Assembly: GCA_964016885.1 (NCBI GenBank) | Contig: OZ024745.1 | Coordinates: 24,428,001-24,492,000 of the forward strand | Origin: Eledone cirrhosa | Taxonomy: Eukaryota | Reading direction: 5' to 3' | Length of the DNA: 64,000 nt | Shown: positions 1-64,000 of the stretch, piece after piece | How positions within the stretch are numbered: position 1 is the stretch's first letter | How the letters are laid out: every line of letters starts with the position of its first letter | Translations under genes and position numbers: made by a program | Notes under the pieces: generated by a model | The model's database searches: none | Seen by the model: the letters and a program-made list of their open reading frames with translations, nothing else | Told to the model about the DNA's origin: nothing

Positions 1-1410
1 TTTTATTTGATAAATTAGAAACCGTTCTATTTTCTCTGCGGATATTTCAATCTGAATATCTCTCTAGATGTCTTCTTTGGTCTTTTAATCTTTTAATCAT
101 ATTTCATTACATCACGTCATTTTGTCGACAAATGAACATATTTTATTCTCAGTTACCAAAGCAATATATTATTGAACTGAACTTGATTATTCTTACTTCT
201 GTTGTTTTATATGAACTTATGGTATTTGCCAACCTATTGGACACACTTTCTTTTAAAATAAAGCATTAAAAAATCTTCCCTGCGTCCAATACGCCCGTAT
301 CACCGATGGGGGGGGGAGGAGGGGGAGGACAATCAGGGTTAAAACATCTTTTAATATTACTATTAATACAGTAATACAATACATTTTATATAAGCAAAAT
401 GATGTCGAACTTATATAAGAGATTCTAAGAAAACAATGAAATCATTTTTAATAAATTTATGAACTTTTCAACCAATGTGGGAATGACGCTAGAGCTTTCA
501 AATCTCACATGCATTAATTTCAACTCTTCTTGTCTATAACTACATTGTTTCGTTCCAGGGACTATGATAAAAATAAACCTCATTTGGTCATTCCATGAGA
601 GTGTCTTCTTCAGCCTATGAACATTTCAGTCAATGAGCTTTTCAGCCAACCTTCGTAAGACCCCACATTCAAAAAGAATGGTGGTAAATAGTCAATAGGA
701 TTGATCTCATGTATTAAAACATCGTCTAATGGGTTCAAGACGGACGAAATTGAAAATTTCCTTGGCAAGAATCTATACTCAAACCAAACTAGTATGAAAT
801 GGCATTTAGTCTAACACTTTATTATTGTAACTCCATCCGAATTTCTCATGAGAACAAATAGTTTACTGTTCAAAGAATCACGAAAGAATTATCTCTATTT
901 CATTCTTGTTTAACTCTTACCTTCCTTTGAAGATTTGAAATTTAAAAAAAAATACCCTTCACATTTCATTGCGTAAAAATATTATCATTTGTTATCTAGT
1001 TTCATAACGTTTCTTCTTCCTTCTCATTATCTCGCCTTCTTATCAGCTTCCTCTTCTTTTCTCCACATTCTCTTCACCTTTCTTCTTCAACTTCTTTTCC
1101 TCTCCTTTTTCCTTTGTCGGTGATTGCGAATAATTTCAAAAGAGTCGGATTTTATGTATGTATGTATGTATGTATGTATGTATGTATGTATGTATGTATG
1201 TATGTATGTATGTATGTATGTATGTATGTGTATGTATGTATTTATTTATTTGGCTATACGAAGTTACTTTACAATACAGTAAATGTTTTCAAACTCTTTA
1301 TATTATAAAATTCACTAGTCGAAAATGATTTCCCCATGTTAAGGTCTGATCAAGTTTCCGTTAAAGTTTCGTTGTGAAAACTGGTGGACATCAAAATTTC
1401 ATACATTCCT

Positions 1411-1805
1411 GGTGGATTGGCAGTATCGGTAGAGAGTCGGACGCCATGCTTTCTAGCATAGTTACGTCTCTTTACAGACTGAGTTCAAATCTCACCGAGG
1501 TTAACTTTGCCTTTCATCCTTACGAGGTCGATAAAATAAAATACCAGTAATGTACTTGGTATTGCTGGCCTTGTGCCAAATGTAGAAACAATTATTTATA
1601 TAAGCATCAATGGCGGTAGATTGGCAGTATTGGTAGAAGGTCGGACGCCATGCTTTGCAGCATAGAGTTGCGCCCCTTTACAGTTTGAGTTCAATTCCTG
1701 CCGAGTTCAACTTTGCCTTTCATCCTTACGGGGTCCTATAAAATAAAGTACCAGTAATACACTGGAATAATTGCTGGCCTTGTGCAAAAAGTAGAAACAA
1801 TTATT
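1411..1805 (+). mobile_element. Two adjacent copies of the abundant tRNA-derived SINE
   Basis: A-box TGGCAGTATCGG, B-box GAGTTCAAATC, central TTTGCCTTTCATCCTTACGGGGTCGATAAAATAAAGTACCAG (resembles the Meta/MESC-type SINE domain); the second copy has a ~20-bp TSD AATTATTT(A/T)TATAAGCATCA. Confidence 0.85.
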
Positions 1806-2692
1806 TTTATAAGCATCATAAGTAGAGTCGTGAAACAAAATCAGGGCAAATTTATATAATCTAGTTTCATTGTTTAGATTTCTTTCGTCTGGAATAATAT
1901 TACAGGTTCATTGTGTTCGCATGTCTAGAGGTACCGGGAAATGAAACTCAAATGAATCTGAAAATATTATAGCGACCTGCACCAAGAGAAATAATTATTG
2001 GTTTCTCGAACTAACAATCATCCTTCTATATAGACAGCCTGTTAGAAAGAGCGTGCAAAATCACAGTTGTTACGTAGGTTAGCTGGAAAGTCCCTAGGCT
2101 GAAAAGTTCATAGGCTGACCAGTATACTCTTATGCAATGACCAAATGAGGTTTATTTTTCAACATCGACCCTGGAAAGAAACAACGTGGTTATTAATAAA
2201 CTATGCACATTTCAGTTGACCCCCGTAATCGCTTTCACTGCAGTAGCAGACGACACCACCACCAACAAAAATGACCACAACAGCAACACCAATGTGACTC
2301 ACGGCAACATCTCCACTATTATTAGAGCAAAGAAAAATTTTACAAAAGCTTTTTCCAACAGCAACATCGACTTCACAGTTATACTAACAGCATTTCTACC
2401 AACATACAACGGTCGGCTAAAAAGTTCATATGCTGAAAAGTTCATAGGTTGACCAAGATACTCTTATGGAATTACCAAATGAGGTTTATTTTTCAACATA
2501 GTCCCTGGAAAGAAACAATGCAGTTATAAATAAGAAGAGTTGAAATTAATGCATGCAAGATTTCCCAGTCTAGCATCATTCCTTCATAGGCTGACCAAGA
2601 CACTCTCATGGAATGATCAAATGAGATTTATTTTCAACATAGTCCCTGGAGAGAAACAATGCAGTTATTAATAAAAAGAATTGAAATATAAT

Positions 2693-2861
2693 TGTTTCTA
2701 CTTTTGGCACAAGGCCAGCAATACTCAGTACATTACTGGTACTTTATTTTATCGACTCCGTAAGGATGAAAGGCAAAGTTAACCTCGGCGGGATTTGAAC
2801 TCGGATCGTAAAGGAACGTAACTATGCTGGAAAGCATGTCCGACCCTCTACCGAAACTGCC
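2693..2861 (-). mobile_element. Same SINE inserted into a mariner-type MITE
   Basis: Reverse-complement copy flanked by the TSD AATTGAAATATAAT. Confidence 0.8.
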
Positions 2862-3285
2862 AATTGAAATATAATGCATGCAATATTTCACAGCTCTAGC
2901 ATCACTCGTTCATAGTCAGCCTATAAATGTTTCCGCCGACACTCGTAAAAGAAAATGAGAAGTCATGTTAGATAGTATAGTTTCAGACAGTATGCCTAAG
3001 TCTAAATAAAGAAAAAAAAATAGCTTTGTCACGGATTGGATGTCTTTAATCATAGGGCTGTCTAATCAGGGCTGACCTGCGGCTAGACTATAACAATGAC
3101 AACAATTATTGGTTTCTTTTACAGTTGAGGAAATGTCCGACATTTCATGAGCTTGTATTCAACTGCTGACGACCACTGGTGCACGTGGACATGTCTTGTG
3201 AACATAGCAAATATAAAGAAAAATTAGAACATAAAGAAATATAATAATGATAATGATATCATTGATGATGATGATGATATTGATA

Positions 3286-3329
<44 letters not shown>

Positions 3330-3339
3330 GAAGAAGATT

Positions 3340-3392
<53 letters not shown>

Positions 3393-3752
3393 ACGTTCTA
3401 CGTAATATAACTAGAAAAACATATATAATATTAATCCCTGATGCGACGCATGTGAGGCGTCATAGTGGTAATTATGGATATATATATTTCGTCAGCTGAT
3501 CAATGAAGTACAATTGTATGACACAGTCGACCAATCGCTTCTGATTACAGTTCGTGCCGAGATATTAGTCGCCATATCAAGTATCCAGCCTGGAAGATGT
3601 GTCACTTACTAACATGACCTCAACCATCTACAATAGACGCTCCACAACCATATTGTTCCTATAAGTTTAATAGAGGAAGTTTCGTCCCGTTCTTTCTTTT
3701 AAGGCTGTTCACATAATTATGTAGGAAATGTTATTGTTATTATTATTATTAC

Positions 3753-3809
<57 letters not shown>

Positions 3810-4000
3810 GGGCGGTGAATTGGCAGTATCGGTAGAGGGTCGGATGCCATGCTTTCCAGCATAGTTATGTCCCTTTATGGTCTGAGTTCAAATCCTGCCG
3901 AGGTTAACTTTGCCTTTCATCCTTACGGGGTTGATAAAATAAAGTACCAGTAATACACTGGGATAATCGCTGGCCTTGTGCCAAAAGTAGAAACAATTAT
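3810..4000 (+). mobile_element. Same SINE within a (TTA)n tract
   Basis: Full copy with (ATT)n on both sides. Confidence 0.85.
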
Positions 4001-4024
4001 TATTATTATTATTATTATTATTAC

Positions 4025-4087
<63 letters not shown>

Positions 4088-4202
4088 CCCCAATAGCATC
4101 ATCATCATCATTCATATTAATATATTATTATTTATAAAAATATACTCACCCATCTCTCTAGCCCTCTCTCTATCTCTATATCTCTATCACTCCCCCTCTT
4201 TA

Positions 4203-4355
<153 letters not shown>

Positions 4356-4383
4356 GTGTGTGTGTGTGCGCGTGCGTGCGTGC

Positions 4384-4467
<84 letters not shown>

Positions 4468-4690
4468 ATGCGTGGGGATGAATGTACGCAATTAAGACCA
4501 TCGATTGCCCTAACTTGTAATTAAATACATCCAGAAAATGAAAGCTAGCCTCTAGCCCAAGCCAGACATAAACCATACACCTATACTCGACCTCAGACAC
4601 CCCTATCTGACGGGGCAATGATCAACTAAATAACACACATTCTTCCAACACTATCCTTACCTCCCGTTGAACCAACCACCAACCCACCTA

Positions 4691-4726
<36 letters not shown>

Positions 4727-4893
4727 TGTATGTATGTATGTATGTATGTATGTATGCATGTATGTAAGTATGTACGTACATACGTAAGTATGTATGTACG
4801 CATGTACGCATGTATGTCCGTACGTACATATGTATGTATGTATGTACGCATGTATATATGTATGTACGTACGTACATACGAACGTATGCATGC

Positions 4894-4963
<70 letters not shown>

Positions 4964-5031
4964 CAAGGTCTAGCAAATAGAGAAAAAGTTTTTAAATAAA
5001 TTTTAAAAAATTCGCTGTACTTACTATATGT

Positions 5032-5113
5032 GCCTTTACCACGGTTTCATGTTCCTGAATAAACGGAAAATGCAAGCGGATTTTCATTGAGAAGGGAGCA
5101 ATCTTCAGAAGGC
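5032..5113 (-). ncRNA. Minimal type-I hammerhead ribozyme (inverted partner of 5543-5624)
   Basis: GCCTT-CUGAAGA..GAAA-CCGTGG-UA-AAGGC on the minus strand. Confidence 0.78.
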
Positions 5114-5542
5114 TCTTCCCCCTCGGAGAATATAAAATACCCGAGTTCAGATCACTAACTGACGCCATACAAAACCAGTCCCAAATGAGAGCGGATGATG
5201 AAAGAAATAATTCCGTCTGGTGCCGTGTGCAAAGACAAAAGGCAGGGTGGACAGATTGGAATACGGTTGGATAATACTTGTTTCCCTATATGTATTTTTT
5301 ACACGTAGGAATTCATACTTTATTATTATTGATCTCCCCCTAAGGTAGAGATAAAATGTTGGCCGTTTGGACTGCTGTTATTTCTAGTGGTAGGACATTG
5401 ACCTGTCCACCCTGCCTTTTGTCTTTGCACACGGCACCAGACAGAATTATTTCTTTCATCATCCGCTCTCATTTGGGAATGGTTTTGTATGGCGTTAGTT
5501 TGTGATTTGAACTCGGGAATTTTATATTCTCCGAGGAGAAGA

Positions 5543-5624
5543 GCCTTCTGAAGATTGCTCCCTTGTCAATGAAAATCCGCTTAGATTTTCCGTTTATTCT
5601 GGAGCATGAAACCGCGGTAAAGGC
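5543..5624 (+). ncRNA. Minimal type-I hammerhead ribozyme (Penelope type)
   Basis: Stem I GCCTT/AAGGC, CUGAAGA, stem II TGCTCC/GGAGCA, then GAAA-CCGCGG-UA (palindromic stem III, GUA cleavage triplet). Confidence 0.85.
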
Positions 5625-5819
5625 ACATATAGTAATTACAGCGAATTTTTTAAATTTTATTTTAAAACTTTTTCTCTATTTGCTAGAACTTGATTTTATA
5701 TGTTCTGGCTTGTTAATTTATTAACCCGCCATAGAACCACATTGGCATACGGTTGGATAATACTTGTTTCCCTATATGTATTTTTTACACGTTGGAATTC
5801 ATACTTTATTATATATATA

Positions 5820-6035
5820 GGAGACGATCGACTTTCGTCAAATCGGACCGAGGGAAGAGTGTTTCCGTTGGTCTTTCCAATTGCTAATACTATATATCGG
5901 TCGCAACTCCAGGTAGAAGGAGCAGCGTGAAATAAAGTGTCTTGCTCAAGGACATAACGCATCGCCTGGTCCAGGAATCTAACTCACAACCTTACGATTG
6001 CGAATCCAATTCTCTAACCACTCAGCCACACGCCT
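5820..6035 (-). mobile_element. tRNA-derived CORE-type SINE (a related remnant lies at ~7055-7290)
   Basis: Minus strand TGGCTGAGTGGTTAG..GAGTTAGATTCC followed by the CORE-like TGTCCTTGAGCAAGACACTTTA. Confidence 0.7.
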
Positions 6036-6802
6036 TATATATATATATATATGTATGTATGTATGTGAATATACATTGTTCGGGATACGGAGAAAGGGGA
6101 GACAATAGATGTGGTACAACTCAGCACATGTGTATGTACACGGTATAGAATTCAGTAAAATCTCAGCTGACAGCCCGCTCTGGCTGGCTTGCAATGGGGG
6201 GATCGTTCGCTTCTGACTATTTAGACCTGCTTGAGATGAAGGACAGGGTTAGCCAGGTCAGGAGGGATAGCATGTGTTTCAGATCAATTCAATGATGTCA
6301 GAATTGAGTAGTCCTTGCTGAGGGGGTCTTGTAGCGGAGTGGGGGTATAGGAGGTGTACAAGTGTCATGGTTGAAGTTACGTTTAACAAATTAAAGTTTA
6401 ATAAATGATGGAGCTACGTACAGTTGAACAGAATGAAAGCCACAGAGCATATTTGGAGAAGGGTATTCGGTAGGGGAGGAAGTAGGAGAATACAATATTA
6501 TGATAGTAGTACAATTATATTTCAAGGTAACAGTAGGAATCAATAAATAAATTACTAGTAGTTTGATGGTGGAATTAGAGTATGAGATTGCTTGTATAGC
6601 TGTAAAGTTGTCCTCTACTTGATCTTGCTTCCCACCCTTGCTTTGAGCACCATGGAATTTAGACCTCAACAGTAGTAACGATAGAATTAAGAAATGTTGC
6701 TATTAACAGCTAATCATCAGAAAATTCTCTGTGAGTTTAATAGATAGTAATAACAATGAAAATTATTGAGTACAGTGTTCAGGAGCACTACAAAAACATA
6801 AA

Positions 6803-6849
6803 CACATTTAATCGATTTTCGGATCTACTTGGGCCCTCACCAGAAGGTG
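6803..6849 (-). ncRNA. Degenerate hammerhead motif
   Basis: CACCTT-CUGGUGA-GGGCCCAAGTAGATCC-GAAA-ATCGAT-UA-AATGTG; core A>G change, so probably inactive. Confidence 0.55.
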
Positions 6850-7329
6850 TGTATATCATTCAAACATTTTCATTATATATTTATTTCTATGTTATCTATT
6901 GAGCCCTTGTGTTCTAGTTTGGCATGTTTGTATAACACCGATTAGCTTTTCTGCCCCTTAAGTTTTCATCAGTATTCCTCTACGGACTGTCTCACTTGTG
7001 TGCATCTCATCCTATAGACTACATTTCTAGTTTTACACTATATATATATATATCAGACCTCTCCGGATTTCCGTGACGTCAAGCGACTAAGGAAACGTTG
7101 CTCCCACCCCCGAACAGGATGCCAGTCCATCACAGGATTAAATCACCAGCTATTGCTGGTACTCATTTTCAGTTGAGTATACTGGAGTAATGGGAAATGA
7201 CGTGTTTTGCTCAAGAACACAACACAACCAAGAGCCCAGTCCAGGAATCGAACCTATGATATCATAATTGTAAGTCCCAAACCCTCCATATATATATATA
7301 TATATACGTGTGTGTGTATGTGTGTGTGT

Positions 7330-7381
<52 letters not shown>

Positions 7382-7498
7382 TCCTAGAAAGGAACAATGC
7401 AGTTAATAATATGAATTGAAATCAACGCGTGAAAGGCAAGACTTTACAGCTCTAGCATCACTCCTTCGTAGTCAGCCTATGAACTTTTCAGCCTATCA

Positions 7499-7559
<61 letters not shown>

Positions 7560-8028
7560 TGTTTCTCTGAATCTTGTTTGCGTTGAATCAAGAGAAAAAG
7601 ACAATGAAATAAATAAAGAATGGTGTAAAATAAACTGCATATAGGTCATGAAGAATACTAAATAATCTGAGAGACTATTATGAAATACTTTCCATCAACA
7701 CTGAAGCAAAGGTTACTCAGGTAGGCGGCCTTTTTTTTTGTTGTTGTTTATTTCCTCTTTGTTTTCGTTTTTGGTTTTCTATTTTTCCTTGATTATATTT
7801 TCTTCTAGAGCAATAAATCATATAAACACTTACAAAACACACAAGCAAAAGAAAATGCCATATTGCATGTATCTAACTATCTAACTAACTTATCTATCTC
7901 TCTAGACTCTATTTCCATCTCATTTCTATCAATCTAACTTTCTATTGGTGTTGTTGTTGCTACTGCTGCTAACGATGATGGTGTAGTTGATGGTGATGTT
8001 TGTGGTAGTTGTGATTATAATGGTATAT

Positions 8029-8099
<71 letters not shown>

Positions 8100-8135
8100 A
8101 GGAAATTATAGTTTACTTGAAGCATTGCGTAGTGA

Positions 8136-8472
8136 GGTATAAACGTTTGGAGTTATAAGGCCAGAACAATGCAGGTATGGATATAGAATATAAATACAAA
8201 TGCAAAAGATATTGCTGACAATTAGTCTCTTACCTTAAATTTATTTGAAGATCCTTAATTTTCGAGATAATATCTCTTCTTCGGAGGGAAGTAAAGGGGT
8301 TAATCCAGTGTTCTAATTCGAACACTGGATTAACACCTTTACTTTCCTCCGAATAAGAGATATTAAGGATCTTCAAATAAATTTAAGGTAAGAGACTAAT
8401 TGTCAGCAATATCTTTTGCATTTGTATTTATATTCTATATCCATACCTGCCTTCTAACTCCAAACGTTTATA

Positions 8473-8474
<2 letters not shown>
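8136..8474. repeat. Fold-back inverted repeat between (TA)n tracts
   Basis: Centre CCAGTGTTC-TAATTC-GAACACTGG; the arms differ by small indels. Confidence 0.85.
8252..8288 (-). ncRNA. Hammerhead-like variant within a fold-back repeat
   Basis: CCT-CCGAAGA-A-GAGATA/TATCTC-GAAA-AT-UA-AGG; non-canonical core and only a 2-nt stem III loop. Confidence 0.4.
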
Positions 8475-8558
<84 letters not shown>

Positions 8559-8662
8559 TTATATATATATATATATATACATATTTATATATATACACGT
8601 ACTCTTTTAGGAAAAACTGTATAGAGTGTAAGATAAGCCAACAGATAAATTATAAAATTAGA

Positions 8663-8951
8663 AATGTAGTCTCTAGGATAAGATGTGCAGATGGACGATG
8701 TAGAATAAGACATACATAGGAGAGACAGCCCGTAGAATAGGCGAGAGATTAAAGGAACACTGGCGAGAACTTAAGGAGGAGAAAAGCTCTTCAGTTCTAT
8801 AGCAACATGCCAAACTAGAACACGAGGGCTCAATAGTTAACGTAGAAATAAAGATCCTATCCACACAGAACTTTCGCGACTCTCAGACAAATTACAGAGG
8901 CCACAAACATAATAGGAGATAGTCCTAGCCTGAACAGAAGACGCAAGTAAC
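8663..8951 (+). mobile_element. Penelope-like GIY-YIG endonuclease fragment
   Basis: Manual translation: [44 protein letters not shown], with stops and frameshifts. Confidence 0.75.
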
Positions 8952-9224
8952 AGGTTTGTGTCAATGTGTCTAACCTGGGGTTGAATAACTTAGAACTAAA
9001 CTGAGCTTCAGTTATTATTATTTGTAGTAAGGGCGGTGGATTGGCAGTATCGGTAGAACGTCGGACAATATGCTGTGTCGCATATAGTTACGGCACTTTA
9101 CTTTATTATTAAACCAAAATACTCAAACTTAAAAATCGATGCCTATGTATGTTGATGTTCTCTCTCTCTTTCACTCACTGCCTCCATCTCTCTCGCTCTC
9201 CCCATCTATCATAATTATGTTCAA

Positions 9225-9695
9225 ATGGGAGCCCACGCGTCGGACACCCAGTAGTTCCGGTGGACAGAATAGAGAATGCGCTTACCCGGAGGATGGTGAG
9301 GGAGATGCCTTGGAAGAGCCATTCCAACTTGCGAGGTTCACACCTGCGGGTAGCCAACTCCGTGCCATTGGTGTTGAGTAGGGATGTGGTCCTAGGACCA
9401 AGAATACCAGAAGTCTCCACTGCTATGGACTCGACTGTAAACCTGTCGGAAAGCGACCAACATTTGGAGAGTTTACCCTCCTCGGTCCGAAGTGCGGCAG
9501 AACCTGGATTAGTCGTAAACTGCACCAGATTGCCGGTGGGGAAAATGTCGCTGCATATGACATCGCTGATGAGGTGTTTACCGCCTCGGACCGGGAAGAT
9601 GGTCATGCCATCTGGCCTTTTGCCATCCCCTCGATCCAGCCCCGCCGGCTCGAGCTTGGAGGGGAAGGCTGCAGCATCCAAGCCATGCTTTATAA
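9225..9695 (-). mobile_element. 3' fragment of an RLE-type (CRE-like) non-LTR retrotransposon
   Basis: LEPAGLDRGDGKRPDGMT..DV..D..E.GKLSK..IAVETSG..WLFQGISL: a PD-(D/E)xK restriction-like endonuclease signature. Confidence 0.8.
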
Positions 9696-9822
9696 ACACA
9701 TTTAGGTATTTATACTGTCACACAATCTTATCTAATTTGAGAATGTCGTTATAAATATAAGCCAAGAATAAACATTTTAAGCCTTCAAGATACGTAAATT
9801 ACTTTATCAAATGTATTTCTCT

Positions 9823-9894
9823 GGTTCCATGGTGTAGTGGTTATCACGTTTACTTTACACGCAGAAGGTTGTCAATTCGAAACTCACTGGAGCC
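9823..9894 (+). pseudogene. tRNA-Val(TAC) pseudogene
   Basis: Same body with mismatches in the anticodon and T stems and a damaged B-box. Confidence 0.7.
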
Positions 9895-10155
9895 TCTAAA
9901 CTTCTATGTTTTTATAATTTGTGTAGTGTCATATTTTTTACATGCTCTGTTTAGTTACTCGATGATTTCAATTTCTAGAACTGTATATTTTACCTAAGAT
10001 GGAGACGAGACTGACCGGTGTTAGACAACTGTACCAGCTTTAGAAGCTAAAGATAGCTAACTGATCATATAGAAAAATGATTGTTAAACAACGGTTTCTA
10101 AATTTAAACTGTTTCTAAGTTTCATAAGACAATATTTGTAACAGAATGATCCTAT

Positions 10156-10228
10156 GGTTCCATGGTGTAGTGGTTATCACATCTGCTTCACACGCAGAAG
10201 GTCGTGAGTTCGAAACTCGCTGGAATCT
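10156..10228 (+). tRNA. tRNA-Val(CAC) on a Val(TAC)-type body
   Basis: Same as 10921 except anticodon loop TTCACAC and one G-U pair in the acceptor stem. Confidence 0.7.
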
Positions 10229-10535
10229 CTGTTCTTTTTTGTTTTGTTTTTTTGTTTTTAATTTGTGTAGTTTCATATTTGTTATAGGCTCATATATTTC
10301 TTTCATTTATCCACACGATGGTTTCAACTTCCAGTGTTTTGTATTTTTCCTAAGATGGAAATGAGGTGACCTCTGTTTTACAACACTACCACCCATGGAC
10401 GCTAAAATAGGTAACTGATCATATCAAAGTGTTTAGATCGTTAAACAACTCTTTCTAAATTTGAACAGCTTTCACTAAACTGAAACAAATGTAAATGTGT
10501 TTGATAAGACAATATTTGTAACGGAATAATTGTGT

Positions 10536-10572
10536 GGTTCTATGGTATAGTGGTTATCACATCTTCTGGAAG
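10536..10572 (+). pseudogene. Internally deleted tRNA-Val pseudogene
   Basis: 5' half joined directly to CTGGAA; same upstream flank as the other copies. Confidence 0.65.
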
Positions 10573-10920
10573 TTTTGTTAGCATTTAACATTTAACATTT
10601 CGAAATCTTCTATTTTTATCTTTAATTTCTTCGTATATTTTAGTTGTTACTGCAGTTTTTAAATTTATTGAAATTATAGAAACATGTTATATAGAAGAGG
10701 CTTAATACTATAGGATAGAAAACATTTGTTAGCAGGTCTGCGTAAATGTGTCTAAAGGCTGAACAGCTACAGTATGTGTCTTAGAACTAAACTGTGCTTT
10801 ATAAACACAGAGGGGATATAACATTTTTGCGTCACGTGTAAAAAGAAGACACATCTTTTGCTAAATTGAAACAAATGTAAAGATATTTATAAGGCAATAT
10901 TTGTAGCAAATTAATCATAT

Positions 10921-10993
10921 GGTTCCATGGTGTAGTGGTTATCACATCTGCTTTACACGCAGAAGGTCGTGAGTTCGAAACTCGCTGGAACCT
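10921..10993 (+). tRNA. tRNA-Val(TAC), the best-preserved copy of the array
   Basis: GGTTCCATGGTGTAGTGGTTATCACATCTGC-TTTACAC-GCAGAAGGTCGTGAGTTCGAAACTCGCTGGAACC; all stems pair; discriminator position is T. Confidence 0.85.
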
Positions 10994-11684
10994 TTGTTAG
11001 CTTCTGACATTTTTAGAAATCTTTTTTATCTCCATCATTAATTCCTACGTTTATTTTTGTTGTTACTGCATCTTCTTTAATTTTGTGTAATTATTGAAAG
11101 GCATGTTATATAAAGGAGGCTTGAAAATGAAATACATGAGGTCTTATATTACAAGATAGAAAACATTTGTAGGTAGGTCTGTATCAATGTGTCTAAGCAA
11201 AGGCTGAATTAAATATCTTAGAACTGTGAATATAAGTCAGGAATAAACATTTTAGGCATACAAAATACGTATAATGCTAAATTATTTTATGTAATGCTTT
11301 CGTGTGGTTCTGAATTGAAACAAATCTAAATATGTTTGATATGGCAACATTTGTAACGAATTAATCATATGGTTCCATGGAACCTTCGATTATCGTTTTT
11401 TTTTTATATTCTTGTTGTGTCGTACTTGTTAAAGACTCAGATATTTCTTCCATTCATTGACCCGATGATTTCAGTTTCCAGTGCTTTATAATTTTACCTG
11501 TGACAGAATGGGGCTGACCCGTGTGATACAACTGTACAAGATTTAGACGCTAAAGAGAAATAACTGATCACATCATAGTATTTAGATCGTTTAACAAGTG
11601 TTTCTAAATTTGTACATCATTTGTGGAATCAAAACAAATGTAAACGTGTTTGATAAGGCAATATTTGTAACAAAATACTTGCGT

Positions 11685-11756
11685 GGTTCCATGGTATAGT
11701 GGTTATCAAGTCTGCTTCACACAGAGAAGGTCGCGAGTTCGAAACTCGTTGAAAGC
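11685..11756 (+). pseudogene. tRNA-Val(CAC) pseudogene
   Basis: Same body with broken anticodon and acceptor stems. Confidence 0.7.
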
Positions 11757-12367
11757 ATTTTTTTTTTTATAGGCTCAGATATTACTTCCATTAATTTACA
11801 CTATGATTTCAATTCCCAGTGTTGTATATTTTAAATTCTATCATCTCATGGTCGATATATGTTGACCAAAACAAACAGAACTTTTTAGTCAGGTTTTCCC
11901 TTAAAGTTTCTCTCTTTTTCTCTCTAAGAAACCGCTACGTTGTCTCGAATATAGAGCCTTGGGAGATCATTCACAGAATAGCTTTCTCCAGAAATGAAGA
12001 AATGTAGACCAAGAAGTTGGCAATTTCTTTTCATAGAAATACAAATATATTATTGTAACAATGAAAAGATTGTCTACTGTACATTGTAGCAAGAAATGAT
12101 AATAAAATACTCTGAAGTTCAAACGTTCGAATCTGTATAAAACAATTGATAAAAAAACTTACTTATGTTTTTACTGTTTCTCCTATTATAACTATTGTGA
12201 GTTCGAATGCGAAGGGTATAAACATTATATGATATTCTAACTGTAATTTTCTTCAAATTACTACACACAGGCTGTCTTTACAAGCAAACCAGAAAATAAA
12301 GGGAAATATCAAAATATATCCTTGTGTTAATGCAATATTTCATACTTTCTTGCATTTCACCGTCAGT

Positions 12368-12439
12368 GGTTACATGGTGTAGTAGTTACCACACATGTGT
12401 TGCACGCAGAAGGCTGCAACTTCAAACCTAGCTGGAGCC
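12368..12439 (+). pseudogene. Highly decayed tRNA-Val-derived copy
   Basis: GGTTACATGGTGTAGTAGTTACCAC..CACGCAGAAGG..CTGGAGCC. Confidence 0.6.
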
Positions 12440-12468
12440 AGTATTCGAAGAATATTTTGAGTATATTA

Positions 12469-12617
12469 CCGTATATACTCGATCCCACTAGAAAGACATC
12501 TTATGTCGGAGAAATGGGCAGAAATCCAAACCTTATTTACGTAGTTGGTGAAAATCGTCAAAATATTGACCCCGAATATATGCCGACCCCACTCGACTTA
12601 TATTCGAGTATCTACGG
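12469..12617. mobile_element. Tc2/pogo-like MITE
   Basis: TIRs CCGTATATACTCGA / TCGAGTATCTACGG flanked by TA. Confidence 0.7.
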
Positions 12618-12872
12618 TAATGTTTATCTTAACATATTTTATTAATAATATTGATGTTAAATATGTAAAGCGAATTTAGATGAAATGTGTTTTGAAACGA
12701 CATCTGGAGAATGGCTTATATGATAGGTTTTCTGGAAGGGGGCTGATCTATGTAATAAAACAGTAGCAACCTTAGAAACTAAAGATACACGACTGATATC
12801 ATAGTAATTCGAACGTTAATCGTGCTTCTAAATCAAGGATAATATTATCAAACTGTTATTGCTATCAAAATT

Positions 12873-13313
12873 AATTTTTCTACTTTTGGCTCAAGGCCAT
12901 CAATTACCCAGTACATTACTGGTACTTTATTTTATCGATCCCGTAAGGATGATAGGCAAAGTTAACCTCGGCGGGATTTGAACTCAGACCGCAAAGGGAC
13001 GTAACTATGCTGGAAAGCATGGCGAGTACTAAATACACTCAATACAGTCTTATATAATCTGCTTAATATTATCAGTCGGTTAAAGGTGGTGGATTGGCAG
13101 TGTCGGTAGAGCGTCAGACAATACCCTTTATGGTATAGTGTTACGCCTCTTTACGATCTGAATTCAAATCCTACCGAGGTTAGCTTTGCCTTTCATCCTC
13201 GATCAATAAAATAAAGTACCAGTAATGCACTGAGGTCTATTTTATCGACCCCCCTCTCCCCATAAATTGTTGGCCTTGTGCATAAATCAGAAACGAATAT
13301 TATCAGTCGGTTA
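12873..13313. mobile_element. Divergently oriented pair of the same SINE
   Basis: Minus copy at ~12873-13023; plus copy at ~13084-13295 with an 18-bp TSD AATATTATCAGTCGGTTA (13065-13082 and 13296-13313). Confidence 0.85.
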
Positions 13314-27277: not shown

Positions 27278-28198
27278 GGTGGATTGGCAGTATCGGTAGA
27301 GGGTCGGACGCCATGTTTTGCAGCATAGAGTTACGGCTATTTATGATCTGAGCTCAAATCCCGCCGAGGTTAACTTTGCCTTTCATCCTTATGGGGTCGA
27401 TAAAATAAAGTACCAGTCGCGCACTGGGGTCGATTTAATCGACTTTCCCCTCCCCCCAAATTACTGGCCTTGTGCCTATATAAGATACCATTATTATTAT
27501 TGGTGGATTGGGCGGTGGGCTGGCAGTATCGGTAGAGGGTCGGACGCCATGCTTTCCAGCATAGTTACGTCCCTTTACGATCTGAGTTCAAATCCCGCCG
27601 AGGTTGACTTTGCCTTTCATCCTTACGGGGTCGATAATATAAAGTACCAGTAATGCACTGGATTATTGCTGGCCTTGTGCCTAAAGTAGAAATAATTATT
27701 ATTGGTGGATTGGCAGTATCGGTAGAGGGTCGGACGCGTTGCTTTGACGCATAGAGTTACGGCCCTTGCCATTCTGAGTTCAAATCCCGCCGAGGTTAAC
27801 TTTGCCTTTCATCCTTACGGGGTCGATAAAATAAAGTACCAGTAATGCACTGGGTGATTGCTGGCCTTGTGCCAAAAGTAGAAACAATTATTTGTGGATT
27901 GGCAGTATTGGTAGAGGGTCGGACGCGTTGCTTTGACGCATAGAATTATGGCCCTTGCCATTCTGAGTTCAAATCCCGCCGAGGTTAACTTTGCCTTTCA
28001 TCCTCACGGGGTCGATAAAATAAAGTACCAGTAATGCACTGGGTGATTGCTGGCCTTGTGCCAAAAGTAGAAACAATTATTTGTGGATTGGCAGTATTGG
28101 TAGAGGGTCGGACGCCATGCTTTGACGCATAGAATTATGGCCCTTGCCATTCTGAGTTCAAATCTCGCCGAGGTTAACTTTGCCTTTCATCCTTACGG
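27278..28198 (+). mobile_element. Five head-to-tail SINE copies
   Basis: Starts at ~27278, 27502, 27704, 27893 and 28083, separated only by short ATT runs; the last copy is truncated. Confidence 0.88.
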
Positions 28199-28929
28199 GA
28201 TTATTATTATTGTTATCATTAATATTATTTTTATTATTATTATTATTGCTATTATTCAAAAACTGGCAATGGTGTAGATCTTGGAAAACATGTTCAAGGC
28301 TAACGAATACGAGGAAATTACCGAACAATGTTAGTTATAATCACTTAACATTGTTATTTTCTGGGAGGTGCTTTATGTTTATCTTTCTAGAGCAAACCAC
28401 AAGAATTACGCAACATGTTGCTATAAGCCCAATATAGTTTTATATTACCATATATATGATGATTTCTTTATTCTATATATATAATAATATAAATACAGTT
28501 AATTAATGAAATAAAAACGAATCTGCGTCCCCTAAGTAGGGACACTATTTTGTTCTGTTTATGTGTTTCTATTGTTTTACAAGTAATCTACATAATATTC
28601 GTGCAATATCTATCATAAGGCTTGCTTCACAACTTCATCTGTGCCAGGTGAAGTTAGTAAAATTATAGACTTCATAAAATATATAATGAAGAATGGATAC
28701 CTAACACAAATAGCCACGAAGTATGAACAAAGAAAAACATTGTCTTCTGTCTTTAGGGATCCAACAGTATCAAAACAGAAGCTGAATTGAGATAATTGTG
28801 AAGAAAATACAAAGCAAAAAAGGCGAAATAACAACTACACAGATCTTCAGAATGCTAAAACGATAGCTAGAATATTCCCTACATCGCTATTACCTGAAAA
28901 GGCTAGGGCGTAAAATGGTGAAAGTAAAC

Positions 28930-29490
28930 AAGCAAAATTCACAAACACTGGATAGGAAACACTGAACTGAAAGCTGGGATTAAAAGATTTCTAATCGCAG
29001 CGGAGAGATCAAAGCCTCCATACCAGAAACCAACAATAGTACACAATGAAGAAGACAGCAACTGCAGAATATCTGGAAATGAAGGAAAAGAATTAATCAC
29101 ATTGTCAATGGCTGCCCAATCTTAGCAATTAGAAAATATATCTAAAACCATGATTTGGGATTTATATAAACTGAAAGTTATGCCAACACTACGAAGTGCC
29201 AATGGGGGTACAGGCATACAGAGAAGACAGTACAGGCATACAGAGAAGACAGTACAGGCATACAGAGAAGACAGTACAGAGAATGAGAGAACTACTATAT
29301 TATGAGATATGTTACGAAAATCAAAGCCAAGCGACCAGAAATTGTAGTCAAAGATCAGAAAAACAGGCATGCCATCTATTTGACCTATCAATCCCAACAG
29401 ATGATAATATATCTATCAAGGAAATAGAGGAATTATCCAAATATAAAGATCTAGAGATAGAAATAACTCGAATGTGGATGATGTAAACAA
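28930..29490 (+). mobile_element. Decayed RLE-type (R4/Dong-like) non-LTR fragment
   Basis: FLIAA.DQSL.T, INHIVNGCPILA, RPEIVVKD, DLSIPTDDNISIKEIEELSKYKDLEIEITRMW; contains a 22-bp tandem triplication at ~29209-29278. Confidence 0.75.
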
Positions 29491-29831
29491 AAACTCTGTA
29501 CGGCCGAAAGGCAGAGCTAATGTCAGTGGGAATTGAACTCAGAATGTAAAGGGTTGTAAGTCTGTGCCGAAAATTATGTTTCCGACACTGCCGGATACTG
29601 CCAATCTTTCGCCCTCTTACACCTACATATATGTATAAAGTAAATTACACATATTTACAAATTCCTCGAAATTTCTTGACTCAAACATGAAAGCTTCGTT
29701 ACCTTGTTAGCGATCGTCTTGAATTCTGCAAAGAACTTAAATAAATTTCGAAGAAAACATACATATATACATACATACATACATACATACATACATACAT
29801 ACATACATACATACATACATACATACATACA

Positions 29832-31327
<1,496 letters not shown>

Positions 31328-31712
31328 ATATACATATATACATACATATATACATACATACAAACAAACATAGATACATACATACATACATACATACATA
31401 CATACATACATACATACATACATACATACATACATACATACATACATACATACATACATACAAATATACATACTTACTTACATACATACACAGAATGTTT
31501 AGTTCGTTCATTAGAGATATTTGACCTTTCTTAAACTGATTGCTGGACGCAAAATCCAATCATCAGACTCGTAGAAGACCATGGCTAAAGAGGTGAGTAT
31601 GTTGGTTTAGATGGGCTGATGTACAGAAAGATGTATGTGTCTATCTGGTCTTTATGTAATTCTGCATATGTCTGTTTACATGTGTGTGTTTGTGTGCGTA
31701 TATGTCTGTGTA

Positions 31713-31785
<73 letters not shown>

Positions 31786-32113
31786 GATGTAAGTGTATGT
31801 GATGGAAATTCAGACGTTTGTGAGACCGAATTGTTGTGTCGTAGGAAATTGGTATCTCTCAAGTGTATTTATACAATAGACATGGCAGTTTTAGTAGGGA
31901 AAGATTGACGTCAGGTTTAAAGGATCGTGTGTGGTTTCTTCTCTCTGCTAAATTACAGAATGGAAGTAGCTGGTATGAGGAAGTTTATGTATAGGGAAAG
32001 AAATAGAGAGAGACGATGTGATCATAAAATAAGAATTACAGTGGGAATAGCATTGGAGCAGAGAAGAGCCTAGTGAATATAGGCATATAGGCAGCGGAAA
32101 GAGGAACAGTAAC

Positions 32114-32206
<93 letters not shown>

Positions 32207-32400
32207 AAGAGGGGGGAGAGGGATACATACAGGCAGAGATAGATAGAGAACTGGGTCGAGATATAGAATAGAGTGAGAAAGGTTCGGCAGCTCAATAGGG
32301 GAGGAAGGTTTTGGCGATCTGAATTTTCAAGTAGGGACAGACATTATGTTGGTGTGTCTATTCATCTACCTATATATCTACCTATCTACATATCTACCTA

Positions 32401-32487
32401 CCTTTTTTTACACGACTGAATGTCCCCGGCATGTGTCTTTGTATTGTCCCCTTTTCTTGTGCGCCCTTATAGCAAATAAAGAAATAT
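32401..32487 (+). mobile_element. Very short 3' tip of another Tx1-like lineage (family D)
   Basis: TGTCTTTGTATTGTCCCC..GCGCCCTTATAGCAAATAAAGAAATA followed by TATC repeats; degenerate TATC/TACC tract upstream. Confidence 0.65.
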
Positions 32488-32510
32488 ATCTATCTATTTA
32501 TCTATCTATA

Positions 32511-33213
32511 TGGGGGACTGGCACATCGAATGTGCTCAGGCGCTCACAGTCCTCTGGCAAACAGACCCGGCCATCAGTGGAGACTCCACTTCGATATTCT
32601 ATAGAGTGTTGGTCCTCAGCAAGGAGAAACGCTCGGAGAAACTCTGGCCAGTCTGTTCGGTAGGACCTTCCGCCTGGGACCAATGGACAACTTTCAAAAG
32701 TCCATTGTCATGATCAAACCGCCACCCTCATTCAAAAACGAGGGAGAGGCGGTTTTCCTATGTGTTATGGCTATGGTGAAAGAGGTTATATGGTGCACGA
32801 GGTTAAAAGGGTTGAGGTCAGACACCTTTCTCTCCGGCGAGCAACTGATTCGTTTTTTTCAAATAACATTTTGGAAGAAGAATCAGGATGGAGAGAGAGG
32901 TGCTATACCCCAGCAAATTTTATAAAAGGTGGGTGAATGTGGCAAAGATGGCCCGAGTGGCTGGGCCTTCTCTCTATATAAGCCTGTAGGTTGAGGAAAA
33001 AGAGGAAGGAAGTACTCACTCTTGGTGCTCCTGGAGATGAGGGTTGTACATATTTTCGGGGTGTGTACAACCCCTGTGTAACACCTCCCCCCTTTTGAGG
33101 ATTTCAATTGTTATTTGTTATTGTATTAATAGTTTTATTTTCATATACCTGTATGTAAACTCCCCATTTGTATTTGTCCCCTTCTTTTGTGCCCTTGTGG
33201 CTAATAAAGAAAT
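32511..33213 (+). mobile_element. Truncated, internally deleted family B Tx1-like copy
   Basis: Near-identical to parts of 37835-38765, including the 3' UTR; TATC tracts on both sides. Confidence 0.88.
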
Positions 33214-33280
33214 TTATCTATCTATCTACCTACATACTTATCTATCTATCTAACTATCTATCTATCTATCTATCTATCTA

Positions 33281-33672
33281 TCCCCTTCTTTAAGTACCAC
33301 TTCAGAAGGAAGGTGAGAGTGGAAAGAGAGGTGCTACACCCCAGTAAATTCGCTGAAAGGTGGGTGAATGTGGAAAAAATGGCCCGAGTGAATGGGCCTT
33401 CCCTGTATATAAACCTGTAGGTTGAGGAAGATAAACAGAGGGAAGACAGGAACACCTACAAAACGTGTTCCTGGTGTTGAGGGTTGTTCTATCCTTCGGG
33501 GTGTAAAACAACCCTGCAGTAACGTTCCCCCCTACTGGGGATTTCAATTGTTATTTTATTATATATAGTTTATTGTTATTTATTAATGTTAAAGTTATTT
33601 TTATGTAAAACCCCCGCCGTCACGTCTTGTAATGTCCCATTTTTGTACGCCCCTGTGGCAAATAAAGAAAGA
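33281..33672 (+). mobile_element. 3' fragment of a third Tx1-like lineage (family C)
   Basis: Encodes FFKYHFRRKVRVEREVLHPSKFAERWVNVEKMARVNGPSLYINL*; its own 3' UTR ends GCCCCTGTGGCAAATAAAGAAAGA then (TATC)n. Confidence 0.85.
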
Positions 33673-33694
33673 TATCTATCTATCTATCTATCTA

Positions 33695-36600
33695 ACTCCG
33701 GTAGATATTTCAAATGCAAATGAGCTTTTGAATAACGCCAGACAAATATGTAACTTTTGGGGAGTACGGATCATTCTCCATAAACTCTCCCCCTGACTTG
33801 CGAAGAGAAGCTGCCTTGAAAACTGTGATTTTCAGGTGAATCTCAAACAAAACACGAAAACCGACTCAACTTTCACAAGGCGAAATTGAGTTGGCTTTAA
33901 AAAATGCCTTAAAAGACATTGCTTTTATTCAGAAGGGTAGACTCTACGGGAGTTTATCCATTCTAATGACAGACCAATTGGCGGCACAGAAATATTCTGT
34001 GTCGCCAATTGTGTCACCGCTGTTCACCTTTTTCCCCACTTACATGGGGAAAAGGACACAGAAAATAAAAATCCAAAGTATCACACCAAATATTGATATT
34101 TGGTGGGTACTATGTGGATTTTTAAACCACGAAACAGACTATATATATGGATAGGTAAGTCCTCCGGCGACCTGTTCAGCGGAACTAGCCTGGAAGTTCT
34201 GGTCCAAATGACACCAGAACGAATAGCTAGGATCCCGGAACGTGTGTTGCTGGATGGGCTTATATACATAAACATTTCGGTCGAGGGTAGGCGGCCCTCA
34301 TGTTACCACTGCTCAAGCAGGTGTCACCTGAGAGCTTACTGTCCTCGGCTAACTAGCCAAAAAAAGGCACTACTGCCAACACCTGCAACACCAGCACAAC
34401 AATCACCACCACCACCACAACAACAACAACATAAAAAAATAGTGACAACAAAACAAACGACAAACATAGTCCCACCCAACCCCTCCTCACCTAAAACAAC
34501 TCCAGAAACACCCACACATATATCAGCTCCCCAAAATGTACCCCTCCCCAACAACACGGATGAGGCCTCATCATCGTCACCCAGTGACGATGAGGGTGAG
34601 CCTTTCCGACCAGTAAAAAGAAAAAAGAAAAGACATAACAGAAACAAAAATGCAACAAACACACAAACACCAACACAAGCGACGCAAACAGCACAAACAA
34701 AAACACCCCCTCCTGAAAACAAAACACCTACTACAAAACGTAAACACACACAAGAACCACAGACAAAAAGCAACCCAACACAACAAAAATGTTACACCTA
34801 CATAAATACTAACAATAAAACTTTAAGAGACACCATATATAAAAACCCTTCGGGGGAGACCGAAGGGAAAACTTTTCCACACTCTTCGGAGAATCCTAAT
34901 CTTAAAATGATTAGGACCTCCATGAACACACATAAACAGTTGAAAGAAAGATTTCCTAACGACGTAGGTAACCCCTGCGTCAAACCCTACAAACGAGTCC
35001 TGTTAAAATGTTTCCCCACCTCCACCCCTATCCCACCAGACACCCCCTCCCCACCAAACATCTCTGTCCCCACCCCTCCAGAGACCACCACCCCACCAAA
35101 CAACCCCTCCAACACCCTCATGGAAATTGTGCAGCCTGGTCCCCAGGAGACGAAGAGGTGAGTGATTTCTTTTCCTCTTCTTTTAACTTTTCAGCACCAA
35201 CATGGCCAATATAAGAGTTGGATGTGTGAATGTACGCGGATGCCCTGGAAACAGGGCAAACTCTTAAACGACCTCAGGTCGCACAGTATGGATGGAGTAG
35301 CCATTTGCGAGTCCAGGATCCACAGCGAGCGACAACTGGCCCCCATCTTCGACGACTTTAAGACCTACGCATCTCTCTGTCAGCCGAGAGGTGGGGGTGG
35401 GGTTGCCGTTTTGCTGCGGAAACACCTGGACCTCATAACACAGATGGTACATCTGGACCCGGAGGGTCGACTGGTGGTCCTAGACGTTGACGGTAGTGAA
35501 GGTGGAGCCTTCAGGCTGGTAGCCTCATATGCCCCATCCGGGACACCGCGGCCAGACTTCTTCAAACGTCTAGAGACTTTTCTGGGAAATCCCGCTCCCT
35601 ACTGTTAGTGGGGGACTGGAATGGAATCCTAGATGCACATTGGTACTATGAGGGAGCATGTCCCGATAGAGGGGGGTGTAACGGCCTCATACAGTTAATC
35701 GGCCGATTTGACATGGCCGATAGATATCGACTAGATTTTCCGACTGTGCCACTGTGGACGTGGACTAATCGTAGCGGAACATCTAGATCGTACCTAGATA
35801 GGGTTCTAGTTAGAAAGAAGGATAAAGACATGTTAAGCTGTCCACAAATGTTCATGGTTGCCTATTCAGATCACAAATTAGTGACCTGCTTAATCAACCT
35901 TGACAAAACCCATAGACAGGGACCCGGCTACTGGAAGCTGAACTTGTCGTTACCGACATGCAAAGCCTACAGTAGACGGATTAGCACTTTAGTTAAGCAG
36001 CACTTGACGCGGGCCATTGTCAACAACAGATGGTGGTACTCTCTCAAAAGGGCAGTTAGATTAGACTCGATAGGTTTTAGTAAAGAATTAGTGTTAGATA
36101 GAAATAAGATCGAAAATGAACTGGTAGATAAAGTAGAAGAGGCACTTAGGAGTGGCAACGTAGCCAGCGTGCTAGCGACTAGAACAGACTTAGACCAGTT
36201 CTTCAACGCAAAACATGAAGTTTGCGTTGTCAGAAGCAAAATACGTGCTCTGGGAAACGAGGGAGCCAAAGTTGTTGGCTGGGCCCGAGCGAGGGAGGGG
36301 AAAAGTGGCAAGAAGTCCACGATTCGGTCTTCGAAGCAAATGTGCGCGGCCTTTCAGCGGCACTTTGCTCAACTGTTCGGGCAGGGCGGCGCGCCTGGAG
36401 GGGCTATGGATTTCGATTCGTACCTTGACGGCCTACCGCGACTCTCGGACAGCGAGGCGAAGTTCTGCGAAAGGCCGATTTCGGCCGCTGAGATAGGGGA
36501 CGCGCTGAGCCAATGCGGCAAACGCAAATCTCCAGGTCTCGATGGTCTACCCTACGAATTTTACGTAGCAATGCCGGACTTGTTCTCCGGTCTCCTGGAA

Positions 36601-38765
36601 GCGGTCTACTGCAACTGGCAGCAGAACGGGAAAATTCCCAGTTCTGTGACCAAGGGCGTAATCACGTTAGTCAGGAAGGACGAGGACAAGGGGGATGACA
36701 TAGGCAACTTCTGGCCCATAACTCTGCTCAACACAGAGTTACAAATTTGGGCCAAGGTGTTAGCAAAGAGGCTGGCGCTTGTCTTCGAAAACCTGGTCCA
36801 TACACGACAACCTCCACCTCGTGCGATACATCATAGAGAGGGTAGGGTGTAAACCCGGCTTCGGTGGCCCTGATCAACTTAGATCAGTCTAAGGCTTTCG
36901 ATAGGGTTGACCATCGTTACCTGGATGCGGTGCTCGAGGCGGCAGGTTTCGGACCCGTGTTCAGGGGCTGGATTGCTACAATGCACAGCAGCAACATCTA
37001 CTCAAAGGTCAAGGTGAACGGCTACCTCTCGGAGCCGTTCCATATCACGTGATCCATCCGACAGGGATGCTCTCTCTCCTCCCTTCTGTACGTACTGACT
37101 CTCGAGCCACTACCACGGAAGTTGGAGCTATTGGAGGGCATTCCTTTGGAACCGGGACTGCGGAAAGCGGCGTCGGCTTTCCGACGATGTAGTAGTAATG
37201 GTGTCGAGCACCTCGCAAATCGGGGAGATCGGCACCTTACTGGAGGAATATGAAAGGTTCACAGGAGCGAAGCTGAACCGGGACAAATCCGTCGCTTTGC
37301 AACTCGGAACGTGGAGAGGCAAACCGATGCCTTGCGATGACGTCGTCGGGGCTGGACGGAAGGACCGGTAAAGCTGCTCGGGGTCTGGTTTGGTCCGGAC
37401 CTCCAGGTGGAGAAGAACTGGAACGAGGTGACGGCCAAGGTGTTTGCGCTCACCCAGAAGTGGGCCGAGTGCAAACTATCCTTGAAAGGTCGAGCGGAGG
37501 TGGCGAACACTTTTATAGCGTCCGTCATCTACTACCGCTTGACCTTCGTGCCTTGTCCAGCCAAAACGCTCACCAAAATGGAGTGCGCGCTCTTCCAATT
37601 CCTTTGGAAGAAACGGGCTCCTTTGGTGAGAAGATCCATCTGCTGCTAACACCCTTCAAACGGAGGGCTGGGGATGCCGTGGCTGACGATGCGCAAACAC
37701 GCGTTCAGGCTGCGGCACCTCCACGTATTCTTCACCAGACAACCGGTGTGGGCCCCGTTCGTGAGGCGAACCTTCACACGACTCGTCTCGCTGACCGAGC
37801 TGCAGTCCTAGGTCAAGCAAAGACCGAGGTAAATGGGCGACTGGCACATCGAATGTGCTCAGGCGCTCACAGTCAAACGGACCCGGCGATCAGTGGAGAC
37901 TCCACTTCGACATTCTTTAGAGGGTTGGTCCGCAGCATGTGTGACGACACGCTCGGAGAAACTCTAGGCGTAGAGGAGGACAAACTGGCCAGTCTGTTCT
38001 GTAGGACCTTCCGCCCGGGACTAAAGGACAACTTCCAAAAGTCCCTGGCCTGGCAGTGCTACCGAGGAGCTCTACCAGTTCGAAACAAGCTCTACAGACA
38101 TGGGCGCCCGGGTAGGGACCCATCGATAAAGATCTGTCCGAGATGCGTGCGAGACGACGAAACCGTCGCACACGCTTGTACACTTCCCGGGCGTTACCGA
38201 CTTGTGGAGCTATGTAGAACGACTATTGTCGCGGGTGGGACCAATCCGAGTCCATTGTCATGATCAAACCGCCACCCTCATTCAAAAACGAGGGAGAGGC
38301 GGTTTTCCTATGTGTTATGGCTATGGTGAAAGAGGTTATATGGTGGACGAGGTTAAAAGGGCTGAGGTCAGACACCTTTCTCTCCGGCGAGCAACTGATT
38401 CGTTTTTTTCAAATACCATTTTGGAAGAAGAATCAGGATGGAGAGAGAGGTGCTATACCCCAGCAAATTTTATAAAAGGTGGGTGTATGTGGCAAAGATG
38501 GCCCGAGTGGTTGGGCCTTCTCTCTATATAAGCCTGTAGGTTGAGGAAAAAGAGGAAGAGAGGAAGGAAGTACTCACTCTTGGTGCTCCTGGAGATGAGG
38601 GTTGGACATATTTTCGGGGTGTGTACAACCCTTGTGTAACACCTCCCTCCTATTGAGGATTTCAATTGTTATTTGTTATTGTATTAATAGTTATATTTTC
38701 TGTATGTAAACTCCCCATTTGTATTTGTCCCCTTCTTTTGTGCCCTTGTGGCTAATAAAGAAATT
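33695..38765 (+). mobile_element. Near-full-length, frameshifted family B Tx1-like element
   Basis: ORF1 remnant (PVDISNANELL, CYHCSSRCHLRAYC) and fragmented APE/RT; distinct 3' UTR ending GCCCTTGTGGCTAATAAAGAAATT then (TATC)n. Confidence 0.92.
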
Positions 38766-39035
38766 TATCTATCTGTCTATCTATCTATCTATCTATCTAT
38801 CTGTCTCTATCTATCTCTATCTATCTCTGGGATGGACACACGCGTATAACTTGCTGAGTAAGTTCTGTTTAAATTTCTATAGAAATTCTTGTCTGATAAC
38901 TTTAATTTTTGTACCATTTTGTAGAGGGACTGCCAGGTCAAACTTTGATCTGGTCAGTCTCTCAAAATATTCTACGCCTTTAGGCGAAATAGTTAAAAAA
39001 AGTTTTTTCTTGTTGAAAAGTCAATATTTTTTTAA

Positions 39036-40817
39036 ATGGCCGAAGCTTCTTCACCAAAATTCGAAGGAGGAAAGGGGAAGATGAACTTACAGCTTCCCCC
39101 TGCCACTGTCACAGTAGCAGAGGTCAAGAAGATAGGTCAGCCAGAGGAAGAATTCTCTCCACCTGTTAACCGACAACTTGACGTTACCATGGCAACAACC
39201 CAAAGAACCAACAGCAACAACAACAACAATGCGACGGTAGAAAACAACACCAATAACAATAACAATAACAACAACAAGACCAATAACGGTGACAACAACA
39301 ACAATGATAACAACAACACCACCAACGACAACAACAACACAAACAAACAAAATTTCTCCTTCGCCGAGACGACAAGGAAAACCCTCGACTATCTGCCAGT
39401 AGATATAACAAAAGCGAAGGAGCTACTGGCGGATGCGAAAAAATATATAGTGTACGGGGAAAATGGTTCATTCACAATCCATTCCCCCCCGGAACTAAAA
39501 AGCCAGAGACTCCTAAACACGGTCATGTTTAGGACAATCTCGAACAAAAGTAAAAAACCAGCTCAACCATCACAGAGCGAGATAGAGCTGGTTTTAAAAG
39601 ACGTCATGAAGGACATCACCTTCATTCAGAAGGATAGACTCTACGGGAGTCTATCCATTCTCATGAAGGACAGGGACACAGCAGTGAAACTGTCCATCAA
39701 ACCAATCACATCCACCGCATACACCTTCTACCCTACGTACATGGGTAGAAGAACACAAAAAATAAAAATCCACACCATCCTGCCGATTATGGACATATGG
39801 TGGGTTTTGACAGGTTTTCTGGACCTGGAGGATGACATGCTGGTGTCCATGGGAAAGGCATCGGGTGACGCGTTCAGTGGAACGAGCCTCGAACTTGTAG
39901 TTCAAATGAGGCCCGAAAGGATCGCCCAGATCCCTGAACGCGTCATACTGGATGATCTAACCTTCATCAACATTACCGTTGAGGGTAGACGGCCCTCGTG
40001 TTACCTCTGCGGAACCAGAGGTCACCTGAGGGCTGTCTGTCCCCAACTTAATAAGAAAACCCCAATCCTGCCTACACCACCAACAACTGCACAACCAACA
40101 CAATCACCACAACAACCACTACAAAAACAACCACCACAGCTCAAACCAAAACAAAACAATGTCCAACCCATCCCCTCCACTCAAAAAACAAAAACAATTT
40201 CCAAAACACCCGTACCGCAAACACAACCCGAAAATATACCCCTCCCCTCCAACGCGGAAGATGACCCTAGTTCGTCGTCAGACGAGGAGGAGCACTTCCA
40301 CACAATCAAAAGAAAAAAAAGAAAACACACCTCAGACACACAAATGAAAAAAACCCCTCCCCAAAACATAACACTGACACCAACACAAAAGAGCTCACAA
40401 CAGCAAACAAAAAACACCACACAAAAACAAAAACATGCATACACATACATAAATACAAGAAACAAAAAACTGTTAAACATTGTGTACAACAACAATCTAA
40501 TAAAAACACAAGGGCCTAACTTCACCCAGGCAGGGGATTTCCCCCACCTCAAAATGATTAAGGCCCCACAGGACACCTATAAAACTTTAAAAAACAATTT
40601 TAAAGAGGACGTGGGTCCCCCCTGCGTCGGGCCCATTAACCGAGTCCTCCTAAAAAACTATCCCACCCCCTCCCCAAACACCCTCACAACTCCAAGCTCC
40701 CCAACCACACAACACACTGATGCCCCCACACTTCCACAAACCACCACCCCACCCAACAACCCATCCCCCACCCTAATGGAAATTGTGCAGCCCGATACCC
40801 GGGACGCAGAGAGGTAA
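39036..40817 (+). CDS. ORF1 (gag-like nucleic-acid-binding protein) of the Tx1-like LINE
   Basis: 593-aa ORF with a CCHC zinc knuckle (CYLCGTRGHLRAVC), a poly-Asn tract and a Pro/Thr/Gln-rich C-terminal half; homologous to the decayed ORF1 at 33.7-35.2 kb. Confidence 0.9.
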   Translation: MAEASSPKFEGGKGKMNLQLPPATVTVAEVKKIGQPEEEFSPPVNRQLDVTMATTQRTNSNNNNNATVENNTNNNNNNNNKTNNGDNNNNDNNNTTNDNNNTNKQNFSFAETTRKTLDYLPVDITKAKELLADAKKYIVYGENGSFTIHSPPELKSQRLLNTVMFRTISNKSKKPAQPSQSEIELVLKDVMKDITFIQKDRLYGSLSILMKDRDTAVKLSIKPITSTAYTFYPTYMGRRTQKIKIHTILPIMDIWWVLTGFLDLEDDMLVSMGKASGDAFSGTSLELVVQMRPERIAQIPERVILDDLTFINITVEGRRPSCYLCGTRGHLRAVCPQLNKKTPILPTPPTTAQPTQSPQQPLQKQPPQLKPKQNNVQPIPSTQKTKTISKTPVPQTQPENIPLPSNAEDDPSSSSDEEEHFHTIKRKKRKHTSDTQMKKTPPQNITLTPTQKSSQQQTKNTTQKQKHAYTYINTRNKKLLNIVYNNNLIKTQGPNFTQAGDFPHLKMIKAPQDTYKTLKNNFKEDVGPPCVGPINRVLLKNYPTPSPNTLTTPSSPTTQHTDAPTLPQTTTPPNNPSPTLMEIVQPDTRDAER

Positions 40818-40841
40818 GTGCCTTTTCTCTTCACCACCAAC

Positions 40842-43800
40842 ATGGCTATGCTAAGAGTAGGCTGTTTAAATGCGCGTGGCCTGGGCTCAACTTGGAAGCA
40901 AGCAATGCTTCTAAATGACCTCAGGTCACAACGTATAGATGTGATGGTTATTTGCGAGGCCCGGATCAGCAACGTGCGACAGCTGGCCCCCACCTTTGAT
41001 GACTTTGAGATGCACGCATCTCTCTGTCAGCCTGGAGGTGGGGGTGGAGTTGTCGTTCTGCTGCAAAAACATCTGGGTCTCGCAACACAGATGGTACATT
41101 TGGACCCGGAGGGTCGACTAGTGGTTCTGGACCTTGGCAGTGGTAAAGGCGGAGCGTTTAGGTTGGTAGCCGCCTACGGCCCTTTCGGGTCAATGCGGCC
41201 GGACTTCTTCCATCGTCTGGAGACTTTTCTAGGGACGTCCCGCTCCTTGCTATTAGTGGGGGACTGGAATGGTATCCTAGATGCACGTTGGGACTACGTA
41301 GGGGCCTGCCCCGATAGAGAGGGGTGTAATAGCCTCAAAGGGTTAATCGGTCGATTTGACCTGGCCGATAGATATCGACTAGATTTTCCGACTGCGCCAA
41401 CCTGGACTTGGGCAAATCGTAGCGGATCATCTAGGTCGTACCTAGATAGGTTCTTAGTTAGAATTAAGGATAAGGAATTTTTAAGTTGTCCAAAAATGCG
41501 CATTGTTGGCTATTCAGACCACAAATTAGTGACCTGCATGGTCAACCTTGACAGAACTCATAGACAGGGCCCCGGTTACTGGAAGCTCAACTTGTCCTTG
41601 CCGGCAAGTAGAGCCTACAGGAATCGGATTAGTACGTTAGTTAAGGAACGGTTGACTGGAGCGATCGTCAACAGCAGGTGGTGGGTATCTCTAAAGAGAG
41701 AGATTAGAGTAGTCTCGATAGAATTTAGTAAGGTTCTAGCTGCGGATAGGAATAGGAAGGAAAGGGAGCTAATAGATAGAGTAGAAGAGGCAATTAGAAG
41801 CGGCGACGTGGCCAGAGTGCTAGCGTCGAGAACGGCTTTGAGCCAGTTTTTCGACGCGAAGCACGAAGGCTGCGTTGTCCGAAGTAAAATACGTGCTCTA
41901 GGGAACGAGGGGACCAAAGCTGTTAGCTGGGCCCGCGTGACAGAGGCCAACAGTGGAACTAAATCCACCATCCGGTCTTTGCGAGACCTGGATGGACGGG
42001 CGATTCTTGAGCCTAAGCAGATGTGTGAGGCCTTTCAAAGGCACTTTGCCCGACTGTTCGGGAGGGGCGGGGAGCCGGTTGGGAACGTGGACTTCGGTCC
42101 ATACCTCGACGGCCTGCCGCGCCTCTCGGACAGGGAGGCGAAGTCCTGCGAGGAGCCGATTTCGGCCGCTGAGATAGAGGACGTGCTGAGCCAATGCGGC
42201 AAACGCAAATCCCCGGGTCTCGATGGTCTTCCTTACGAATTATATCTAGCTATGCCGGACTTGTTCCCCGATCTCCTCGAGGCGGTCTACTGCAACTGGC
42301 AACAGAACGGGAGAATTCCCTGTACTGTGACCAAGGGCGTAGTCACGCTAGTGAGGAAGGACGAGAACAAGGGGGACGAAATAAGTAACTTCAGGCCCAT
42401 AACACTGCTAAATACAGAGTTACAGATTTTGGCCAAGGTGCTAGCAAAGAGGTTGGCGCTTGTCGTGGGCAACCTGGTGGGAGATGCGCAGACATGCGCT
42501 ATCCCGTCCAGGTCCATCCATGACAACCTCCACCTCATGCGATACATCATAGAGAGGGTTGGGAACGAACCCGGCTTTGGTGGGGCTCTGATCAACTTGG
42601 ATCAATCTAAGGCGTTCGATAGGGTCGACCATGGTTACCTGGATGCGGTGCTAGCGGCGGCAGGCTTCGGACCCGTTTTCAGGGGCTGGATCACTGCTAT
42701 GCACAGCAGCCGCATCTGCTCTAGGGTCAAGGTGAACGGCTACCTCTCGGAGCCGTTCAAAATCGCGCGGTCCATCCGACAAGGGTGCCCTCTCTCCTCC
42801 CTTCTGTATGTATTGACTCTCGAGCCACTACTGCGGAAGTTGGAGTTGTTGCAGGGCATCCCTTTGGAACCGGGATTGCGGAAAGCGGTGTCGGCCTACG
42901 CCGATGACGTGACAGTAATGGTGTCGACGGCTTCCGAAATCGAGGCGGTCGGCACCTTACTGGAGGAGTACGAAAAGTTCACAGGGGCTAAGCTGAACCG
43001 GGACAAGTCGATCGGTTTGCAACTCGGCACGTGGAGGGGCAGACCGATGCCCTCCGATAGCGTCGTCGGACGCTGGACGGAGGGCCCGGTGAAGTTGCTC
43101 GGGGTCTGGTTCGGACCGGACCTCCAGGTGGAGAAAAACTGGGCGGAGGTTACGAACAGAGTGTTTGCACTGACCCAGAAGTGGGCCAGTTGCAAACTAT
43201 CCCTGAAAGGTCGGGCGGAGGTGGCGAACACCTACATAGCGTCCGTCATCTACTACCGCCTGACCGTAGTGCCCTGCCCAAGGGAAACCCTCACCAAGAT
43301 GGAGCGCGCGCTCTTCCAATTCCTTTGGAAGAGGCGGGCTCCTATGGTGAGGAGATCCATCTGCTGTCAACACCCTTCGAAAGGAGGGCTGGGGATGCCG
43401 TGGCTAATGATGCGTAAACACGCATTAAGGCTACGGCACCTCTACGTATTCCTCACCGGACAACCGGTGTGGGCCTCGTTTGTGAGACGAACCTTTCCCA
43501 GACTCGTCTCACTCACCGAGCTGCAATCCTGGGTCAAGCAAAGACCGAGAAAACTGGGCGCCTGGCACACTGAGTGTGCCCAGGCGCTCACCGCCCTCTG
43601 GCAGGCGGATCCGGTTATCAGTGGAGACTCCACCGCAACATTCTATAGAGGGCTGGTACGCAGCAGGTGCGACGACGCCCTCGGAGAAGCCCTAGACATG
43701 GAGGAGGACGAACTGGCCAGCCTTTTCGGTAGGACATTTAGCCCGGGACCTATGGACAACTTCCAGAAGTCCCTGGCCTGGCAGTGCTACCGAGGGGCTT

Positions 43801-44279
43801 TACCCGTTCGAGAAAGGCTCTACAGACACGGGCGCCCGGGTAGGGACCCCGCCAAAAAGATCTGTCCCAGATGCGTGTGCGACGAGGAAACCGTTGCACA
43901 CGCATTAGTACACTGCTCGGGCGTAGCCGATCTGTGGGGCTATGTCGAACAACTGCTGTCAAGGGTGGGACCGATCCGGTTGACCACCGAGTCTATTGTA
44001 ATGATCAAGCCGCCTCCCCCCTTCAAAGATGAAGCAGAGGCGGTGTTTCTGTGCGTAATAGCCATGGCGAAAGAGGTTGTATGGTGGACGCGTCTGAAAG
44101 GACTGAGGTCGGGCACCTTTCTCTCTGGCCAACAACTGGTCCGTTTCTTCCGATATCATTTCGGAAGAAGGATCAGGATGGAGAGAGAGGTGCTGCACCC
44201 CAGCCGTTTCTATGAAAGATGGGTGAAAGTGGCGAGAATGGCCCGTGTGAATGGGCCTTCACTCTACATCAGACTATAG
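40842..44279 (+). CDS. ORF2: AP endonuclease + reverse transcriptase + C-terminal zinc-binding domain
   Basis: APE motifs LNARGL, GDWNG, YLDRF, SDH; RT motifs KSPGLDGL, FRPITLLN, LDQSKAFDRV, RQGCPLS, YADD; terminal CPRC..EETVAHALVHC. First ATG is at 40842 (the ORF track starts at a GTG at 40818). Confidence 0.96.
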   Translation: MAMLRVGCLNARGLGSTWKQAMLLNDLRSQRIDVMVICEARISNVRQLAPTFDDFEMHASLCQPGGGGGVVVLLQKHLGLATQMVHLDPEGRLVVLDLGSGKGGAFRLVAAYGPFGSMRPDFFHRLETFLGTSRSLLLVGDWNGILDARWDYVGACPDREGCNSLKGLIGRFDLADRYRLDFPTAPTWTWANRSGSSRSYLDRFLVRIKDKEFLSCPKMRIVGYSDHKLVTCMVNLDRTHRQGPGYWKLNLSLPASRAYRNRISTLVKERLTGAIVNSRWWVSLKREIRVVSIEFSKVLAADRNRKERELIDRVEEAIRSGDVARVLASRTALSQFFDAKHEGCVVRSKIRALGNEGTKAVSWARVTEANSGTKSTIRSLRDLDGRAILEPKQMCEAFQRHFARLFGRGGEPVGNVDFGPYLDGLPRLSDREAKSCEEPISAAEIEDVLSQCGKRKSPGLDGLPYELYLAMPDLFPDLLEAVYCNWQQNGRIPCTVTKGVVTLVRKDENKGDEISNFRPITLLNTELQILAKVLAKRLALVVGNLVGDAQTCAIPSRSIHDNLHLMRYIIERVGNEPGFGGALINLDQSKAFDRVDHGYLDAVLAAAGFGPVFRGWITAMHSSRICSRVKVNGYLSEPFKIARSIRQGCPLSSLLYVLTLEPLLRKLELLQGIPLEPGLRKAVSAYADDVTVMVSTASEIEAVGTLLEEYEKFTGAKLNRDKSIGLQLGTWRGRPMPSDSVVGRWTEGPVKLLGVWFGPDLQVEKNWAEVTNRVFALTQKWASCKLSLKGRAEVANTYIASVIYYRLTVVPCPRETLTKMERALFQFLWKRRAPMVRRSICCQHPSKGGLGMPWLMMRKHALRLRHLYVFLTGQPVWASFVRRTFPRLVSLTELQSWVKQRPRKLGAWHTECAQALTALWQADPVISGDSTATFYRGLVRSRCDDALGEALDMEEDELASLFGRTFSPGPMDNFQKSLAWQCYRGALPVRERLYRHGRPGRDPAKKICPRCVCDEETVAHALVHCSGVADLWGYVEQLLSRVGPIRLTTESIVMIKPPPPFKDEAEAVFLCVIAMAKEVVWWTRLKGLRSGTFLSGQQLVRFFRYHFGRRIRMEREVLHPSRFYERWVKVARMARVNGPSLYIRL

Positions 44280-44570
44280 GTGAGGAAGATGAAAGACCAA
44301 GGGAGCACCCCTTCTCTGTGCTCCTGAGGAGAAGGGTTGCACACTTTTTTCGGGGGTGTGTGCGACCCCCCAAGGCGCCTCCTCTCTATTGAGGATTTTG
44401 TTAAAAATTTTATTTTTTGTTATATCTTATTTTATTTTTATATTTTGTTATTGCCTTCTCCTTATTGAGGACGCCTTTTTGTGTAAACTCCCCCCTTTGT
44501 ACTTGTCCCACTTTTGATGCCCTAGTGGCAAATAAAAGAAATATATCTATCTATCTATCTGTCTATCTAT

Positions 44571-46828
44571 GGGGAGCCGGTTGGGGATGTGGACTTCGGT
44601 CCATACCTCGACGGCCTGCCGCGTCTCTCTGACAGGGAGGCGAAGTCCTGCGAGGAGCCGATTTCAGCCGCTGAGATAGAGGACGTACTGAGCCAATGCG
44701 GCAAACGCAAATCCCCGGGTCTCGATGGTCTTCCATGCGAACTATATCTAGCTATGCCGGACTTGTTCCCCGATCTCCTCGCGGCGGTCTACTGCAACTG
44801 GCAACAGAACGGGAGAATTACCTGTGCTGTGACCAAGGGCGTAGTCACGCTAGTGAGGAAGGACGAGAACAAGAGGGACGATATAAATAATTTCAGGCCC
44901 ATAACTCTGCTAAATACAGAGTTACAGATTTTGGCCAAGGTGCTAGAAAAGAGGTTGGCGCTTGTCGTGGGTAACCTGGTGGGAGATGCGCAGACATGTG
45001 CTATCCCGTCCAGGTCCATCCACGACAACCTCCACCTCATGCTATACATCATAGAGAGGGTTGGGAACGAACCCGGCTTTGGTGGGGCCCTGATCAACTT
45101 GGATCAATCTAAGGCATTCGATAGGGTCGACCATGGTTACCTGGATGCGGTGCTAGCGGCGGCAGGCTTCGGATCCGTTTTCAGGCCTGGATCAATGCCA
45201 TGCACAGCAGCCGCATCTGCTCTAGGGTCAAGGTGAACGGCTACCTCTCGGAGCCGTTTGAAATCGGCGGTCCATCCGACAGGGGTGCCCTCTCTCCTCC
45301 CTTCTGTATGTAATGACTCTAGAGCCACTGCTGCGGAAGTTGGAGTTGTTGCAGGGCATCCCGTTGGAACCGGGATTGCGGAAAGCGGTGTCAGCCTACG
45401 CCGATGACGTAACAGTAATGGTGTCGACGGCCTCGGTCTGCAACTCGGCACGTGGAGGGGCAGATCGATGCCCTCCGATGGCGTCGTCGGGAGCTGGACG
45501 GAGGGCCCGGTGAAGTTGCTCGGGGTCTGGTTCGGACCAGATCTCCAGGTGGAGAAGAACTGGGGTGAGGTAACGAACAGGGTGTTTGCACTGACCCAGA
45601 AGTGGGCCGAGTGCAAACTGTCCCTGAAAGGTCGGGCGGAGGTGGCGAACACTTATATAGCGTCCGTCATCTACTACCGCCTGACCGTTGTGCCTTGCCC
45701 AAGGGAAACGCTCGCCAAAATGGAGCGCGCACTCTTCCAATTCCTTTGGAAGAAGCGGGCTCCTATGGTGAGGAGATCCATCTGCTGTCAATACCCTTCG
45801 AAAGGAGGGCTGGGGATGCCGTGGCTAATGATACGTAAACACGCATTAAGGCTACGGCACCTTCAGGTATTCCTCTCCGGTCAACCGGTGTGGGCCCCGT
45901 TTGTGAGGCGAGCCTTTCCCAGACTCGTCTCACTCACCGGTGGTTAGCAGGTGCGACGACACCCTCGGAGAAGCCCTAGGCATGGAGGAAGACGAACTGG
46001 CCAACCTGTTCGGTAGGACATTTAGCCCGGGACCCATGGATAACTTCCAGAGGTCCCTGGCCTGGCAATGCTACAGAAGGGCTCTGCCCGTTCGAGAAAG
46101 GCTCTACAGACACGGGCGCCCGGGTAGGGACCCCTCGAAAAAGATCTGTCCCAGATGCGTGTGCGACGAGGAAACCGTTGCACACGCATTGGTACACTGC
46201 TCGGGCATTGCCGATCTGTGGGGCTATGTCGAACAACTGCTGTCAAGGGTGGGACCGATCCGGTTGACCACCGAGTCTATTGTAACGATCAAGCCGCCTC
46301 CCCTCTTCAAAAACGAAGGAGAGGCGGTGTTTCTGTGCGTAATAGCCATGGCGAAAGAGGTTGTATGGTGGACGCGTCTGAAATGACTGAGGTCAGACAC
46401 CTTTCTCTCTGGCCAACAACTGGTCCGTTTCTTCCGATATCATTTCGGAAGAAGGATCAGGATGGAGAGAGAGGTGCTGCACCCCAGCCGTTTTTATGAA
46501 AGATGGGTGAAAGTGGCGAGAATGGCCCGTGTGAATGGGCCTTCACTCTACATCAGACTATAGGTGAGGAAGATGAAAGACCAAGGGAGCACCCCTTCTC
46601 TGTGCTCCCGAGGAAAAGGGTTGCACACTTTTTTCGGGGGTGTGTGCGACCCCCCAAGGCGCCTCCTCTCTATTGAGGACGTTGTTATAAATTCTATTTT
46701 TTGTTATATTTTATTTTATTTTTATATATTGTTATTGCCTCCTCCTTATTGAGGACGCCTTGTTTTGTAAACTCCCCGCATTGTACTTGTCCCACTTTTG
46801 ATGCCCTGGTGGCAAATAAAAGAAACAT
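44571..46828 (+). mobile_element. 5'-truncated, decayed subfamily A' Tx1-like copy
   Basis: Fragmented RT ORFs; same deletion junction as 23497-25041 plus a private deletion at ~45434; begins directly after the TATC tail of the full-length copy. Confidence 0.9.
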
Positions 46829-46956
46829 ATCTATCTAACTAACTAACTATCATACTACCGCTCTATGATATATAGAAATAGATAGAGATACAGAAAGAGA
46901 AAGAAGGAGAGAATGAGACAGGCAAGGAGTAGATATGAAGGTGGGTAGATACACAC

Positions 46957-47115
<159 letters not shown>

Positions 47116-47318
47116 TATATATATAAAGAGAGAGAGAGAGAGTAGGTAGGGAGGCAGGGAGTTAGGGAGGGAGGTAGGGAGATAGGAAGGTAGGGAGGTA
47201 GGTAGGTAGGTAGGTAGGTAGGGAGCCCAGTAAATAAAAAGACGGACAACCCGACAGACAAAAGGAAAGATCGATAGCTAGGTGGACAGATAGATAGTTA
47301 TAGATAGATAGATAGATG

Positions 47319-47388
<70 letters not shown>

Positions 47389-47389
<1 letters not shown>

Positions 47390-47470
47390 TTCTTTACTAG
47401 CCACAAGGGCGCAACAAGAGATAGATAGATAGGGCCATACACAGGTAGATGTGCATACGCCAAGTCGATA
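47389..47470 (-). mobile_element. 3' tip of a Tx1-like lineage (family E) with a (TATC)n tail
   Basis: Minus strand reads GCGCCCTTGTGGCTAGTAAAAGAAA then (TCTA)n at ~47290-47388. Confidence 0.65.
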
Positions 47471-48048
47471 TGGATGGAACGAGATATAGGCGTAAATAAA
47501 AAAAGGGAAAGATGAAGAAAAAGAAGATGAAGAAAAAGAAGAAGAAGAAGAAGAAGAAGAAGAAGAAGAAGAAGAAGAAGAAGAAGAAGAAGAAGAAGAA
47601 GAAGAATTGGAGAGCAATTTTAAAACATAGCCTGTGTTGGCAATGAAGTATGGCGGCCTCGGTTTTGATGTTGATTCACAGCCAACATGGAGTCGACAAA
47701 AAGAACCCGCCAAAATGTGATAAGAGGTTTTGAAGAGGCCCACGGCATTTGTATGAGTGGAATGCTTTGAAGAAGCTCCTTAAAGAGCGCAGCATACAGT
47801 ATAGTGGTAGTTGTGGTAGTGAAGTCAAGTTTGGCTGACGGTCAAGGGTGGTAGAGAAGGAAAGAATTGAGAGAAGCTAGAAATACACACACACACACAC
47901 ATATATATATACACACACACATATATATATATATACACACACACATATATATATATACACACACACACACATATATATATACACACACATATATATACAC
48001 ACACACATATATATATATATATACACACACACACATATATACACACAC

Positions 48049-48079
<31 letters not shown>

Positions 48080-48086
48080 TATATAT

Positions 48087-48119
<33 letters not shown>

Positions 48120-48223
48120 CACACACACATATATACACAAACGCACACATATATATATATACACACACACACATATATATACACACACATATATATATAT
48201 ATATACACACACACACACGCATG

Positions 48224-48254
<31 letters not shown>

Positions 48255-48523
48255 ATGAGTGTGTGTGTGTGAGTATGTCCATGTGTGCATGTATGTATGA
48301 ATGAATCTATGTTAACATACTTAAATACACACACACATATATGTATATATATGTATATATATATATATATACATGTATACACACATACATGTATCCATTC
48401 GTACACCTATATATATATATATACACATATATCATGTATGTATATAAATATATGCAGGTAAAGAGAGAACGAGAGACCGACAGACAGATACATAGATAAA
48501 CACATAGATAAACACATAGATAG

Positions 48524-48640
<117 letters not shown>

Positions 48641-48751
48641 TATTGAGAAGTAATGCAATAGAAATTCATTGTGACTGGGCGAAACTAGGAAACCCGCTGT
48701 TAGGAATACGTATGTTTGAATGTGGACACATATGCATACACTCTTACACAC

Positions 48752-48807
<56 letters not shown>

Positions 48808-48832
48808 GTGATCATACCTGTTAGCATGTCTT

Positions 48833-48880
48833 CCGATACAGAACGTTCTCTTTCGGGAAAATGTAACCCTCATCAGGCGG
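48833..48880 (-). ncRNA. Degenerate hammerhead candidate with a longer palindromic stem III
   Basis: CCGC-CUGAUGA-GGG..CCC-GAAA-GAGAACGTTCTG-UA-TCGG; mismatches next to the core; adjacent to (TA)n. Confidence 0.45.
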
Positions 48881-49444
48881 TGTAAGAAAATGAAATATCT
48901 CTGTAACGAATATTATTAGACTAAAATAAAGTACCAGTAATGCACTGGGTAATTGCTGGCCTTGTGCCTAAAGTAGAAACAATTATTAGACTATTTGCCA
49001 TGCAAGATTAGATTGAAAACTGCCGGGAACGGTCGAATTTACTGACAAAGAAATACATTTTATATTCAACCCAATGAAATAATCTTTTTAATTAAAATCT
49101 ACCTCAAAATAAGCAATGTGGAATCAACTTCCTAGAGGCATATATATTCGGTAACGAGACATACATTAAAAATATTAAATTTGCGGCTCACACTCTGCAA
49201 GTTTAATTAACCTTCAACGAAGTTGGATCTCATAGAAGGTTTCTTGCGTGTTTTAATGATAAGAGATCCCCAATCCTATCATAGAAAGCAATGTGAAATG
49301 AAGCGTGTTGCTTAACAACACAATTTGGACCATCAGGTCTTGGAATCGTATCGACGACTTTATGATGTAGTGAAAGAAAAATATCAAGAGAGAACGAGAG
49401 AGAGAGTGGGAGAGAGGGAGGAGGAGTGAGAGAGAGAGGGGGGA

Positions 49445-49507
<63 letters not shown>

Positions 49508-49659
49508 CAAATAATGGCCGGGGTTGGAGACTGAAATAATGTTTCTTTCTTTTTTTTGTGTTTGAGGGCCAGAGGAACAGGGTGAAAGGAAACCAATGAA
49601 ATGTGGCACTGATTTCCAATTGAGGCAGAATGTCAAAAAGTTTAAAGGAGGTGAAACTC

Positions 49660-50160
49660 AATTACATCGATTCCAGTAGATAACTGGTACTTTATTTCAT
49701 TGACCTCGGAAGATTGAAAGACAAAGTTGACCTCGGTAGGAATTGAACTCAGAACGTAGTAATTCCTAAGTAAATACTGCAAGACATTTTTACCGACGCT
49801 CTACCGACTTTTCCACCCCAGTGTCCAGTGGTGGGGAGGTCCATAAGTTTAATACATCGTCCCCAGTACTTGACTGGAATTTAATTTTATTGACCTCGAA
49901 AGGCCGAAAGACAAAGTTGACTACGGCGGGATTTGAACTCAGGATGTAGAAATCGGAACTAATACCGCAATCCCTTTTGTTGGACGCTCCACTGACTCTG
50001 CCATTCTACACCTCAGGCAAAAAGTAATAATGACTTCTGATTTTAGGCACAATGCCAACGATTTTTCTTTTTTTTGGGGGGGGGGGGGGGTCGATTAAAT
50101 TGACCCCAGTGCATTACTGGTTGTATATTTTATCGACCCCGTAGGGATAAAAGGAAAAGC
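49660..50160 (-). mobile_element. Cluster of older, degenerate SINE copies of the same superfamily
   Basis: Repeated GAAAGACAAAGTTGAC..GGATTTGAACTCAG motifs; similar remnants at ~26740-27020, 29490-29610, 53720-54170 and 62505-63005. Confidence 0.65.
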
Positions 50161-50343
50161 TGGGAGCTCTTACCGTTTCAACAGCATGTTCCAGTCTGGA
50201 ACTAGCTGTTGAAACGGTAAGAGTTCAGCCGTCGGATCCCGACTCTTTATGTGTACCCATACTCTACTACCCCAAGTATCGAGTACTCTGTTGAGTAATG
50301 GTCTAACCAGTTTCAACTGAATCCATCCAAATTTATACACACA

Positions 50344-50432
<89 letters not shown>

Positions 50433-50486
50433 CGTTTCTGAATTTGTTTAGCAAGATTCTTTATCTGAAATCGTGTGTTGAAACCG

Positions 50487-51061
50487 ATATTGTTATACTT
50501 TGGGAGGGTCATGTTGCCAATAAGAAACACACGCACCAGTTGCTTTCACTTCAATTTATTATATATTTATAAATTCATAAATTTACAAATCTACAAACTT
50601 ATAAATTATAAATTTCTGGTTGGTTGGTTGGTTCCACAACCAGATAGTTGTTTATATATATAGTCATAGTCCTTTCGTCACACACTCTGTGACCTCTTCA
50701 GTGACTGGGGATTCCTTTCTTCGTTTCTGTGCCTTTTCTTTCTTCTATCCTACGCCATTTTGTTTCTGTGTGTGTCACACACACAGAAACAAAATGGCGT
50801 AGGATAGAAGAAAGAAAAGGCACAGAAACGAAGAAAGGAATCCCCAGTCACTGAAGAGGTCACAGAGTGTGTGACGAAAGGACTATGACTATATATATAA
50901 ACAACTATCTGGTTGTGGAACCAACCAACCAACCAGAAATTTATAATTTATAAGTTTGTAGATTTGTAAATTTATGAATTTATAAATATATAATAAATTG
51001 AAGTGAAAGCAACTGGTGCGTGTGTTTCTTATTGGCAACATGACCCTCCCAAAGTATAACA

Positions 51062-51065
<4 letters not shown>
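50487..51065. repeat. Perfect palindrome with ~289-bp arms and a 1-nt centre (50776)
   Basis: Mirror ORFs 50475-50663/50889-51161 and 50620-50802/50750-50932 give the same peptides. Confidence 0.92.
50846..50890 (+). ncRNA. Minimal type-I hammerhead ribozyme
   Basis: AGTCA-CUGAAGA-G-GTCACA/TGTGAC-GAAA-GGAC-UA-TGACT; exact mirror copy on the minus strand at 50662-50706. Confidence 0.75.
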
Positions 51066-51136
<71 letters not shown>

Positions 51137-51348
51137 AATATATATATATTATATATATCATATATATATATATATATAACGAAGGAAATGTGGTAAGGAA
51201 CCAGGTGGACCATAACGCACGAAAGTACTCAATACTTAGGGTAGTAGAGTGGGTAATAGGAACGAGTGGGACCCCGACTAGTCCAGAATTAGCCGTCGAA
51301 ACGGCTTGAGCTCAGCCGTCGGGGTCCTACTCGTTCCTATATATATAT

Positions 51349-51383
<35 letters not shown>

Positions 51384-51794
51384 GATATACTAATGACAGC
51401 AAAAAGAGAAAAGCACTTAGAGACATGGACGAGGACAATAAGATACATAGACAGTGGTGAATAGAAAATGGCGGTAAGATCTGAAGAGGAAAATCAATGA
51501 AACAATGAGGCGGGGGGGGGGTAGAAGAGACATTTAAAGTAAATATAGTGGAAAGAGAGTGGGGAATAGGGGGAGAGAAGGAGAGGGAGGAAGAGGGGGA
51601 GAGAAGGAGATGGAGGAAGATGGGGAGACAAGGAGAGTGAGGAAGAAGGGGGGCAGTGAGGAAGAAGGGGGAGTGAGGAAGAGGGTGAGAGAAAGAGAGG
51701 GAGACTAAAGGAAGACATGAACTTCTTGGATGATTGGTATTAATCAGTGATTATATTGATGGGTCTGATGTCAGGTGACAAAGGTGAAGACTAG

Positions 51795-53270
51795 GCTGGT
51801 GGTATTGATGGTAGTATAATGGTGGTGGTGTGGGTGGTGGTGGTGGTGGTGGTGTTCGGAGTAGTGGTGCTGGTAATGGTGGTAGTGGTGCTGGTAATGG
51901 TGGTGGTTTTGATGGTAGTATAATGGTGGTGGTGGTGGTGGTGTGGGTGGTGGTGTTCGGAGTAGTGATGCTGGTAATGGTGGTGGTATTGATGGTAGTA
52001 TAATGGTGGTGGTGTGGGTGGTGGTGGTGGTGGTGGTGTTCGGAGTAGTGGTGCTGGTAATGGTGGTAGTGGTGCTGGTAATGGTGGTGGTATTGATGGT
52101 AGTATAATGGTGGTGGTGGTGGTGGTGTGGGTGGTGGTGTTCGGAGTAGTGATGCTGGTAATGGTGGTGGTATTGATGGTAGTATAATGGTGGTGGTGTG
52201 GGTGGTGGTGTGGGTGGTGGTGTTCGGAGTAGTGATGCTGGTAATGGTGGTGGTATTGATGGTAGTATAATGGTGGTGGTGGTGGTGTGGGTGGTGGTGG
52301 TGTTCGGAGTAGTGATGCTGGTAATGGTGGTGGTATTGATGGTAGTATAATGGTGGTGGTGGTGGTAGTATAATGGTGGTGGTGTGGGTGGTGGTGGTGT
52401 TCGGAGTAGTGATGCTGGTAATGGTGGTGGTATTGATGGTAGTATAATAGTGGTGGTGGTGGTGTGGGTGGTGGTGGTGTTCGGAGTAGTGATGCTGGTA
52501 ATGGTGGTGGTATTGATGGTAGTATAATGGTGGTGGTGTGGGTGGTGGTGGTGTTCGGAGTAGTGATGCTGGTAATGGTGGTAGTGGTGCTGGTAATGGT
52601 GGTGGTGGTGGTGGTGTTTGGAGTAGTGATGCTGGTAATGGTGGTGGTGTTGTGATGCTGGTAATGGTGTTAGTGGTACTGGTAATGGTGGTGCTATTGG
52701 TGGTAGTATAATGGTGGTGGTGGTGGTGGTAGTGGTGTTGTTGATTGTGCCAATGGTGGTATACTGGTAATATTGAGAGTTGTGATCCTGGTAATGGTGG
52801 TGGTGTTGTGATGCTGATAATGGTGGCGGTGTTGGGAGTAGTGGTGGTGGTGGTGTTGGGAGTAGTGGTGGTGATAGTGGTGGTGGTGTTGGGAGTAGTG
52901 GTGGCGGTGTTGGGAGTAGTGGTGGTGATGGTGGTGATAGTGGTGGTGGTGTTGGGAGTAGTGGTGGTGGTGTTGGGAGTAGTGGTGGTGATGGTGGTGA
53001 TAGGGGTGGTGGTGTTGGGAGTAGTGGTGGTGATGGTGGTGGTGATAGCGGTGGTGGTGTTGGAAGTAGTGGTGGTGATGTTAACAATCGTATGATGGTG
53101 GGGATGGTGATGATGGTGATAGAGTTTGTGGTGGCAATGGTAATGGTGTTGATTAGTGGTTGTAAGTGTTGGAGTTGATAATGGTATGGTGGTGGTGATG
53201 GCGGTGGAGGTGGTAATCGTCGTGGTAGTGGTGTTGCTGGTGGTGGTGACGATGATGGTGGTAGTGTGGG
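51795..53270. repeat. GGT-rich compound minisatellite
   Basis: Recurring TTCGGAGTAGTGATGCTGGTAATGGTGGTGGTATTGATGGTAGTATAAT with variable (GGT)n, then TTGGGAGTAGTGGTGGTG units. Confidence 0.85.
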
Positions 53271-54200
53271 AGGCTATGATTAAGAAGCATAAAAAAATGT
53301 TCGTATGAACGATTACCGAGGTGAAAATTGAAAATGGCGGCGCATGATGAGTGTTGGGTAATGAGTTGCTTAGAGAAAGTGGAAACTAAAGAGAGGAAGG
53401 GAAAGAATGAGAAAGCAATGTATGGAGGGAAATGGTAAAAATAAATACAGGATAAGAAGAAGTGACAGATATGGTAGGGGATTCTAGAGGAGAGGTAAGA
53501 GGTGAAGGTGGAAGAAATTCAGAAATTACATAGGATTTAACCCTTATGGGCAACAGATAGAGAAAAAACTAGCCATCACACGAAGATACTTGTTAGTTTA
53601 ACTATAAGGCAGTAACAAAGGTCCAGTGCAAAATTTTGTATAATAATGCAAAACTTACGGAGCGATTTAACACGTGGAGTTGAGACACGAAACAAAAACA
53701 ACAGCGACAATAATAAAAATGACTTCTGATTTAGGCACAAGGCCAAAGCTTTTTTTTTTTTGGTGGGGAAGTCGATTAAATTCACCCCAGTGCATTACTA
53801 GTACTTTATATTCCTGAAGGATGAAAGGCAAAGCTAATCTCGGTGGGATACAAACTCAGATCATAAAGGGCCGTAACTACACGCTCTAAACATTATCTGA
53901 CTCTCTACCGATACTTCCAAATAATAAAAATAATAAAATGATTCCTACTATAGGCACAAGGCCACTAATTTGGGAAGAGGGGAAAGTCGATTTAATTGAC
54001 CCCAGTGCATTACTGGTACTTTATCTTATCAACCTGGTAAGGATGAAAGGCAAAGCTAACCTCGGTGCTATTTGAATTCAGAACGTAAAGCACCGCCGAG
54101 GTTAGCTTTGCCTTTCATCCTTGCCAGGTCTATAAAATAAAGTACCAGTAATGCACTGGGATCGATTTAATAACAACAATAATATTAATAATATTAATAA

Positions 54201-54474
54201 TGATTTCATTCATTAACCACAAGGGCCGACATGTAGGGTACAATACAAAGACAGGGACAGTGGGGGCTTTACAATAAGGTCGAGTCAAATTGCATAATGG
54301 CAAGACTATTTTAACAATGAAGATATAAAAAAATATAAAATAAACTATTCATAAATATAACAAAATAAATTTCCCTATAGGGGTGTGGACGACTCAGGGG
54401 TGACTCAGGTACCCCACCAATCCTGAACCACCCTGCCCTTCCATGGCACCTGGGGAGAGCACGCCTATAGGCTA
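54201..54474 (-). mobile_element. 3' UTR fragment of a Tx1-like sister lineage with an ATT-type tail
   Basis: Minus strand GTAAAGCCCCCACTGTCCCTGTCTTTGTATTGTACCC..GGCCCTTGTGGTTAATGAATGAAATC then ATTATTAATATT.., alignable by eye to the family C/D ends; begins AGCCTATAG, like the ORF2 stop context of families A-C. Confidence 0.7.
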
Positions 54475-54944
54475 ATTAATAATTGTTTCTACTTTAGGCA
54501 CAAGGCCAGCAATTACCCAGTGCATTAAAGTACCAGTAATGCACTGGGTAATTGCTGGCCTTGTGCCTAAAGTAGAAACAATTATTAATTAGCCTATAGG
54601 CGTGCTCTCCCCGGGTGCCATGGAAGGGCAGGGTGGTTCTGGATTGGTGGGGTACCTGAGTCACCCCTGAGTCGTCCACACCCCTGCTAATTAATAATAT
54701 TAATAAGAAGAATAACACCAATAAGAAGAAAACAATAACAACGATAATAATTTCTGTGTCATAGAGGAATGAATGTGTAATGATAACTATAATGAAATAA
54801 ATTAATTATGAATTGGATATAAATTATTGATTAAAAACAAAACAAAAACAGTTCAATATATAGAAATATAACCATAATCACATCGAAGACTGGTATGAAT
54901 ATTTAAATTGTAATTTAACCAAATATAGACATGACCTAATTTTA

Positions 54945-55141
<197 letters not shown>

Positions 55142-55145
55142 TATA

Positions 55146-55211
<66 letters not shown>

Positions 55212-55215
55212 TATA

Positions 55216-55258
<43 letters not shown>

Positions 55259-55505
55259 GGAAAAAAGGAAATTTCATTTCTCACTCTTAGTACGGCTGAT
55301 ACTTAAATATAAGTATGTATACGTACATACATATATGTATACAGATGTACAGTAGTATGTATATATATACATACAGGCACACATACATATATGTGCGTAT
55401 GGGTTTACCGAACATTTATTATAATGCTCGGTTTGTTTGTAAACAAACACCCTGAATTATTAGCCGTACAATGTTCGGCAAACATCGTTGCCATTTTGTT
55501 CAACA

Positions 55506-55574
55506 CTGACAAAGGAACGATGAACTAGTTTCTAGCTTATTATCTGTCATCAGCACCGTATACCTTCCTGTCAG
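55506..55574 (-). ncRNA. Hammerhead ribozyme downstream of the Penelope-like ORF
   Basis: CGGTG-CUGAUGA..GAAA-CTAG-UU-CATCG with a distal helix CTGACA/TGTCAG; stem II is partly decayed. Confidence 0.65.
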
Positions 55575-55679
55575 TCAATTGAACGTTTAAAAGTATATAG
55601 TTTCCATATGCATATTGACGGCTGAGCAGCCTAATTTACATATCGAGTGAGTTAGTCGGCCGGGCGAACTGAAAACGAT

Positions 55680-57045
55680 AAATGGAAAAAATGAAATTTC
55701 ATTGGCATTCTTTAATTTGGTCCAAGAGATGGAGTATTTAATATTATTGTCCTTTAAAGACCATATTAATTGTGAAAGTGAAGTTGAAAATTTCTTATCT
55801 GGTTTACTAAAAGAATGTCTATGATTATCCTAACGTTCCTTAAATTTAGATGAAGTGTCACCAATGTAGTTATATATATTATTATTTGTCTTAATGGTGC
55901 ATTTATATACTAGATTCTTGTCAAGGCAATTATTTTGTAAAGGACATTCGGAATTCTTTCTACAATTACATTTCTTCTCAATCTTATTTCCTGACCTTAA
56001 ACTATTCACATTATTATTTACAGGCGTTCTACTATTATTCGTATTTAAACTATTATTATTGTTATTCCCATTAACTAAAGTATTGTTATTATTATTGTTA
56101 TTATTGCTAATTATGTTGGTTCAAATTATGATTTTTACTATTTATTTTTGCTATATTTTGAGCAATATCCATAGTTGTTGAATAAGAAAGTTTAACTGTG
56201 TGTCTATTGAAGATAGAGTAATATTTATGTGACCTAGGGAAGCATTTATCCAAGGCTTTAAAAAATAAGTGCGCTACCTGTGTTTTAATAGCTAAAGATG
56301 CTGGCGGAGCATACCAAATTATAGATCTAGTTCTTATGTTTTTCCCCGATTTATTCCTCAAGTTGTTGTTTTTATATTCATTTTTATTATGATTAGTGTG
56401 ATTATAATTAATATTATTTTCAGTATTTTTTCTATATACTCAATATTATTGTTATATCCAGCTTTATGTAACGCTTCATTATTATATACAGCCTTACTAT
56501 TAAATATGGATCTATTAGCAGATAGCCTGGATATTCGTTGTTGTACACTATTGACTACTGCATTCTTAACACTTTTAGGATGATTAGAATAAAAACTAAC
56601 ATAATTTAAGTTCTCATTGAGTTTATGGAAAGGATAATAAAGGCCAGAGTTCAAATTAAGAGTCACATCTAAAAAATTAACTATTTTAATATTATTTTCT
56701 ACTTCTAATTTCAGGTCGTAATTTAAAAAAAATTCTATAATTACTTTCTTTACTCTATTTAATTCGCTATTATTATGTTTTTCTACATATGTCGTCTCTA
56801 TATAAACCTCCGGTAATCTCCGGCAGTTTTCTATCCATTATGTTAAGGATAAAAATTCCCACAAGATCCGTAACTTGCGCCGAATCAGACGAACCCATAG
56901 TAATGTCAAAATTCTTCTCTCTATCCAATCTAGTCCAAAGATCATTATTAAAATCAATCAAAATTCGCCTTGCTGTTAATATAATATTTATCTCATCACT
57001 AGATAGGTCCGTATGTTTATATGCATATGATAGCGCTATATCCAT
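55680..57045 (-). mobile_element. Decayed Penelope-like element: RT plus C-terminal GIY-YIG endonuclease
   Basis: DITMGSSDSAQVTDLVG, GGLYRDD, FLDVTLNL..YPFHK..YVSFYSNHP, IIWYAPP, IFNRHTVKLSYS, then CLDKNLVYKC..YIGDTS; frameshifted. Confidence 0.88.
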
Positions 57046-57506
57046 TTGAATGAACTTATAATTATTTTTATTTTTGATATTATTGAACCAATCTATGACT
57101 TCACTAGTGCCTTTCCGTTGAAAACAACGGTTTTTTCTCTATCCCCCTCTATTTGATGTTCCTTTATTTTTCTTTATTTTTCTTTACCCCCCCCCCCCCA
57201 CTGTTCCCTTTACTTTCCCCACACCATCCCCCTTTTGTCGTTATTCGTCTTTTCTTTTTTTATATATTTCTTTCACTCCTTCATCCTTTTATTATTTATT
57301 CATTTATGTATGTATTTTTTTTCTTGCCTTTCCTTTCCTTACACCCTCTCTCATATCTCTAACTTGCTCTACGTCCTTTTCTTCTTCTTTAAGTTTATCA
57401 TATTATTTGTGGTATATAAACATTGAGATTTGATGAAATAAATCACTGCCAATACTGGAATTGTATAATCAACACCGTAGCGGTATGTCATATATCAAAT
57501 CATATA

Positions 57507-57572
57507 TTTTATCTGATGAGGGTGTACTGCAAAAAAAAACTACACAGTACCTTTGAAATATATATAATAAAG
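57507..57572 (+). ncRNA. Minimal type-I hammerhead ribozyme
   Basis: TTTTAT-CUGAUGA..GTACTG/CAGTAC..GAAA-TATATA-UA-ATAAAG. Confidence 0.72.
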
Positions 57573-57717
57573 CATATATTTTGATTATGTGAATATCCTT
57601 CATTTGTTAATATTTTGAATAATAAAAACTCCAGGAAAACATTTTTCTATTGAGTGCTTTTAATCTATTGTAAAATTGTATTCATTGAGTAATCAATGAA
57701 CCATATTAATCTTTGGT

Positions 57718-57751
<34 letters not shown>

Positions 57752-57756
57752 ATGTA

Positions 57757-58283
57757 TTTTGCAATACACTTTATGCTTAATTAAAAGCATTTTGAAGACC
57801 GTAAGCTATTGTTTTAAAGTAGTGACAAATTCACTCACTTTGATCTCAGCAAACAGGGGAGATAAGCCGACAAGACTTGTTTCGCTTTGGTTGAAGCTTA
57901 TCAAGGCCAATACATTATATATACATCCATATATATATTGCTATTTCAGAGCTCCAATTCTAATTTTTAATTTCTGCCTGACCAACAACCGCTCTGCATA
58001 ATCAGCTCCTGATTATTTACTAGATTTCTATAAGAATATAACATCAATGATCTCAGTAAACAGGTGGGGTAGTTGGCCTTGATAAGCTTCAACCAAAGCG
58101 AAACAAGTCTTGTCGGCTTATCTCCCGTTTGCTGAGATCAAAGTGAGTGAATTTGTCAGTACTTTAAAACAATAGCTTACGGTCTTCAAAATGCTTTTAA
58201 TTAAGCATAAAGTGTATTGCAAAATACATTATATATACATCCATATATATATTGCTATTTCAGAGCTCCAATTCTAATTTTTA
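57757..58283. repeat. Inverted repeat (57757-57907 / 58074-58222) plus direct repeat (57909-57968 / 58223-58283)
   Basis: Read directly from the sequence; same architecture as 4961-5811. Confidence 0.82.
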
Positions 58284-58331
58284 TATATATATGTATGTGT
58301 GTGTGTGTGTGTTATATATGTTATATCATAA

Positions 58332-59688
58332 TCTATAAAGCTCAGTGTGTGGACATGCTCCTTTGTTATAGAAATCTACGATATAGAATTTCTTCAATTG
58401 AAATTTACAATTCAGTATTCGAAATAGCTTCGATTGCGTCTTGGCACATCTAATTTTTTCAATTTCACCCACAATTACGCAAAAAATAGATAAAACTCAA
58501 TATTTTACGATTTTTCTCTCTCATTTAAACTGCTAAACTCTTTCTACTACCATTCAAAATCTATATAACTTCATACTTTCTGCTACTTTCTCTTTCAAAG
58601 CTTGATGGTGATACTGTCCGTTTTACTCTCTCATATCATCTGCTTACCTCTATCTACAACCCACACATTTTGCTACTTTCTCTTTTATACTTCAAACTTA
58701 CTGATTTATTTACAAACGCATACAAACACATACTCACTTCAAATGATAAAAAAACATTTAAAGCAATTAAACAACGTGCGTGATTTATAACCACACTAAC
58801 TTTTAGTTGCTCAATTATTACATTTCATACGAAACGACAATTATTCAAAAGCAACAGATATATTTATTCAACAACAAGCGATAAATCTTTTTTAAAACCT
58901 CTCAACGAACGTGGATTCTTACAGACTTTGAGTCGAATCGGTTTGAAATTGTGCAAATGTATAAACATGGAACATGTGCACACACACAACAACAACAACA
59001 ATCTGCCTTTTATAGATAATGATAAACAATAATATCCTCTATGAGGTCACTAAACCTGCTAGAAACAGCAGCTAACTCTCCCCCATATCACACCACTCCC
59101 TACTGTCTTAAATTTAGAAAACACATATCCTCTATGAGGTTACTAAACCTGCTAGAAACAGCAGCTAACTCTCCCCCATATCACACCCCTCCCTACTGTC
59201 TTAAATTTAGAAAATATATCTTCTATGAGGTCACTAAACCTGCTAGAAACAGCAGCTAACTCTCCCCCATATCACACCACTCCCTACTGTCTTAAATTTA
59301 GAAAACACATATCCTCTATGAGGTCACTCAACCTGCTAGAAACAACAGCTAACTCTCCCTCATATCACAACCCTCCCTACTGTCTTAAATTTAGAAAACA
59401 CACAGACAACCATGCAGAACAATTCCATCGCAGCTCTGTTGTTCGGCTGGCATCGTCTACGCGCGTGTTGCGCAAGTACTGTGAAACAATGAATGTCAAC
59501 ACTTTTTTGCACACAGATAATATCCATAGGCGAAACTACAATTGTCACTGCTGGCGCAGCTCCTGCTTCCAGGTCTGCAATTCATTCACCCAGTGCCTGC
59601 CAGACAAAAAAGGCCTACCATAAAATGGGTGGTGCAACCTAACTTTGATAACTTAATGACCCCGAGCAACGCCGGGCTTTAATGCTAG
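58332..59688 (+). mobile_element. Non-autonomous Helitron-like element with nested repeats
   Basis: 3' hairpin CCCGAGCAACGCCGGG followed by CTAG|T; candidate 5' end A|TCTATAAAGCTC (the 5' boundary is less certain). Confidence 0.6.
59032..59402 (+). repeat. Four tandem ~93-bp units
   Basis: ATATCCTCTATGAGGTCACTAAACCTGCTAGAAACAGCAGC..AAATTTAGAAAACAC at 59032, 59125, ~59216 and 59309; a diverged inverted relative lies at ~14650-14720. Confidence 0.9.
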
Positions 59689-59726
59689 TATTTATATATA
59701 TATATATAATATATGTTATATATATA

Positions 59727-59771
<45 letters not shown>

Positions 59772-59912
59772 AAGGTTAAACAAGGTTCGATGAATAAATC
59801 AAAGAATTAGTTTTACAATAGATTGGAAGCACTCATCAGAATTGGTTTTCCGGAGTTATTAATATTCATTCAAAATATTAACAAAAATAGAACTTCATTG
59901 TGATCAAGTATA

Positions 59913-59975
59913 TTTTATTATACATATTTCAGAGCTACTGAGCTAACTTGAACAGTACGTCCTCATCGGATAAAA
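59913..59975 (-). ncRNA. Hammerhead motif of the same family as 57507-57572
   Basis: TTTTAT-CCGAUGA..TACTG/CAGTA..GAAA-TATGTA-UA-ATAAAA; the downstream flank is homologous to 57600-57720. Confidence 0.6.
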
Positions 59976-62900
59976 TAAGATGATGCATGACATACCCTGA
60001 CTTAGTAGATGGTTAAGATCCAGTCATGGTAGTGAGTAAGATATGATAAAACTCAATATTTATATACCTTAAGATTGATACATGAAAAAACTTACATATA
60101 ATACATATAATACATATAATACAGAGGGTGCGTGTAAGAAAGCTTAAAAATACATAACAGTAATTTACATATCTGTTAGAGATTCAAATAATTATTGAAG
60201 AAAGAGGAAAGAAAAAAGACAGAGAGAAAACATATGAGGGGAAAATATAGTTAGAAGAGATATAGAGAGAAAAGGAAAATTGACCAAGGAAAGGGAGACA
60301 AAGAGGAATAATTATAATTATAGGGAGGGATGTATAGTTATCTATGATATATATCCATACACAACTATACATTTGGGCATAGGTATGCGATAGAGTAAAC
60401 TCGAATCATAGAATTATTGCATTATCTAGAAATATTCATCAGTCTAACTCCTAAATATAACTGGGTGTAATCAATAAGGGTTAATTTCCTCAGTTAATTA
60501 GTTATATATACTATCCAAATGTGTCCGGTTGACCGTTAACTTTCAAATCATTTAAGTTAGTTCAGAGTAATGAATTAATTAAAGTGTATAATATTTCAGG
60601 CTATAAAAGTTTATAAATATCTGTATTAATATTAAAGTATACTATCATATTTAATTTATGAAATCATATTTTATGAATTCATATTTAAACTATTTGTAAA
60701 CATGAGAGAGAAAACATGCTATTTTTCATCCTCTCGAAGGTAAATCTTAATAATTTTATTATATATTTAATTATTATTTTGACGATATAATTTTAAAATA
60801 ATTCAGATTAACAATTAGAATGCCTTAAAGCATCAAAAGGCCTTATAATTAAAATTTAAAAAAAATTTATTATTAAATTAAATATATGCATTTGTCTAAA
60901 TATAAACAAATATTATATTGTGTAAAGGTTAAGATGATACCTATCATTTATATATAACATAATATAATATAATAAATAAGTTACTGGTAATATTGTTAAA
61001 AATTAAGGTTTTAGATCAATTATTATAATAAGGTCATGTAACAAATATATACTATAAATATATAGAGTCAAACTTCTTGAATCATACGCATAAGAATACG
61101 ATTCAAAGTAAAAAAAATGAATTGTCTGCGATCCTAGATTTTCTTTATAAATTTATATAGTAGTATAATGTGTCTGCAAACATAAGAAAGAGAAAGCCTA
61201 AGGATTTCATTGACCCGAAGGTAAGCCAAAATTTAATTTAATTAAATTAAATAATAATCATTATATAACTTAGAAAATTTAGAAAATATTTAGAATATAT
61301 TTAACGATTATAACACTAGAAAATCATTAAAGTATCTAAAGTACTTATAAATGTAATTAGAGGCATGCTATTATACTAGATATACAGATTTATTCAAATA
61401 TAAATAGAGTATTCCAGATATTAGTGATCGATATACATATAATAAATAAACAGTACAATCATTGTTAGTAATGTTATAATTGAAGTTTTACATCAAGATA
61501 GGTGGAAAAAAGATTGACGACTAGTATCGTGTGTGATGCATATACCGTAAATATATATAAATAAAAATATATAAATCAAACTTCCTGAATCGTAAAACAT
61601 ACTCTAAATAAGTAAATATACAAAAACATAAATGCATGAATGATTTACGGTACATTATAATTGTTAAGCGTATAAGCCATATATTTTTAAAAAATATATA
61701 CAAGAATCCCAGTTAAAAATTCAATATATCTTAACAATCAAAAGGTATGCACATTCCTCAAGAGATCATGTTAACCAAAAATATGTTTATATACCTAAAT
61801 AGGACCCTTTAATCTAACATTAATCATATCATAAAAGAATTAAAAAGTAAAAATTAAAAATTATTAAAGTTTTATAATCTGTTATAACGTTTTAGGTACA
61901 CAGTTGATAAGATTTTTGATGTTGTTGTTGTTTTTTATTGGGGGGGGGGGGCATTTAGTGTTCTTGATATTGTTTTTGGTGGCTAGGTTGCCGACTCTTT
62001 CGCATCTATTTGGCTTTTTTTTTTGTATTGCTTTTATTTGTTTGTTTGCTTGTTTGTTTTTTGTCTGTTTCTTTTTGTTTGTTTGTTTGTTTTGTTTTTT
62101 GCAATGAGACGTTTTGTTCTGTCTTCTGGCATCTTTATTTGATGATAGATAAATTTAAGAGGGAGAAGGACCCAAACTGTTTGGTGCATGTGCGTGTAAT
62201 TGTATCACTTCTGTTGGTGTTCGTGCTGTTCTAGAGCAACTTTTTTCAACCTTTTTACCCCTGAGGAACCCTTGAAAAAGTTCTCATTTCTCAAAGAACC
62301 CCCACATAAAAAACTATTATATACCTTTATTAATATCTATCTCTTTTAGAGATTGAAGCCTTTATTTTAATAAAAGGGTTTTCCAATAATGTGCCGGATG
62401 TGTTTAGTGAAATTACGATTTTAAAATGAAACAAACAATTATTCAAAAATACAATAGCTTATTTATCAGTGTTTCTCGCGAAACTCTTAACGACCTCTAA
62501 TTGAGGTGGATTGGCAGTATTAATAGAGCATCGGACACCATGCTTCGTGGCATACAGTTACGGCCCTTTGCGTTCTGATTTCAAATCCCGCCAATGTTAG
62601 CTTTGCCTTTCATCCTTACGGGGTCGATAACATATAGCACCAGTTTAGCACCGGAGTTGATTTAGTCGAATACCCCCCCCCCCCCCCGTCCCTAAAATTG
62701 TTGGCCTTGTGCCTAAATCAGAAACCATTATTATGTCTACTGTGGATAAAGGATAAAGATCCCATAACCCCTTGTGGAGTCGTAGAAGCACCATCATTCG
62801 GCGTGTCTAGGGCACTTTTAGACCTACCGATTTTTCTATAGAAGAAGAACCGACCCAGTACTGGACTGGTACATTTTTTATCGACATCGAAAGGATGAAA

Positions 62901-63039
62901 GGCAAATTTGACCTCGGCGGAATTTGAACTCAGAGCACGCAATGAAGTGGGACGAATACAGTAAAGCATTCTATCTGACGTCTTGACGACTTTGCCAATT
63001 TGCCGCATATAAATGGGCCCTGGCTGCTGAAATGCTGAT

Positions 63040-63427
63040 CCAAGCAGTGGATGCTTTAGGACAATCCTGGGAGCATATCCCGAACGAGGAAGAATCACCC
63101 AGCATGTGAGCGACTTTGAAGATCTGCTGGCCACGGTGACGAGGAGGAAGTTGCGGTGGTATGGACAAGATCAGACGGACTCGCAAAGATGATTCTCCAG
63201 GGAACCGTGTGGCGGGGAGCGGGGGGGGGGGTAGAAAAAGGTGGGCAGACAGAGGAAACGGTTGACAGATAATATAGCTGAGAGGACAGGAAAGGTGTTT
63301 GCCATAACCCAAGTACTCGCTCATGACCGACAGGGATGGAGGCAGTTGGTGCAACGTTCAACAGTGCAGTGCCCCCAACGACCCCGAAATGGGTTAGGGG
63401 ACAATGATGATGATGATGATGATGATA
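63040..63427 (+). mobile_element. RTE-clade LINE 3' end with a (GAT)n tail
   Basis: DLLATVTRRKLRWYG, LAKMILQGTV, GRQRKRLTDNI, DRQGWRQLV, then TGATGATGA. Confidence 0.8.
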
Positions 63428-63541
63428 TATATCTCTCTCACTCTCTTTCTCTCTTTATATATATATATATCACATACATAACATACATTTAGACGAGAAT
63501 ATGTAAATATATATATATATATACACACACATACATGTAAA

Positions 63542-63582
<41 letters not shown>

Positions 63583-63597
63583 GTACATATATATATA

Positions 63598-63741
<144 letters not shown>

Positions 63742-63862
63742 ATTAGTACATCCATTATATTATGTAACTATATTTATCCCCTTACAGAAACTAATTAGTT
63801 GGAGTGAAAATTTTAGTAAGTAAGTTGATTTTTAATTTTTTTTAATTTTCTTATTTTACGTC

Positions 63863-63953
<91 letters not shown>

Positions 63954-64000
63954 TATATAATCCCTGCCTCTGCTTCTATCTTTACACACGGCATTGGACA

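Follow-up and report, generated by a model that had tools for sequence, protein, structure and literature searches.

A SINE family with a Tx1-like 3' terminus and ATT-type insertion sites: a candidate SINE/Tx1 partnership

The locus and its SINE family

The window, by which we mean the whole 64-kb stretch of DNA analyzed here, is AT-rich (40.3% GC), repeat-rich eukaryotic DNA that contains, besides microsatellites and a small tRNA-Val cluster, a single SINE family and a single LINE group in nested arrays. The tRNA-Val genes and a pseudogene stand in tandem within repeated units at 9823-11768. A MITE-like repeat of ~210 bp with short terminal inverted repeats is found at 468-659, 2070-2200, 2402-2949, 7379-7503 and 16216-16429, and long inverted repeat pairs of no assigned identity lie at 4954-5701 (94% over 301 bp) and 57411-57752/59733-60068 (73% over 351 bp). 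Tracts of (ATT)3+ show a strong strand bias, with 16 on the + strand vs one (AAT)3+, that is explained only in part by SINE tails.

The focal SINE (13083..13295, +) is a long-form copy with a tRNA-like head, a body and a 24-nt Tx1-like terminus, and is 83.6% identical to the column majority of the main copies. It lies between two exact 18-bp repeats, AATATTATCAGTCGGTTA, the 5' copy of which (13065..13082, +) starts AATATTAT while the 3' copy (13296..13313, +) starts 24 nt past the beginning of the terminal stem. The terminal motif common to Tx1 (13272..13295, +) consists of a 3-bp stem, a CTTGT loop, a spacer and GAAA; in this copy it has diverged and one pair of its own stem is broken. An A-box-like Pol III motif (13095..13106, +) was identified by eye against the A-box consensus, and a B-box-like motif (13160..13171, +), also read by eye, gave a local match, made with no control, to the T-arm of the tRNA-Val genes of the window. 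Because both boxes were read by eye and neither ARAGORN nor Rfam calls a tRNA in the head, its sequence only suggests a tRNA origin of Pol III type. No Pfam domain above the cut-off was found in the SINE, and a protein search with a peptide from a frame of the SINE gave no match.

Eighteen 3' ends of this family occur on both strands of the 64 kb, one of them (54557) being an inverted duplicate of another (54507). The copies are short (180-225 bp), non-coding, interspersed and 79-95% identical to the column majority, and they come in two forms, a long one and one without ~30 nt ahead of the tail. They show target site duplications (TSDs) of variable length, a fixed 3' end and 5' truncation. 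We take this SINE to be of a type present in Octopus genomes, comparable with the tRNA-derived OK, OR1 and OR2 elements that Ohshima and Okada are said to have described in octopus in 1994. Octopus genomes presumably also hold a sister subfamily with a longer tail, still closer to the Tx1 3' UTR, of which there is no copy in this window.

The copies occupy varied settings. One (1609..1798, +; TSD 1590/1799) is inserted within the tail of another SINE (1410-1590), a second (2693..2861, -; TSD 2862-2875/2679-2692) is hosted by a copy of the ~210-bp MITE-like repeat, and a third (3809..3995, +) lies within an (ATT)n microsatellite. The remainder include a long-form copy at 15794..16008 (+; TSD 15775/16009), a 5'-truncated copy with its terminus kept (48924..48981, +; TSD 48912/48982) and a copy at 53721..53919 (-) with an exceptional TSD. 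Five units joined head-to-tail by ATT repeats form an array at 27278..28199 (+), the last unit being 3'-truncated; the unit at 27512-27694 has a 19-bp TSD that takes in the head of the next unit. We rejected independent insertion for the units at 27.9-28.2 kb, which are near-identical 189-bp tandem units.

Older, diverged relatives, all on the - strand and 66-73% identical to the majority, were found at 49611-50016, 62850-63010, 26785-26890 and 29500-29632, and one of them retains a decayed terminus at 49634. Two copies, 28083-28199 and 9030-9103, are devoid of the 3' terminus, yet ATT-like repeats follow them. They reflect either a later deletion or a tail-less insertion, and the latter would weaken a strict dependence on the tail. 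A 29-bp satellite of ~75 copies at 16583-18850 (+) has its origin in the head of a related, older SINE: it opens with the SINE 5' end and closes by resuming the SINE body. SINE-derived satellites are known in reptiles (PMC10702118; this and the other sources cited by PMC number are represented here by excerpts).

Tx1-like LINEs and their 3' ends

The LINEs form two sets of arrays, one at 19.8-25.0 kb (-) and the other at 32.4-46.9 kb (+), in which Pfam recognized Exo_endo_phos, RVT_1 and zf-RVT domains. Family A is represented by an apparently full-length element (38829..44542, +) flanked by (TATC)n. Its ORF1 (39036-40817, +) has the CCHC knuckle CYLCGTRGHLRAVC, its ORF2 frame (40818-44279, +) encodes an APE endonuclease, a reverse transcriptase (RT) and zf-RVT, and its terminal motif (44519..44542, +), with the stem GCC/GGC, runs into (TATC)n without poly(A). 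This apparently intact copy has a relative that is 99.4% identical over 3.1 kb. Family B (33698..38764, +) is 5'-truncated and frameshifted, with its terminal motif at 38742-38764. At least five Tx1-like lineages are nested in (TATC)n, at 19.8-25.1 kb (-), 32.4-46.9 kb (+) and 47388-47410 (-), and ten of the eleven Tx1-like 3' ends in the window run straight into this microsatellite.

These LINEs belong to the L1 group. They have two ORFs, an APE endonuclease, an RT and a C-terminal zinc finger of L1-group type, and in a structure search ORF2 matched LINE-1 ORF2p with an E value of 2.8e-48 vs 2.8e-19 for R2, with no RTE, CR1 or L2 chain among the best 10. A protein search with ORF2 returned 101 relatives, the closest at 69%, and a structure-cluster comparison of an ORF2 homologue returned only generic LINE clusters; the search with the ORF1 region gave no match. 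A CCHC zinc knuckle in ORF1 is a criterion of Tx1, unlike mammalian L1. By anatomy and by microsatellite targeting, the elements fit the Tx1 clade as it is described in the excerpts of PMC4494074 and PMC3812793.

Other LINE clades were searched for in several ways. Pfam on 25 long ORFs found Tx1-like elements only, no RT or endonuclease appeared in the 150 of 163 further open stretches that were scanned, and tblastn matches with ORF2 were confined to the Tx1 arrays; no remnants of RTE, L2, CR1 or R4 were detected in the 64-kb window.

One Tx1-like fragment departs from the (TATC)n pattern. Located at 54202..54483 (-) within a cluster of SINEs, with a SINE tail before it and two SINEs after it, the fragment comprises the last ORF2 codons (LLISL*) and a 3' UTR homologous to those of families A and B, and it ends in ATT repeats. 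Its local alignment scores were 131 vs family A and 93.5 vs family B, and 0/500 shuffles reached either. Based on the ORF2 codons and on this alignment, we rejected the possibility that it is not a LINE end. The ATT lineage proposed in the sequence-only reading thus survives as a real Tx1-like 3' UTR relative ending in ATT, but it is a single 280-bp, 5'-truncated fragment whose match to the SINE is weak.

Two inverted duplications overlap or adjoin this fragment. The first (54379-54688) is near-perfect, with arms of ~155 bp and two internal mismatches, and contains a SINE tail and the start of the ATT Tx1 3' UTR; its turning point is a small hairpin within the body of the SINE, and it looks like the product of a cDNA or DNA fold-back. 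The second (53940-54171) lies within a SINE copy directly after the ATT Tx1 end, and its arms are ~90% alike.

Target sites of the SINE

The insertion signature of the SINE differs from that of families A-E (ATT vs TATC) and matches that of the single ATT fragment: 0/18 SINE ends lie in (TATC)n, and 0/10 ends of the TATC families lie in ATT. Readable TSDs, that is, flanking repeats of 12-28 nt, accompany 11 of the 18 SINE ends. Ten came from a scan for flanking repeats of at least 12 nt, and the eleventh, 1590/1799, fell outside the scan filter and was verified directly; at the other seven ends no repeat of this minimum length was found. The register is fixed, since the 3' TSD copy begins 23-24 nt after the stem start in 11/11 readable cases.

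The motif ATTAT lies inside the first 8 nt of 10/11 readable TSDs (background 0.010), the exception being 53931/53720, which starts ATTTTTAT; a claim that every readable TSD has ATTAT at or near its start is therefore correct for all but one. The five TSD pairs cited in support of it were found again: 1590/1799 (20 nt, 1 mismatch), 2679/2862 (14 nt, element on the - strand), 13065/13296 (18 bp), 48912/48982 (12 nt) and ~15775/16008, a real pair (19 nt, 1 mismatch) whose second copy starts one base later, at 16009. Four sites (those of the ends at 2716, 13272, 15985 and 48958) are independent of other SINE tails, of ATT tracts and of the ATT fragment, and ATTAT is present in the TSD at 4/4 of them. 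In the case of the 2716 copy, three empty paralogous sites in the MITE-like repeat contain the TSD sequence once each; two of them read ATTAAT and the third AGTAAT, in contrast to the ATTAT of the occupied repeat copy. We rejected the idea that the ATTAT of the TSDs is the SINE tail counted twice, given that the 5' copies have ATTAT and that two of three empty sites have ATTA.

The preference for ATTAT targets is real. However, the proposal that TSDs starting with ATTAT point to Tx1 in particular did not hold, because a TSD start that matches the terminal repeat has been reported for RTE, L2, CR1 and L1 alike: in the excerpts of PMC6007223, the TSD start correlates with the terminal repeat in RTE, and 3' microhomology is described for L1, CR1 and L2. 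Such TSDs are not diagnostic of Tx1 and only show that the target matches the tail repeat.

A terminus shared by the SINE and the Tx1-like LINEs

The similarity between the SINE and the Tx1-like LINEs extends over ~24 nt at the exact terminus and in register, and poly(A) is present at 0/29 of their ends. The three end motifs quoted in the sequence-only reading are present, for the SINE at 48958 among others, for family B at 33191 and 38742, and for the ATT end at 54226 (-). A position weight matrix (PWM) built from 7/11 Tx1 ends was scanned over 127,948 positions: its top 11 hits were the Tx1 ends and the next 18 were all of the SINE ends (12.5-23.6 bits; best background, 11.4). Reciprocally, a PWM built from 16 SINE ends ranked the 18 SINE ends at the top, followed by 11/11 Tx1 ends (10.5-21.6 bits; family B at ranks 19-20), the decayed SINE end at 49634 and then the background. 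The two matrices, whose boundaries were set after the match had been seen and in which the SINE copies amount to one test, separate 29/29 ends from the background, and the Tx1-like character ascribed to the SINE terminus is borne out.

Over an iid background, a typical SINE score has a chance of 9.3e-8 per position. By arithmetic, this gives ~2e-5 for an end-to-end match (+/-5 nt each side) and ~0.02 when the terminal anchoring is dropped (the product of 9.3e-8, 2 spacers, ~366 SINE positions and ~270 UTR windows). When 96 windows were slid along the aligned Tx1 ends, a less post-hoc comparison, the top matches of two full SINE copies fell on the terminal diagonal. Pairwise alignments gave weaker evidence. 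With the short-form SINE end, family B was the top match (motif 38742-38764), reached by 6 and 7 of 2000 shuffles, so that the similarity of ~25 nt withstands a shuffled control; the corresponding counts were 31-116 for family A, 19 for E, 100 for the ATT fragment, 584 for D and 847 for C, and 12-827 with the long-form end. The tests against families A, C and D are marginal or null (19-847/2000), and the ATT fragment, reached by 100 and 594 of 2000 shuffles, ranks 28 of 29 with the SINE PWM as the second-weakest Tx1 match; we rejected it as a demonstrated partner on this weak match. Among Tx1 families, identity is 72-84% in the last 25 columns vs 42-65% in the upstream UTR (6/6 pairs), as expected of a cis signal. 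Judged from these sequence comparisons, the terminal similarity between Tx1 and the SINE is above chance.

A stem of 3 bp, a loop of 5 nt (mostly CTTGT), a spacer of 7-9 nt and GAAA make up the shared motif. The SINE and family B differ at two positions of the 11-mer, which are the two sides of one pair. At this middle pair the SINE has G-C and Tx1 has C-G (14 and 9 of 23 distinct rows, none unpaired), and slid controls score lower; the compensatory flip counts as one evolutionary event, not nine. The outer pair is broken in three SINE or Tx1 rows. RNAalifold returned 0 consensus pairs on the aligned ends, and folding of single sequences gave stem pair probabilities of 0.55-0.97 in 7/8 ends and of 0.03 in the ATT fragment. 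The hairpin is thus a predicted structure that may form in vivo.

Interpretation and alternative explanations

The likeness lies at the very end of both elements, keeps its register, is significant and includes a compensatory change at one stem pair that the sequence-only reading had missed, so that a link between the SINE and Tx1 is well supported. The partnership suggested in the sequence-only reading gains from these observations, but the best-matching families, A and B, target (TATC)n and not ATT. Because the (TATC)n families miss the target and the ATT fragment is the poorest match but one, the driver of the SINE is probably a Tx1 sub-lineage without intact copies in the window. Our main reading, to which we give a probability of about 0.6, is that the Tx1-tailed SINE is moved by an ATT-targeting sub-lineage of Tx1.

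We propose the following route for the features observed, namely the shared terminus, the fixed 3' register, the TSDs, the target classes and the ATT-ending Tx1-like 3' UTR. The last ~24 nt of the SINE would have been taken from the 3' terminus of a Tx1-clade element and would still mimic it. The SINE RNA would end in a small hairpin with a 3-bp stem and a CUUGU loop, GAAA(C/U) 12-14 nt further on and short AUU repeats, and the Tx1 ORF2 protein would bind this end like that of its own RNA, a stringent recognition without poly(A). The bottom strand would be nicked at an AT-rich site, the AUU repeats could pair with the freed ...ATAAT-3' end, and reverse transcription would start from a fixed register. 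TSDs of 12-20 bp starting with ATT, insertion in (ATT)n tracts and in the tails of other copies, and head-to-tail arrays would be the outcome. Protein binding, the position of the nick, the direction of descent and the identity of the driving family are the parts of this route that we infer. On the fuller proposal, that Tx1-clade LINEs drive the dominant SINE through the ~24-nt stem-loop without poly(A), that recognition of the RNA is a module separable from the choice of DNA target (TATC vs ATT) and that the terminal repeat of the SINE helps to choose the microsatellite, our opinion is evenly balanced.

A different partner is conceivable, and unlikely: the tail could be related to Tx1 while the SINE is in fact moved by a LINE from a different clade (RTE, CR1, L2 or Dong/R4) that has a closer version of this end, as after a 3'-end exchange. 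The SINE end differs from 11/11 Tx1 ends at the stem pair and is devoid of their AAT(A/G)AA-like hexamer, and exchange of SINE tails has been documented (PMC5786205). In Octopus vulgaris, which bears on the case only if the genome is of that genus, RTE, Dong-R4 and CR1 occur in large numbers and show recent activity (PMC13282606). A TSD start equal to the tail repeat is also a signature of RTE (PMC6007223), and Dong targets TAA repeats, in a snail as well (PMC3812793). However, the only non-SINE matches of the SINE PWM in the window are the 11 Tx1 ends, and the scanned open stretches (150/163) held no RT remnant other than Tx1. Dong in particular ends in sense-strand TAA, whereas the repeat of the SINE in element orientation is ATT, the opposite strand.

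It is also possible, although quite improbable, that families A and B, nested in (TATC)n, mobilize the SINE themselves, with an endonuclease that cuts loosely at AT^A and a target set by the RNA tail repeat. Family B is the top pairwise match, the AT^A step is present on the bottom strand of both target repeats, the ORFs of family A are intact and it includes copies with 99.4% identity, and tail repeats have been proposed to steer target choice in RTE (PMC6007223). Yet the target choice of Tx1 is credited mainly to its endonuclease (PMC4494074), the SINE copies (79-95% to the majority) are older than those of family A, and an ATT-ending Tx1-like lineage exists, so that a dedicated driver is available. 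The least probable explanation, and a highly doubtful one, is that the 24-nt likeness arose by chance or by convergence of short AT-rich ends and that the SINE is unrelated to Tx1. The match is short, its window was chosen post hoc, many windows were screened and its estimate rises to ~0.02 without terminal anchoring; against this, it runs end-to-end in register at the place expected a priori (~2e-5), the reciprocal profiles fully separate the ends from the background and both stem differences are exactly complementary.

Relation to known SINE/LINE systems and significance

Mobilization of the SINE by an ATT-targeting Tx1 sub-lineage, our preferred reading, has partial counterparts in other organisms. 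Crocodilian SINEU and Tx1-Mar (Kojima 2015, PMC4494074) are the nearest in clade: a SINE is credited to Tx1-clade machinery, the target preference is shared and tandem insertions sandwich a TSD. As excerpted, SINEU carries an snRNA head and a poly(A) tail, no LINE was found with its 3' end and the link was drawn by targets. The present SINE, which has a tRNA-like head, is linked by a common terminus that is not poly(A), and one fragment supports a common target. Kibi, Koshi and crocodilian Tx1 are further cases of Tx1-type LINEs within a microsatellite, whose targets are (TC)n, (TTC)n and (TTCC)n/(TTTC)n and for which no SINE partner is stated in the excerpts of PMC4494074 and PMC3812793; here the targets are (TATC)n and, probably, (ATT)n.

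Conserved L1-clade 3' ends common with SINEs, with a hairpin, compensatory changes and a conserved loop, have been described for ZmSINE2 and ZmSINE3 with LINE1-1_ZM (maize/sorghum) and for SINEX-3_CR with L1-1_CR in Chlamydomonas (PMC3472496, PMC3747384). Those pairs share ~50-80 nt and the Chlamydomonas pair ends in poly(A), whereas the present pair involves an animal Tx1-like element, shares ~24 nt and has a microsatellite as end and target. Among 58 SINE/LINE pairs surveyed by Ohshima (2012), three SINEs were L1-tailed, all from plants or algae, and stringent recognition was proposed to be ancestral in the L1 group (PMC3472496). The statement that L1-group elements usually recognize poly(A) holds as a tendency, but L1-clade pairs of the stringent type, with a hairpin tail, have been published for maize, sorghum and Chlamydomonas (PMC3472496, PMC3747384), as has the Tx1-mobilized SINEU (PMC4494074). 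Stringent L2, CR1, Nimb and RTE pairs of molluscs have a shared stem-loop tail and a short-repeat end (PMC4824008, PMC11481361, PMC4758252), but the partners named are CR1, CR1-Zenon, L2 and Nimb, and Tx1 is named in the excerpts of neither PMC4824008 nor PMC11481361. The bivalve pairs share 35-61 bp at 72-95% identity (PMC11481361) vs ~24 nt here.

No SINE with a Tx1 3' end, from octopus or elsewhere, was described among the matches listed in our literature search; Repbase, Dfam and SINEBase were outside its scope and may list this family, or its pairing with Tx1, already. Full-text matches listed for the SINE motif were all unrelated, and no useful match was obtained in supplements of PMC13282606 and PMC4758252. 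If the proposal is true, no stringent-type SINE/Tx1 pair with a shared tail would precede it in animals as far as this search shows; the pairing would be new and the mechanism a known one.

If the reading is true, stringent recognition in the L1 group would reach into animals through a Tx1 pair with a hairpin tail, and the hairpin common to all local Tx1 lineages would be a recognition module separable from the target module. Its 24-nt cis element would be directly mutable, with a compensatory test ready. If, in addition, the genome is that of an octopus, an engine would be named for a class that accounts for 11.6% of the O. vulgaris assembly, in which 80 L1-Tx1 families have been annotated (PMC13282606), and the pile-up of SINEs in ATT tracts and tandem arrays would be explained.

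Follow-up and report, generated by a model that had tools for sequence, protein, structure and literature searches.

Six same-strand LINE copies belonging to four lineages lie head-to-tail at positions 32366-46851 of the window, the 64,000-nt stretch of Eledone cirrhosa DNA analysed here, and the best explanation overall, to which we assign a probability of about 0.8, is that they are APE-RT non-LTR elements that insert into (TATC)n, duplicate ~16 bp of the target and add no tail of their own. Sister lineages in the same genome occupy other repeats, and lineage and target correspond almost one to one.

Results

The array lies on the plus strand and is preceded by a degenerate TATC/CTAC tract (32366..32403). 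Its copies, delimited by sequence matches, are an 83-bp 3' tip of lineage D (32404..32486), a 5'-truncated and internally deleted copy of lineage B (32510..33214; 95% identity to the long B copy over its last 517 bp), a 390-bp 3' fragment of lineage C (33283..33672), a long B copy truncated inside ORF1 (33697..38765; 76% identical to A) in which ORF2 is disrupted by frameshifts and stops, a full-length lineage A element of 5,715 bp (38829..44543), and A', a 5'-truncated copy that is ~95% identical to A and has two internal deletions (44571..46827). A terminal degenerate TATC tract closes the array (46828..46851), and the spacers between copies are TATC tracts of 23 (32487..32509), 68 (33215..33282), 24 (33673..33696), 63 and 27 bp (44544..44570). 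The initial annotation had described six consecutive plus-strand copies with TATC spacers; all six were recovered at that place and on that strand, each ending, as it had also described, in AATAAA(A)GAAA and then TATC without poly(A), with two lineage-typical bases in between. The 3' end is fixed among the copies and the 5' truncation points vary. The 3' regions are 68-84% identical among the lineages of the window and 95-96% identical within B and within A/A'. Direct reading identifies a 21-bp target-site duplication of A by a diagnostic G, with the 5' copy at 38786..38806 and the 3' copy at 44544-44564, and a TATC-like 5' extension of 22 nt (38807..38828) leads from the duplication to the head of A.

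Beyond the span first annotated, sequence matches place a second array on the minus strand (19885..25040), with an A' copy (23498-25040), an A copy (20394-23477) and a 3' tip (19885-20334), each flanked on both sides by TATC tracts, and a ~30-bp 3' tip, also on the minus strand, between two TATC tracts (47387..47419). The A' copies of the two arrays have a private deletion in common. Allelic duplication of the arrays was ruled out, as their outer flanks do not match, and so was a deleted, non-autonomous A' subfamily, as the two window copies alone span the deletion (40 scored of 78 candidates).

Lineage A is intact, as had been annotated: ORF1 (39036..40817, plus strand, 593 aa) is an open frame with a CCHC knuckle (CX2CX4HX4C), and ORF2 (40842..44279, plus strand, ATG at 40842, 1145 aa) encodes an APE endonuclease, a reverse transcriptase (YADD) and a C-terminal zinc motif; both ORFs are kept in 22 of 42 full-length loci. 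Pfam matched APE, RT and zf-RVT in ORF2, the last with a score under the curated cut-off, and gave no domain match for ORF1, for which Atlas matches at 0.90-0.92 carry zf-CCHC and ZCCHC3-type RNA-binding domains. The catalytic N, E, Y, D-x-N, D and H of ORF2 line up with those of human L1, and a PDB search returned L1 ORF2p with an E-value of 2e-48 (residues 12-865) and R2 with 3e-19 (RT only). Two ORFs, an ORF2 with an N-terminal APE and RT that is nearer to L1 than to R2, and a fixed 3' end with 5' truncation and target-site duplication, the signature of target-primed reverse transcription, place the elements in the L1 group. Tx1-clade ORF1 proteins carry a CCHC knuckle and an RRM-like domain, and ORF1 of lineage A agrees with this by its knuckle and by the domains of those Atlas matches. 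The elements are likely members of the Tx1 clade; no named Tx1 reference was among the matches of homologue searches with these elements, and the tree described below contains no anchor such as Tx1L, Keno, Kibi or Koshi. Relatives occur in other species, with an Argonauta protein and the clade at 50% identity. All 40 scored 3' UTR matches are 100% identical, and the lineages are likely still active.

Across the genome, the 3' end common to the lineages has 38,454 matches, of which 15,317 continue into TATCTAT and 13,426 into ATTATTA, and poly(A) follows none of 330 distinct termini. Periodic TATC of at least 8 nt follows the 3' end in 53 of 70 A rows, and the initial annotation had read TATC in this place as a tail. 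The tail test was informative in 25 of 137 two-junction rows, the other 112 being uninformative, and at 22 of those 25 the 5' duplicate, with a median length of 16 bp, contains all of the 3' TATC run; such a tail is unsupported, since the TATC on the 3' side comes from duplication of the target. Target-site duplications measure 9-29 bp and begin at TAT, and L205, L189, L158, L162, L026 and L013, which lie in satellites or (TA)n, have 0 or 1 TATC unit on the 3' side. At three C junctions (L093, L098 and L101) the 3' side has TATC but the 5' duplicate reads TGTC, as would result either from an RNA-templated overhang of a few bases or from mutation after insertion. Full-length copies carry a TATC-like 5' extension of 6-19 nt beyond the duplication, and that of A in the window measures 22 nt. 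Predicted folds of the 3' ends, made without shuffled sequences for comparison, are weak, and the contigs of four runs showed no usable empty allele of the array.

A tabulation of 5' flanks bears out the TATC targeting that the initial annotation had proposed. Of 30 5'-truncated A copies, 23 have a TATC 8-mer in the 20 nt before the 5' junction, and 627 of 398,720 control positions (0.157%) have a TATC-phase 8-mer at that upstream distance; the available part of PMC4494074 takes a flank present in >20% of copies as target preference. Within 20 nt of the junction the 8-mer was also found in 34 of 39 full-length A copies and in B (16/21), C (15/25) and D (8/22), the counts for C and D being low partly because the boundary caller halted at internal deletions. 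The junction samples are best-scoring genome matches and are therefore biased to young copies. Satellites, (TA)n and rearrangements account for the 7 of 30 5'-truncated A copies that lack TATC at the 5' junction, so that the specificity is a strong preference and not absolute. The suggestion that these elements help to explain GATA-repeat abundance is unsupported, because a 200-kb control sample contains fewer tracts of TATC (8) than of TG (46), TC (20), TATG (13) or TAA (13).

Every insertion ends up with TATC to its left and right, and these tracts are therefore landing sites for the next insertion; two copies (L149 and L008) are inserted exactly at the 3' junction of an older copy. The renewal of landing sites that had been proposed thus stands, but its cause is target duplication and a short 5' extension, not a copied tail. 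The accompanying idea that arrays are built by insertion is also supported, though not for every array: a same-strand neighbour is present for 31 of 67 A copies, but three full-length copies with identical spacers and a 5,764-bp period look like a tandem duplication rather than serial insertion, and an array of lineage G has two identical spacers.

Sister lineages that target ATT or a satellite, absent from the initial annotation, share the 3' end. TATC forms the 3' flank in A (88/99, with TA in 9 more), B (48/53), C (21/26) and D (30/32), ATT in E (37/37) and F (38/38), and a satellite in G (24/24). ATT is also present at the 5' junction of 9 of 12 long E loci, the F boundary calls not being counted since they extended into flanking SINEs, and in G all 30 of the 3' ends and all 20 of the 5' ends scored fall at one position of a 72-bp satellite. 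The ORF2 of the TATC lineage is 68-70% identical to that of the (ATT)n lineages and 84% identical to that of G. A quick tree search, with SH-aLRT support only and with 233-340 aa fragments as part of the input, gave 97 for a TATC+G clade, 99 for F as its sister and 97 for G inside the A/B group, E's placement not being fixed against the two outside cephalopod-like proteins in the tree. In this genome one and the same chassis has undergone at least two changes of target, for which the branching suggests the order ATT, TATC, 72-bp satellite.

Discussion

The likely route of insertion is target-primed reverse transcription, begun when the endonuclease nicks the GATA strand. The endonuclease would favour TATCTAT-like DNA and nick within the first unit, the RNA may extend a few bases beyond AAUAAA into UAUC and pair with the nicked primer, this pairing would set the start of reverse transcription, and the 5' extension would pair with the target during second-strand synthesis.

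Pairing might do more than this, and a tentative alternative, possible but less probable than not, is that RNA-DNA pairing mainly sets the target, with transcripts that bear the donor repeat at both ends, an endonuclease that is only loosely TA-preferring, and landings in a new repeat that found new lineages. The lack of poly(A) at a fixed junction, the TATC-like 5' extensions of full-length copies (6-19 nt past the duplication), the three C junctions at which TGTC is read as TATC, and the larger full-length share of G (20/20 copies) vs A (10/39) favour it, as does a beta-hairpin region that hardly changes between A (NRSGSSRS), G (NRSGTSRS) and E/F (NRIGSSRS) although their targets differ. RNA-target pairing has also been proposed for internal starts of SART1, in the available text of PMC7265360, and as a filter in L1 (PMC1950540). 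However, about 40% of endonuclease positions differ when TATC lineages are compared with ATT lineages, and 23% when A is compared with G, in a comparison that covers no C or D sequence, and this divergence leaves ample room for protein specificity; the same part of PMC7265360 reports that exchange of the SART1 and TRAS1 endonucleases exchanges their targets. Off-target A copies, moreover, still begin at TAT or TAC, and a sub-lineage of A with a satellite as its fixed target was not observed. We regard it as rather unlikely that the lineages, Tx1-like LINEs without a tail, radiated recently and inherit their target largely from the donor flank through the RNA ends, each landing in a new repeat founding a specificity (ATT, TATC, satellite).

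The version first annotated, in which a (UAUC)n tail on the RNA is copied at each new site and makes a new microsatellite there, is very improbable: periodic TATC does follow most A copies, and the three C junctions have a few extra TATC-phase bases on the 3' side, but nothing was added at 22 of the 25 informative junctions, and copies in (TA)n or satellites lack a TATC tail. Least credible of all is random insertion followed by survival or duplication in microsatellites, with arrays formed by unequal crossing-over. The tandem trio with identical spacers, the identical pair of spacers within the G array and the private deletion common to the A' copies of both strands agree with it, but the youngest copies (100% identical) are already ~500-fold enriched, the duplications start at a fixed phase, the array in the window mixes four lineages (68-84% identical) with differing truncation points, and each lineage keeps its own repeat.

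Targeting of microsatellites by LINEs has precedents, and microsatellite-targeting Tx1 elements are already known. The available parts of PMC4494074 and PMC3812793 describe Kibi and Koshi, of the teleost Tx1 clade, in (TC)n and (TTC)n. The Eledone elements resemble them as APE-type elements sitting in microsatellites, but, compared by description and not by sequence, differ in that their targets are (TATC)n, (ATT)n and the 72-bp satellite, with only a few pure TC flanks. Crocodilian Tx1 families, in the same part of PMC4494074, target (TTCC)n/(TTTC)n with several target groups per genome, a likeness in both tetranucleotide targets and their plurality; Tx1-Mar shares its target with a SINE, SINEU, and tandem SINEU-3 insertions sandwich a target-site duplication. 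Tx1-Mar is represented by old copies (85-87% to consensus), whereas the Eledone lineages have intact copies >99% identical, and ORF2 sequences 68-84% identical between lineages with different targets. The parallel with SART/TRAS that had been drawn is apt for SART1 and TRAS1 (R1 clade, telomeric TTAGG) in the APE endonuclease, the simple-repeat target and the clustering within it, but is loose because SART1Bm copies in the genome end in poly(A), a tail that in the available text of PMC7265360 is required for an accurate start. Here the sites are interstitial, 0/330 termini have poly(A) and the clade is different. Dong is an R4-clade element with a restriction-like endonuclease. It appears, for TAA repeats, with Waldo/Mino (ACAY, AC repeats) among microsatellite-targeted LINEs in the available part of PMC3812793, and E and F differ from it in that their sense strand reads ATT rather than TAA. 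For Octopus vulgaris, the accessible portion of PMC13282606 lists 80 L1-Tx1 families (56 Mb, 13 recently active), which may include the present ones, and mentions there no target preference, nor GATA or TATC. No report of (TATC)n, (ATT)n or the 72-bp satellite as targets was found in the literature searched, with Repbase, Dfam and reference Tx1 sequences outside the comparison.

Conclusions

Microsatellite recognition by APE-type LINEs is described as not well understood in the available part of PMC3812793. With three targets, intact lineages of near-identical copies, ORF2 proteins that are 16-32% different and tens of thousands of readable junctions, the present set of lineages suits tests of target change by endonuclease swap and RNA-flank swap, and is a source of repeat-specific integrases. 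A large share of the Tx1-like content of this genome has a non-random placement, a point of importance to repeat annotation, and the flanks of GATA or ATT microsatellite markers may be transposon ends. If target inheritance through the RNA ends were true, these elements would represent a natural LINE integrase that is steered by RNA, can be re-aimed and is also the driver of the host's abundant ATT-flanked SINE.

Target preference of lineages A to D

In the window, six plus-strand LINE copies lie head to tail with 23–68 bp TATC spacers between them, as initially annotated: reading of the sequence places a tip of lineage D at 32404-32486, an internally deleted B at 32510-33214, C at 33283-33672, a long B at 33697-38765, A at 38829-44543 and A', a 5'-truncated, internally deleted A copy, at 44571-46827. 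The minus strand holds a further three-copy array, just past which lies an N run (about 25210-25400), plus one isolated 3' tip. The intact coding capacity attributed to A was confirmed, with a 593-aa ORF1, in which a CCHC knuckle is present, and an APE-RT ORF2 of 1145 aa, whose best solved-structure relative is human L1 ORF2p and whose closest named match is an Argonauta hians protein (66%), which makes the host a likely octopod; both ORFs are kept at 22 of 42 full-length loci. The window also contains a minisatellite (16612-18784; 29-bp unit, 75 copies) and a complex tandem repeat (51751-53385) with minus-strand open frames of 290–540 codons.

Targeting of (TATC)n was assessed by tabulating 5' flanks among the genome matches that scored best against the head of A and the 3' ends of all four lineages (A, B, C and D), with 60 longer stretches also retrieved, and scoring a TATC-phase 8-mer at most 20 nt from the 5' junction. 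Truncated copies are the fair test, because full-length copies carry their own 5' extension. Most truncated A copies (23/30, 77%) have TATC there, about 500-fold above the background of 0.157% (627 of 398,720 positions in 20 arbitrary 10-kb stretches). The 8-mer was also found for 34/39 full-length A, 16/21 B, 15/25 C and 8/22 D copies, several C and D misses being due to internal deletions, so that element sequence continues into the flank scored. The A counts omit L155 (5' flank not available) and L184-L185 (below the 96% identity filter) and include both L014 and L195, halves of one inverted duplication; the D count omits L143, a duplicate locus. The target preference is real and well supported. 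At L014, L041 and L195, a full-length A is paired in inverted orientation with a truncated copy, and the 3' flanks of the two are identical.

The 3' TATC run is duplicated target

Among 137 copies with both junctions, 25 were informative, their duplication being 9 bp or longer and extending beyond the TATC run. Of these, 22 have the entire 3' run inside the 5' duplicate (9–29 bp, median 16), so the (TATC)n tail originally proposed does not hold. The remaining three, all of lineage C, have TATC on the 3' side and TGTC in the 5' copy, compatible with a few RNA-templated bases. Where copies lie in (TA)n or in unrelated satellites, TATC is absent or limited to one unit belonging to the target, and poly(A) follows none of 330 distinct termini. 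Window A is flanked by a 21-bp duplication (38786-38806 and 44544-44564) marked by a diagnostic G, and therefore entered the spacer between the long B and A'. Full-length copies have TCT at their upstream edge (T, C and T in 37, 36 and 38 of 38), and TATC-like sequence continues 6–19 nt beyond the duplication in all seven informative ones; the element-added sequence is therefore at the head.

Arrays, activity and TATC abundance

The proposal of self-perpetuating arrays stands in part. A same-strand neighbour lies within about 120–170 nt of 31/67 A copies, and the copies at L008 and L149 start exactly at the 3' junction of an older one, but some arrays, such as three full-length copies with a 5,764-bp period and identical spacers, look like duplications rather than serial insertions. 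The 3' UTR matches were 100% identical to A in 40 of 40 scored, and we infer present-day activity of lineage A. The two window A' copies, 20 kb apart (45433-46827, plus; 23498-24892, minus), match at 98.6% identity, and both have a 143-bp deletion absent from all other scored matches; their outer flanks are unlike each other, and they may reflect local copying or gene conversion.

A dispersed repeat at L005, L008, L018 and L160 ends in a TATC tract, into which A copies have inserted at three or more loci. Another recurring sequence, after TATC tracts at L160, L183, L186, L201 and L132, is similar to the A head, and a further TATC lineage may have this sequence as its 5' end.

The suggestion that such elements help to explain GATA abundance was not supported: the 200 kb of control DNA holds 8 TATC tracts of at least three units, fewer than TG (46), TC (20), TATG (13) or TAA (13), and 2 of 7 merged TATC tracts lie next to such a terminus. 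TATC tracts are split and slightly lengthened by the elements, which do not look like their main source.

Sister lineages with other targets

Two relatives from control DNA carry the same terminal motif followed by (ATT)n. This shared terminus has 38,454 matches in the 3.0-Gb genome (reversed control, 0), with TATCTAT after 15,317 and ATTATTA after 13,426. The ATT lineages E and F have ORF2s 68% and 70% identical to that of A, intact in one E copy; ATT follows all termini (E 37/37, F 38/38) and, for 9 of 12 long E loci, adjoins the 5' junction too, and target duplications are visible at L264 and L291. ATT tracts past E copies (L364-L366 and E loci) often lead into a recurring antisense sequence, which by eye looks like the end of a restriction-endonuclease-type LINE; on this likeness, E may exploit TAA tails left by Dong-like elements. 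An abundant tRNA-like SINE (window 1411-1818, 3790-4003 and 27250-28256), found in tandem runs, proceeds on its sense strand into (ATT)n, and TTA repeats lie on either side of the copy at 3790-4003. The SINE is a possible partner of the ATT lineages; its terminal motif resembles the E/F terminus over only about 24 nt.

Lineage G (L351-L357, L371-L420), with an ORF2 84% identical to A, occupies a 72-bp satellite whose arrays exceed 30 units. Its 3' ends fall at a single satellite position (30/30), as do its 5' ends (20/20), all of these 20 copies being full-length, against 10/39 for A; the identical junction pair in all examined copies implies that insertion either removed 7 bp of target or duplicated 65 bp. 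In one head-to-tail series, six G copies are 1 to about 20 satellite units apart.

In a quick IQ-TREE analysis of 61 RT rows (A, 16 further genome copies and a selection of 44 of the homologues retrieved), E and F fall outside the TATC clade and G is nested within it (SH-aLRT 97–99, no bootstrap), the TATC label of L213 being based on one unit only. The cephalopod group has as its sister a large clade of metagenome-derived ORF2s (P0006-P0083) at about 50% identity.

Mechanism and relation to known elements

The junction structure is observed; we infer the nick chemistry and RNA ends. Target-primed reverse transcription most likely starts where the first GATA unit is nicked, and there the nicked strand would pair with RNA extending just beyond the AAUAAA signal, and a second nick would fall about 16 bp from the first. 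The endonucleases differ widely among lineages; the region aligned to the L1 minor-groove hairpin, whose role is described in PMC1950540, varies little, reading NRSG in A, B and G and NRIG in E and F. Because endonuclease swaps redirect SART1 and TRAS1 (PMC7265360), we favour a protein preference that would be refined by RNA pairing.

Preference of this kind is already known from Kibi (TC), Koshi (TTC), crocodilian TTCC/TTTC families and Tx1-Mar (PMC4494074, whose main text names no TATC or GATA target), and TATC is absent from the list of microsatellite-targeted LINEs in PMC3812793. L1-Tx1 elements have been counted in O. vulgaris (PMC13282606), with no target preference stated there or in its one supplement. 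No TATC- or GATA-targeting Tx1 element is described in the literature searched, including the consulted parts of PMC4640811, PMC3747384, PMC8869645, PMC8967140, PMC4824008, PMC7265360 and PMC1950540; these targets may already be catalogued in Repbase or Dfam, which lay outside the search. The lineages provide a series of target switches that is unusually amenable to study.
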